DNA of 63,641 nucleotides, filler included, from Jimgerdemannia flammicorona (lineage: Eukaryota): the NCBI GenBank assembly GCA_003990765.1. It is 3 parts of 3 records of this genome, joined end to end, with 100 filler letters (N's around TTAATTAATTAA, not from the genome) between each part and the next. Parts side by side here need not be neighbours in the genome. Positions count along the whole stretch, not along the records: positions 21,251 to 42,399 come from RBNJ01001517.1; 2 more parts are not named here. The stretch is one strand, 5' to 3'. Within the stretch, counting starts at the first letter, position 1. The number at the start of each line of letters is the position of its first letter. Made by a program: the position numbers and the translations under genes. Positions 1-63,641 of the stretch are shown one piece after another. The notes below the pieces were generated by a model. That model was not told where the DNA came from and ran no database searches. It saw only the letters and a list, made by a program, of their open reading frames with translations.

Positions 1-181
1 TGGAGTGTCCGGTTGCGGTGGTTTGGCCGGTGCGGGTTTCTTCTGCTGAGCATCTGGTTGGGGTGGCTTGGCCAGAGGTTCGAAGGATAAAAGCAAACCC
101 GAACCTCTGGCCAAGCCACCCCAACCAGATGCTCAGCAGAAGAAACCCGCACCGGCCAAACCACCGCAACCGGACACTCCA
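1..181. repeat. Perfect 82-bp inverted repeat (fold-back) at window start
   Basis: 1-82 is the exact reverse complement of 100-181, with a 17-nt spacer (83-99). Confidence 0.95.
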
Positions 182-1195
182 CATAAGCATCCAAAAGATC
201 AACAACCGCCGCCGAAGCCGAAAGGTGAGCCTCCGAAACCCGACGTTAAGCCACGAAAGCTCGATCGTATCCCTCTCTTGCGGCAGCAGTTTCAGTCGGG
301 TTTCCCGATTAACAAGGAGCTGACAGTGACAAGGAAAATACAGTCAGGAACATCCATTTTCGAGGCAACTCGTTCGGGTGGTGATAGCTGCATAGTAAAA
401 ATTTTCCCCACTGTGTCAGCGAGTGATCAGGATCTTGACATAATTAGTCGGGAAATGGACATCCTCATGGACATCAAGAACAAGAGCAAAAATGTCGTTT
501 CCGTCAAAAAGACTGGGGAGAACAAGGAGTTCGCATATATCGTAATGGAACAGTGTCACGGAGATGTACACGAGCTAATAGAGAGCCTTAGAGGCAAGGA
601 TAGCCAAGAACATGAGAACGTTGCACGCGCGGCATTCGCCCAAATGCTTGATGGAATTAGCTTCTTACATCGACATGGTATAGCCCATAGAAACATCAGC
701 ACAAGCAATTGTCTGTTCTCGCGCACGTCAGATGGCATACGTTTTTGCTGGACGGACTTTAGGGAAGCAATCAGAGTACCGCAACACCCAATGCGGCCAG
801 TCGGAGGAACGCGGGAGAATATGTCGCCTGAACTTTTTGCAGGCCTTAAATCGTCATATCACCCATTCTCTTCCGATATGTGGGCTCTTTCGATTGTTCT
901 CCTGACGATGATTTCATCTCCCCCGTGGCAAGTGGCGGATACAACTGATCCAGCATATACGGAGTTCGTAAATGACCACGAGACCATTTTTGCAGGTGTG
1001 CCAAATATAACTGAGGAGGCCAAGAAGGTCATCTTGGCAGGCTTAGAGATAGATCCTCTCCGTCGGGATGACATTGGGACCATCCGTAGCCGTTACCGTC
1101 AAGTTCATGAGCTGTTTTCGTTCTCCACATCAACTGGCCCCATAAAAACGGGCCACGGTTTTAGGAAACTATTGGGATGCACTAGCAAGCCCTAA
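68..1195 (+). CDS. Ser/Thr protein-kinase-fold protein, Ran1/Pat1-like, probable pseudokinase; 5'-partial
   Basis: Uninterrupted ORF: Pro/Lys-rich N-terminus, then CIVKIF, IAHRNISTSNCLF (HRD to HRN), DFR (for DFG), GGTRENMSPE, DMWALSIVL, PPWQVADTTDPAY. The TTG start lies in the fold-back arm, so the true start is missing. CpG retained, unlike the neighbouring TE. Confidence 0.85.
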   Translation: MARGSKDKSKPEPLAKPPQPDAQQKKPAPAKPPQPDTPHKHPKDQQPPPKPKGEPPKPDVKPRKLDRIPLLRQQFQSGFPINKELTVTRKIQSGTSIFEATRSGGDSCIVKIFPTVSASDQDLDIISREMDILMDIKNKSKNVVSVKKTGENKEFAYIVMEQCHGDVHELIESLRGKDSQEHENVARAAFAQMLDGISFLHRHGIAHRNISTSNCLFSRTSDGIRFCWTDFREAIRVPQHPMRPVGGTRENMSPELFAGLKSSYHPFSSDMWALSIVLLTMISSPPWQVADTTDPAYTEFVNDHETIFAGVPNITEEAKKVILAGLEIDPLRRDDIGTIRSRYRQVHELFSFSTSTGPIKTGHGFRKLLGCTSKP

Positions 1196-1216
1196 ATGAT
1201 GACAACAATAAAAGAA

Positions 1217-3388
1217 CCATGTGAGCTATACTGAAGCATACAAATACACATATATCATAATATCTTCTAGTGAACCAAGCATATATGATGAAGCCATAAT
1301 CAATCCTGATGGCAAGAAATAGAAACAAGCTATAAATGAGAAATATGATTCACTTATTAAGAACAGCATATGGAATCTAATATCTCTTCTACTAAACTAT
1401 CAAGTGATTGGATCAAGATGAGTATATTGAATAAAGTGTAACATCAATGGTAATATAAAGCAGTATAAAGCTCACTTTGTTGCCAAGGATTACTCACAAG
1501 ATTATGGTATAGATTATGATAAACATTTTTACCAGTATTCAAGATTACTTTGCTTAGAATACTCCTTGTAATCAGTATACTATATGATCTAGAAATCCAT
1601 CAAATAGACATTAAGATAGCCTTTCTAAACAGTGATGTAGATACCAAACTATATATTCATCAACTGCAAGAATACAAATTATACAACAATCAGAATGGTG
1701 ATCTCATATATAAATTATATAAAGAATTATATAGCATCAAGCAAGTAGCATATCTATGGAATAAAAGGATCAATAAACATCTCCTTAACAATGGATTCAA
1801 GTATTATAAAGTAGATAATTATATATATATCCAATATTAAAATGATGGCATAATATTCATTAGTATATAGATTGATAATATCATTATTATAGCTAGTAAG
1901 AATAAACTTAACAGAGTAAAGAAAACTCTACACCAAGAATTCAAGATGACTAATATAGATGACACATCCTTTCTTTTGGAGATATCTATCACATGTAATA
2001 GAAACATGTATATCATATATCTCTCACAAGAAACTTATGCCAAAGTCATTCTTGAATACTTTAATAAGAGTAATGATAAGCCTGTGAGAACTTCAATAGA
2101 GACTTCCATAAAACTAAGGAAGTCCAACAATATACTTAAGACAGATAATGATAATATACCTACTAAGTATATTGCCAATAATATTTCCTATAGACAACTG
2201 ATTGGTTATCTCATATACATATCTTATACTAGAAATGAGGCCTGATATATTATATACTGTAAATAAGATGGTACAGTATTTCTTATACTATGATAATTTA
2301 TATTGGATGATAATCAAGAAGATACTCAGATACTTAAAGAGATTAGTATACTATATGCTCATATTGAGTGGCAGTAATATTAGATTAAGCAAGAGTAATA
2401 GAATCCAGCTAGCTGGTACTTATGATGTCAATTGGGCCAGAGACTTAGATGACCATTGATCTATAACTGGATATCTCTTTCATATTAGCAAAAGTAGTAA
2501 AGAATCTATCATTTTATAGCAAATACACAAGTAGAGTTCTGTGGTAACATCCTCAATACAGATAGAGTACCAGGTACTGTCATTGGCAACAAAGAAAGCC
2601 ATTTGGTTCTATAAACTATTGAAGGAGCTCAGCTTTACTCAAAAACAGAACTTTATACTAATCAAGCAGAATAATCAATTGATGATAGTACTTACCAAGA
2701 ACTCAATATACTATAGTAGAATGAAACATATTGATATACAATACTATTTCATTCATAAATACATAGTAAATAGTACTATATATTTGAAATATATCTCATA
2801 GAGTATATGATTGCAGATTTACTTACTAAAGCCCTTCTAAAGCCAAAGTTCAAGTAGTGTGCTAAAGGAATAGATCTTTCTGGTTAATTATAGGATACTT
2901 TTCAGGCTGTTAAAAGTCTTTTATACTGTATTCTATATCTACATATACATATGTATATTGATTACATCTCTCATCTATAAGTGGATTATGTAGATAATAT
3001 TATATTGCATTTTTGCAAATATTTCAGATATTTCAGAATACTTTTTGACTAGCAAAAATTTCTATATTACTAGTCTTTTACTATATTCTTTACCTATTTT
3101 TATGCTTATAAGCAGGGAATTTTAACCTTTTGTGATTATCTAGATAGCACCCTATTGATTATATTTAGTTTGTCCTAGTTTACTTTTATTCTAGTTTATA
3201 TTTCTTTTTTTGGGGGAGTACATTCTATGTTCTTTTTTGTATATATATCTTATTAAGTAAGAGTATTGAGATAGCAACTCAATATATTAACACATGATTG
3301 GTGATTTCATCAGTCTTATATCATCTATCAGTAATGTATAAAATACATATTCTATATAAACTTAATAAAAACACCCCTCTTTCCAATA
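1217..3388 (+). mobile_element. Ty1/copia LTR retrotransposon, 3' half (RT-RNase H, 3' LTR), decayed
   Basis: Translations YKAHFVAKDYSQDYGIDY, EIHQIDIKIAFLN, RPDILY, KHIDIQYYFI, IADLLTK with many stops; 1217-1520 matches 58555-58860. Confidence 0.92.
3264..3388 (+). repeat. Short copia LTR (~125 bp)
   Basis: TATTG...CAATA (mutated TGTTG...CAACA) after a purine-rich tract; similar to the LTRs starting at 42539 and at 33116 (minus). Confidence 0.75.
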
Positions 3389-3610
3389 TTAGCCAATCTA
3401 TATATATGTTTAATCTGATCTAAAACTAAATATCACCTATCTTTAACTTAAGCCAGAAATATATATTATCTATCTGTAATCTAATCTGGAATTATATGTA
3501 TCTTATCTTTAATCTAATTTAAGAATTATATATGATCTAATCTAAGAAATATATATGATCTGACTCTGACTCATATTTAATCTAATATAGATTCATCTTT
3601 AATCTATCTT
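3389..3610 (+). repeat. Degenerate hAT subterminal 33-bp repeat array
   Basis: Units such as taatctaatctggaattatatgtatcttatctt are C>T/G>A derivatives of the 33-bp unit at 21062 and 58915. Confidence 0.7.
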
Positions 3611-3849
3611 TAAGCTATAAAATATAAAAAAAAAAATATTATACATCTAAGATATATATTTAGAATAAATAAATAGAAATATAATTAGAAATCAGAAATC
3701 AAAATAAAATTATAAATAAATAGAAAGTAAATTAGAAAAATAAGAACTTACTAATGTGAACAGATCTTACTCTTTATTACTATAAACTAACTAATTCTTC
3801 TCTTCCTTATATTCTGAACCATCTTCCTCTATATATTCCAAACTACTTT

Positions 3850-4085
3850 TCTCTATATTCTCCTTCTCTATATCCTCTTTTATACTAATCTCCTCTACAC
3901 TAACTTCTATTTTATCCTCTACACTAACCTCTCTATATTCCTCTATATCAATCTTCCCTATACTAACCTCTTCTGTACTAATCTTCCCTATACTAATCTC
4001 TTCTGTACCAATCTCTCCTATATCAATCTCTTCTATACCAATCTCTCCTATACCAATCTCCTCCATACCAATCTTCTCTATATGA
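3850..4085 (-). repeat. 15-bp minisatellite (ATCTCTCCTATACCA-like); reads as Glu/Ile/Gly pentapeptides on minus
   Basis: Visible 15-nt period; ORF 3791-4066 has EEIGI/GEIGI/EEIDI. Confidence 0.7.
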
Positions 4086-4777
4086 TCTCCTCAATACTGA
4101 CCTCTTTATCAACCTCTCCACTAACACTGATCTCTCTACTGGTACCAACCTCTTTCATCTCTCTATCTTCTCTACTGTTACTCTCTTCTTTCTAGATATC
4201 AACCAAATATATAAATCTACTATTTATTAGTTATATATAAAGTGTTTTGTCATTCTTCACTAGTACTTATTCAAATATGGTCAGCAGTTTTTCTTATTTA
4301 TTCATAATGATAATTCTATCTGAACAATCTTACTTATTCTATACTTTGGTATTTACTTTAAAGCTAGTATAGTATGATAAATATTTTATAATTTTCATAT
4401 AGTTTTTTATTACTCTTATGACTTCTTGCCTCAGTTGGTCATCATGTACTTTCTTAATATATTTATTGACTATAATAAAAGATATTTAATGTCTAATTTA
4501 TAAGACCTTTTCTCTGTAAGGTTTAAGATATCTGAGAAATTAATTTGATAATAATCTCAGTTAGTACCTAGATAAACTTAATTGCAAAAATGGCAATTAA
4601 AGTAAGATTTTTAGTCCAGCCTATGCTTAGAAGCTAGAGGATATATATATATTTTAAATATTATTAGAAAAAAAATTCAAACATTGATTTTTTTAAAAAA
4701 AAAAAAAAAAAAAACTAACTTTTTTAAACTATATTATTAAAATCTGATAGGGGACCTTATATTTATAAATTGGTAGT

Positions 4778-5380
4778 GAGCTAGTAGTTAAGAAGCTAGA
4801 GATCTGAAGGAGTAAGCTATATAGCAGCAAGCTGATAGTAGAGAAGCTGAAGATCTGAGAGAGTAAGCTATATAGTAGTAAGCTAACAGTCAAGCTAAAG
4901 ATTAGAGAGCTGAGGATTAGTGAGCTGGGAGTTGGCAAGCTTGATAACATGGGTATCAGTAAGCTAGGCATCTTTAGGATACTGAGCTTTGGGAGATATA
5001 TTGAGCTTAGAGAGAGCCTTATAAATACTTATTAATTAGATAGCTATATCTATATATTCTTAACATAGTAGTGAATTAAGTGAGATAAAGCAAAGGATGA
5101 GGTAAAGTAAAGAATAAGGTGAAGTGAAGAATAAGACAAAGTAAAGGATGAGATAAAGTGAAGGATAAGATAAAGTGAAGAATAAGATAAAGCAAAGAAT
5201 AAGATAAAGTAAAAAATGAGATAAAGTAAAGAATGAGATAAAGTAAAGAATGAGAGGCAAAAGTAAGCTTTTGATATATTAAATATTCAAAATCTAAAAT
5301 ATCTTTTAGAAGCTCTTTTGGAATCTCTTTGAAATCTCTTCTAGAAGCTCTTTTGGAATTTCTTTGAAATCTCTTTCAAA
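4778..5380. repeat. Cluster of short tandem repeats (51-bp x2, 18-bp x~10, 12-bp x~6) in a decayed unclassified element
   Basis: gagtaagctatatag recurs 51 nt apart; aagataaagtaaagaat-like units at 5078-5255; gaatctctttt-like units at 5300-5380. Confidence 0.65.
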
Positions 5381-8300
5381 ACTCTGCTAACAAATACCAA
5401 TGCAGTGTACCCATCTGTGACTCCCCATCAGAAGCCTCTAAACCTCATACACTCAATGTTCTGAAGTCCAACCAAGGACAGTAGATCTTCTGTGGAGCCT
5501 CACAGTGAGGATCTCATCTCTCAGACCTTCGTCATCAAGGGAACCCAGCTGCCATCTCTCAGCTCTATAGCTTTCTTTAACCACTATGCTCTCAGATAGT
5601 GTAATCTCTTTGGAAAGTCAACTAGTCCAAGTTCCCCTCTAGTCACTGGCAAAGACAAGATTTTCCAGCTAATTTGACTCTGCCTCTTGATCCAAATCCA
5701 CCTCTTGGTCAATTTCAGCAATCTCTTCACTACTCAGGCCAGGAAGTTCAGATGATATGCCAAATTCTATAACTTCGGCAGCCAGTAAATATTCAAGACA
5801 GAAATACACTCTGCCAGAGATAGGTAGTGGCCTCTCCAACTCCTCAGAGCCTCCCCCCAGATAGCAACCCACTGCTCTTATCAGAGTCTTAGTAGGACTG
5901 ACCCATATATTGAGAGATAGATACTTAAGTATCTCACTGTCTCTCCAGTAGGGACAATTGTTCCAATGACATCCCCTCCCACTAGATCATTACTCAGCAC
6001 CATTGTTTCACACTTATGCCAATTGAGTTTGGCCTCAGAGTATACCTCATACTACTCCATAGTCCTCTTGAGTTCTTCAACATCAGTAATTGAGCCCAGG
6101 CTGACTACCATATCATCCACAAAGGTGCTGACTTTCCACCCAATGCCAAATACTGAAAGCCCTCCTATTCTTTGCTGAATCTGATTCATCAAAGGCTCCA
6201 AGGAGAGTATATACAAAATAGGGGACAGTGGGTCTCTCTGAAGAACACCTCTATCCAGAGAGAAAGCCACCCCTTGATGTTCATTACACATAATTACAGC
6301 TCTGCTCCCTTCCAGTAGGCTGATCATTGTCACTTGGAACTGTTGCAGTATACTAATCCAATCTAGTACTCTTGCTATCTCGATCTGCTGAATATGGTCA
6401 TATGCCTTTTTCTGATCTAGGAAGACTAGGCACCTATCTAATCTACAGACTCATGCCCCTTCAATAATGCCATATACACAAGCTGTGTCATTCCAGCTAA
6501 GCCAGTCCCTGACAAAGCCCTGCTGCTCCTCTCTCAAGACCTATTGGGCTACCTTCTGCAGCCTCACTACTACCACCTTAATAACTAACTTTCTATCTAT
6601 ATTCAGTAGTATGATCAGCCACCAGTTCTTCCAGTCCTCTCTCCTGCTCTTATTCTTATACAGCAGTACCACCAGTCCTAGATCCTGCTTACCTACCCAT
6701 CTTCCAGACTGTAATACTAAGTCACAAAGTGCTCTCAGCTCTTTCAGTACACCAGGAACACCCACCATCTTCTTCCAGAAATCCCAGGGCAGGTCATCCT
6801 CCCCTAGTGCCATGCCCAGTATAGTCATGGCAAGAACCTAGTAAATCTCCTCCTCCTGCATCAGCAATACCAGATCATCCAGTCCTTCTGTCTGTGGAGA
6901 GTGCCAATCCTCCAAGGCATGATCAATGGTAGCAGCATCCACCCCACCCTCCTCCTCACTCTATAAGCCACTCCACCTCTCCTTTAATGATCTGAGAATA
7001 TCTTATATACCATGCATCAATAGTCTCTCAGAATCTGGTATCTCCTCCTATTGCTGCTGAACTCTCCTTGCCTGAAGAGCCCTCATGAGAAACTTAGAGG
7101 GCCTCTCTCCTTCCTCCAGCCCCTGCCAATGTAGCTGTACTGCCAAGCTCTGCAATATCTATTGCAACTCTACAACCTCTGTTTTTACTTGTAACAATCT
7201 CCAGTCCTCTACCTCCTCCAGGGCTAACAAATCTGCCCAATCTTTCAAGAGCTTCATCAGTCTAGCAGAAGTCCATATCATCCTTTTTCTCTTCTATCTA
7301 CCAGTCACTCTGCCAGCCTCCCCCTAATAGACCCTAGCAGCCTCTTTCAGCTTCATCTACCTAACTCCAACTGGGGTATCTTTCTGTATCTATCCCTCTA
7401 CCTTCCACTGAATGTCCTCAGCCCACTTGTCCCACAATACTGTATCATCTAACAAAGAGAAGTTAAGACACTAATGTCCTGGTCTATCCTCACTCCACCC
7501 AAATGGCCCTGTCCCAGCAATCCCCAATGATCAGACCACAGACACCATTCAGCCTCCAGTAATCTCCAAACATCCAGGCCCCAGCAATCTGCTGTCAAAA
7601 TCTAGTTAATCCTTGTCTCCAGTTCACTGGCCCAATGCAGATATACCCTCCTGTTACCCCAAAGTCTCCTGCCCACATCTATCAAGATACTCAGCCACTC
7701 TACTTCCTCCTATGTCTCCAAACCTTCACTCCTACCCTCAGCTCTCCACTCACCATTAGTGTATATCTCTGACTATATTAAAGTCCCTGCCAAGCATATC
7801 CACTCCAGTCTCTGCAAGAGCCCCTCCCTCCTGAAGTCCCTTCACCCAGTAAATACACTCACCTCGGACTACAGGACATTAGTAGGATTCTACTGTAACT
7901 GGCTCCTGACCAGTACAAATCCACTCTCCCCAAACCAGTCTGTATATATCTCATACCTCCCCTCTGCCCCTCCAGACCAGAATCTTAACCTTGCCCTTCC
8001 AAACTGCCACCTCTTCCCATTTCTTTATCTATTCCAGTTTATCCAAATTATCCTTACATCTGACATCCTGCAAAAGAAAGAGATCAGCCTCCAATATCTT
8101 CAGCCAAGCAAAAATGTTCCTTTATCAAGACAAACTCTGTAACCTATTTATATTCAAAGAAAAAATATTGGTTGTACTGTTCATAAGAAATAATGTGAAA
8201 TAGCAAACATATTCTCTACTGCTCTATATTCATCACCTCCTGAGCTAAGTCCAGATCATGTTTTATAGCCAATTTCTCCTCTTTAATTCTTTTAGCCTCC

Positions 8301-10312
8301 AATCTAATCAGAAGTTCTGCAAGCTCTCCATCCTCCTTCTCTTTGAATTCCTCATGATATTCCAGGCAGGCCTTCTGTTAGAGCTGCAGCCCATACCTCT
8401 CTACTCAATAGAAAATGGCCTGCTCATCAGTAGCAACTACCAGCTCAGCCTCCCTCTCTTTATCAATCTCATATCCTTCCTCCTCCAGGAAAACTGCTAG
8501 AACCTCTGCCTTCAGTGCCTCCACCACTCTCTTGCTATGCAGGATATGCATTCAATGCTCCTCACTCATCACTTGCAGGTCCACCTCTCCCAACTCCTTC
8601 ACTACAAAGTTATTCATCATCTTGCACATCCATTGAAGGTTTCTCACCTCCTTCCTCCCTGGGGTCGCTGGCCTCCCTCCATACAGTATTGAGATATCTA
8701 TCTCAGCACTTATATCCTCATTTCACTCCTTCTCTTGGACATCCACCAGTTCATCCTCACCAGCCACCACCACCTGCCCCCCCTTCACTACTTCAGAAAC
8801 TCCAAAGCATACTTACTAGGCTCCCCACAAGGGCACATCCTCTGCCACCCTACCCCTCAAAGCTGGACCTCATCTGATAAAAGGTGTAGGAGTTGGGTCA
8901 TCTTCCCAGACCTCAAAGATACCATCCACATAAGAGTCATAACCAGTTGCCTCCTTGGCTACCTCTGGCCCCTTCCCTGCATTCTCTCCTCCTTTGCTAG
9001 CTCAGATACTCTCTTTGGCTCTCCCCATGATTTCAATACTACTAGTATCCTTCCTAGCCCTGCTTTCAATCTTTGCCAATAGCTCTCTCTATCTCTTGCA
9101 TCTCTGGGACCTTTTTCACAGCTCCTTATCTATATGAATCCTCTTTCCATCCACTACTTCCAAATGCATCAACTTCATATACATCTTCCAAGCCTTTGCC
9201 CTCTACTCTACAGCCCCACTTAACTCCTCTAATGCCTCCAACAAGTCCTCTTCCTCCTCCTCACTCCCCTTCACCCTTATTACCTTATATAAGAAAGCCT
9301 CCCAAACTATCACTAAAGACCAGTTCCTAGCCTTCCCAGTAGCTTTCTTCCCTGCCAACTGAATCCTAATATCAATATCTCTTGTTCTGAACAAGGTCCC
9401 CTCCCAGACCCAGAACCCAACATCAACCACCTCTCCATACTCAGTCATAACTCTCATGACTCTCTTCCTCATCTCCACAGTGGTCACTGTGAGCACTTCT
9501 TTTATCAGCAACTACACCACCCTGGGGTCCCACCTTAAGTAATATGTCATCAGAACACACATCTCTCCAATGGTCATCCCAGCCTTCAGTACTTCCTCCA
9601 ATAACTCAGTCTTCTCAAAGCCCACCTCCACTCTTTCTAATTTCTTCAGGAACTTTATAGATGCTGCTCCAGCCACCTGTTTAGCAATTAGCCCCAGCAC
9701 TATTTTTGTCATCACTACTAAGCCCCTGAAGTACAAAGTAACCATAAACTCTGAGATTGATTTCTTAAGTAACAGGGCTACTATCAGGCCCATCACACCA
9801 TCTGCCAGATCTCCCATCCATCCAAGCCCCATTCTCTCAGCCCCACCATTAGTACTCATATCTGGATTTTTTTCCAGATTGACAGTCCTGTTATCATCAG
9901 CTATCACACTTGTCCCAACTACTACACCCCCAGCTCTACTGCCCCTATTGCCAAGGACTGCCCCTTCATAACCAGTTATCTTCCCTGTCTCCTTGCCCTT
10001 CCTCAGCCAGCCCTCTAACCCAGATGCCAGCTGTCCTCTCTTTGCCATATCTATGAAACTCACCCTTCCTATCCCCTGCCCTCCAGCCCTGCTCTCTCTC
10101 TGTCTATGGCCTTTCTCCAGCAGACCCCTCATACTTCCCCTCAAGCCAGGGCCCCTCCCCACATGCTATCAGTTGAATGTGCTAGGGCCACCCTGCCCAG
10201 TACACACCTCAGAACATATATTGGTCACTATATTACTAGTCACTTTTCTCTAAAAACTGTGTTGTGAGTACTGCCAAAAGGTTGTATAATCTGAATGTTA
10301 CCAGAGAAAGAT
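5381..10312 (-). mobile_element. L1/Tx1-like LINE (ORF1 + APE-RT ORF2), 3'-truncated, decayed
   Basis: 5' motif CTTTCTCTGGTAACATTCAG shared with other copies; ORF2 begins MNSTTNIFSLNIN (~8184); GEDDLP, LQRDPLSP, FVDD motifs; collinear with 48801-53760. Confidence 0.92.
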
Positions 10313-10717
10313 ATCTGCTAAGATATCTTCTTCTACCAAATAGTCTGACCAATAGTTCAACATTACATTATACTGTAAGAATCTCCACTATGCTATCCAA
10401 ACTTGGAGGAAATCTATCTCACCACTCACTTGCTCTAAGACCAAATGCTATTTCAGTCTCACTTTTCACCAATCTCTATCCTCTGCTAAGTCTCTGGCCA
10501 TAAATCTTTCCCATGCTCCTGAAGATATTCCATACTATCCTCTAAACTAAAATCATCCACCAGCATACCCTTCAATAGAAGATAGTCCCACCTTCACATC
10601 TGGGGTCCCCAGTCTACCTCCTCCTCATCACTCTGCTACTGGAGACCAATTTGTTAAGCTCTATCAACTACTCCTCACCAGAATCTCCTAAAGCACATCT
10701 TCTGGCTTCTCTCTAAT
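10313..10717 (-). mobile_element. LINE fragment (ORF2 C-terminal region)
   Basis: Reverse complement aligns by eye to ~47400-47800. Confidence 0.7.
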
Positions 10718-12736
10718 TATAAGACAGTTACTTATAAAAGTACTATTATATAGTTCTGAAAGGGTTTTCTGGAAGTTCTGGATATTCTTAAAGACTATTT
10801 TCTTAAGGTCAAGATTAATTTCATATAGAGTATATCCTCTATACTTATTGATTTCAAGATCAGATTGATATCTCAACCAAAGTCCTTTTTTGGACTTATT
10901 CTGGATGTTCAAGATTTTCTGTATTTTAAGAAGTTTAAGAAACTAAAACTAGCTTAGTTGAATTGGTATATTGTTGCAGATAATACCTAATTAGAAAATT
11001 TTATAATATAGTTAAGAGTGGGATCTAACAAGGTACAGATTTACTTAAGAGGGGTTTGGGGATTATTAAATAGGTTTATTTATTATTCATAATATTGCTA
11101 TACTAGAAGTATTGTGTGAAGGGATATTGTGGGGAAGTATTCAGAAGTTATATTTAGATCTGTTCTTGTCTGAGATTCTGAGGTCTGGGGGAGGGGGTAT
11201 TTATACTAATATAGACTATGCTAAATATAGATGTAGTACTTAGTTCCTTACTGAGTTAGAATGCAGTCATGTAGTATAAGAGTGAACTGATATATCAAGA
11301 GATTGTCTGATTACTGAGTCAGTATACAGTCATATCATATAAGGCTATACTAATAACTACTAAGCTATCTATAGATTTAGATACTATCTGGGTAGTCTTC
11401 AATGCTATTACTATCAATGACATCATCTCTGATGAAGTAGTTATCTAAGAAGAGTGGTTCTTGGATTACTTCTCTCTATTTGCTCAGATAATAATACATT
11501 GGGACTTCATCACTATTTTACAGAATAGCATCTGTCTTGTATACTGAGTATAGAGTTGGTAGATAAAGGAGAGGTATATCATCTTTACTTTCATTAGATT
11601 TGCTGTCTGTGTACCTTTTATAAATAATGATACTATGAGTTGTAGAGTTGTAGTATGCTGGCAGTTGTACTTTATATTGCTCATACTTAGGTAGTGGGGT
11701 TGTTGGTTTGATCAAAGGTTGTCTGAAGATATAGGTTATATTCTCTAGTTTCTTCATTGTAGTTAAAGTAGTCAAGTATAAATGTGAGTTAGTACTCATA
11801 CTAGTGGTCATTATTCCAATAGATCTTATAGGTGGTTATGAACTGTTGTAAGTTTATCAACAAGGTTAGTAAGGTAATTAAGGCTGGTAGAGATCCTTAG
11901 CTAGAGGTCATGTCAGTGTCAGAGAGATTGTTATCTTCTGCTTCATCATTATTGAACTGAATTATATCATAGATATCCTTCATAGTATATCCAACTTGGA
12001 GTATCTATAGAATATAGTTATTGAGATATGAGAATATTCTGTCTATAGTCTGAATATACTCAATATACTTATGATTGAGTTCTTGTACCATATTATCAAT
12101 TTGGCCATAGGACAGAGTAGTAATCATTTCAGTGATAGTAACTCAGAGATAAGGAATAAAGGTACTATACTCATAGAAGAGTTCTTGGTATTTATGAGTG
12201 ATGAGTTTCTAGTATTGAGATATCTGGATAATATTCATATTATAGTAGTGTTCAATCATATCTTTTAGGAGGCAGCTAATCTGATAGTAGCTTAAGATTT
12301 GTCTGATTCAGTGGGCTTCACTGAGCATATTCAAGACATTCCATCATGTTTCTATAAAGTAGAGAGGTGCTAGGCTATAGATATTCATGAGAGATAGAGG
12401 AGGTGTAGCTCAGTTAATAATAGCATTCCAAATGTCAGCATAGATATAGTTGTAGATCTCAGTAGTCATATTTATATATATGTTCAAGAGTTAGAGTTGT
12501 TTGTTTGATTTATTGTAGTTCTCTATTTTGATATATCTGAGTACCCAGTATATATATATTCAGTCCTGATTGATAAGATTCTATTTGTATAAATTTTGTA
12601 TTCTGTAACTTTGAGTTGACTCAGCTTTATACTCTGTGACTTCAGTTTGACTCAGCTTCATGATCTTATATGTGATTTCTGGATTTGATCTGAGGGTGAT
12701 ATGTGATTTCAGTGGCTTGAAGGTTGTGTGCTTACA
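10718..12736 (-). repeat. ~2.0-kb gypsy 3' LTR
   Basis: Starts TGTAAG just after the PPT and ends CTTATA (mutated CTTACA) where LINE homology resumes; TATAAATA at 11198-11205 and AATAAA at ~11076-11085 on minus. No second LTR in the window to confirm it. Confidence 0.65.
11377..12469 (-). pseudogene. Decayed ~360-codon ORF of unknown function inside the gypsy LTR
   Basis: ATG at 12469 (MTTEIYNYIYADIWNAII...); frame holds ~190 codons with sparse stops, then a frameshift into the 11518-11811 frame ending at 11377. Confidence 0.6.
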
Positions 12737-12737
12737 A

Positions 12738-12750
12738 CTCTCCCCTTCTT
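12738..12750 (-). promoter_or_regulatory. Polypurine tract of the gypsy element
   Basis: AAGAAGGGGAGAG followed by t-TGTAAG on minus. Confidence 0.8.
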
Positions 12751-15700
12751 AGCTTTTGATATCCTCATTGAGGTCTTCTAATTTTGGTCAAGTGTTGTTA
12801 TATTATTTGGATAGTCAAAAGTCCCGTAACATCCATTTTTTTCAGAAAGTGACATACTTATAGTATAGTTGCCTAATGTATTAGATTTATATGTTAAAGG
12901 GTCATATGTTTGATACCATGTACCAGAAATGATTCTGATATTATTTACTGCTGGAGAATTTCCTCTAAGGAATCTTCTTAAATATCTATATCTCATTTCC
13001 CACTAATAGTATAATAGGCTGGCTTTCAGTTTTGGTATTTTTCTAGAGAGTCAGTGTTCTTTTGTCTTATCTTGCTGAGTTCTTAATTTCATTTATAATA
13101 ATTATAAGGGTACTTAATGTTTGAGAGAGGTAATATATAGTATAGACTGATAGGTATAGGAGTGTTCAGGTTTCAGTTGTTTAAAGAATTATATTCTTAA
13201 ACTAAGTTAGTGACATTCTGGAGATTGGTCTTGGGTTCCCATGTTGCATTATGAATCAGATAATCTTTCCATTTGATGAGGTATTCTAGATGATTCTTAT
13301 TGCTGTATTTGTTGAGGATTTATTCAACTTCATATTCTTCTTAGTCATTAATAATGATAGATGCAGACAGTTTTGTAATTCAGTTTGGAAATAGCTTATC
13401 ATTATTTTTATTATATCACTTGAGATATTGAACATTGAAGACTGGGTGAATCTTAATAGTATCTGGTAGTGCCAATTTGTAGAAAGTTAGAAAGACTTAT
13501 GTGATGACTTTGAATAGTCCCAATGAATTTGTTATTCAGCTTTATAAATAGTCTATACTTGAGGTTATCAACTCAGTATCCTCAGATGTCTAGTAAAACG
13601 TTTTCTCTGATATCAAAAGTTTCTTCTCATTGATACTAGTTGATATACTGTAACTGTTGTTCTTAAGCTTAGGATAAATTCTTAATTGCAATCTGACTTA
13701 AATTATATATTCAGAGTAGAAATTTCTTATTTACATTGACAGTAAAGGGTTTATTGGTAGTTCTGATAAGTGTCAGAGAGGTGTTCAGGTTTTGTTCTAT
13801 ATTGGCAAAGAATGGGGTCATTCTAAGAGAGACTTGCTTAGTGTTATTATAAGTAAACTCAATTGTAGTAAGATGTTTATGCCAATTATCTTATCTATAG
13901 GAAATATAATTCCTTAGTATTTGTTCTAGAGTTTGGTTCATTCTTTCTATTTGATCATTATTTTCAGGATAAAAGGCTTAGATAGTATAAGTTTTATTCC
14001 AAGATAAATATAGAGAGCTTTTTAAAAGTGACTGGTGAATTTTGAGTCTTAGTCACTAACAATGATCTTAGGAAGACCATGGTAGTAGAAGATATTGTCA
14101 AATAAGAGTATAGCTATATCTGGTGCTATAGCCATAGTAGTAGTTGGTACAAAATAGATCTGTTTGCTGAGATAGTTTATAAAGACAACAATTATATCTT
14201 TCCTATTCTTAGTTTGGAGTAGTTATATAATAAAGTCCATAGAGACTTATTCCCAATTGGTGGATAGTACTGAGATGGGATATATGTAGTAGGCTAGGTT
14301 TTGCTAGTATTGAGAACTTGTTGCATTGGCAAGTATCACAGGAAGTGATATAGATCTTTAGTTGATCTGCTATATAGGACTAATAAAAGTTTCAGAAAAT
14401 AACTTCATAGTATTTGTCAAATCCTAAATATCTAGCTGTAGAAATATCATGACATTTGAATAAGATAGTTCTTTAGAGATCTCAATTGTTAGGAATATAC
14501 AATCTATCCTTATAGTAGATAGTATTGTCCTTTAGTTAGTATTGATAATACCAGGAGTACTTGTCAATATTATTATTGTTTAGGATTTCTCAGAGTGTTT
14601 GAGCTTCTTTATCATTAATATATACTATAATAATTTGTTCCATGAGAGAGTTGGTAACCAAGGTGGGGGTTTGGATAACTTTTTTGATTGGTGGTCTGAA
14701 AATTACATTGGCAACAATATTCTTCTTGCCAGAATGATACTGGATTTTATAGTCAAAGTTGGTGAGGACTTTTATCTATCTGGCTTACTTTTAGAAAAGA
14801 GTAGCCTGGGTCTTGATGTTAACTAATAATTTGTAGTCTGTTAAAATAGTGAAGTGTGCTTCTTTAAAATATAGTTGCCATTTAATCAGAGTGTTTATAA
14901 TAGCAAACATTTCCTTCTCATGGGTTGCATAGTTGATTTCAGCATCATTGAACTTATGAGAATAATAGACCACAGAGTGTCCTTCTTACATAAACACTGC
15001 TCTAAGAGCTAGGTTGGAAGTATTAGTAGTAACTTTGTATAGTAGAGCAGGATTTGCTACTTGAAGTACTAGAGTAGTTATCAAGGCATCCTTTAGAGCT
15101 TGAAAGGCTATATCTTATTCAGGTCCCCAATTTACAAGATTGTTAAAGTCTTTTTCTTGTTTTATGGTCCAGAGCTGTTCTTCTCTCTTACTATACTTGA
15201 TCATTTGGGTAAGAGCAGTAGTGATCTTGACAAATTTAACAACAAATCACTAGTAATAGCTTACTAGTCCTAGGAATGACTGGAGGTCCTTCAACTTCTT
15301 AGGTCTGAGTTATTTCTTGATTTCAGAGATTTTGCTGAGGTCTACTTTGATTCCATTAGGAGTGATAATGTGTTCAAGAAATTGAATTTCCTTTAGAAGA
15401 AATTTAAATTTACTAAGTTTTGCAAAAAGCCAGTTTTTTCAAAGCTTCAATAGTACTAGTTCAAGATGTTCAAGATATTCCTCCAGGGTTTTGCTGAAGA
15501 CTAGAATGTCATCAATGTAGACAATAATAAATTTATCTAGATATAAGTGTAGGATAGTATTCATCAGTGTCTGGAAGGTTATAGGAGTATTAGTTAAGTC
15601 AAAGGGCATAACCAAGAACTCAAAATATCTATAGCAAGTTCAGAAGGCAGTTTTGTAGATATCTTCTTTCTTCATAGTAATTTGCCAATAATCATTTCAC

Positions 15701-17714
15701 AGATCAAAAGAGCTTATGAATTGTAGGTTGATAAGCCTATTAATATTTCATTTATTTAGGGTAGTGGATAATAGTTCTTGATAGTTTATTCATTGAGATC
15801 TTGATAGTCAATACACATTTGTAGGTCTCCTTCTTTCTTAATAACAAAAAGAACTAGTACACTATATGGTAATATACTAGGTCTAATGAATTCTTATTTA
15901 TTAATTTCTTTTAATTTCTCTTAGAGATATATGGTAGATTGACTTGAAGACAGGCTTAGTATCTAAGATAGTCTTGATGGTATAGTCTACTACTTATTTA
16001 GATGATAGGCCTTTTGAGAGTTTCTTTAGGAATATGTCTCAGAATTTCTAGAGTAATGGTCTGATATGGCTGTTAACTTTGGAAAAGTCTTCTTTGAGGT
16101 TCTTGAGTTCTCCTTTGGATGAATAGATAGAGATAGCAAAGAGAGCATATTTCTTGACTAGTTTCTTGAGTTATAGCTTGTTAATGTGGGTAATCTTTAG
16201 TCTAGAGTTACTAGAACTAAGTGGGTCTTTTTTATCTTATAGTTTGAAATTGTGGCATCTCTTCTTAATGGTCAGAGAATGGTTTATCCAATCAATTATG
16301 AGGTTCTCTTGTTTTAACCATAGGGTCTCAAGGATGATTTCATTGTCAGAAAGTAGTATGATCTGAAGTGTAATATATACTCAGTAGTCACTAATTCAGA
16401 AGAGTAGATTGTAGACTTCCTTGCTAATAATATATGAAGTTCTATCAGCTATGGCAACTACTTGAGTCTGTTGTACCAGAGAGATCAGGACCTTGAGTCT
16501 GTTGGCTGTTTCTTTATTAATGAAGTTATCTGAGACACTACTGTCTATTATAATCTTAACAGGTGCTCAGTTGACAAAATCTTGGAGTGTAAGCAGTTTG
16601 TCTGATCTAATGGTGGTGATTTTGGTTATAAGAGCTTTTCTTCTATTAATTCTCCTTTGGGCCATTTTATTGATACAAGAGAAGCAATTATCAATTATTC
16701 AGAAAGAGTACATTCTAATACTATGGAGGCATTAGCCACTTAGTACAAATCTATTTTCAATTTTCTTATAGAATTGTTCTTTCTTATTTATAGTAGGTAG
16801 GGCTGAGGCCTTATTTGATAAGCCAAAGCCTTTAGATCCTCAAATGGTGGGCAGTAGTTCAGAGACTTCCTTGACTGTCAGAGTTGATTCAATTTTCTTG
16901 AATAGGATCTTGATGATATAGAAACCAATGGGGATCTTGAATGGTGTCCAGCTATAGTTTCAGATGAGAATAATGATTTTGTCTGAATAATCTTCATCAA
17001 TAATTCTTTCTTCTACTGAGAGTTCTTTTAATACTAGGCTGCCACAACAGTATATTCTTCCAATATGTTCTTTAGAAATTTGAATACTAATCTCTGTATA
17101 GACTTGCTTGACTTCTCAGTTGGAAACTGTAGCTTCTTTAGCTATATATAGATCATATCCAGCTACTTTTTAACTTCCTTTGGTTGGAGCCTTGGCAGTT
17201 GGCCTTAACTTGACAAAAGTTTAGTATTTTGGTAGTCAGACTGTTGAGGTAATACAGAGTAGTGACAGTTATATATATTACTGTTCAGGGTTTTCAGTTG
17301 GGGCAGACACTGGTCATATATCCTGTCTTTTAGCAATAAAAGTATACTCTACTTCTTCAAAGTTCATTTCTTTCTCCTTCAGTGAGTTTCTTAAAGGTAC
17401 TTGGCTGGGTGGATTCAGAATTTCAGAGTGTCCAAGAGATGGATATGGAGGGAGCTCAGGATGCTTCATGCTTGGGTTCTTCTTTCTTGGTCCAAGTTTT
17501 TTCTTTATTATTGAATTGTCTTTGAAGCAGAATTGGTCCAGCTATTAGAATTTACTTGACCATAGTCTTGATTCTTGTCAGGTACTACTGTTGGTGATCA
17601 CAACCAACTAGGCATTCTTGTTCTTGGATTTTTCTTATAAGCTATTCAGATAGGGTATCAAATAAATAGTCTACTCTTATACTATTTTGTGCTTCATCAT
17701 TGGCAATATATCTT

Positions 17715-19470
17715 ATACTGGGTCTGGGGGCTAATTCTCTAGATACTGTTCAATGTCCTATACATTCTCTCTACCTTTCTCCTCACTCCACAATTGTCCC
17801 TACTAGGAACTCAACTGGTACAAGATCTCAAGAGTTCCACCACTATCTCATCTGCCTCATTTAATACTTCTTCTTACTACTATCTCACCCTTCTTATCTG
17901 AAGTAGTCTTGACAAGAACTTCATAGGCCTCTCTCTCTCTTTCAAGCTCTACCACTGCAGTCAAACTATCATACTCTTTATCTGTAATTCTTTCTCCTGT
18001 CTTAGCAGCCCCTTCAGTTCTTCCACCTCTAGCTAGACTCACTGAACTCTCTAATCTTCTTCCTCTCTGTTATTCAGAAAAATAACCCACTTCTCTAATA
18101 ACTACTCCAACCTCTGGAAAGTCTACCTTAAATGACTTCTTCTCTGAGCACTTCTCTCTCTCCCTATCTCCCCTCAGAACTATTGAGTATCTGATTTCAA
18201 ATGTCATCAATAATTCCCAATCTCCAGCCCCTGAGCCCTCTAGCTAATGATTCTGGAGCTAATGTCTACCACCCATATATCCCACAAGAAGAGCTCTCTC
18301 AGTAATAAAGTATTTAGGTACCAATATCCAGACTCCTCTCTAATTTCCCCAAATCTTCCACAACCTAGCAGTCTCTAGTAAACTGACCATAGGTACAAAA
18401 CTGACTCTAGAGAGCTCCAGATATCTGCTCCCCAGTATTCAGCAGTCAAGATCCAGTCAATTCTCAAACCCAGCCCTGCTACTCAATAAGTATAGACTCT
18501 GTAGTTCCCTTACTCAAGATACCCAGTATCTATCAATAAGCTCAGACTTTCAATCTCCTCTCAATCTTTCATACCTCCACTTCTATCAACCATCTCCCTC
18601 TCTCTATCAGTTCTATCCAACTGCCCATCCCATATTATGTTAAAGTCTCTATTCAGACAGTCAATCCCCTCTGCTACTATAGTACTCATATCTCATAGTT
18701 CTCTTATCCACTCTATATGCTCCCTCCTTTTTGCTGAGCAATAATAGAATCTAATAGTTAAGAGGCTCTAGCTTGGTCTTCTCCATACTCCCTATATCAC
18801 CCTAGCCCCCTAATGTCTAATGTCTCCAATATCTCCCTTACCCTTCTGAATCAGAATGTCCACCCAACTCTACTATATAGCCACACCCCCCCATTCTCTC
18901 ATTTAGTCTAATATATCTAAGTCCTTATCATATCTTATATCCTATAGTAAGAACAGATCTGTATCCAGTCTCTTTAACTAACTGAAAATATTCTGATACC
19001 TCATTATATCTAGCAATTCATTGATATTCAAAGAGAAGATTCTAGTTGTACTATTCATTTTGAATAATGTTTAGAGAAAAGTCACCTATTCTATAGTTCT
19101 ATACTCACCATATTGCCAGTAACATTCAGGTTCCTTTCTGTCTCAAGCTCATCTGTCTCTCTCTGCTGAGTATCTAGTACTTCTAAGATCTCCTAATAGT
19201 TCTTATTATCTACTGCTTTTATGTTAGACTAGTACTTCTCACACACTATCTGCCACTTCACCATCCCCTTCCTAGGGTCCTACAGATAGACTGCATGGTC
19301 ATTCACAATTGCTAAAAGCACTGCCTCTTTGTTGTCATTTATCTCATACTCCTTTATCTCTAATAGACCTACTATCAACTCATCTCAAAGCTTCTGTATC
19401 ACCTCTTCTCCTTACAGGATATCACTCAGTGCCTCTTACTAATTATATAAAAATTCACCTCATCTAACTT
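17715..19470 (-). mobile_element. LINE fragment (ORF1 C-terminus, ORF2 endonuclease and linker)
   Basis: Reverse complement collinear with ~44250-45990; MNSTTRIFSLNINE start at ~19058. Confidence 0.85.
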
Positions 19471-19601
19471 ATCTATTACAATATTCATCAGCTGACTCTT
19501 CTTGATATATCTCATATTATACAAATATATATCACCTACTTTTACACTATTCTTTGAAGAAATGTCTTAAGAATATATCCTTGAATCAAAGTTCTATAAA
19601 G

Positions 19602-21023
19602 TGTACTTAGCAGAGTGATCCTAATATATTTGGCTGACAGCATATAGAGAGCGGTCAGAGAGCAGAGTTGGGGATATTGAGTACTTTGTCAGGAGGAAGG
19701 AGAGTTGGTGGTAGTGAAGGAGGAGATATAGTGCAGTCAGAAGAGAAGTGAATGAGCTTTACTGAGAAGGTCAAGCAGGGGGGTCAGATAGTTGGACTGG
19801 ATGGATAGCTGCAGGATAGTAAGGGAAAGACTGCTGCTGGAGGGTCAGGAGGGGCTCCCTTGGAGGTATTGAGTAAAAGGACTGGTAGAGTAGTGGCTGA
19901 GGGTGTGACTGCTGATAGAGTGGTAACTGGAAATTTGAAAAAAAATCCAGATGTGACTACTGATAGTGGGGCTGAGAAGATGGGGCCCAGGTAGAAGAAG
20001 AATCTGGTAGATAGTATAATGGACCTAGCAGTGGCCCCATTGCTCAAGAAGTCAATCTTAGAGTTAATAGTTACTTTATACTTCTAGGGCTTAGTAGTGA
20101 TAGCAAAAATAATCTTGGGGCTAATTACTAAGCAGATAAAGGGTATGATATCTATGAAGTTTCTAAGGGGTTTAGAAGGAGTAGAGGTGAGCTTTGAGGA
20201 AGCTAGGCTATTGGAGGATATATTGAAGGCTGGACTGACTGTTAGAGAGATATATATTCTGATAGCATACTGCTTGAGGTGGGATCTCAGGGTGATACAA
20301 CTACTAGTAAAAGAAGTATCTATGGTGACTACTATAGAGATAAGGAGGAGAGTTGAGAAAGTAATAGCCAAGTATAGAGAAGTAGTCATTGTAGGGTTTC
20401 AGGTCTAGAAAGAGACCTCATTCAAAATAGGGAATATTGACATCTAGATTCAGCCAGCTGAAAGGAAGGCTATAGGAAAGGCTCATGATTGGCCATTAGT
20501 GATAGTGTAGAGGGCCTATATGTGTAAGATGATGAGAGTAAAGGGGAGTGAAGAGGAGGAGGAGGATTTGTTAGAGGTATTGGAGAAACTGAGTGGTACA
20601 GTAGAGAGGAGGACAAAGACTTGGAAGACATATATAGAGGTGAGACATTTGGAGGTAGTAGATGGGAAGTAGGTCCACATTGATAAGGGGCTATGGAAGA
20701 GATCTCAAGGATACAAAAGGTAAAGAGAGCTGCTAGCAAACCTGGAGGAAATGGCAAAGAGAGATGCTGGTAGAATTGAGGACACTTGGAGAGCCAAAGT
20801 GAGGGTCTGGGCCAGTAAAGATAGAGGAAATATGGAAGAGAGTCTGGAAGTGACCAAGAAGGTGCCTAGTAAAGACCTATATATAGATAGTATATTTGAG
20901 ATCTAGGAGGATATCCCTTCTTTTATCAGATGGGGTCCAGCCTCAAGAGGCTGGGTAGCAGAGAATATGCTTATGTAAGGTACCTAGTGAGTATATTTTA
21001 GAGTTCCTGAGGTGACAAAAGAG
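19602..21023 (+). mobile_element. LINE ORF1 fragment, ending at a hAT terminus
   Basis: Homologous to ~48915-50335 (KKNPDVT, LLKKSI motifs). Confidence 0.85.
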
Positions 21024-21150
21024 TAGTGCATCGCAACCCGAGCCGACCCGTGTACATATTTAACCCGACCCGGAATTATACGTCACCCGTCTTTAACCCG
21101 ACCCGGAATTATACGTCACCCGTCTTTAACCCGACCCGGAATAATACGTC
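21024..21150. mobile_element. Young hAT transposon end with 33-bp subterminal repeats, running into the gap
   Basis: TAGTGCATCGCAACCCG terminus followed by aacccgacccggaattatacgtcacccgtcttt units, the same unit as 58915-59135; CpG intact. Confidence 0.75.
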
Positions 21151-21250
21151 NNNNNNNNNNNNNNNNNNNNNNNNNNNNNNNNNNNNNNNNNNNNTTAATT
21201 AATTAANNNNNNNNNNNNNNNNNNNNNNNNNNNNNNNNNNNNNNNNNNNN
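21151..21250. other. Assembly gap linker
   Basis: N44-TTAATTAATTAA-N44. Confidence 0.98.
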
Positions 21251-23161
21251 AAAAAAAAAAAAGAAACAAGTTGCTTCAGCCAACTGAAGAAAAAAAGGAT
21301 GTATACTATAGCAAACTCCAGCATACACTGGATCATTGCAAATATTGAGTTCCAATGCATACAGATGTCCAATATAAGCTCTTTTGGGGTTAAACTGATT
21401 GCCCTATACTGCATAGTGAATTTGTCTTGTCATTGTGGGGATGATCAGACTGACACAACCAGTTTGTATAGCTTGGAAATTATACTCAGGGCCCCTTCTC
21501 TCTCAGATGTTTTGTCTACATATGTAAGATAGTCCTAAATAGTGAGGTTCAGTACATGGGCCTGACATTACACACAGCAGCTTTCTGTACTAAAGGCCAT
21601 ATTTTCCTATTTGAGGCTAACTGCTAAAACTTGGCATTTTCTATCATAATGGCCAAAATCTGTACTTGAAATATTCAGTGAGTGAATTTATGCAAAAATA
21701 AATAACCAATAAAATCTGGTTTGTTTTAGGACCTCTCTCAAAATGCTGACCTGATGGTAAGTCCTCCTTTTTTACCTTAGTTGTGATCTCAAGCTCCTGG
21801 ATATAACTAATAAAAGCATCTGCAATGTTGTCTCCAGAATGAGGGCCAGCAAGTTTGATGAAGTCAAGGATAAGAGATTTAAACTGCCAATTGAGGTCAA
21901 TTCAATGACCAGTAATGCCCAGAAATGAAATTGATTGAGAGATGTCCATGTGTTGATTGTAAATGAAATTTTGCCTGCCAAATTCTGCTTATTGAATGTG
22001 AGGTTAAATTGGTGAGCTCTTTTATATAATTCTGCTTGCAAAGGTCACAGTACTGCCCTTATTTTACTTGAAGTATCTGGTAGAGATTGTTGTGCTCCTT
22101 CCTATAGGCCTCCAGGACATCTTTGTGAATAGTATTAGCACTTGCAAATATAAATCATGCTTGAGGAGGCCAAAGATGCTATGTAATTGATCACTCTTGA
22201 TGATTGTGAATGGCTGGTCTGTGCACACAATCCAGTAAATGAGCCAATTTCGAAATTCTGTCAAAGAGTATGGCTAAATATTTTTGATTAAAGGCATTAT
22301 TGGTATAGAAATAGTCAGGCAATTGGACAAATATACCCACTACAGCTTGGATGTTAATTTTATTTGTCTCCATGTTCTTTTTGATTTTGTCAGAGTGCTT
22401 GTCTTTTATGTATTGATACATGTTCGAAGTTATACCACCAAGCATTTTGAACTTCTGGCTAGTGCAGTTTATGGAAGTAGATGAAACAATATCATATGTG
22501 TGTCAAAACAAAAAGTATCAATAGGTGTGTCTTAATTTTTTACCTGCAATAATTACAAACAACATCATCTCCTATCTTAGCACAATATTGCCAGATTTCA
22601 GAGTGAGGATTGTATGGAAGGTGTGGAACTATCAGGGATATTTGACTTAAAGTATCATCAGTACTGTGAACTGTTGAAGACTGATCTGTCAACATGTATA
22701 TTTACATGTTTGGATGTACATATATATGTGTGTATGTATATTGTATATACATATATATGTATGTGTATTATATATATATATATGTATATTGTATTGTGGA
22801 CACATTCAGCATATGAGTCATGTGGAGGATTTGGATTGGAGGATTCAGTTGAAGGATTTGGATGAGGATTCAGATTGAAGGATTCAAATTAGAGAATTTG
22901 AATTGGAGGATTTCAATTGGAGGATTCAGATTGAGTGATTCAGATTGAGTGATTCAGATTGAGTGATTCAGATTGAGTGATTTGGATTGATTGATTTGGA
23001 TTGGAGTGGTTCAGATGAGTGATTCAGATAGGGCAATTCAGATAGAGCAATTCAGATTAATCTGAGCTGATTTGGATGGCTTTGAATTTGAGATTTGGAT
23101 CAAACTGTCATGTGATGAATCGAATCTGGATTTGATTCGAATTGACTTATTTGGAGCACTA
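21251..23161 (-). mobile_element. hAT transposon 5' half (BED finger, N-terminal transposase), decayed
   Basis: Terminus TAGTGCTCCAAAT (minus, 23161); WIVCTDQPFTIIKS, ISFTINTWTS, ILDICMHWNS motifs; intron-like interruptions. Confidence 0.85.
22825..23060. repeat. 14-bp subterminal tandem repeat (GAGTGATTCAGATT) of the hAT
   Basis: About 15 imperfect units. Confidence 0.85.
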
Positions 23162-24006
23162 CTATTAGAGAGATTTATAGCTTTATATAGTGCTATTTAT
23201 AGTACTGTAGTCAATAGTTATTTTTTTGATAGTTGCTTTTTTGATAATTGTCTTTTTAGCAGTTGAATATTACTATTATCTAGATTTGTTATAGGTTGTT
23301 TAACTAGTATTGATAGTGATTGTTGTGCTGCTTGTACTGCTTATACTAGATATTATTACTTTTTCAGTAGTTGTTCTTTTGAAGAGAATTTCTTATTGCT
23401 GGAGTTTTGCTATCTTAAATTTCAATTATTCCAGACTTAAGATATACTGGTGGTTACCAATATATTTCTATTAGCTATTACATTTATACTGTTTTTTCAG
23501 ATTGCACTAGATATTATTGTCCTAGAGATATTGCTATTAGAGCTATTGATGGTTATTATTGCTGTTTATACTGAATGTTACACTGATTGTTGTCCTATTT
23601 AATCAGTATTGATTATATTATTAGTGTAATTGCTAGTTATTACTAGATATGTCTAAGTTGTTTATACCAGGTATAGATATTGCTTGATATAGTTGTCAAG
23701 TTAGCTGAATTGATAGTAGAACTACTTATATAACTAGTGGTAGAATAGGTACTAGTTGTTTATGTAAATGTCACTTATATGATAAATATATCATTATCAG
23801 CATAGTTTATATGGCTGCCACTATAGTTTCCTTTCTATATTATTGTTATTCTTTTTATAGTATTCCTACTTATAGAGTCCATATATCTTATAATAATTAT
23901 AGTTATCTTCAAATGATTAGTTATATATTCTATACTGGGCTTGGGTTTATCTGTATTATTGTTATTTGTCATTTACCTCATCCAGGCTTATTGGTCTCTT
24001 CCTGAC
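23162..24006 (-). mobile_element. Copia remnant (gag knuckle to pre-integrase); continuation of 32406-33116
   Basis: Minus translation IYTWYKQLRHI (WHxRLGH-like) and a decayed CCHC-spaced segment. Confidence 0.55.
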
Positions 24007-26086
24007 CTTGTTCAAGCCCACAGGTCAATGGATACAGGAATGTCTTAGATACTTAAGTCTTTGGCACCATATACCTTATCTCTATTTTGAGCTATATAGT
24101 GAGCATACATTTCCTTTTTTGGTCTTTTTTACTTAATGCTATCTAATTTAGTGCTCTATATACTATATGCTACTCTTCATGCCAAAATATATATTTATAT
24201 TTACTTTCATATATATTTGTACTCACTTTTTCTAATTATATCATATTTACTATATACTCTACTTTAATGGTACTCACTGTCAACTCCTGCTCTATATACT
24301 GATATGACCCCTCTAATATATCCAAAGGGCAACATGACCTCAGTTCTGCATCCTGTCCATTTTACTACAATATCTCTTTTATCAAACATATGCTCCACTT
24401 TTTGCAAGATAACTCTAATAATAATGATAATCCTGATATTGGTGCTCTGATTTTATATCTTAAAAATCTGCTTGAAGAAGCAACTTCTGCGTCTCCCCAA
24501 TACTCTTTGTGGCTCTCCACATAATGTCCAAGACCCCTGTTTGAGTGCAGTCTCCTACTCTAGGGCAGTCTATATCAGCAGCTCTGCTACTCCCTTCTAT
24601 TAGTTCCATTGAGGCCAGCATCATTGCACTGCAAAAACATACTTCTGCCCAGAACTGCCACATAAACAAGCTGCTCCACCTACTCCATATACATCTGGCT
24701 ATAACTATTTTTAATACCCCAGCCTTGACCCCAATAATTAAGATCTATCTTCCAGTAATCCTACAATCCCTGTTATGAATCAATCATTCATAGATCATGA
24801 CACCATATCTCTATCAGTGGCTACTACCTCTGTACCTTCTCTTTCAACAGTGATTCCTGCCTCTGTCTCCCCTGGCTCTTATGACCCACTTGGTAATCCA
24901 CAGAGTAAGTTTTTTCCTCTATCTACTGTCTCTATTACTGCCACCTCTCATACTATTATTTACAGTATCAATCTCTTTCTCAAGTATACTCATATCAACC
25001 AATACTTCTTAGCAGTGGTCATTGACAACTCCTTCTCCACCACTTCTCTTGTCTGATTTCTGAAGTATAATATCACATCTTCTGGCTCCTCTCCTGAGGC
25101 TCAATTTATTGAAACAATTGATGACTCCAGTATAAGGGTCATTCTGCAGAGACCTCTGTCTATTATTAAGAATCTCCTGGACATCCTAGCATTTCTCACT
25201 GTATTTCTCAGTTATTTCAGTATCCTCCAGAATGCTTATCCTAGGCTTACCAAATCTACTCTATTCTTTATATATGCTACTAACTTCATTCTACTCTCCA
25301 CATCATCCTCCTGGTCAATACTTCTTGACTATTACATCTTCTTTCATACTAAGCACTTAGCAGAGATTGTAAATATTAACATCTCTCCAACCTGGTATCA
25401 CTTATGGGCTTGCCACAACCCCAATTTATTTATGATGCTTAGTATATACTAATGTCTCTAAATACTGGTTACAGCTCCCAAGCCATTTAGGCTTCATGGT
25501 TCTCTATAGCCTTCTTATCTTGCCAAAGGCTTGACCTCATATACAGGGGATAGTATAGTAAACTGTCCCATATACTATACCTACAATGATATTACTAGTG
25601 ACAGATTTTCTGTAAAGAATTTTGACTGTTGGTAGAAGAACTGTTCCTATGCTCATATCTGTATACAGTGTAGCAAAGATCATTCATGATCTCACTGTTT
25701 ATATAATCTGCTTTTTTAGTCCTAGGAATTTGTCTCCACCCCACTCACCTGTATTCCTTCACCCACTCTGCTCACCTGCATTCCTCTATCCACCCCACCT
25801 ACCTGTGATCCTCTACCCACCCCCAATATATTTCTCTAATGACCAATCATACTTCTATCTGATGACACTACTCAGGCTATTCTATAGAGATTTTCACCAT
25901 TACCTACTACTTTCTACTCTACTATATTGACATACAAACTCCAACATTATCCCAATCAGTCTATCTCTCAGTCTGCCATCACTGCTATCACTCAAGGCAT
26001 ACTTAGTTTTGATGACCCTTGACACCACCTCTTAGCTCACAACCACTGTTTGGCTCTAGACCATCCAGATATCATTGCCTCTGATA

Positions 26087-26588
26087 GAGGAGGAAGAAGG
26101 CCCAGCGGGAGCCAAGGGAGTGAACCCAGAGCCAGTGTCAAAGTGAACGGAAGATATGTGAAAAGGCATGTATAAGGGGGATGAATAAAGAATGTAACCA
26201 AAAATGCATCAGCCATTTATTGCCACATAAAAACACAGTCCTTATATACAAAATATGACATTCCAAAAGAGAGGATGTGCCACAACTTGGGGCAAACTGA
26301 ATTAGGAACCACATGACCGCTGGAGATAGGTAGAGATAAAGGGGGAGCCAATCCCAGTTGCAGGATAAAAATCACAAACAATCACAAACAAAACAAATCC
26401 AAATTGAGATTAAAAAACATCTGCAGACCCCAGAGGGGTGAGCACGAGTGAGGGGTGAGGCCGAAACAGAGCAAGCTACAGCGAGCCCAAGCAAAGTGAG
26501 GGGCCGAAGGCAGCGGAGGGGAGCGGAGTAAGGCCGAGACCCCAGAGTGAGTGTGAGACTCTGGAGGGGGCAAGGATGTTTTTTAATC
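26087..26588 (-). repeat. 3' pseudo-LTR of the PLE
   Basis: ~500-bp direct repeat of 29741-30240, differing mostly by transitions. Confidence 0.93.
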
Positions 26589-26699
26589 CTCTCCAGCAGA
26601 GCCAGAGGTATCAGAAGGTGACAAAAACACAAAATGAGAGTGATGGATAAAAGAAGAAACAGAAGGAAGATGTGAATGAGCAATCAGAGGGCATTGAGA

Positions 26700-28540
26700 A
26701 AGAGATGAAAGTCCATGGCGTGAAAGAGAAGAGTGCAGACAGTATCAGGGTATTGAGCAACCCAGCGAGTATGATCAAATGGTACAATAAGAATCAGGGG
26801 TGGGAAAGAAGAGGGGGTATGGAGAGGGTAAGGGGGGAGGGAGGGAAGGAAGGGGGGATAAAGGGGAGAGAGTAGGGAAGAGTGAACAACAGATCATTCA
26901 ATAGAAGCAAGCAGATCACGAATGATAGAAATAGGGTAGGCACGACAATGGACCATGAAGTTGCCAAGAACCCGAACAGCAGACACCCAGTCAGAACAAT
27001 GGGAGCAGCATAGTGTAAGATGACAAGCCTCACCACGAATGCATTCAAGAAGAGTGCAATGAGGATGATTGGACAAGAAGTCAGGGAACTGTTGGGAATG
27101 GGGAAAATGAGAGTAAACAACAGTTCGGAAAGGAGAAAGAGAAATAGAAAGGTCCAAAAAGGGAATACTAGTCATACTGCACACCCAGGTAATAGAATGG
27201 TGGGGAGGGTAGATACCCAGAAATATACTAGAGATATCAAGACCAGCAACAGCGAAGACAATAAAGTCATCAATATATCGGTGAAAGAAGATATCCCCAG
27301 CCCAGAATGCAATGGAAAGAGGTGAAGTAATATCACATAACATATACAATTTGTGGGCCAAGCCAATAAGGTTGGTAAAGGTGGGGGCACAATTCGTTCC
27401 TATGGCAATACCAGAAGTCTGGTGGAAGGAGCCAAGGGCTGACTCAAAATAATTAGAGCCACAGATGAGGAGTGTAAGCTCAATGATGGAAGCCAGCAAA
27501 ACTGGGGAATCCAAAGGAAAAACAATGGAACCCAAGAAGCAAAGGCAATCATCGATCTCATCAAAATGAATAGCAGTATAGAAGGAGAAGTCACCAGAGG
27601 CCAAATGGGAAAAATGGTGAACAGGCATAATGGTGGAGCATAAGAGGGTGAGCTCCTGAGTATCACAAAGAATAGTATACTCAGGCCCAAGATGGTGTTG
27701 TAAGAGAGCCATCCAGGAGAGAAAGAAGTGGGATAACCACTTCAAAATCTTGATGGTAGGAGAACTGTAAGCAGCCATAATGGGATGCTAAGCCAAAGTA
27801 GGCTTGTGAACTTTAGGAAGAGTATAGAAAACTGGAAGAGAAATATCTGGGGAGGACAAAGAGTCCTGAAAGAAGTTAAAAATGGGGTTCGCAAATGGAG
27901 AGTCCGAAAGCGACCTGGCATGAGCCAGAGAAACCCGAAGAAGAGTGAGAATCTCATCCAATTCAAGAGCACTAGACTTGTAAGCTGTGGCTCAAAGGAG
28001 GGCAGAAAGGCCATCAAGATAGAGCAACTTAGAAATAAGTGCAAAACCCTGATTCTTATCAGTGACTGTGAGCAAATGCATAGGCAATTGCTTGACCAAT
28101 TTAAGTATGGTATGCATGGCACAGTCCAAAACCAAGCAAGAGCAAGTGCGTCTGGGAATGGACAGCGAACAGGCCATGTCGAGGAATACGCAGTATGAAG
28201 AGACATTGGGAGGGGGGACCCAATCACTAGGAACAAAATAGCAAGAGGACATCTCACCACGATCTTGAAAGAAAATGGCAAGGTCAAGAGCATGACGAAA
28301 ACATGTGAGATGAGCTAGATCAGTGAAGGAGAATTGTGAGGGAGTCGCAGGGAAGACAAAGCAAGGACCCAAGGATAAGGCAAAGACTTGAAGGGGAGAA
28401 AGGGGGCAGTTAGCCGAAGAAAAAGGAGGAGACAAAAGAGTTCCAAGAGAAGAGTAAACCCAAAAGTTTGGGACAAGCAACTGGGAAAGGCGAAGGGGGG
28501 ACAACATGAGGAACCACTCAGGGTACACCAGAAGCGACAA
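26700..28540 (-). pseudogene. PLE reverse transcriptase ORF with in-frame stops
   Basis: One frame: LSLGPCF, TDKNQG, FYTLPKVHK, QTSGIAIGTNCAPTFTNL, RYIDDF, IPFLDL, SNHP. Confidence 0.9.
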
Positions 28541-28593
28541 TGGAATCCAAGAAGGGATGGGGACACCAGGGGAGAATCATGCCAGGGGGAAGT

Positions 28594-29823
28594 TTAAGAG
28601 CAGGAGGCCTTCCCCTTCTCTCTGACTTTTTTTGAAGGCAGTGAGCCCAACGAACAGGAGCACACCCTGTCAGAGTGCCAGACCTTGCGGCCACAGGCTT
28701 TCATGCAGCCCTTACATTCAGGGGCACAGGTGGAGGAGGCGGAGGAGGAACTGGTGGAGGAGGCCAAAGGCAAGCGAGCAGCCAAGGGGGCAGCAGCATA
28801 AGGAACACCACCATGAGGACAGACAGACTTGGCTGGGTGCCAGTAGGTATGGTGGAGGCAACTGGAGCAGACAGCACAAGGCCAGGCCCTGACAGGGTGA
28901 GAACCAAGTTGGCGGCCATGCTTGGAGGCAGGGGGAATGGAGGAAGAAGCCTTAGTGGGGGAGGGGGACTGGGAAGAGGCCAATGAAGCCTGATTGGGCT
29001 TAGCGGGGGTCTTGGCGGAGGTCTTGGAGGGGGTCTTGGTAGCAGCAGTGGTGAAGGAATGAACCTCGGCATGAGCAGCAGCATAAGCCTTGGCACGAAT
29101 GGCCTCAGAGACTGAAACCTTGGGGGAGGTAGGCAGGGGAGCAGTGGCAGCAGTGCGAGCAGTGGCAGCAGCATGTGATGTCTCCTGCTTGTAAAGGCAA
29201 GCAACAAAAGAGGTGCCAGCAAGGAGAAAATGATGCACAGCATCGATATCAGTGGCAACAGAAGGAATGTCTTGGATGGCAAAGCCACAGAAGGGGGCAG
29301 CATCCAAAAGATGAGAGGAGGCGAAGGCCATGAAGGCGGCATAGGCACAGTGGAAGGAAGCAGAGGCAGTGGCGGTGGAAGCAGCGGTGGCATCAGTAGC
29401 AGCAAGCTTGGTGGCAGCAGTAGTGGCATGAACCTCTTCAGAGAGGGCTTGGTGATGGGCCTCAGGGAGAACAGAGTAGTGGACAGCAGGCAGAGCAATG
29501 ACATCAACATTATGGTGGAGACGAGCCTCCTTGGTGGAGAGGGCAAGAACTGACTGGAATTGGGAGAGGAGCAGACAACCAGAGAGATGAAGGTCCAAGG
29601 GGAGGGAAAGGATGGCAGACAAGACGTATGGCTCAAATGAGACAGTGGCAGGGGTGAAGGCAGGGGGTGGGGGAGGAGGAAGCTCCTCATCCATGAGCTC
29701 GTCAACAAGGATGGAGGTCCTGAGGGCAGGCAGTACAGCAGAGGAGGAAGAAGGCCCAGCAGGAGTCAAGGGAGTGAACCCAGAGCCAGTGTCAAAGTGA
29801 ATGAAAGATATGTAGAAAGGCAT
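28594..29823 (-). CDS. PLE ORF1 or N-terminal region (Ala/Pro/Ser-rich, CxxC-x4-H-x3-H motif, basic tail)
   Basis: 409-aa open frame starting in the pLTR; the inverted pLTR copy keeps ATG TCT TCC ATT CAC, so the ancestral start is probably ~29811. Confidence 0.65.
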   Translation of the reverse strand: MPFYISFIHFDTGSGFTPLTPAGPSSSSAVLPALRTSILVDELMDEELPPPPPPAFTPATVSFEPYVLSAILSLPLDLHLSGCLLLSQFQSVLALSTKEARLHHNVDVIALPAVHYSVLPEAHHQALSEEVHATTAATKLAATDATAASTATASASFHCAYAAFMAFASSHLLDAAPFCGFAIQDIPSVATDIDAVHHFLLAGTSFVACLYKQETSHAAATARTAATAPLPTSPKVSVSEAIRAKAYAAAHAEVHSFTTAATKTPSKTSAKTPAKPNQASLASSQSPSPTKASSSIPPASKHGRQLGSHPVRAWPCAVCSSCLHHTYWHPAKSVCPHGGVPYAAAPLAARLPLASSTSSSSASSTCAPECKGCMKACGRKVWHSDRVCSCSLGSLPSKKVREKGKASCS

Positions 29824-30514
29824 ATATAAGAGGAATGAACAAAGAACATAACTGAAAATGCATCAGCCATTTATTGCTACATAAAAACACAGTCCTTATA
29901 TACAAAATATGATATCCCAAAAGGGAGGATGCACCACAACTCAGGGTGAACCAAATTAGGAACCACATGACTGCCGGAGATAGGCGGAGATAAAGGGGGA
30001 GCCAATTCCAGTTGCAGGATAAAAATCACAAACAAATACACAAAACAAATCCAAATCGAGATTAAAAAACATCTACAGACCCTGGAGGGGTGAGCACAAG
30101 TGAGGGGTGAGGCTGAAATGGAGCAAGCTGCAGTGAGCCCAAGTGAAGCGAGGGGCCGAAGGCAGCAGAGGGGAGCAGAGTAAGGCTGAGACCCTGGAGT
30201 GAGCATGAGACCCTGGAGGGGGCAAGGATGTTTTTTAATCTTGATTTGGATTTGTTTTGTTTGTATTTATTTGTGATTTTTATCCTGTCACTGGAATTGG
30301 CTCCCCCCGAGTTATGGCACATCCTCCCTTTTAGGATGTCATATTTTGTATATAAGGACCACGTTTTTACGTAGCAATAAATGGCTGATGCATTTTCAGT
30401 TACATTCTTTGTTTGTCCCCCTTATACATATATGCCTTTCCACATGTCTTCCATTCACTTTGATACTGGCTCTGGGTTCACTCCCTTGGCTCCTGCTGGG
30501 CCTTCTTCCTCCTC
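29741..30514. repeat. 5' pseudo-LTR plus inverted extension, a palindrome centred on hairpin 30060-30240
   Basis: 30241-30514 is the reverse complement of the pLTR tail, with one internal deletion of ~50 bp. Confidence 0.92.
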
Positions 30515-30649
30515 CATTGCATGCCTTCCAACTTTGCACTATATATATCTCTATCTCTGATAATGGTATTGCTGATGCTTTGTCCTGCTCTGACCTTCCT
30601 TACTTCCACCATCTTACTCTCTATGTACAGATGCACCTGATAATGATTG

Positions 30650-31630
30650 GTATCATCTGCATGCTACATTTCTATCCATTATTACCTTCTTTCTGTAATT
30701 TAGACTGGCAAAATCTATATACTGCTCATATTCTTCAGAATAATATAGCTTTCTCCAATTCTGTATCCTTTATAGTAACTACAGTTCCAGCAGCACTCTA
30801 CCTACATCTGAGCTGGTGCTAATATATTGGGTCTGTTATCTTATCTTATAGCACCTGCAACCCACTACTATCAAGTAGTATCTCTTAGTCATTTAGTCTC
30901 TTCACATCAACTCCAGTCTTGCTGACCCTTTCATAGGTCTTCAATAGCTGCCCTGAGTTATGTACAGTGTCAAATAATAGCTGGGCATACAGCCAGTCCA
31001 TTCTAAGCTCTCAATTACTATCAGTATCTTATGATAGCTCCTGGCCCTTCTATATCTATAAGACCATAATATCCTCAATCTGGTGGTAGTGATGTCTCTG
31101 GCCTATATCAGGTTCCTAAGGTCAGGTAAGTTTACATGGGATTGTCTGTTTGATTCCTTCTTCCAGATTTCTCAGGGCTATATAGTCTATCACCCTCATA
31201 TTATAGACCCTATGCATGTCACTCTAACTCTACCTGTCTCAAAAATAAACTCTTTCTGATAGGACTGCACCCTGTTTATCATCAAAATGGTACCAAATAC
31301 ACCATGTATCATATCTCTACTTCATCTTCTATTCCTTACTACCTCCAACCCTACAGGTATCCCTCTATTCATATACTCTATAAGCTGCCCCTTCTTCTGC
31401 TCCTACCTTATTTATTATCTCCAGTCTCTACTTCTATATATTGGACTCAATCTATCTCTCTATACTGGCCACAGTTTTTAGATTAACACTATGTCAAATA
31501 CTGCTATAGTGGGTTTATTAGACTATGAAATTCAAACACTTGGGTACTGGTCAAGTATGGCATTTTAAGAGTATATTCATATATCTATATCTCACATCTG
31601 TAATCTTCAGGCCTCCCTCACTTAGCTGTT
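30650..31630 (+). pseudogene. Tyrosine recombinase of the Ngaro element
   Basis: FLRSGKF (R), LPVSKIN (K), YTGHSF* (HxxR), IQTLGYWSSMAF*EYI (W, Y), with stops. Confidence 0.85.
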
Positions 31631-32405
31631 TCTCTCAGCTACTGACATTTCTAACTGCATATCCATGATATCAATTAATTGGTAAAGTATATCTAAGCCT
31701 ATGATACTAGCTATTATTGCAGAGCACTGTATACTCTCTATATCATTCTGGTATCATATTGCTCATAGTACCAATCTATCTTATCTATCTATACTTCTCT
31801 ACTTTCCTTTAGATATTGATCCTTCCTTATTCTCACTTCCCCAACATCAGATCACACAATACTTATTTGGGTCAGGTTTTCTACTATATATTTCATTTTT
31901 TTTCACCTAAATATATATTCCTTAAATCAAATATCTTTCTCAGGATTCTTTTTTCCCCCTTCAAACTCATCATACATATCTCTTGACATTATTACAAAAG
32001 ATTGAATAAGGGGACTCATTTAAGTCCACAGGACAATGGATACAAGAATGTCTTAGACACTTAGGTCTTTAGTACTAGATATCTTATTTCTATTTTGGGC
32101 TACATAGTGGGCATCTATTTCCTTTTTTGGTCTTCTTCACTTAATGCTATCTAATTCAGCACTCTATATACTATATGCTACTCTTTATACTATAATATAC
32201 ATTTACATTCACTTTTATGTATATTTGTACTCACTTTTTCTACTACTCTCCCTCTCTATATATATATATAAGAGGTCAGTTTTTCTACTATATATTTCTT
32301 TTCTTTTTATCCAAATACATATTCCTTAAATTAAAAATCTTTCTTTGAGTTCTTTTTTCCTCCTTCAAACTCATCATACCTCTTGACATTATTATAAAAT
32401 ATTGA

Positions 32406-33116
32406 TTGAACCTTGTTGGCATTTTTCTCATCTATGCTTTTTGACCTTATTGTCTATACTGGCTTTATTTGCTATATTGAACTTATTGGCCTTTTCTGTG
32501 GCCTCATCAGCTATATCTTATTACTGGCCATATTACTAACCTTATCAGTCTTATTGATCTCACCTATACTTTGGACCTTGGGTTCAGGTTTATTCTATTA
32601 ATCTTATTGCTGGGCTTGTATATACTGACTTTATCAGTCTTATTGATAGGCATCCTTATTATCATAATTATCTCAACCACTTGAGAGGGCTTCATAATTA
32701 TCTTGGTCACTTGGTCTTTTTAGCTATATTCATCTCTGCAATCTGAGAGAACTTTATACCTCTAATATCCAGATAGATGCCTTTGTTATAATTACTTTCT
32801 ACTATTAGAGAGGACTTCATTATCACTATTAGTGGGCTTCTTTTATAATAGGACTGCATTTTCTATTGCCAGAGAGCTATTATAGAGATACTTATCTTAG
32901 TACTCTAGCTCACATCTATGTTCATTGATATAGTATATAAACTAAAGGTATTCTAGCTGCTAATCAGGGCTCATAATCTGTTATGATAAATAGAAGAAGC
33001 AATTTATTTATTATACAAATTGTATGTTTTTAGATACTATAAATAATAATATATAAATAATGTAAAAAAAATTGATATAACGTCATATAAATACATATTG
33101 ACTTATAATCTCAATA
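32406..33116 (-). mobile_element. Copia 5' end: LTR (32979-33116), PBS and decayed gag
   Basis: TATTGAG...TAACA then GATTATGAGCCC (GGTTATGRGCCC-type fungal copia PBS) on minus. Confidence 0.75.
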
Positions 33117-33176
33117 TAGTGAAATCAAGCTAATAATCTATATATATTTACTCATTAATTCTCTCTTTTTGTTTAG

Positions 33177-33793
33177 ACAATAGTATCACTAAGAAGATAT
33201 ATATCCTAGCTAAGTCTCTGAAGCAGAATAAGATCTCAACTAAGCTGAATCTTTTTAGTATATCAGAACTATATAAAGTATCATATATAGCTACATAATG
33301 GAATTAAGCTAATTATCTGTAAGTATTTACTTAGCTATCTTCTATTTATATTTAGATAATAGTATCAGTAATAAAAAAGTATACATCTTAGCTAAGTATC
33401 TAAAGCAGAACATAATCTTGACTAAGCTGAATCTCAAAAGTATATCAGAACTATATAAAACATTATATATAGCTATATAATGAAATAAAGCTAATAATAT
33501 ATATATATTTACTTATTCATTATTTATTTATATTTAAACAATAGTATTAGTACTGAAGAGATATATACTATAGCTAAGTCTCTGAAGCAGAATATAATCT
33601 TGATAAAGTTGAATCTCTACAGTATAACAGAAATGTATAAAGTATTATATATGGCTATATAATGAAATCAAGCTAACAATCTATATATATTTGCTCATCT
33701 AGCCCCTGTTTATATTCAGATAATAGCATAGTACTAAGGGGGTATACACTCTAGTTGAGTATCTGAAACAAAGCATAATCTTTACTGATCTGA
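33177..33793 (+). pseudogene. RI-type LRR gene fragment, one 28-aa repeat per exon, hypermutated
   Basis: Exons 33177-33257 (81 bp), 33356-33439 (84), 33538-33621 (84), 33720-33793 (damaged); 98-bp phase-1 GT..AG introns (one AG>AA); e.g. NSISNKKVYILAKYLKQNIILTKLNLK. Confidence 0.85.
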
Positions 33794-33799
33794 GTATCT

Positions 33800-34436
33800 C
33801 AGAACTATGTAGTTATTGAGTTATATAGTGAGAATGATTTTATTCAATATACCTTATTACTTTTAAGTAGTAATGATATCTAATATGTGAAAATTTTTAT
33901 TAATTTCCCCCCCTTCTCCCATTCTTTGATTTCTATCATTACTATGAATTGTGATTTTGTATCATTAATATAGTATTGCAAAAGGTAGAAGTAATTCTAT
34001 CAGATTTATTTTATAGTACTTTTGGAGGGCAGCAGTATTGTTTCTGAGTAATAATAAAGCTTAGATCATTATTGATCATATGTATTCATAGTAACCTTGT
34101 TAGAGAATTTTATTTTATTTATTTTTATTTTTATTTTTTATTATTGAATTAGCTGTAGAGCTATATACTAGGAAATTTGTAGTCCCATCTATGGATCCTA
34201 TTTCAAAGTTGGTCAGAGATAAGAAAATATTAAGATATACATGAGCATGGTGGGCTCAAAAGGTGTTATAACTAGTTTAGCACATGAACTGCTGAATACT
34301 GAGATAGGATCTATGGTAGTATTGTACACCAACTCATTTGCCATCATAGAAAATTATACCTGGAATCATAGTATGACTACAGAATATGAGTGCCGATTGT
34401 CCAACCTCCATAACCTATCTAATCAATCACAAATTG
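33800..34436. repeat. Non-LRR part of the left arm of a diverged inverted duplication (partner ~36812-37448)
   Basis: Shared blocks, e.g. tttgtagtcccatctatgga / tccatagatgggactacaaa and atgactacagaatatgagtgc / gcactcatattctgtagtcat. Confidence 0.88.
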
Positions 34437-34764
34437 TCAAGGTAAAACATTATATGAGAATAGGATTGAAAGGGAATGATTGTTGATTGCATCACTTACA
34501 AAAATGAACTACACTTGTTGAAATCGAGGCATGCAATAAACACAGAGTCTTTGAGTACTCTTCGATTGAAACCCGGCCATGTACATGCAGCTGAACCCAG
34601 TAATAAAGGAATAACTGGTTGTAGTAGAAGGCGGCGACCGATCGGAGAGCAAAGACAACAGAAACATTATTGATTTTGTTCCGTTTTATTTTATAGGGAA
34701 GTCATCGAAGTTAAAATTGATGCCAATCAAGTCGATGGCCTTGACATAGTCCCCCCGGCGCCCG

Positions 34765-35379
34765 ATGACGAACCCGTCCAAGCGACCGATTCAACCGTTA
34801 AATTCATTCAAAACACCGTTGCGTCGACGTTGTCGATTGAAGCTGACGACTCAACAATCTGATCCCGCCCTCGAAAATTCTGAACCGATCTCGGCCCCGA
34901 TAACTCTTGGCAAGCTACTCCGCAGAGAGGTAAATGGGTTCATCGTCGCCAGCGACGATGGTGAAACTGCCACCGCATCCGGCTCAAAATCCAGGCAGAA
35001 CAAGCGTACTCCCCGTATCCTGCGTGATGACATCCTGGGTCGCCAGGCCGAATGGTGCTGTTACAAGACCGACAAGCTGCTGTGTTCACAGAGTCTCAAG
35101 GCCGAGGCGCAGGTGCAGCAGCCAAGCATCGTCACTGCCACCAGTATCACCACCACGACAATTATGATTAACGTGCCCGGCGAGAACGACGGCAAGAATG
35201 TGAACAGGATCTTCAAGAAGCTCTTGCATAAGGCCAATGGTGGGCTCGGCGGTGAACTCAAGAAGAGCACCAGCTGGAGCACTTTGATGTCAGCCAACTT
35301 CAGCATGACCAGTATCGATTATGCCCTTCCCACCACCAAGCAGAACGTTGTTGCGAAGCAATCCCTTGAGGTATCATAG
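34765..35379 (+). CDS. Hypothetical 204-aa protein or gene fragment
   Basis: ATG-initiated ORF, CpG-rich, with C/G-ending codon bias in its 3' two-thirds; no recognisable domain. Confidence 0.4.
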   Translation: MTNPSKRPIQPLNSFKTPLRRRCRLKLTTQQSDPALENSEPISAPITLGKLLRREVNGFIVASDDGETATASGSKSRQNKRTPRILRDDILGRQAEWCCYKTDKLLCSQSLKAEAQVQQPSIVTATSITTTTIMINVPGENDGKNVNRIFKKLLHKANGGLGGELKKSTSWSTLMSANFSMTSIDYALPTTKQNVVAKQSLEVS

Positions 35380-37448
35380 ACGGAGAAGTTGTCGATATCC
35401 CAAGACTCCCTCAGATATTCCTTATTTTCTTCCATCAGCTCTGCAACCTTTATCAATCTCCACCCGAAGCCCGCACTAAGTCTCCTAAGCTCTCGAGCAT
35501 CACACTAAAACAGCGTAGCCACATGCTCCGGTGGCATCACGTATTACAGTTCGCTTTGCTATCAACCATGGAAATACGCTCCTAGCTATCGACAGCGGCT
35601 ATTCGGGGCGCGATCGAGCCTTCGGACTGGCTCTCGGTGGATGGGTGGACGACGTAGGGTAGTTCGGATTTTGGTACGAATCGGTCGCAGCCGTTTACCA
35701 GTTGCAGAAGCACAACATTCAGGTACTCTGTGGGTTCGAGGTTTATACTACCATGTTCAGTCTCGAGACGACATGCGAGGCCTACTCAGCGCTGAATACC
35801 TCTTTCATTCATTTGGCACCAACGATTTCGAATAATGACTCCAGGACCGATTTTTCGTTGGGCAGCGATTGTAAATTGTCGAGGTGTGCGGATTCTATCC
35901 AGCAGAGTGTAAGTGCAGTAGGAGAAGTGTGTTGTAATTGAGATGCATGAGGGAAGACAGGGTATTAGGCAGTAATTGCTGGGTTGGTAGTGATTTCTTT
36001 TTCTTTTTTTTTTTTTTTTTTCCACAAGTTGGTGCGAACTATTTTGGGAGAATGCGGTGTGGAGTTTTTGTAAGCCTACACTATTGGGACTCGCCTACTC
36101 TTCATGCGTCCAGACTGTGTATATTCCCGAGATTGGTATTGCGCTGGCCATGCTTGAGCATGATGAGATCGAGCTGTACATCCACGATGATCCGAACCGG
36201 AGTGAGGCGCATCACCCAAAGGTATGAACACCAACCCCTAAGTTTAATCAAACATGACACACTCGCACCACCGCTCAAATCCCTCCCCCTCTCCCAGTTA
36301 CAGAACTGAAACCGTCTCGGACATTTACACGACGGACCCATACATATGCGCAACAACAATTAAAAATAGAATTCGTTGGCTTGTTCTCCGTGACGTAGAT
36401 CCTGAACCGCTTTGATCAACCTCACACGACATCAATGATACAATCTGGTACAACGCTCCAATTAATTCCACTCGTCCGAGCCTTGACTCAACCCGAAGAG
36501 TGGAGCTGTAGAGTTATGTGAGTCTTTTTTTTTTTGGAGGATGAGTGAGGGAAGAGTGATGTGCGCGTCTTTTTGCACTCAAAATTTCATTCGCACGTAA
36601 TCACGTTCGATATCCTGGCAGGCACCCACTCAACTATAGACCTGCAGACGACGAGCCACGGCACTTTTAAGGTGCCCAAGTCAGATGGCAAGGAGAATAT
36701 TGTTACAGAAGGTATTTTTGGTTTGGAAGCACCTGTGTGAATTTGATGAAGTCGAAAGAGTTCTGCCAACAAAAGAAGGACTGTTGACTATCGAAAAATC
36801 TGTGGTCTGATAACTTGTGATTGATCGGATAGGTGATGGACAGCACTCATATTCTGTAGTCATGCTATGATGCTGGTTATAATTGTACTATGATGGCTGT
36901 AGGATACCGCTATAGATACTATCTCAGTATCAGTGGTCAGTGCAGTAGTTCATGTGCTAAACCAGTCATAACACTATGCCCATTGGCATTGAGTCCACTA
37001 AGCTCAAGTGTGCCTTCATATTGTCATATCTCTGACCAACTCTAAAATAGGGTCCATAGATGGGACTACAAACCCCAGTGGCTCTACTGCAAGCTCAATA
37101 ACCAAAAAAAAAAAAAAAAAAAAAAAATTTAACAAGGTTACTTGGAATGCCTATTAAGGATGCAATATTAGCTTTATTTAACCTATAAACAATACTGCTA
37201 TCCTCCCAATATCACCACAGAATAAATCTGATAGAATTGCATTCACATTTTGCAAAACTATATTAATGCTGCAAAATAATGTCTAAAATACAATCCAGAG
37301 TAATGGTAGAAATAAAAAGATGGGAGGGGGGAACAATTATAAAAATTTGCATATTAGATATCACTACTACTTGTAAGTGATAAGGAACATCCGGAAAAAT
37401 CGTCCGCACCACATAGTCACACTCAAAGTTTACATGGTTCTGAGGCAC

Positions 37449-37860
37449 TTTAGAGATTCAGATCAGTTATGTCGCGTTCTGCTTCAGAGACTCGACTAGG
37501 ACGCGTGTCCCATCAGCCCCAATGCTGTTGTCTGAGGGATGGATGAGCAAACACACACAAATCGTGAGCTTGATTCCATTGCACAGCCACACACAATGAT
37601 TCACACAGTTCTGACATACTTTCGAGATTCAGCTCAGTCCTGGTCGTGATCTGCTTCAGAGACTCGGCTAGGGTGCATTCCCCCTTCTTGCCAATGCTGT
37701 ATTCTGAACATGAACAGGGGATGGATGAGCAAACACTCACATATCGTTAGCTTGATTCAATCACGCAGCCGCACACAATAATTAACACAGTTCTGATATA
37801 CATCTGAGATTCAGCTCAGTAGGTCGCGTCCAGCTTCAGAGATTCTGCTAGGGAGCGTGA
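37449..37860 (-). pseudogene. RI-type LRR gene fragment, paralog of 33177-33793, little transition damage
   Basis: Exons ~37860-37802 (partial), 37703-37620 (84 bp, YSIGKKGECTLAESLKQITTRTELNLE), 37531-37449 (83 bp, NSIGADGTRVLVESLKQNAT then frameshift); GT..AG introns of 98 and 88 bp. Confidence 0.87.
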
Positions 37861-39691
37861 CTGTGTAGTAATTTGTCAGGGCGGCCTCCATTGACAACAG
37901 CAGAATATGACATTGACGCTGGACGAGGCGTACTTGCCGACGATACAACGCAGGTCCAGGCTGTAGACTGGCGAAGGGCGGTGTTTTTTGAGCCGGAGCC
38001 AGATTTTTTTTTTTTTTTTTTTGGAAAGTCAACGGTCTATTGCGGTTGTGGGTGATGGCATAATTTTTTGATATGTGCTGATGACAAAAGACCCCTGACC
38101 AGCTCCTTTGTCGAATTTGTCAAATTGTCACACGCGCTCGTAAAAAATACTCATCATAGCAATATTCTACTTCGAATCTGGCTCCGGCATCTTGCAATGC
38201 CGTGACTCGTCACCGGCAAGCATATGGTTGGGTGGAAACATGCCAGGGTAACAAACATAGTTGCATGAAAAAGAAATTTTGTCTCGAAAATGACGCGCAC
38301 ATCTACGGCAAATAGAAATTATCTGCTCGGAGTGCCTTTGTAGAAGAAGGAGATGGATGTAAATGAATCAGAAAAAGGTTATAAAACCCTGCTGTCATGC
38401 ATCCCGGTGACTGAATATAACCTGGCAAACGAAATATAACGTACCCAGTGGGCTGACGGATTTCTTCGCGGAGTGGCGCATGTGGAAACAAATAAACGGT
38501 ATGTTCGCAAATGAATGCTACATGGTGTGGTTATTTGGGTTATGAAATGGGTATGGGGCGATTCGGCAACGTGTAATGAGAGCTGTGAAGCGAAAAGCTT
38601 TTAGCTTATAAGAGTCGCTCATCAAAGAGCCGAAATCAAAGTCATATGCCGTCACTGCTTGTGTCGCGCCGATAGGTGATAAAGGGTTGGTAATATGGTG
38701 GAATATTATACGCGCTGAATCCATTGTTTAAGGATATCATTGCCGCATTTTATGGTGTTGGCGGTTGAATTAATTGGTATTTTCTACCGTACAGGAGTGT
38801 ATCAACAGTTTTTATATTTCAACACGGCTACTGTGAAACTGATGTCGAGGCTGTGATGTCACTAGAGTATGGCGTCACCATCAAACCATCGAGGCCCACA
38901 AGCCATTCGCCACCATCGTCGTCATCACAGCGCTCCATCCAATGGGCAATCGCACACTTGTTAGAAATTTTTAATCTGACATCAAACTACTGAATTGCAT
39001 AATTTTTCTCTCGCACCCACCATAATGACTAGGTCCGGGCATCCGATGTGATTCTCCCCTATTGGCACAGATTGCTGTTGCTCCTGTCATATGGCTGTGG
39101 GTAGGGCTTTCAGGATACCAGGATACCAGGGGCGATTCCAGGACACCGGGTTACCAGGTCACCAGGGGCGAAAGAGTGCCGGGGAGGGATAGGGCGGCGG
39201 GCACTATAAAGATACAGCTGGTTTTTTATTAATTATAAAGTTATTAAATTAATAAAATAAAGTATTATAATAATAGATAATAATAAATTGGAGAAAAATA
39301 TAATAAATATAATGGTGTCCTCCTAAGGGTCTAAATTTATATCGGGTTTTCCAAACGCAAATAAGGAAGTGCGAGTAACGAGGTTGGCGAATGACCACGT
39401 GATGGGGTTATAGAAAACAGACAAAAGAAACTTCCCAACTTCAATCGCTGTCAAGCGACAATCTATTGTCCACACTCCAAGTTGCCACCCGCTGCAAATA
39501 TTCGTCCAACAGCCAGTCGTCGCACGCGCAAAGCGTCGCTCTTAGTCATCTCTCAGCCGACCGTCGTCCCCCACAGCTAATTACCCCTTGGCCACTATCG
39601 TTAACACAGCACCTCACCTCAGTCAGCTACAACTCGTCATAGGCGAGCAGGCAAATTATTGCGGTAAATCGTTGCTATTCGACATCCCCAG

Positions 39692-39725
39692 CGAGGCTGA
39701 TTGTCACCGAGGCTGATTGTCACCG
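39692..39725. repeat. Perfect 16-bp tandem duplication
   Basis: cgaggctgattgtcac x2. Confidence 0.9.
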
Positions 39726-40189
39726 TTGTCCCTAAGCAGTAAGGCTTCGCCAACGGAGTAAATTCGCAAGTTGTCACTCTTCATTATCCTTCATCATTCC
39801 TCCTCCAGTGGCAAGTTGTCGCTCACTTGCAAATCGGCCTCAAGTCGTAAATCGTCGGCCAGCGGCAAGTTGTCGCCCAGCTTCAGGAGACGGAAATTGC
39901 GTACGTATACATAGACATAGGAAAGAATTGTCGGTGGGTCAGTCAGTGATTTTTATGGTAGGAAATGCGAGAGGGAAAAGAACGTTTGTTGGTATTGGGA
40001 TGGTCGTATTGTGGTGTGGTGTGGAGAAATAGGAAAGGCTGGAATATTCGGTTTAGGGAACGGCAGTATGGATTGTGCACTTTCAATCAGTCGGTCATAA
40101 TTTCATTTTCTTATTTCATTTACGACCGTGACTCAGAATGGATCGAAGACCGTGTCCGTGAGCGTAATGTATTCGAATTTGCATAAATT

Positions 40190-40948
40190 GGGCTGGCCCG
40201 AGAGGCATACGAGTTTGGCAACTACAAGAACAAGGACCGCGCGACTTCTCCACCATCCTGGTCTTCCTGTATCATAAAACCCTTCGCAATCATGCCTCTC
40301 AACGTCATGATCCGTTTCCGGTCGACTTCATCTATCTGGTCACAGCTTCACGACGTATGCCTCACACATCACTGCCTCGATCCATCCCTTATATCGAGAC
40401 AATCATGCAATCGCCCGCGTGACCTGGAGTACGTAATGTGCAACAGTGCGGAACCTCGGCCCCTGTACGCGTTCAACAGCCCACTCGAGATATTCCCAGA
40501 TTGGTTCACGCGCTTCATCAGGGTGATCGAGCTCCACACCTACCATCTGTGACATCGTCTTCCTCGGCGAGAATGGTGTCTCCTCATTGGCAAGCTAATT
40601 CGGCTGAAGCCGTCGCCAACGCCTCCTCCCGCCGAGTTTCCCCAAACCATCTGCGCCGCCAGATGCTACCGACCTCAAGGTCCTGAGCAGGTTCCCAGCG
40701 CTCGAGAACCTTGGCATTGGCTAGAGCGCCGTCGGCAACGTTGCCAGCGATTTCAAGTCCCTGAAGCAGCTGAAAATGACGAAAACCCATCTGACACAAT
40801 TCGACCTGAGAAAGCCGCTGTCGCCGCCCATGGACCCCACACTTTCACCTTAATTACCGGTCCCCATTGGAACAGCGACTCCGCCTCGTCGTACTTTCCC
40901 TTGCATTTGCAGAGTAACCAGATGTACGTCAGGAAGCTGGTGCACTAA
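40190..40948 (+). pseudogene. Possible fragmented gene with LRR-like segments
   Basis: GC-rich coding-like block; one frame reads DLKVLSRFPALENLGIG*...FKSLKQLKMTKTHLTQFDL. Confidence 0.35.
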
Positions 40949-41874
40949 AAGTATATTGTCATGATATGACATGTGGTGTGTGCCAGGATCGTTTCAAGTT
41001 TGGTGCCACTTCTCATTTTTGGCTTTGTGATTTGTCCGCAAACGGGCATTCGGTTGGAAATGAAAAAAGTAATAGATTTCGGTCAGTCCTTTGTGGGCAG
41101 CATGAAACTTCTTTGTCATTGATTGGCTAGACTCCAATAGTTACAGGCAAATATATATGCTTGTTATTTTGGGAGGTGCTCAAGAAAAGGCCATATTAAC
41201 ATAACTCCTTTCAATACGAAACTCATAATAATGATGTCTTCTTGTCAGAGTAACCGGTACTTCGACAACATATCCTTATTTAGGATTTCTATTGACGTAC
41301 AGATTATAAAAGAATAAATCCATATCGCAATTACTTTAGCTTCATGAAAGGGTTTCTTTGTATGTAATTGACGTTTGCACTTATTTGATTATTTTGTCTA
41401 ATGTCGCCTCCGACAATAATATGTACAAGAATAATCAATATTACAATTGCTGTAGCCGTAGGAAAGTTATCGGAATATTTATTTACAAGGATTGGTAAAT
41501 TAAATTTGCCATTGCATCACAGAGATTGTCACCATGGACTATTCTCCGCTCTCCCAATCCTCCTTCCAATTTCGCTCCATAAAGCCAACCGCCCGTCCCT
41601 CGCCCAAAGTACCATCAGAACATTGCTCGACAGCGTGCGCTACATGGCGCCCAATTCAAATATGTATACCACACCGTCCAAAACCTCACGCCAGGGCGAG
41701 GTGGCGGGTAGGAAATTTATGTGCAAATGCGATTGGCCCATCATGTCATATGACACATCTCGGCAGAATTTCCGAACTTGCTTGCTGATAAGGTCACTCT
41801 CCCATATTATTTTATATTTTATGATCGGACATTGTGTCATCCTTGATAAGGTGTAAAGAAAGAGTTGTCTGCAA

Positions 41875-42399
41875 TAGTACTATGCTATATTTGAGAATTA
41901 AATTTAGATATTATAATCTAATATATATTTATTCTTTGATTTTAATTTTATTTCAGATTATATATTATAATATATATTTTTAATATATAATATTTTTAAA
42001 TATAATATTATTTCAAATTTAATAGTTTACTTTGCAATTTTAAAATCTTTTTTATATTTTGAAAATACATATAATTAATATATCTAATTTTAAATTATAT
42101 AGGTTAATATTTACATTAAATATAATATAAAATAAATTTCCAATATGTTATGTTATATTTATTTTATAAGTATATCTAACATTTCTGTTAACAGTTATCT
42201 GATCTTAAAGATATAAGAAAATTCTCTAACTATAAAAAATTTTTACTTATATAGTTAAAAGATGACTTATAGAAAAATAAATTATAACTTAATTATAATA
42301 TAGCTAGCAAACTTATATAAATATGTAATCTAAATCTTTTAGTTAATAAATTTTAAATTAAAATGGATAAAGTAAAAATTATGTATTTTTTTTTTTTTT
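41875..42399. mobile_element. Extremely AT-rich decayed repeat, possibly a hAT end
   Basis: Abrupt compositional switch starting TAGTACT, like the terminus at 58861. Confidence 0.3.
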
Positions 42400-42499
42400 N
42401 NNNNNNNNNNNNNNNNNNNNNNNNNNNNNNNNNNNNNNNNNNNTTAATTAATTAANNNNNNNNNNNNNNNNNNNNNNNNNNNNNNNNNNNNNNNNNNNN
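42400..42499. other. Assembly gap linker
   Basis: N44-TTAATTAATTAA-N44. Confidence 0.98.
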
Positions 42500-42626
42500 A
42501 AAAAAAAACTCCCACCTTCCAATTTACCCCAGTATTATTATTGGAATAGTAACTTGATATATTAATATATAATTATGCCATTTTATCAGTTTTACATCAT
42601 TTATTAGTAATATATGAAATATATAT

Positions 42627-45600
42627 AACACTTTTCTTTAATAATATTTAGGTTATATAAACTTTAAGCAACTCTTTTGATATCATTTTTGGAGATAAGA
42701 TATTAACAACATGGTAACTATTGAGTATTCTGAGATGTATGCTGGGCAGGGTGGCCCTAGTGTGTTCAACTGATAGTATGTAGAGTGGAGCCATAACTTG
42801 GGGGAAAGTATAAGGGGCTTATTGGCAGGAGGACATAGAAGGAGAGAGGGCAGCATTAGAGGACAAGAGACTAAGAGGATAAGTTTCACAGATAAGGTAG
42901 AGAGAGGTCAGCTGACAGTAATGACTGAGCTAGAGGGCTGGCTGAGGAAGGGCAAGGAGACAGCAGAGGCTGTAGGTTCTGAGAGAGCAGCCTATGAAAG
43001 TAAGAGCAGTAGGGCTGAGAGAGTAGTAGCTGAGGAGAGTAGGACTGCTGATAGTGGGGGGACTACTAATCTAAAAAAAAAATCCAGATGTGACAGTTGA
43101 TGGTAGATTTGGACAGAGGGGGGCATGAGGCCCAGAGTTCTGAGATAGTATGATGGGACTAGTGGTAGTACTGTTACTTAGAAAATTGAGGTCTAAATCT
43201 ATTATCACATTGTACTTCCAAGACTTAGTAGTTATAGTAAGAATAATTCTGGGGCTTCTGGCTCAGGAAGTGAAGGGGACCACTTCAGTGAAGTTTTTGA
43301 AGAGACAGAAGGAGTGGAGGTTGGCTTCAAGCAGGAGGAAGTGCTGTTGAAGATGATAGAGAAGAGAGTGGTAGTAGGGGGGGTGGCAATCCTCATAATA
43401 TAGTGCTTGCACTGAGATCCTCAAGTGGTACAGTTGATGGTACTGGATATACCAACCATATCAAAGGAAATAGCCAGGAGGTTGATTGTGAAGGCTATCA
43501 AGAAGTATGAGGAGATTGTAGATATTGGATTTTGGATCTGGGAGGGCACTGAATTCAGGACTAAAGATATGAATATCAGGGTGTAGCTAGTGGGTAAGGA
43601 GAATATGGGGAAGATGAGAAACTGGCTAGCAGTTCTAAAGTAGAGCCCTGTGGAATGCAAGGTCTTGCAGATGAAGGAGATGCTGGAAGAAGAAAAGAAC
43701 TTATTGAAGATATTGAAGGACCTGGCTGGAGCTGTGGAGAGGAGGCAACTGACCTAGAAGGAGTATGAGACCAAGACAGTTTTCAAGATTATCAATGACA
43801 AGAGGGTGTAGCTGGATCAGGCTGCCTGAGAGCAGGCATAGGGGAGGCAGATTCAGAAGGAGCTATTGGTAAAGTTGGGAGGGGGGATGGCAGAGGGGAC
43901 CACAGCTGAAGATACTGATTTGTGAGCAAGTATTTGGATGGGAGAGGAGGGGGTGACTCCAGAGGTGCCCCAGAGAGCAGGAGGTAGTGTTGGATTGAGT
44001 GTGGTCATGGAAGATATAAAGATAATCAAGAGGGAGCATCCTCAGTATAGAGTGCTAGATGGGGCTACTGGTGAGAAGGAACTACAGAATGTACTGGAGG
44101 AGGATTGAGATAAGTTGGTGAGATGGAATACTTAGGGAGGATGGGTAGAGGGGGTGAAGAGTGTGGCTAAGAGAGTTGCAGAGACTGTGGATAAAGAGAA
44201 GTAGCTGTGGAAAACACTAGAGAATGTAGTGGTAGAAGAGCTGGGAGAGGACTTTTGGGTACTAAGCAAGAGACACTGGGGTGAAATTCTACATAGTGAG
44301 AAGGTGCTAAGAAAAATTCATGATGAGATAATGGTAGCATTGCTGGAGGCTGAGGCCTATCAAATAGATGATAACAGAGAGACAGTGCTCAGAACAATTG
44401 TGAATAATCATATAGCATATATGTGGAGTCTGAGGAAGAGACTGAAAAAGTAGCAGGTTGTATATAAGGAGTACCAGTCAGAGATAGAGGCTGTGAATGG
44501 GGTAGACTGTCAGGAGACCTTAGTGGCACTGAATGCTCAGCAGAGAGAGGCAGATGAGATTGCAGCAGAGAGGAACTTAGATCTTATGGGTGATGAGATG
44601 AGTATGAAATTATAGGATAAGCACTTCCTTTCAAAAAACATTATTCAATATGAACAGTGCAACTAGAATCTTCTCTTTGAATATCAATGGACTAAGGGGT
44701 GTGATGAGATGATGAAATATCTTTAGCTGACTAAAGAGGCTAGATGCAGATCTTTTTTTATTATAGGATGTAGGTTATGATGTAGACTTGGACTTACTGA
44801 ACTGAATGAAGGAATGGAGTGGTATAGTAGTATGGCAGGGTCAGGTGGGCATTCTAGTCAGGAAGGGGGTGAGAGACATTGGGGATATTGGATATTAGGA
44901 GAGTTGATTGGTGTGAAGAGTGTGAAAGAGGCTGGGTTAGAGTCTCCTAATTGTAGAATCTTGCTATTGCTCAGCAGAAAGGTGGGAGCAAGTGGATTAG
45001 GTCCAGAGTTTGTGAGAGGCTGGTGTTCTGACAAATGTAGGGATTGACTATCTGGGAGATAACTTTAACATGATATGCAATAATAGGTTAGACAGGACTA
45101 ATAGAGAGAGGGGTATAGTAGGAAGGAGTGGAGAGATGGAGAACTAAGAGAAGATTGAGAGACTGAGTTCTTTGGTAGATACCAGGTAACTTGGATGAGT
45201 AGATCATAGGGTCTATACTCACTAGATGATAGAACTGAGATTCTGAATAGACTGGGTATTGATAGCTGAGTACTGGGGTGTAGATGTCTGGAGTGTGATT
45301 GAGACAGTCTGGTGCCCTTGATCAGACCACTGGGAGTTGCTGGGCAGAGTGAGATTTGGGGGTAGTGGAGATGAGTCTGGACATTAGTACCTGAATACCA
45401 CATTACTGGAGGATAGTATCTTGTGGAGAGAATGGGTGATAGATGTTAGTACTAAGGTTGTGGGCTGGAGGGCACAAGGGGAGATTGGGGATCATTAGCA
45501 GTAGTTGAAATCTGATACTCAGTAGTTTTGGAGTGAGGTGAGGAGAGGAAGGGGGGCCTAGCAGAGACAGTATGCTAAGTAGGCTTCATAGAGACTGGTG

Positions 45601-48385
45601 ACTCTACTGGAGAGATAGACTGGATCATTGGAGGACTGCAGGATAGGAGACTAGAGGATTCAGTGGATCCAGCAGGAGGTGGAAGAACTGAAGGGGCTGC
45701 TTAGATAGGAGGAGAAATTGCAGATGAAAGAGCTAGTTGCTCAGATGATAGGGTATAGAGGAGGGAGAGCAGCCTACTAAATATTTGTCAAGGCTACTAT
45801 AGGCAAGAAGGACAAGGCAGTAATGGGAAAGAGTGTTGAATAAGGTAGAGGATATAGTGACTGGGATACTGGAGATCTTGGGTCTATTGAAGTCTTACTA
45901 GAGATGGCTGTGGAGTAAGAAGAAAGGGAGAGAAGATGCCCTAAGCATCAAAAGACTACTAGAGGATTGGCACCTAGATTTGGTAGCAGGTCTGGGTGAA
46001 CTTGGAGCCCTGATAAGTAGAGAGGAGATATATCAAGTCTTGGTGATGATGAGTATAGAGATAGTCTCTAGAGAGAATGGATTGCCTTGGGATTTTTAGA
46101 AGAAGATGGCTGATGTTGAGATTGTATTAAAAGAGATAGTGTAGATATATAAAAAGGTTATCATCTCAGAGTTCTGAATTGGAGAACAGTATCTGGGGCT
46201 TGTTGCTCTGTTGTATAAAGACAAGGAGAGAAGAGAGGATTGGAAGAACTAGAGACCAATCATGCTTCTGGATATGGATCACAAGTTGGTGATAAAGATT
46301 TTAGTAGTCAGGCTATAAGGGGTGGCTCAGCAGGTGCTAGGAGTAGAGTAGAGGGGCTTTATTGGGAGCTAGTTGATTCAAGATAGAATGGCATAGGTCT
46401 ATGGTATTATTGAGAGTACTCATGCAGCCAGGGTTAATAGTTTCCTATTCTTTCTGGATTAAGAGAAGGTATATAACAGAGTTTGGCATAGAGTATTGAA
46501 GCAAATAGAGATTTCTCCAGAGTTTAGGAGATCTTTGATTTGTCTATTAGAGGAGAGTTAGGTAGCTATTATAATAAACAGGTACAGGAGAGAGTTCTTC
46601 CCCCTGGGCAGAGGAGTGCTGCAAGGAGACCCACTGTCACTGATTCTCTATACTCTCTTATTAGAGCCCTTGTTGGACAGAATTCAGTGCAGAGTTGAGG
46701 GTTTGAACATTTTAAGAGTGAACTGGAAGATTGGGATCTTTGCTAATAATATAATAGTCAGGCTAGGCTCTGTAGAGGATGTGGCAGTACTGAAGAGTAC
46801 AGTGAAATAGTATGAGAGATGTTTGGGTGCTAGGCTCAATTGACATAAGTGTGAGACTCTGGCCCTAGATAGAGGGATAGTTGGGGGTAATGTGATCAGT
46901 ATAGTAGTCTTAGCTGATAAAGCAGTCTGCTACTTGGAGATTTATTTTTCAATATATGGTTTCCTACTGCCTTGTGGCTGGTGGGAGCAGTAGCTTCTAG
47001 CTTAGAGAAATGTTCTTTTGGGGTAGAGAGGCTGGTATACATATCTCTCTGGTAGGGAGAGTGATGGTACTGAATGTATACTGGCTGCTGAAGCTATAGT
47101 ATATTGAATATTACTTGGAATTTCCAGTATAGGTGGTTAAGAGATTGTTGAAGATAGTTAGGTCATGGATTTGAGTGGAATGGTGGAGTCAGATCAGCTG
47201 GAAAGTATTGATATTATCTGTTGACAGAGATGAACTGAGCCTGGTGGACTTCACCAAGTATCTGCATTGCTTGAGAGTATAGTGGCTGAAGTAAGCAAGT
47301 GAATTGTGAGGTCGAGAGTAGGTACCTCTTATATAGAGAGTATGGGAAGTTCAGTGCTTCCCCCAGGACATAACTGGTGACCTGCTCTCTCTGGTGGCTC
47401 TTGAAGGAAGTCAGAAGATACACTATAGAGAATTCTGGTAGAGAGTGGTGGATAGTATCCACTGTATTAGTCTCCAGTAGAGGGGAGATAAGAGAGAGGA
47501 GAAATGGGGACCACAGATGTAGAGATAGGACTGCCTACTATTAGGAGATATACTGGTGGAGAATTTTTAGCTAGAAGATAGCATAGAATATCTATGTATG
47601 AGAGTATGGGAGGGATTTGTGGTCAGAGGCATAGCAGGGGGTAGGGATCAGTGAGAAGTGGGACTGGAATAGTATCTGATCTTAGTGCAAGCAGGTGGTA
47701 AGATAGCTCTCTTCCAAGTTCTGAGTAGTATGGTAATAGATGCTGAGATATAATATAATACTGAACTATTGGTCAGGTCACTTGATAGAAGGGGGGGATT
47801 TGGAGTGTGAGGAGTATCTGGATGTTAGACAGATGAGAGGTATAGTATAGACCTCTGAGTATTAGCTTAGAGAGTGCAAGGTTCTGGGTAATTTCTGAAG
47901 AGCCATTGAGGACTAGCTGGAGTTGTGACCTTTGAGGAGAGGGGAGGGTAGAAGGTAGGATATGTAATCTCTAGCATAAGTTGGTAGAAAGAGTTGGAGA
48001 TAAGTGATTGACTTTAGGGTAGGCTCTAGCTATTTGGATTAGGCTTGTCAGACATTGGCTCTATGTATTTGAGAATGGTTAATGATTAGTGGTTGGGGTG
48101 AGGATTGTGTGATGAGAGTGGCTTCTGCTGGATATCTTGAATGATTAGTGGTGGGGGTGGGAACTGAGAGGGGAAATCTATTGGAGATTTGTAGAATGTA
48201 TTTACAAGAAGAGTAGGGGGAGAGTTTGAGTCACTGGAGAGTTGGTAACTCTCTGAAGGGATAGAGAGAGTGGGGGGATGAGGGGTCTATATGAGATTAG
48301 GTGATGGGTGGACCTGTTCTTTGTATTGATATAATATAGATTGGATGGTAATCAGTAATAAAAGCAGAAGTCTAAGTGACTATAA
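42627..48385 (+). mobile_element. Full-length L1/Tx1-like LINE, decayed, inserted in the copia LTR
   Basis: 5' AACACTTTTCTTT; ORF2 MNSATRIFSLNINGL (44650); LQGDPLS; 3' end AAGTGACTAT followed by an A/TA run. Confidence 0.92.
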
Positions 48386-48800
48386 ATATATATATATATA
48401 TATAATATAAAATATACAACCTATTCAACTTTAATAAAATTGCCTCTCTTTTTACAATAAAGGTTATGAACTCCACTAGCACTAAGTGGCTAGAGTAAAT
48501 ATATATCTCTTTAATATATACTATACTAGAAATATCAGATGACTAGCCTAGTAATATAGATATACTAATTACAAGTATTTCTACTAATAGATACAGGAAA
48601 TACAGTTTCAGTTATAAGTATAAATATAGCCAAGAGATCTATCTCAATCTTCAATAGAAATAATTATGTGATCTGGGTATTCTATATAATGAATCTTCTT
48701 AATAAATATAGCTTGATAGAGTATATGAAGCTATAAGTGCTAATTTAAGATTATGATACTACAAATGATTATCAAGCATTATATAAGATCATATTTATAC

Positions 48801-51800
48801 AACACTCTTTCTCTAGTAACATTTAGGTTATACAACCTTTTAGCAATACTCACAATATAGTTTTTGAAGAGAAGAGTCTAGTAATATAGTAACTAACATA
48901 CATTCTGAGGTGTATACTGGGCAGGGTGGCCCTAGTATATTTAGCTGGTAGTATGTGGAGAGAGGCCCTAGCTTGGGGGGGAGTATGAGGGGTCTGCTGG
49001 CAGGAGGTCATAGAAGGAGAGAGAGCAGGGTTAGAGAACAGGGGACAGGGAGAGCAAGTTTTGCAAATATGGAAAAGGAGGGTGACTGGTATCTGGGCTG
49101 GAGGGCTGGCTGAGAAAGGGTAAGAAGACAGTACAGATGACCAAGCATAAGGGTGTGGCCCTTGGTAGTAGGAGCAGTGGAGCTGAAGATATAATAGCTG
49201 GGATAAGTATGATGGCTAATAGCAGTAGAACTGCCAATCTAAAAAAAAATCCAGATATAACTGCTGATAGGAGGGCTGAGAGGATGGGGCTTGGACAGAT
49301 GGGAGACCTGGCAGATAGTGTAACAGGCCTGGCAGTGACCCTATTACTCAAGAAGTCAATCTCAGAATTTGCTATTACTTTGTGCTTCAGGGGCTTAGCA
49401 GTAATGGTGAAAATGGTGCTAGGGCTGATTGTTAAGCAAGTGACTGAAGCTGCATCTGTGAAGTTTCTGAAGGGGCTAAAAGGAGTGAAGGTTGGCTTTG
49501 AGGAGGCTGGGCCATTGGAGGAAGCACTGAAGGCTGGACTGAAGGTTAGAGAGGTATGTGTTCTGATAGTGTGCTGCTTGAGGTAGGACCCCAGGGTGGT
49601 ACAATTGCTGGTAAAAGGGGTGTCCACAGTGACTGCTGAGGAGACAAAGAGGAGAGTTGAGGAAGTCATGGTCAAGTATAGAGAGGTGGTTGATGTTGGG
49701 TTCTGGGTCTGGGAGGGGACCTCATTTCAGACTAGAAATGTTGATATTAGAATTCAGTTAGCAGGGAAGGAGGCTACTGAGAAGGCTAGAGACTGGCCTT
49801 TAGTTATGGTCTGAGGGGCTTTCTTGTACAAGATGACAAGGGTGAAGGGGAGTGAGGAGGAGGAAGAGAATCTGTTGGAGGTATTGGAGGAGCTGAGCAG
49901 TACTGTAGAGCAGAGGGCAAAGGCTTAGAAGGTGTATATCAAGTCAATATATTTGGAAGTAGTGAATGGAAAGAGGATTTAAATGAATAAGGGGCTATGG
50001 GAAAGGTCTCAAGAACATAGAAGGCAGAGAGAGCTGTTGGTAAATCTGGAAAAAAGAGTAAAGAAAGATACTAGTGATATTGAAATCATAGGGGGAGCCA
50101 AGGAGAGTGTCTGGGCTAGCAATGATAGAGAGAATACAGTGAAGGGGCCAGATGTGAGAAAGGAGGCAAAGAGATGTGACCCTTATGCAGATGATATCTT
50201 TGAGGTCTGGGAGCCTTCTCTAATTCCTATGTCTCTTATTAGATGAGGTCCAGCTTCAAGAGGTAGAGTGGTGGAGGATGTATCTATGTGGAGAGCCCAG
50301 TAAGTATACTTTAGAGTCCCTGAGGTAGCAAAGAGGGGGCAGGTGGTGGCAGTGAGCAAGGATAAACTGGTGGATGTTCAAGAGGAGGAGTAGAATGAGG
50401 CTACAAGTATAAGGGCTGATATCTTAATACTGGATGGAGGGTGGCCAGTGACTCCCAGGGAGAAGGAGGTGGGAAATCTGCTGTAGATGTGCAAGATGAT
50501 GAATAACTTTGCAATAGAGGAGTTGGGGGAGGTAGACCTGTGAGTAATGAGTGACAAGTATTAGGTATGTGTTCTGTATAGTGAGAGTGTGGTGGAGGCA
50601 TTAAAGGCAGAGATTCTTGTAATTTTTCTGGAGGAGGAAGGATATGAGGTTGATAAGGAGAGGGAGGCTGGGCTGGCAGTTACTGCTGGTGAGAGGGCTG
50701 CTTTCTGTTGGGCAGAGCAGTATAGATTACAGCTCTGGCAGGAGGTCTGCCTAGAATATTATGAGGAATTCGAGGAGAAGGAGGATGGGGAGCTCACTGA
50801 ACTTCTGGTTGAACTAGAGACTAAGAGGACTAAAGAGAAGGAGGAAGCTGCAGAATATATACTAGTCCTGGATCAGAAGGAGATGAATATAGGGCAGTAG
50901 AGGACATGCTTGCTATTATATATTATTCCTTATGAATAGTATAACCAACATTTTTTCTTTGAATATAAATGGGTTATGGGGTTTGTTTTATTGATAGAAC
51001 ATTTTTGCTTAGCTGAAGGTATTGGAGGCTGATTTCTTTCTTTTGTAGAATGTCAGATATAAGAATGATTTGAATAAACTGAAATGGACAAGGAAATGGA
51101 GAGGGGAGGCAGTTTGGCAGAATGAGGTTGGGATTCTGGTCAGGAGGGGCAGAGGGGAGGTACAAGATATATAGAACTGGAGAGACAGACTGGTTTGGGG
51201 AGAGTGGATTCACACTAGTCAAGAACTGGTTACAGTTGGATCCTGCTACTATTCTATAGTGCAGAGTGAGTGTGTAGAGTGAGTGAAGAGTCTCCAGGAG
51301 GGAGAGACTCTGGCAGAGACTAGAGTAGATGTGCTTGGCAGAGACTTTAATATGGTCAGAGATGTACTGTTGGATAGAACTAATGGAGGGTGGGGGGCAG
51401 AGAGTAATAGTAGAGGCTTGGAGATATGAGAGGAAGTAAAAAGGCTAAGTGCTTTGATGAATACTGGTAGGGGATTTTGGAGTGATAGAAGAGTATATAC
51501 ACATTGGGTGAGTAGACTGGAGACAAAGATAGACTGGATGCTGACAGCAGACTACTGGGGTCTGGATGTTTGGAGATCACTAGAGGCTGAATGGTATCTA
51601 TGGTCTGATTATTGGAGATTGCTGGGACAGGGTCATTTTGGGGGGAGTGGGGATAGCTGGGATATTGGTACCTCAACTACTCCCTGTTAGACAATAGGGT
51701 ACTATAGGATAAGTGGGCTAAGGATATTCAGCAGAGAGTGGAGGCATGGATACAGGAAGGTGCATAGGTGGATAAGGCTGAAAGAGGCTGCTAGGGTCTA

Positions 51801-54644
51801 TTAGAGAGAGGTGGGTATGGAGGCTGATAGATAGAGGAGGAAGAAGAGGTTGTGGACCTCTGCTAGATTGATGAGGCTGTTGAAAGATTGGGCAGATCTG
51901 TTGGCCCTGGAGAGGGTGGAGGATTGGAGATTGTTATGGGTGAAAAAGGAGGTTGTGAAGTTACAACAGGTATTGCAGAAGGAGAAGGAAGTGCAGATGC
52001 AGAGTTTGGAAGCATGTCTACATTGGCAGGGGCTGGAGGAAGGAGAGAGGTCCTCTAAGTTTCTCACAAGAGCCCTTCAGATAAGGAGGATTCAGTGGAG
52101 GTGAGAGGGGGTTCTGGATTCTGAGAGACTATTGGTGTATGGTATACATGACATTCTCAGATCATTAAAGAAGAGGTGGAGTGGCTTGTGGAGTGAGAAG
52201 GAGGGTGGGGCTGAGGCTGCCACCATTGATCTTGCCTTGAAGGATTAGTACCCACTATAGGTGGAAGGGCTAGGCAACCTGGTGATACTGGTGAAGGAGG
52301 AGGAGATTCACCAAGTTCTTGCTACAACTATACTAGATACAGCACCAGGGGAGGATGGCCTGCCCTGGGATTTCTGGAAGAAGATGGTAGACATTCCTGG
52401 TATACTGAGAGAGTTGAGGGCACTATGTGACTCAGTACTATAGTCTGGAAGATTGATAGGTGAGCAGGATTTAGGGCTAATAATGCTGCTATATAAGAAC
52501 AAGAGTAGGAGATAGGACTGGAAGAACTGGAGGCCAATCATGCTACTGGATATAGACAGGAAGTTGATTACTAAGATGGTGGTAGTAAGGCTGCAGAAGG
52601 TAGCCCAACAGATCTTGGGGGTGGAGCAGTGGGGATTTGTCAGGGGCTAACTCATTTGGGATAGTATGGCTTGGATATATAGTATTATTGAAGGGGTGTG
52701 AGTCTGTGGACTGGATGGGCACCTGGTCTTCTTGGATCAGAAGAAGGCATATGACTATGTTCAGAGGGTCTGGTTGGCAAAGGTACTAGATAGGATTAGC
52801 ATCCCTCAACAGTTATAAGTAACAATGGTCAGCCTACTGAAAGGGAGCAGAGCTGTACTCATGTGTAATAGATATCAAGAGATGGCTTTTTCTCTGGGTA
52901 GGAATGTTCCCCAGGGAGACCTACTGTCTCCTATCTTATATATACTCTCCTTGGAGCCATTAATAGATAGGATTTGGTAGAAGATAGGAGGGCTTTCAGT
53001 ATTTAGCATGGAGTGGAAAGTTGGTGTCTTTGTAGATAATATGGTAGTCAGTCTGGGCTTAATTACTAATGTTGAGAAATTAAAAAAGACTATGAAGTGG
53101 TATGAGATATACTCTGGGGCTAAACTCAATTAGTACAAGTATGAAACAATATAATGGCCTAGTGGGGGGGGATGTTATTGGAACAATTGTCCCTGCTGGA
53201 GAGGTGGTGAGGTACTTGGGCATTTATCTTTCAGTGTATGGGTCAGTCCTTCCAAAACTCTGATAGGAGCAGTGGGTTGTTGTCTGAGGGGAGGCCCTAT
53301 GGAGCTGGAAAGGCTGCCACTTATCTCTGGCAGAGTATGTTTCCATCTTGAATACTTACTGGCTATCAAAGCTATGGTATTTGGCTTATTATCTGGACTT
53401 CTCAGCCTAAGTGATAAAGAGACTACTGAAATTAGCCAAGGGGTAGATCTGGGCTGAGAGGAGAAGTCAGATTAGTTGGGAGATCTTATCCTTACTGGTG
53501 ATTAGAGGGGGTCTCAGGCTGGTTGACTTCCCAAAGAGATTGTACTATCTGAGAGCATGGTGGCTAAAGAGAGCTACTGAGCTAAGGGGCAGTAGCTGGG
53601 TTCCTCTGTTGAAGAAGGTCTGGGAGATAAAGTCCTCACTAAGAGGCTCCACAGAAGATCTTCTATCCTTGGTTAGACTTCAGAATAATAGATATATACA
53701 GTTTAAGGACTTCTGGTAGAGAGTCACCAATGGGGTATACTGTATTGATATTTGCTAGTAGAGAGATGAGAGAGAAAGACCTTGGGGCCCAGTGATGTGG
53801 TGATGGGACTAAGTGTTGCTGGGGGGCATCCCTCTCATTGACTTTGATATTGGTGATGGGGTTGAGTGCCAGAGAGAGCTGGGGCAGGATCTGTGGCCCA
53901 GCAGATAGTAGTTAGTGAGTATCAGAAAAGAGTGGAACTGGAATAGTATCTGGACCTGGAGTGCTGAGGTTTGGTAGTGACTGCTACTGAAGTATTAGGT
54001 GGTCTGATGACACATGTTGAGGAGAAATGTCATGCTCAACTTTTGCTCTAGCCATCTGGTGAAAGGGAGAAATTTTGACTGTTAGGAGTACTATAATATT
54101 AGATAGGAAGGAGGCTTTGTGCAGATACCTGAATATTGACTGGGAGAGTACAAAGTGCTCAATAACTTCTAGATAGTAGTTGGGAAGAAGTTGGGTATCA
54201 TGTGGAGGAGGAATGGTATGGGGGATTGGTGGGAGAATTTGCAGGATAGATTGGTGGGAGGGGTTGGGAAGGAGTGGCTTACTTTAGAGTAGGTTATAGC
54301 TATATGGGTGGTTGGCAGGTCACTAGTTATTTGTGTTTGAGGATGGGAGATATCTGGGTTTAGAGGCAAAACTATTGTGATGGGAAGGATTGATAGAGGA
54401 TATTTTAATGGGCTAGTGGTATGGTTGGAGACTATAGAGTGGTAGGTGATAACATTTGGTAGATAGAATATATAGACAGAGTGGGGGAAGGGTTGGAGTC
54501 ATGGGAGATAGAGTGATTTTTAAGTATGAAGAGATTGAGGGAGGGAGCTCCCCTATGGGAATTGGATAGTGGGAGGAGATAATGTAATTTTATATATAGA
54601 CTGATAATAAATGGCAAAGTCCAAGTGACTATAAAAAAAAAAAA
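48801..54644 (+). mobile_element. Full-length L1/Tx1-like LINE, decayed, with poly(A) tail and ~15-bp TSD
   Basis: ORF1; ORF2 (APGEDGLP, LDQKKAYD, QGDLLSP); CCAAGTGACTAT-A12; TSD agatcatatttatac (48786-48800) / agattatatttatat (54646-54660). Confidence 0.94.
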
Positions 54645-54964
54645 GAGATTATATTTATATTGTCAAATTCTCAAATAAAGCTCATAATATATATTATAAC
54701 AGCTCATGAGATATAAGAAACTCTATACAATCATCATATGTAAGTTTCTATATCAAATCAATTCTATCTAAAATCTTAGCTATTCAATATGAATAAATAT
54801 ATTAGTTGTATTGATAATCTGATAAATCAAGTGAATTTTCTCAATATATCTGCAGATTGTATTAGTAATAAAAAAAAGATTATAACACTCACAAGAGGAC
54901 TTTCAGATATATATAATATTGTTATTGTAGCTATATATAAGAGCAGTAGACTTATGAACTATAT

Positions 54965-56461
54965 TGTAATGTGCTGGCTCAATGGAGGCAAATTACAAGG
55001 TTGGGGGTTGATATAGTTTAGCTTGAGCCCCCAGTTACTTTGTCAAAAAGCAACAAAATGTTCTAAGATTCCTGAGATCCTTGGTGTTTAGCGGTATAAT
55101 AGTCAAAGCTGGATATCTGCGAGTGGTTTCCTTATTGGGACTGTTCTCTGGGTGTAGTGGTGATTTGTATGTGAATGGGTTTCCTTCTTAGGTCAACTGG
55201 AAATGCCATGATAATTTGTATAGCGCGACGATCTCCAAAAGTATGCAATTTCTGGGTGTGACGGTCTGGCAATTTAGCGGTTCTCCTTCTTGGGTGGTGG
55301 GCAATCTTCATGTAGCGCAGCGATCTCTGTATAGTGTGACAGGTTTCCAAAAGTATGCGGTTTCTGGCGGATGACTTGATTCAGCTCTCTAGGAATTGTA
55401 TGGCATGGATTCTTCTATAGGCTCACTGGGAATAATGAAGAACTCGGATGGCTCTTCTGGGAATGTGAATAACTTGAAAGTGGCAGACAATGTGGATTTG
55501 GCAGGCTTCTTGAAAATGGTGGCTTAACTGGGAATTAACTTGGATGGTGCGAATTCTTCCTGAATCGGCAGGCTCTAACTGGGAAACGGGATGGCGCGGA
55601 TTCTTCCTGAATCGGTGGGCTTCTGGGAAATAACTCAGGTGGCATGGATTCTTCTAAATCGGCAGCTTTGACTGGGAATATGAACTACTGGCAGCGTTCT
55701 TTGGGAAAGGGTCTCTTGGTAAAGTTACATCAAAGACTGGCTTCATTTGCATGGAGTTACATCAAAGACTGGCTTCATTTGCATGGGGTTACGTCATAGA
55801 CTGGCTCTACTGCAAAGTTGCATCAGAAACTGGCTTGAGCAAGGTGGCTTTCTCTTAGGTGGTGGAAAGGCAGAAATCTTCAGGCTTATCTGATAAGCGA
55901 ACCAAGGGTTTCTCTTCAAAAGGCAGTGAAGTTCTTCTTGAACTTAGGCGGCAAGTCTTCAGGCTTATCTGGCAAGCGAACCAAAAACGTAACAAACTCT
56001 TCTTTATATTGGAAAATAGACCAGAGTGGGAATAAGGGGACCAATTGCTCAATCTTTAGAGGCTTCTTTGGTTTGCACTTCAATTCAGACTGAGGTTTTA
56101 TTCACTCTTGCCTCTGGGGTAATTTATACAAGTTGGTTGCTATCTGGTTACTATGTGGCTAACTATAGATTTGCTATCTTTGGTAATGTTTAGGTGTGTC
56201 CTCTGGGTACAGGTGTATCCACAGGACATGAGTGTGTCCAGGACATGAGTGTGTCTGCAGGACATGAGTGTGTCCGCCGGACATGAGTGTGTCCTCAGGA
56301 CACAGGTAAACAATCCTGATCTAGTGTCTTGGCTAATTATAAGTGTGGCAGGCATAAGTAACTATGATACACTGGAAGTCACGTCATGCTGAGTAAGTAT
56401 GCTAATTGTTCGTATCATCTGGCTAAGTTATAATTCAGGTGATATGTTTTGGTTTGTTACA
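54965..56461 (-). mobile_element. Solo LTR (1497 bp) inserted in copia gag
   Basis: TGTAA...TTACA termini, ATAT duplicated on both sides, removal restores the gag frame; TATAAA (~56125) and AATAAA (~56100) on minus; internal ~19-bp and 33-bp repeats. Confidence 0.8.
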
Positions 56462-58914
56462 ATATTCATATAATAATAAGCCTTATAAATGAGAAAATAT
56501 ATTAAGGAAATAGTAGTAATAATGATGAAAATGCTTTTTATGAGTCCCACAGACATAGTATCAAATGAGATCAAAAGTATAGATACAGAAAGTATAATGA
56601 CTATTGCTGGAAAAATGATAAAGAATGTGGTAAAAGTAAATCTAGAAGCTAGTATTAATAATACAAATACTGCTAAAACTAATAGCAGTAGTATATTCTT
56701 TATATAAGTAATACATGTAGATCACAGTTCTACTATCAAATCTATCAACTCATCATCTACAAATTTCAGTCAATAGCAAAATACTTTTCACTTAATGAAA
56801 AGTAGTAATAATATCAGTATTACTAGTAGTAAAAATACCAACAGAGTGAGTAGTATACTTAGCCATATATCTGAAAAATATATCATAAATATAGCTAATG
56901 ACAATGAAGTCTGACTTATAGATTCTAGAGCCATATAATATATAATATAATATTTAGAATAGTTCTCTATATATGAGTCTTTCAAATACTCTATATCTAT
57001 TAAACTAAGAGATAACAATATTATCTATACTCAAGAAAAAGAAAATGTAGAGATATATCTCTATAGTAATATTATAGAACTTACTAGTACTTTTCTATAT
57101 ATAATATATATACTCTAGAAATCAGCAAAACCCTCTTTTTAATAAGCAAGATAATATCTTATAGCAATAAAGAGATATATATACTCAAAGAGTATAATCA
57201 TATATAATTTAGATGACAATAAGCTAATGATAGTCTCAAAATATAGCAATCTTTATATAATTAATAGTATGCTAAACAGAAATAGTATAAAAGCCTTTAT
57301 ATATATAACAACTATATTTAATACATCTAATATATAGTATCAATACTTAGAATATATTAGCAAATCAAGCCTCAGAAGGATGATCTAAAGCAGTTTGGTA
57401 AAAGGATTACTGATATATATACATCTGAAGGATAACTTTTGTAAGATATATATAGAAAATAAAACATCTTGGTAACTATTTAAGAAATAATAAAAGTATA
57501 TATCTGAGATTTTTAACCTATATATATAGATATATATAAGCTAATATATATACTATTATACTCTAAGAAGAAATATTTTATTATATTTATTAATGATTAT
57601 AAGTACAAGACATATATATATATATTTCTTATTGATAAAGAGCAAAGCCTTGGATAAATTTAAAAAATTCAAAATAATTACTAAGAATAAGATAGAATGT
57701 AGAGTATATACTATATAATCAGATAATAGATATAAATACATCAATAATATGTTCAAGCAGTTCCTGAAAAAATACAGTATATACTATCAAACAATAGCTC
57801 TATATATATCTCAGCAGAATGTCATAATTGAGTGATTCAATTATATAGCTATAGAAATAGCATAAATGGTAATTAATACTATTAGATTATTATATTCTTA
57901 TTGGACTGAAGTCATCAACATAGTGGTGTATATCTATAATTGATATATTTTTTGAGTACTAAGCAAGAATTCTAGTAACAATAAGTATAGAGACAATAAT
58001 CTCACTTCTGAAGAATTATGGAGCAGATCTAAGTTAGATGTATCTCATCTATATATATTTGGTTGTAAGGTATATGTTCTTGATAAAAGCAATGCCAATT
58101 GATATAAATTTGAGCTAAAAGCTAACAAGCATATATTTCTTAAGTATTCTGATAAGGCATATTGACTCTGGAATCTATATAAATAGTATATAGTCATTTT
58201 ATATGATATATAATTCAAAGAATTCAAGAGAGATCAGAAGTTCTATATAGATATACTTGTTAGGATTTCTATATTCTAGCTAGTATAAATATAGCAATCA
58301 GAGCAACTATCATCAATCTCTCCAGTGATTAATTAAAATTATTTTCAACTACTATATATATCTGAGTCAGAGTTACCTGAGCTAAGAATAATAGAGATCA
58401 AAGATGAAGATGATGGTGAACTCTCCGGTAATGAGAGATTTTCTATCATTATGAAAAATAAGCAAAAGTACTCTAATATTTACTGAGAAACTTATTCTGA
58501 TTTAGGAAATTATTAAGATATACTGACAAGCTCTAAATAATAGTAATATATAGATCATGTGAGCTATACTGAAGTATATAAATGTATATATATTACAATA
58601 TCTTTCAGTGAGTCAAATATATATAACAAAGCTATAACCAGTCCTTATAGTAAGAAATGAAAATGAGTCATAGATGAAGAATATAATTTACTCATCTAAA
58701 ATAGCATATGGATTTTAGTACATATCTCTTCTACCAAATTGCTAAATAATTGAATCAAAATGGGTCTATAAAATCAAGTATAAGTGATAAAAGTATAGAG
58801 TAATATAAAGCTTATTTTGTTACTAAAGGTTACTTACAGAATTATAGTATAGACTATAATTAGTACTCCGCAAACCCGACCCGATTAACCCAAAACCCGA
58901 CCCATAAAACAGCC

Positions 58915-59230
58915 AACCCGGAATTAGACGTCACCCGTCTTTAACCCAACCCAGAATTATATGTCACCCATCTTTAACCTGACCTGGAATTATACGTCAC
59001 CCGTCTTTAACCCGACCTGGAATTATATGTCACCCATCTTTAACCCGACCCAGAATTGTACGTCACTCATCTTTAACCCGACCCGGAATAATACATCACC
59101 CATCTTTAACCTGACCTGGAAATGTATGTCACCCGACCTGTTATTTACCCTTAACCCAAACCTGAACCCGACCCCTGAACCCAACCCTGAACCTGACCCC
59201 TGAACCCGACCCTGAACCCGACCCTCTGAA
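58915..59230. repeat. hAT subterminal arrays: 33-bp unit x~7, then 12-13-bp TGAACCCGACCC units
   Basis: Directly visible tandem units. Confidence 0.93.
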
Positions 59231-59304
59231 CTCTGCTCTGAAAAATGATTCGGAAAATATTTGGATAATATTCAGAGTAATTGAAAGTGAAAAATATCTG
59301 AAGA

Positions 59305-61627
59305 TTACCAAGAATCCAAACACATGCATGCACGAATTGTATTTATACACAAGCTGTTTCAACGTTCAGTCACTAGCTCACCAGCAATAGAAAAAATACG
59401 TTCAGATAGAACAGATGTTGCCAAAATAGCAAGATAATCGTGAGCCATTCATGAAAGATTAGGATATACCAACTGATTTCGCCACCACCAATCCAGTATA
59501 TCTATACGAGGATCAGCTGGATTCTCTGACAAATAACTGAAACAGAGAAATATGAGTGAAAATTAACCAAGCCAATCAAAAAACATAAAAACAACACCCA
59601 CCATTCAAGCTCATCATCCACATCGATGCGCTGTTTCTTCTCATATATTGAGTTGATAAAATCATCGGCATCACGAGATATTGAGGGTATAATGATAGCA
59701 TTAACAGGCTTATACTTCTTTTCCCAGATATGTTCCATCTGATTCTTCCATTTATCAATTAAGAATTTTTTCTATTGCTCACGATGGAAATAACGTATGT
59801 TGATACGTGGATCTAAGGCCGAAGCTATGCTGTATAATGGTATCATCTTGCAGTAATACTTTAGAAGTTTCGTACATGCATTCTCAGCAGCGGTAAGTAT
59901 TATCTATAAAAAATAAAAATATACACATATTACTTCCCAATTACATACTAAATTAGTTCCTAAATTTATAAATAAAATTACTTTCAAAATCATATATATA
60001 CCTGATTAAAATGTTCACCAGTTTGATATGTATCGATGACATCTTTGAGGTGATCACATAGCTGATTAAATAGTGGGATAACAGCCGCTATTGTAGGATA
60101 CTTCGAAGCTGACATCACAGTTGTCACTTTGGCAAAAGGCTCGAGAAATTGGCAAATCAATTCAAATTGTTGCCATGCATCTTCAGATATATCGCTCATT
60201 TGCTTATCCATAGCACACAATATATCCAAGCCCTATTTGGATGTAATATCAATTTATTTAGTACCAAAATACTTCCAAATTGTATTCCAAAATCTATACA
60301 AATAGATTCAAAATCTTACCTTACGAATCTCCAGAGCATGCGCTAACATTTCATGTGTAGAACTCCATCTTGTCATAACATCTAAGAGAGGCTTCAAAAT
60401 GGGAATTCCAGAGGATTCACAGACCTTCACCAGTTGTGCTTGTCGTTGCACTGAATTTTTGATCTTCTTTATTAACTCCTGTAGCTTTCCAATGGGCTCG
60501 CTAAGAGAACCAAGAGCATCATGAATGACGAGATTCAACACATGCCTGAAACAGCATACATGAGCGAGCGGATGATGGAAATTCTCAAACAGAGTATTGT
60601 TGTTACTGGCATTGTCACACACAACAGCAATGATTTGATTGTCACTAGGCAATAAATCATCTATTACCAGCTCCAGACTTTTCGCAAGATTGGTACCCAT
60701 GTGTATTATTTTGCTGATATTTACAAAGTCTAAGATAATGTCATGCATCTTCCAATCACTGTCAATCCAATGGGCTGTTATTCCAAGGAAAGCCTTGATG
60801 TTAACGTCTGATGTCCAACAATCAAGTGTAAGTGATACCTTTGACTTGAGCCCTGCTAGCCTTGCTTTCACTTGAGTCTGCAATAGTTCGAATTTCTTTC
60901 GAATAACTCGTGAAATCGTATCAGCCGATGGAAGGGCCAGATCAGGGTGTAATATGTGAAGGAGATACTTGAAGCCAGCATTTTCGATAGTGGAGAATGG
61001 CTGATATCCAGTGACAATGAAGTTGGCAATTAACCGACGGAAATTTTCATCACTTAAAGTCTTGCTAGTGTGTTCCTATTTGTAATAATAAAATTTGATC
61101 AATTATTTTTCTAATAACCTCCTAAGTACTTCCCGAATTCCATTCTATCCATACTTACAATATCATCTTTCTTAGACCAGCGAGGATTCTCAGCATGCTG
61201 GAGAGGTAAGAGCATGGCATTGTGATGCTTCCAGAGATGTCGTTTAAGATTGTTGATATTGCCGTCCTTTGATATATAGCTCCAAGTCGTGCAATGATTG
61301 CAACTGATGAGCTTACTTTGTAAATTCTATTTGAATAGAGAGATATGAGACTATATTAGAACCTCAACCGCTTACAACCAACCACCCACCCTTACGACTG
61401 AGACCAATCACCCCTATGAATTCAACCATTAGCACAATGTATAAAACTACCTTTGTGGTATGATTCCACACCCAGCTATCACCAGGTTTTGTTTTTATTT
61501 TTATTCTCGTGCTTGTTGGTGATAACGAACTGGTGGAGATATCTGATATATCCTCTGATATATCCTCCAATATATCATCTGACGGTTCCAAGATTTCTCC
61601 TAAATGTACTTCTTGATCTTTAGACAT
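59305..61627 (-). pseudogene. hAT transposase, about 6 exons, near-intact with ~3 nonsense changes
   Basis: BED finger (WVWNH..CNHC..NLKRHLWKHH), LDCWTS, CDNASNN, CFRHVLNL, TRWSST, LDPR, ILDWW..YPNLS..ATSVLSERIFS; GT-AG introns. Confidence 0.92.
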
Positions 61628-61691
61628 TTCGAATGTTTGATGATGGCAGGGACTGGGAGCTTGAGTGGGAGGCCGAGAGCTGGAAAGTGGC

Positions 61692-63641
61692 CATCTTTCT
61701 CTGATAACATTCAGGTTACACAAGACTCAGACAACACTTTCTACAACGTTTTTGGTGTCCAGCGACTAACAATATGGACGGCAATGATCGATCTGGTGAG
61801 TGTACTGGCCAGGGGGGTGGCGGCACCTTTGGCTGACAGTAGGTGGGGAGGAGGGAAGATGGTTTGGGGATGCCAGGGGCCTCGATGGCTAGCCGGGGCC
61901 CCAGCAGCGGAGGAAGGGGAGGTCTGAGGCAGAGAGGAGGGGAGAGGACGACCTTTGCTGACAAGGTCAGAATGGGGGCGATGGCTTCTGGGCTGGATAG
62001 TTGGCTGGGCCTAGGGAAGGCGTCGAGGGCTACTACCGGGGGTCAAGGAGGTGCACCCCAGGGTGCTTCTGGTGGTAGGGAAGAGGCCGGAGTAGGGGCT
62101 GGAGATGTGACGGTTGATGGGGCTGTGACTGGGGATCTGGCAAAAAATCCAGATGTGACGGCAGTTGGCAATTTGGGACCTGGAGTGGGCACGAGGCCCA
62201 GGGACCTGGCAGATGGAGTGACGGGCATGGTGTCAGCCCCGTTGCTCAAGAAGTCGAGGTCTGAATTCGCGGTCATGATGTGCTTCCGGGGCTTGGCAGT
62301 GACGGTGAGGATGATTTTGGGGCTGGTGGCGCAGGAGGCTAAGGGAGCAGTGTCAGTGAAGTTTTTGAGGGAAAAGGAAGGGGTTGAAGTGGGGTTCGAG
62401 GAGGAGGATGCCTTGTTGGCAGCCATGGAGAAGGGGGTGATGGTTGGCGGGGTGGTGGTCCCTATGACTCGGTGTATACGCTGGAACCCCCAGGTGGTGC
62501 AGTTGACGGTGTTGGACCTCTCTACGGTGTCGAAGGAAAGGACCAGGGAGTTGGTTGTAGAGGCGATAAAGGAGTATAGAGAGATTGTGGACATAGGTTT
62601 CAAGGTCTGGGAGGGCACAGAGCTTAGAACTGGAGACGTCGATGTCAGGGTGAGACTGGCTGGAAAGGAGAATACGGGGAAGTCGAGGGACTGGCCAGCA
62701 GCGCTGAGGTGGGGACCAGTAGAGTGTAAGGTCGCTAGGGTGAAGGGGACTCAGGAGGAGGAGGAGGACTTGCTGGAAGCTCTGGAGGACCTGGAAGGGG
62801 CTGTTGCAAGGAGGAGATTAGCCTGGAAGGAGTTCGAGGCCAGGACAGTGGTGGGAGAGGTGGATGGGAAGAGGGTTCGGATGGAGAAAGGGGCCTAGGA
62901 GAAGATGCAGGGGAGGAGGATTCAGAAGGAGTTGTTGGCAAAGTTGGATGGGGGTAGGGCTGGTGGAAGCTCCAGAGAGGGAGCTGCAGGGTTACAGGAG
63001 AGTGTCTGGGCAGAAGGAGGAGAGATGGCCTAGGGCGGGGCTCTGATTGGAGGCAGGGAGGAGAGGGAGGTTAACCTGGAGGTGGATGCCGAAATGGGGG
63101 ATGGTGGGTGCCCTCAGTATAGTGTGCCGAATGGGGCGGGAGGCGAGGATGTGCCGGATGAGGAGTGGGATGAGTCAGTAAGGAGGAGCGCATTGGTGGA
63201 CCCCGAGGTGGATGGGGGACGAATTGCTCAGGGGGCGGCGGAGGCGGTCAATGAGGAGAAGTGGATGTGGAAGACCCTGGAAGGGGTAGCGGCTGAAGAG
63301 CTGGGGGGTGAGGACTTCAGGGTGATGGAGGAGAGGCATTGGGAGGAGATTCTACATGGGGAAGAGGTGCCGAGGAAGATGAGGAATGAGATCCTGGCGG
63401 TCCTCTTGGAGTCAGTTGAATATCAGGTTGATGATCAGCGTGAGGAGGAGCTTAGACAGATTGCGAGTGAGAGGGCACTTGTCTTGTGGAACTCAAGGAA
63501 GGGACTGGAGAAGTGGCGCGTGGTCTGCTTAGATTATAGGGCAGATATGAAGGAGGTGGACAGGGTGGAGTGTCAGGAGATCTTGGGGGCACTGGATGCT
63601 CGGGATATTGAGGAGGGGGAAGTGGAAGCTGAGCGGCTCTT
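61692..63641 (+). mobile_element. Younger L1/Tx1-like LINE: 5' UTR and ORF1, running off the window
   Basis: 5' CTTTCTCTGATAACATTCAGG; ORF1 from ATG 61774 in one frame with only 4 stops (61834, 61840, 62896, 63031); CpG retained. Confidence 0.92.

Follow-up and report, generated by a model that had tools for sequence, protein, structure and literature searches.

Coincidence of a 14-bp inverted repeat with the inverted junction of a decayed retroelement assigned to the Penelope-like elements in Jimgerdemannia flammicorona

How does a retroelement come to end in an inverted copy of its own terminal repeat, and what sets the point at which the direct copy turns into the inverted one? For Penelope-like elements (PLEs) an inverted 5'-truncated copy next to the upstream pseudo-LTR (pLTR) is described as typical and the mechanism of its formation as undefined (PMC8557442, which like PMC3846280 is cited throughout in excerpt). 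A retroelement that raises this question was analyzed in a 63,641-nucleotide stretch of DNA from Jimgerdemannia flammicorona, the whole of which is called the window here.

Architecture and family assignment of the element

The features of the element are listed in Table 1. The two pLTRs are direct repeats with 88.9% identity over 503 columns. At the plus-strand end of each direct repeat, i.e. at the 5' edge of the pLTR, lies a 181-bp module which had already been delimited by a reading made from the sequence alone (the sequence-only reading). These boundaries hold, and 161 of the 181 positions are identical in the two copies. Both modules are closed by the perfect 14-bp stem GATTAAAAAACATC/GATGTTTTTTAATC. 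Right after position 30240 the sequence had been described as the reverse complement of the pLTR tail, and repeat search and alignment agree on this point. The 14 bases of the stem arm at 30227-30240 are common to the direct and the inverted copies. The inverted arm had been said to end at the base matching 26087; it does so within 1-3 bases, positions 30514-30517 being the match to 26084-26087. Both outer ends of the element share the terminus AT(A/G)GAGGAGG, where the internal repeat has GCAGAGGAGG. Three boundaries fall together at 26588/30240, namely the limit of the pLTR homology, the outer stem edge and the point of inversion. The same stem is found in the internal pLTR, where no inverted arm adjoins it.

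Table 1. Features of the retroelement and their positions in the window
Feature	Position	Strand	Remarks
Retroelement, old, dead copy	26086-30517	genes on minus strand	single decayed copy
pLTR1, 3' pseudo-LTR in sense orientation	26086-26588	-	tail 26086-26407, module 26408-26588
pLTR2, 5' pseudo-LTR in sense orientation	29740-30240	-	tail 29740-30059, module 30060-30240
Module copy 1	26408-26588	.	stem arms 26408-26421 and 26575-26588; 153-nt interior
Module copy 2	30060-30240	.	stem arms 30060-30073 and 30227-30240
Inverted 5'-truncated copy of the pLTR tail	30241-30517	+	reverse complement of tail
Decayed ORF region with frameshifts and stops	26690-29862	-	from the ORF list and tblastn of relatives
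N-terminal ORF part	28594-29862	-	open frame extends into pLTR2
Middle ORF part with DKN.G motif	27992-28576	-	
RT core ORF, 297 aa, YIDD	26894-27787	-	

The inverted arm lacks 51 nt that are found in both direct tails, and it has gained a 4-nt insertion. The gap (30297-30310 versus 26294-26344) lies between G-runs, CTCGGGG ... AAAGGGGGAG. These 51 nt could have been lost by slippage at insertion or later within the long palindrome.

All long open frames lie on the minus strand; the plus strand is antisense to them, as the sequence-only reading had stated. The tail of pLTR2 holds the beginning of the open frame, so that the ORF starts within the pLTR. The element terminus itself falls in the pLTR tail; it is situated inside the open frame, upstream of the methionine of MDEEL. 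The coding (minus) strand of 26086-30240 consists of 66-71% pyrimidines, which is unusual for a protein-coding retroelement. The corresponding plus strand of the element exhibits a GC skew of +0.26 to +0.30 and an AT skew of +0.38 to +0.39, and L, S, P and F are abundant in the element ORFs.

The dinucleotide AT flanks the element at both outer ends (26084-26085 and 30516-30517) and is absent from the internal junction. It may be a target duplication of 2 bp, or it may have arisen by chance alone (1 in 16). A long target duplication was not found, the only similarity between the two flanks being a 224-bp direct repeat (24011-24234 and 32019-32242, 86% identical) approximately 1.9 kb to the left and 1.5 kb to the right of the element. 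This repeat may be an older element that was hit by the PLE insertion, or a dispersed repeat. The pyrimidine-rich left flank contains a 27-bp tandem unit in three copies (25735-25820).

Blastn with the element and tblastn with the RT, the N-terminal part and the relative proteins revealed no further copies of the PLE in the window. Long blocks of strong GC skew at 6001-10000 (-0.41 to -0.49) and 42001-56000 (+0.33 to +0.51) are not copies of the PLE according to blastn and tblastn. A metagenome scan for both stem arms separated by a gap of 140-165 gave 0 matches. The sole metagenome locus matching an invariant 20-mer of the tail (L001) was rejected as a chance match, only those 20 bases being shared.

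The family of the element was determined from its RT core ORF. An exhaustive HMMER search revealed 375 relatives at E<=1e-3, nine of them at E<=1e-10, the best with an E-value of 1.2e-70 and 45% identity. Pfam scans of 35 relatives found RVT_1 at E<=0.001 in 27 proteins (above the Pfam cut-off in 20) and additionally a C-terminal GIY-YIG domain in two proteins (above the cut-off in one); the remaining eight gave no Pfam match. Within a family alignment of 30 members 24 match RVT_1 and four match GIY-YIG. The family consensus contains the motifs DKNLG, KIHK..GRPIV, G.AMGT.CAP..AN and RYIDD, which we take to be hallmarks of PLEs. The fusion of an RT with a GIY-YIG domain is a signature of Penelope-like elements. 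A DKG motif is also named among the PLE features in the cited part of PMC8557442. When the PDB was searched with the family profile, 18 entries were matched at E<=1, under the names of reverse transcriptases, maturases or defence-associated RTs; TERT was found among them with E-values of 0.016-0.021. The single RT ORF gave 1 irrelevant PDB match (E 9.2), and a word-index protein search with this ORF found nothing at E<=0.001 among proteins of lengths 163-520. Pfam analysis of six minus-strand ORFs at E<=1 yielded only 3 irrelevant matches (E 0.12-0.19) and left the RT ORF without a match. Hypothetical eukaryotic clusters were retrieved from the protein atlas. The taxa recorded for them are few, most being rotifer, chlorophyte, streptophyte or cnidarian, and some of the clusters carry RVT_1 and HTH_animal; they serve as a lead to relatives only.

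Five relatives (P0001, P0003, P0004, P0021 and P0070) were aligned by tblastn to the minus strand at approximately 28471-26690. The GIY-YIG part of P0021 (aa 683-766) gave no tblastn match, and the aligned part comprises aa 36-547 only. GIY-YIG is likewise absent from the Pfam matches of the six minus-strand ORFs at E<=1; the copy is decayed and the domain may have been lost by decay. A search of 25500-31000 against Rfam at E<=10 gave five weak matches (three C/D-box snoRNA families, a plastid intron and NRON), none of which is a ribozyme or lies inside the module. The consensus of the hammerhead core, CTGANGA...GAAA, is absent from both strands, a pattern which minimal or decayed motifs could escape. 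No telomeric repeat was seen by eye at either element end.

By RT kinship and architecture we assign the element to the PLEs. The architecture comprises pLTRs with the ORF start inside and an inverted 5'-truncated copy adjoining the upstream pLTR. Two features usual in canonical PLEs, the endonuclease and the hammerhead, appear to be missing, at least at a detectable level, from this decayed copy. DIRS, Ngaro and LTR retrotransposons were considered as alternatives and dismissed in view of RT relatives of the RT/GIY-YIG kind and of an ORF start that lies within the repeat.

The 14-bp stem and the fold of the module

The 14-bp stem is real and exceeds chance. When the 3654-nt unit was shuffled 300 times with its dinucleotide content preserved, no perfect local inverted repeat reached 14 nt (0 of 300), the longest measuring 13 nt. 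The sequence-only reading was right in pointing to a perfect closing stem in both modules. Since the stem is also found in the internal pLTR, it is part of the element and of its template and not a by-product of the junction. The arms are free of CpG; given a rate of 0.040 per site outside CpG, about one change is expected in their 28 positions. Consequently, the perfect conservation of the arms is as expected.

The 153-nt interior of the module had been described as an alternation of short GC stems and opposed GA steps. The stems cccc/gggg, ggggt/acccc and ggcc/ggcc are indeed present in the MFE structure of copy 1 and in a rod alignment of this copy, for which we used our own scoring scheme with a single rod anchored at the stem and which is not a thermodynamic model. 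Collinear Watson-Crick stems in the interior scored a z of 3.4 for copy 1 (reached by 0 of 200 shuffles) and 3.0 for copy 2 (1 of 200). The interior scores were reached by 5 and 19 of 429 natural windows of the element body, respectively, which have a lower GC content than the module, a bias favouring the latter. The interior contains the direct repeats AGACCCCAGAG, GAGGGGTGAG and AGTGAGGGG, each present twice, and no inverted repeats of at least 8 nt. The rod signal may come in part from these repeated units, each of which combines a run of C with a run of G; direct repeats such as the two copies of AGACCCCAGAG are perhaps what gives rise to the modest surplus of collinear stems. The nearest-neighbour DNA energy of the interior is ordinary on the plus strand (z -0.28 and +0.48) and on the minus strand (z -0.94 and +0.86), and the RNA folding z-scores lie between -2.2 and +0.3. 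The plus strand of 30060-30240 also contains five runs of four or five G, 13-44 nt apart; this spacing is too wide for a canonical G-quadruplex motif.

The collinear GC stems thus stood up to the comparison with shuffled sequences, but the opposed G.A steps did not. When a bonus for tandem G.A pairs was included in the score, z went from 3.4 to 3.2 in copy 1 (0 of 200 shuffles) and from 3.0 to 1.5 in copy 2 (20 of 200). The bonus raised the real score by 16.5 and 9.5 for copies 1 and 2, respectively, and the shuffle means by about 16. The opposed G.A steps show no excess over base composition, and a G.A zipper is not discernible. G.A pairing had moreover been regarded as special to the plus strand, i.e. 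to the first-strand cDNA. The plus strand of the module folds 4-5 kcal/mol below the minus strand. Shuffled plus strands also fold about 3 kcal/mol below shuffled minus strands, and the energy gap is compositional because the shuffles show a similar one. Restoring the decayed CpGs in a script did not improve the fold (z +0.94 for the DNA plus strand).

The central claim of the sequence-only reading was that a hairpin with G.A mismatches explains the inverted repeat. With the native interior the stem is predicted to close with P 0.98. Of 120 constructs with shuffled interiors, 119 are predicted to close with P >=0.9. The stem thus closes equally well around a shuffled interior and does not depend on G.A pairing, and the claim has to be abandoned in this form. 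Accepting it would mean that the arms are held together, and the fold-back is driven, by a cDNA-strand-specific rod in which sheared G.A pairs zip up short GC stems. The interior is 71% purine on the plus strand, opposed GA steps do occur in the rod alignment and the plus strand has the lower fold energy, all of which speak for such a rod. Nevertheless we regard it as the least probable of all readings, with hardly any chance of being correct, given that z does not rise with the G.A bonus, the strand difference follows composition, closure is indifferent to the interior and CpG restoration does not help.

No compensatory changes were found between the two module copies, both of which are dead and have decayed neutrally since insertion, so that their differences speak neither for nor against a structure in the active element. 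Among the 51 rod pairs of copy 1, 11 differ in copy 2, each on one side only (seven to G.T and four to A.C). Paired columns contain 11 of the 20 variable sites, as compared to 102 of all 181 columns, so there is no depletion. Of these 20 sites 17 are CpG-type transitions. The complete pLTRs show 54 differences, 36 of the CpG type and 18 others, with CA versus TG at several sites, a pattern which suggests cytosine methylation of repeats in J. flammicorona.

Routes to the inverted junction

The number of events at the locus was judged from the divergence of the three tails. These are equidistant: over 282 columns 15, 11 and 14 differences are private to one tail each, and the tails are 89.7-91.1% identical in pairs, as would fit a single insertion event. 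A separate 5'-truncated insertion that happened to land beside the pLTR, a later rearrangement, or a fold-back introduced during assembly would do without a single event. The argument for such an origin is the 51-nt deletion together with the 4-nt insertion, which occur in the inverted arm and in neither direct tail. Such an origin is unlikely in view of a junction that lies at the stem edge to the base with a 14-nt overlap, and of the star-like divergence. Its technical variant, the assembly fold-back, is excluded because the arms are about 10% diverged.

We consider, with moderate confidence, that the locus represents the standard PLE insertion architecture, i.e. a partial tandem with two pLTRs plus an inverted 5'-truncated copy, laid down in one old event. 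In this reading the switch from direct to inverted would have been set by ordinary Watson-Crick pairing of the element-borne 14-nt inverted repeat. The stem is present in the template and the direct copy ends at the stem edge; the direct cDNA would consequently have ended where its 3' end could pair.

Among the routes that include such pairing we rank first, at middling probability, two cDNAs which were primed from both target ends and annealed by their 14-nt complement. Both 3'-OH ends of a broken target would prime reverse transcription at the same start site of the RNA template. This would be why the same terminus faces outwards at 26086 and at 30517. The long cDNA (plus strand, 26086 to 30240) would end with GATGTTTTTTAATC-3' and the short cDNA (30517 down to approximately 30227) would carry GATTAAAAAACATC. 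The two cDNAs would then anneal over 14 nt, and each would be extended on the other. No G.A pairing would be required of the purine-rich interior. The two-ended route assumes a double-strand break as the source of the two 3'-OH ends, no endonuclease having been detected, and the short cDNA would have to end at the 14-mer or be trimmed to it. L1 twin priming also produces an inverted 5' segment via a second target 3'-OH and a microhomology join. In L1 the source of the inverted segment is internal to the RNA, and the segment is joined at a site other than an element-encoded repeat, unlike at the locus described here.

Priming from both target strands has been described for a PLE. Purified PAc protein (Poseidon of Anolis carolinensis) cuts both strands of the target and extends both, and the start site does not apparently differ from one strand to the other (2024, PMC11167929). 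Both strands are extended from one RT start site within the ORF start, which leads to identical outward ends as observed here (PMC11167929). In contrast to the J. flammicorona element, for which neither was found, PAc requires its own endonuclease and has a hammerhead ribozyme, and the PAc paper does not address inverted junctions (PMC11167929). The evidence for two-strand priming would thus be carried over from an endonuclease-bearing vertebrate PLE to an element of a different kind.

The structure of the locus alone fits intermolecular annealing and intramolecular snap-back alike. In the latter case the cDNA would stop or stall at 30240, its last 14 nt would fold onto 30060-30073 by the Watson-Crick stem alone, and the tail would be copied back to 29741. 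Self-priming of the cDNA by fold-back had been proposed by the sequence-only reading, and part of it is borne out: the inversion lies at the edge of the element's own stem, and the direct copy reaches to the outermost base of the stem and no further, which is what a 3' end engaged in pairing would need. For a cDNA with its 3' end at this edge, folding of single-stranded molecules of 181, 501 and 1001 nt predicts pairing with the opposite arm at P 0.95-0.98. Hairpin priming, the fold-back at a cDNA 3' end, is known as an in vitro property of retroviral RTs, where it primes second-strand synthesis. To our knowledge it has not been demonstrated for PLEs, and a search of the literature on Penelope-like second-strand synthesis and snap-back found no proposal of a cDNA hairpin. 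What does not agree with the fold-back is the extent of the inverted arm. Extension would be expected along the 4.1-kb cDNA, yet the arm goes no further than the internal position that corresponds to the element's 3' terminus. Such a stop would result from two independently primed cDNAs and argues against a simple fold-back. Snap-back would need an added assumption, e.g. a template-jump junction at which the first RNA is still hybridised. Furthermore, no closer match of the inverted arm is seen with the adjacent tail, its supposed template, than with the distant tail (91.1% versus 89.7%). We therefore place snap-back second, as a possible but clearly less probable route than the annealing of two cDNAs.

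Self-priming has also been discussed at the level of RNA. In Adineta vaga Penelope elements the authors infer self-priming from palindromes at the inverted pLTR junctions, and according to the cited excerpt these palindromes and the head-to-head arrangements fit self-priming on an antisense template (PMC3846280). The published version favours antisense RNA as the template, whereas the sequence-only reading uses cDNA (PMC3846280, in the part cited). The 14-nt arms of the J. flammicorona element read the same on both strands, so that an antisense RNA could fold as well. This RNA-level route encounters the same stopping problem as the cDNA snap-back, and for the present locus we hold it to be very improbable.

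Going beyond the annealing of two cDNAs as such, the 181-nt stem-loop could be a dedicated cis-acting device, whose arms, after being copied into cDNA, would let the 3' end of that cDNA act as primer either on its own strand or on another cDNA, the inverted tail supplying a promoter. We offer this only tentatively and consider it rather doubtful. If it were true, an endonuclease-less PLE would complete its second strand and its integration at a chromosome break without a second nick. The inverted tail would then put a promoter upstream of the pLTR-ORF-pLTR unit, and the layout would be self-propagating. Read in sense orientation, 30241-30300 has an A-rich TATA-like stretch, GGATAAAAATCAC, which lies approximately 44 nt upstream of the edge of the stem. 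The entire pLTR-ORF-pLTR unit could be under the control of an antisense promoter located in the tail; A-richness, however, is general in this region.

Comparison with other Penelope-like elements

The closest parallels to the locus come from Adineta vaga. In the part of PMC3846280 cited, Pen2a_Av, Pen2 and Pen3a consist, as here, of two direct pLTRs and an adjoining inverted pLTR. Inverted and direct pLTR overlap by 15 bp in Pen2a_Av, as compared to 14 bp in the J. flammicorona element, and other A. vaga families have palindromes of 18 bp and 38 bp at the 5' end of the pLTR (PMC3846280, same excerpt). Further common features are an inverted pLTR that is shorter than the full one, a palindrome at the pLTR 5' end and an ORF start inside the pLTR. 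The differences concern the endonuclease, the host and the form of the palindrome: the A. vaga elements encode a GIY-YIG endonuclease, and none was detected in the copy from the fungus; their palindromes of 18 and 38 bp are contiguous, and the arms described here are two 14-nt stretches 153 nt apart (PMC3846280, as excerpted).

A PLE-type RT without an endonuclease domain is shared with the Athena and Coprina clades, the latter being described as taxonomically diverse (PMC8557442, in the part cited). According to the same excerpt, Athena and Coprina elements are attached to telomeres and carry reverse-complement telomeric repeats and hammerhead motifs, whereas neither a telomeric repeat nor a hammerhead was found in the J. 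flammicorona element (PMC8557442). Endonuclease-deficient PLEs of fungi and protists are said, in the cited passage of PMC3846280, to lack the pLTR/inverted organisation. In contrast to these elements, the organisation is present here.

As for the sequence-only reading as a whole, its observation is mostly confirmed, apart from the G.A component, which is not above chance. Its interpretation is partly supported and is neither specific nor new: layout and self-priming idea have already been published in general form (PMC3846280, in excerpt). The formation of the tandem and inverted ends of PLEs is still called undefined (PMC8557442, in the part cited). For this question the value of the locus is that of a clean example from one decayed copy, and not of a new mechanism. 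The end of the pLTR, the outer edge of the 14-nt repeat and the inversion point agree to the base, and the element in question has no endonuclease that could be detected. This coincidence lends support to the view that the junction would be fixed when the 3' end of the cDNA pairs, and it suggests that the inverted layout of PLEs may not need the GIY-YIG enzyme.

Follow-up and report, generated by a model that had tools for sequence, protein, structure and literature searches.

Two short arrays of repeats of about 182 bp, lying on opposite strands in DNA of the fungus Jimgerdemannia flammicorona, raise the question of what kind of gene they came from, and whether its construction from repeated exon-intron units would have served recognition. 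The window, as we call the whole stretch of DNA analysed here, spans 63,641 nucleotides and joins three parts of one genome assembly (GCA_003990765.1). A sequence-only reading had seen in the arrays, at 33120-33800 on the plus strand and 37449-37860 on the minus strand, separate fragments of modular LRR genes with symmetric phase-1 exons of 84 nt, each encoding one repeat of the ribonuclease-inhibitor (RI) type, and with introns as similar to each other as the exons; it went on to propose that whole cassettes duplicate, and that NLR-like receptors are diversified in this way. Its structural claims are borne out by Tandem Repeats Finder and repeat search, by exon translations and splice sites, and by splicing in silico. 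One kinase ORF of the window shows 88% identity to Jimgerdemannia flammicorona (Endogonales, Mucoromycota).

The left array (33114-33793, plus strand) was resolved by Tandem Repeats Finder into 3.8 copies with a period of 182 (76% matches, score 714), and a repeat search found three 182-nt copies in register. In the right array (37449-37860, minus strand, 2.3 units), repeat search aligned 37536-37638 with 37718-37820 at 86%. The unit consists of an 84-nt phase-1 exon coding for one RI-type LRR and a GT..AG intron of 88-98 nt. The arrays and the DNA between them are laid out as follows.

33105-33793, plus strand: left array of LRR cassettes (3.8 units of 182 bp), hypermutated, its start lying within an intron
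33177-33257, plus strand: left exon 1, reduced to 81 nt by a 3-nt deletion, with AG..GT flanks and an open frame
33356-33439, plus strand: left exon 2, 84 nt, AG..GT flanks, frame open
33538-33621, plus strand: left exon 3, 84 nt, frame open, acceptor AG changed to AA
33720-33793, plus strand: left exon 4, 74 nt, 1-nt deletion, shortened 3′ end, stops past the shift
33794-34439, plus strand: left arm outside the array, beginning like an intron (GTATCTCAGAACT) and continuing as non-coding DNA common to the right arm
34440-36807, no strand: single-copy spacer between the arms, GC up to about 51% over 35001-36000
36808-37448, minus strand: right arm outside the array, counterpart of 33794-34439
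37449-37531, minus strand: right exon 3, 83 nt, 1-nt deletion, then in-frame TAA and TGA
37532-37619, minus strand: right intron 2, 88 nt, GTATGT..CAG, with branch-site-like AAGCTCAC
37620-37703, minus strand: right exon 2, 84 nt, AG..GT flanks, 28 open codons, the sole locally intact exon
37704-37801, minus strand: right intron 1, 98 nt, GTATAT..CAG, with GAATCAAGCTAAC
37802-37860, minus strand: right exon 1, a 59-nt stump with cut 5′ end, shifted frame and a stop

Translated on these strands, the exons give peptides of the xNSIGxxGxxxLAESLKQNxTLTELNLx type, and their alignment, the mutated left arm included, contains the tandem 28-29-residue pattern LxxLxLxxNxIGxxGaxxLaxxLxxN. GT donors follow all seven window exons and AG acceptors precede six of the seven (that of left exon 1 at 33175-33176), with AA at exon 33538. 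Every full exon is built as two bases, 27 codons and one base (phase 1-1), and splicing in silico restores at every junction an Asn codon split as A and AY, leaving 93 open residues across the left exons and 48 across right exons 2-3. From these signals and this frame, the cassette introns would be expected to be spliced. A search of sequencing runs yielded a single run, sharing 0.08 of the words, with RNA runs absent from the matches listed.

The window introns are conserved at least as well as the exons, with 77/88 identical positions in the intron against 63/83 in the exon for the right pair, and 79-82% against 72-77% for pairs of the three full left units. The intron motifs quoted in the sequence-only reading, GTAT.TCAGAACT, GAATCAAGCTAAC, GCTCAT and TTCAG, are all found in them. 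A search of 32500-38500 for known RNAs in these conserved introns returned no Rfam match at E<=1, and five introns that were folded showed stability not above that of shuffles (z from -0.96 to +1.84). Such similarity would be explained by the copying of exon and intron together.

Could the arrays be a non-coding 182-bp satellite whose likeness to LRRs arose by chance? Stops or frameshifts occur in both arrays, and neither single window exons nor the 75-aa read-through translation of one unit matched Pfam at E<=10; the exon boundary cuts the 24-position LRR_6 model. A PDB sequence search with one exon found no match, an exon profile retrieved from the PDB only a non-significant tropomodulin/leiomodin LRR (E 0.13), and a word-index homology search of the 75-aa unit against longer proteins returned no candidate. 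Against chance likeness, phmmer with the 75-residue read-through retrieved 48 proteins at E<=1e-3 (library size 1.84 billion), the best at 9.7e-16 (P0001), followed by P0002 at 7.3e-15 and, among others, P0006 at 1.1e-9. LRR_6 (PF13516) is present in 16 of the 18 long matches scanned. The two best short matches also pass its gathering score of 23.4 bits, P0001 with 28.9 and P0002 with 33.8; P0006 has 13 matched stretches, and proteins named NLRC3 are found among the LRR_6 matches. In a single BLASTP comparison with the J. flammicorona MYND-LRR protein P0097, repeat aligns on repeat (best E 9e-5). Since the window exons reach no Pfam model themselves, their membership in LRR_6 is transitive. 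The satellite is already contradicted by these E-values, by the in-frame Asn junctions, which join even the three open AT-rich left exons between nearly complete splice signals, and by homologous cassettes with open exons in other DNA; we regard it as exceedingly improbable.

What remains in the window is nevertheless not two loci. The two arrays are the arms of one inverted duplication, 36808-37820 aligning with 34439-33421 at 68.2% identity over 1071 columns (E 1.4e-112), and no third copy of the arm was found within the window. They therefore count as one fragment, and their treatment as separate fragments in the sequence-only reading has to be given up. On its outer side, the right arm breaks off at the exon 1 stump.

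Kilobase-long inverted arms flanking a 2.4-kb spacer may also suggest a transposon, with 33114-37860 as a mobile element that captured a gene fragment as cargo. The window is rich in repeats (31 non-diagonal self-matches >=200 bp), a weak match to the hAT-associated DUF659 lies at 60308-61075, and at locus L001 a copia-type element stands 1.3 kb from an LRR gene. The arms, however, end unequally and inside the array, the left being about 270 bp longer; the scanned spacer ORFs contain no transposase domain, and the spacer ORF at 34750-35379 (209 aa) has no Pfam family and no protein-atlas match. Neither terminal motifs nor target-site duplications were identified for the block, which has no second copy within the window. 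We therefore judge a mobile element unlikely.

The two arms have decayed differently. Of 266 substitutions between them, 154 read C/G on the right and T/A on the left, against 29 in reverse, and the former make up 103/147 substitutions in the tandem part and 51/119 in the distal part. C-to-T-type rates are highest at CpG (29/40), followed by CpA (74/163), CpC (28/76) and CpT (23/131). The left arm has been lowered to about 27% G+C (about 24% GC over 33001-34000), and changes of the kind G>S, E>K and T>I are seen in its exon 1; truncation, frameshifts and stop codons mark the right arm. Both arms are dead: neither copy can encode a protein, and the local copies are pseudogene relics with no function of their own.

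Of the marks of RIP, a C-to-T and G-to-A direction and a bias to repeats are present; on the other hand, it is CpG and not CpA that has the highest rate in the arms, and the left arm has a composite RIP index of 1.22, which is not RIP-like under the usual thresholds. Across the window, repeat pairs have Ts/Tv ratios from 2.1 to 53, and in a 5-kb repeat pair CpA/TpG is the main context of change. The strong GC skew in the 5-kb repeat led us to consider strand-specific deamination, an explanation that was abandoned because the AT skew does not fit. In the available text of a 2025 kingdom-wide survey, RIP-like signatures are enriched only in ascomycetes (PMC12543289). That repeats in the window decay mainly by transitions merits a test across the genome.

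Taken together, we consider it probable that the locus holds decayed inverted copies of a fragment of a cassette-built LRR gene of the cytoplasmic (ribonuclease-inhibitor-like, Pfam LRR_6) type. Its parent, which we infer to have been a functional gene, would have consisted of cassettes, each an 84-nt exon that codes for exactly one repeat of 28 residues, with a short intron after it. Each intron would lie in phase 1, after the first base of a conserved Asn codon that splicing would restore, and any number of cassettes would keep the frame. With exon and intron copied together, neighbouring cassettes would become long, near-identical direct repeats, between which unequal crossing-over or replication slippage could add or remove whole repeats. 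A fragment of this gene, lacking the 5′ part and any N-terminal domain, was then duplicated in inverted orientation around the 2.4-kb spacer, and both copies decayed. The right arm kept one intact exon between a stump and a frameshifted exon, while C-to-T and G-to-A changes struck the left arm in a burst that was directional and biased to repeats.

The same cassette occurs in other DNA. Among the 48 phmmer matches, 21 are environmental ORFs of 64-163 aa in which an exon is read into a homologous intron, and in six of these a second LRR follows 52-76 residues further along. Six metagenome loci contain tandem 84-nt LRR exons with AG/GT flanks; in the four that were parsed, 14 LRR exons have 14/14 GT donors and 12/14 AG acceptors, and the introns (60-81% identity) are about as similar as the exons (69-80%). 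Introns of the relatives measure 63-95 nt. One repeat per exon, a single intron phase and canonical splice signals, the hallmarks of cassette-built LRR genes, are thus found in the window and in the metagenome loci, and joint tandem duplication of exon and intron is found as well. Duplication of whole cassettes, as first proposed, is supported by a period of 182 bp here and by periods of 147-162 and 303 bp (two cassettes) at metagenome locus L005, which also has an in-frame TAG. The modular gene envisaged by the sequence-only reading has members that, judged from their sequences, are apparently intact, as gene models or ORFs: P0097, P0118, the 21 environmental ORF clusters with open exons and the six loci.

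Would such a gene have been an NLR-like receptor, a nucleotide-binding domain joined to RI-type LRRs, in which recognition diversity arises as cassettes are duplicated and recombined and exons are possibly skipped? Being symmetric, the cassettes permit shuffling without loss of frame, environmental data show the family to be common, and NACHT is present in some LRR_6 matches without a taxon (P0015 and many ENA entries). Among 31 environmental repeat units, moreover, positions 1, 3, 6, 10, 24, 28 and 29 are the most variable on a nearly invariant scaffold. A conserved scaffold with variable positions is, however, usual for LRRs, and the exons appear to be under net constraint, pooled pN/pS for within-locus exon pairs being 0.51 (19 non-independent pairs, biased downward by the choice of exons by motif).

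The domain evidence points elsewhere. NLR/STAND membership calls for NACHT or NB-ARC in the same gene; neither these nor any other N-terminal domain was found near the arrays, in a fragment without the 5′ part of its parent gene. Pfam scans of 17 window ORFs of >=121 aa gave, besides a kinase at 50-1195, no more than weak matches to DUF659 and DXP_synthase_N at 60308-61075. When 170 proteins, NACHT-LRR proteins included, were compared with the window by tblastn, matches fell only in the two arms, except for those of two proteins unrelated to LRRs, the kinase P0049 and P0050, an ORF of the window itself. In annotated Endogonales proteins such LRRs are joined to a zf-MYND or kinase domain, not NACHT, and all fungal-named relatives with an identified N-terminal domain have zf-MYND (P0097) or a kinase (P0118), other N-termini being unassigned; Mortierellaceae matches contain LRR families only. 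L003 and L005 have a ~130-aa exon directly upstream of the LRR exons, for which no window homologue, significant Pfam family or protein-atlas match was found. According to the available text of PMC12258605, NAIP-like NACHT in fungi is combined with HEAT repeats only. The NLR framing has no evidence, and we hold an NLR-like family to be quite unlikely; receptor diversification stands where the sequence-only reading left it, as a proposal, with relatives' exons at a pooled pN/pS of about 0.5.

A broader idea, possible though doubtful, is that Endogonales-type soil fungi (Mucoromycota) possess RI-type LRR genes as a large family, widespread in the environment and built from cassettes with 84-nt phase-1 exons, whose gain, loss and exchange, perhaps with splice skipping, would vary a binding surface attached to MYND, kinase or new N-termini rather than NACHT, and that RIP-like C-to-T mutation acts outside Ascomycota. 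Our literature search found no description from fungi of symmetric exons that each encode one RI-type LRR and are amplified with their introns, nor of LRR-bearing NLRs or LRR expansions in Mucoromycota/Endogonales, although the supplementary tables of PMC12258605 could list LRR architectures. If large and variable, the family would qualify as a candidate for a recognition system of mycorrhizal Mucoromycota, on a scaffold unlike that of known fungal NLRs. Cassettes of this kind also confuse gene callers, as signalled by a LOW QUALITY Jimgerdemannia protein with apparent retained introns and by at least 21 environmental "protein" clusters that are exon-intron read-throughs; LRR families of Mucoromycota may therefore be under-counted and mis-modelled.

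Among known systems, the closest are Endogonales RI-type LRR proteins, namely BC936DRAFT_140501 (P0097, J. flammicorona, zf-MYND and LRR_6), BC937DRAFT_86469 (P0118, Endogone sp., kinase and LRR_6) and RUS30588.1 (P0005, J. flammicorona). Compared as protein models, they share with the window 28-residue repeats of consensus IGxxGAxALAEsLKqNtTLteLxL, but they are complete models that include an N-terminal domain, whereas the window holds a broken, domain-less fragment. In P0005, flagged LOW QUALITY, non-LRR stretches of about 29 residues recur between repeats; these are what read-through of repeated introns would give, although their sequence is unlike the window intron.

Fungal NLR repeat arrays consist of highly similar units able to expand and contract, as the window cassettes would. 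Described fungal NLRs nevertheless combine NACHT or NB-ARC with WD40, TPR, ankyrin or HEAT repeats, a repeat type unlike that of the window, where no nucleotide-binding domain was found. The sequence-only reading's background on fungal NLR repeats agrees with the available text of PMC10197012, which makes general statements on such arrays, and of PMC12258605; within that text, neither reports LRRs as a sensor domain of fungal NLRs.

One-LRR-per-exon genes exist in animals as well. Animal ribonuclease inhibitor and NOD/NLRC3-type LRR genes have the repeat class of the window, in exons that hold either one repeat (84 nt) or two (171 nt) and multiply by exon duplication. Animal NLRs, however, carry NACHT and effector domains, none of which was seen in the window.

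The design of one LRR per exon is already known from the LRR-ROCO genes of brown algae. As given in the available text of PMC11378527, citing Zambounis et al. 2012, each exon there encodes one LRR and all exons share a phase; the same text describes tandem exon duplication ("exon shuffling"), LRR-only loci, documented alternative splicing and a proposed role as a source of recognition diversity. The window resembles these genes in its single LRR per exon, common phase and tandem exon duplication. It differs from them in its 84-nt phase-1 exons, 28-residue RI-type repeats and lack of ROC-COR, the algal exons being of 72 bp and phase 2, with 23-residue repeats and ROC-COR GTPase domains (PMC11378527). 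Should the broader idea hold, the cassette genes of Endogonales would be a fungal counterpart of both the brown-algal LRR-ROCO genes and the NLRC-type LRR arrays of animals.

Two tandem arrays in the window consist of cassettes, each being one 84-nt exon that encodes a single RI-type LRR, together with its intron.

33114-33793 (+): left array, period 182 bp, 3.8 copies, 76% matches, score 714
37449-37860 (-): right array, 2.3 more cassette units

Each unit joins an 84-nt segment, encoding one 28-residue repeat of the type xNSIGxxGxxxLAESLKQNxTLTELNLx, to an intron segment of 88-98 nt that starts with GTAT(A/G)T, contains GAATCAAGCT(A/C)AC, and ends in (C/T)AG. The donor is GT at 7/7 exons and the acceptor AG at 6/7, the sole exception being a change from AG to AA at 33536-33537. 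Because the exon layout is two bases, 27 codons, and one base, all introns are phase 1, and when the exons are joined in silico the codon split at each junction is Asn, the conserved Asn of the repeat. Spliced in this manner, the frame is open for 93 residues over left exons 1-4 and for 48 over right exons 2-3. The window introns are conserved at least as well as the exons, with 77/88 versus 63/83 identical positions in the right unit pair, and 79-82% versus 72-77% identity among the three full units of the left array. The sequence-only reading, which described tandem, symmetric phase-1 units of an 84-bp exon and a roughly 98-bp intron, and introns as alike as exons, was accurate in both respects.

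The two arrays are not independent, and constitute one duplicated dead fragment. In reverse alignment, 36808-37820 matches 34439-33421 with 68.2% of 1071 columns identical (E 1.4e-112); no further copy of the arm sequence exists elsewhere within the window. Each arm is made up of an array and some 640-1000 bp of non-coding sequence, with a single-copy spacer of 2.4 kb between the two; both end inside the array, the outer end of the left arm lying about 270 bp (1.5 units) beyond that of the right. The initial description of 33114-33793 and 37449-37860 as LRR gene fragments holds, but they count as one fragment, the two arms of one inverted duplication, and not as two loci. A smaller second inverted pair (36558-36755 and 38111-38303, 70% over 199 nt) flanks the right arm, so the region has undergone more than one rearrangement. 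Within 2 kb there are three T or A homopolymer tracts of 21-26 nt (35998-36021, 37102-37127, and 38004-38024), of which one falls in the right arm; the matching place in the left arm is a degenerate T-rich stretch.

The two arms have decayed asymmetrically. In their global alignment, 154 of 266 substitutions pair C/G on the right with T/A on the left and only 29 run in the reverse direction, and the G+C content is 27.6% in the left arm and 40.9% in the right. The per-site rate of these right C/G to left T/A changes is 29/40 at CpG, 74/163 at CpA, 28/76 at CpC, and 23/131 at CpT. They account for 103/147 substitutions in the tandem part versus 51/119 in the rest of the arms; the tandem part is mutated harder than the remainder. 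As a result of this directional change, the left exons read G>S, E>K, and T>I. The left arm has furthermore lost one acceptor and carries a 1-nt deletion in exon 4. In the right arm only exon 2 is intact: exon 1 is an out-of-frame stump of 59 nt, and in exon 3 stops follow a 1-nt deletion. In the history we favor, a fragment was cut from a cassette LRR gene, duplicated in inverted orientation, and left to decay, the left arm through a directional burst of transitions. That a mobile element instead carried the LRR fragment into place appears quite unlikely.

The surroundings of the arms are rich in repeats (31 non-diagonal self-matches of 200 bp or more), and transitions dominate the divergence of repeat copies across the window (Ts/Tv 2.1 to 53 over 11 pairs). 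A 5-kb pair (5370-10311 and 53775-48806) differs by 903 transitions versus 148 transversions, and a 0.5-kb pair (26086-26588 and 29740-30240) by 53 versus 1; most of the changes lie at CpA/TpG, and hardly any CpG remains. This decay pattern is RIP-like. Jimgerdemannia flammicorona belongs to the Endogonales, Mucoromycota, and in a 5.8-billion-protein index the kinase ORF at 50-1195 (+) has a single relative, a protein from this species that is 88% identical across 60% of the query. By this one kinase gene the setting would provisionally be Mucoromycota, whereas AT-rich decay would suggest an ascomycete. A RIP-like repeat pattern beside a Mucoromycota relative contrasts with the available text of a 2025 survey, in which RIP-like signatures are enriched only in ascomycetes (PMC12543289).

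Several other features accompany these repeats. The regions 6001-10000 and 43001-55000 hold copies of one roughly 5-kb repeat with GC skews of about -0.45 and +0.47, one strand having twice as much C as G, and its ORFs contain no Pfam families. A 33-nt tandem unit (ACCCGGAATTATACGTCACCC...) recurs at two distant places, 21059-21150 (2.8 copies) and 58916-59134 (6.6 copies), the latter adjoined by 12/13/25-nt CCCTGAACCCGAC-type repeats; these tandem units and repeats may be ends of one element family. The tblastn match of the kinase ORF falls into two overlapping pieces, 83-772 and 762-902, suggesting an intron or frameshift. Pfam searches of 17 window ORFs returned that kinase, weak DUF659 and DXP_synthase_N matches on the ORF at 60308-61075 (-), and nothing else; the DUF659 match (E 5e-4) is below the cut-off. 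DUF659 is a domain of hAT-type transposases. With 170 collected proteins as tblastn queries, nothing matched outside the two arms except the kinase and the spacer ORF itself. Neither search found an N-terminal domain or an additional LRR in the window.

Relatives of the cassette were sought with a 75-residue read-through comprising 12 intron-derived residues, the intact exon, and 34 intron-derived residues. Against 1.84 billion representatives, phmmer returned 48 proteins at E<=1e-3, the best being ORFs of 67-158 aa that also align over intron-derived parts (P0001, E 9.7e-16, query 2-67; P0002, E 7.3e-15, query 12-67). Both pass the LRR_6 (PF13516) gathering score, and LRR_6 is present in 16/18 long matches scanned. 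A motif test picked out 21 of these 48 proteins as reading past an LRR exon into the beginning of a homologous intron. Six of the 21 reach a second LRR 52-76 residues on, corresponding to a cassette of 156-228 nt; the 14 that were traced come from soil-catalogue, ENA, NCBI, and Logan records. Two predicted proteins among the matches, P0044 and P0046, alternate LRR units with recurring non-LRR stretches, as if repeated introns of a different lineage had been read through; public protein sets may accordingly contain many mis-called cassette LRR genes.

In JGI metagenome contigs, a back-translated scan gave 17 matching stretches, six of which were confirmed. Four parsed metagenome loci contain 14 LRR exons of 84 nt, with donor GT at 14/14 and acceptor AG at 12/14; their introns span 63-95 nt and are about as alike (60-81%) as the exons (69-80%). 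Like the window intron, the introns of these loci open with GTATGTCAG and carry a branch region of the (A/G)ATCAAGCT(A/G)A(C/T) type. One locus, L005, has tandem periods of 147-162 bp and 303 bp, the latter equal to two cassettes with alternating intron types; its third LRR exon contains an in-frame TAG, and another locus, L006, duplicates part of it. At L001, a copia-type gag and Pol beta-barrel (1844-3070) lie 1.3 kb downstream of the LRR cassette gene. Within-locus exon pairs give a pooled pN/pS of 0.51 (19 non-independent pairs, exons picked by motif), and positions 1, 3, 6, 10, 24, 28, and 29 vary over 31 environmental repeat units. The architecture is thus not confined to one or two invariant loci, and apparently intact relatives exist.

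In two of the metagenome loci, L003 (2625-4035) and L005 (9437-11270), the gene begins with a shared ATG exon of about 130 residues, 59% identical between loci and without a significant Pfam match, and the 84-nt LRR exons come within about 300 bp after it. A search with an intron-free relative, P0014, returned named Endogonales proteins, including the Pfam-confirmed J. flammicorona BC936DRAFT_140501 (zf-MYND and LRR_6, 457 aa) and Endogone sp. BC937DRAFT_86469 (protein kinase and LRR_6, 769 aa). LRR proteins of Mortierella and other Mortierellaceae in the same search contain LRR families only, one being named 'RNI-like protein' by UniRef. In J. flammicorona RUS30588.1, a record flagged LOW QUALITY, the repeats are separated by recurring stretches of ~29 residues, as would be expected from retained repeated introns. 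NACHT-LRR_6 proteins are frequent among the matches; the named ones belong to animals or Prymnesium, and none demonstrates a fungal NACHT-LRR_6 protein. The NLR-like framing initially proposed finds no support in the window or in these fungal relatives.

The data fit ordinary repeat-domain growth, in which symmetric exon-intron cassettes duplicate in tandem. That whole units duplicate, as the sequence-only reading had proposed, is borne out by the 182-bp period here and the 147-162 and 303-bp periods in L005. Because the intron would be copied along with the exon, neighboring cassettes would form long direct repeats favoring unequal exchange, the classical explanation for such arrays, and with phase 1-1 exons every exchange product should stay in frame.

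Animal RI and NOD/NLRC3-type genes carry one or two RI-type repeats per exon. In the available texts on fungal NLRs, WD40, TPR, and similar repeats are described rather than LRRs (PMC10197012; PMC12258605), in agreement with the initial expectation of mostly non-LRR repeats, and NAIP-like NACHT proteins of fungi have HEAT repeats (PMC12258605). Our search of article texts turned up no account of LRR genes built from such cassettes in Mucoromycota. The initial interpretation is partly supported: both the cassette architecture and the duplication of cassettes are real, and they extend to apparently intact relatives. The window arrays themselves are a single duplicated dead fragment with no link to NLRs found, and receptor diversification stays a candidate role. 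According to the available text on brown-algal LRR-ROCO genes, these encode one LRR per 72-bp phase-2 exon; exon shuffling in them is intense, and both diversifying selection and alternative splicing occur (PMC11378527). The window exons differ in length and phase (84 nt, phase 1) but likewise hold one LRR each, and the window cassettes are another case of a one-LRR-per-exon design already known from brown algae.
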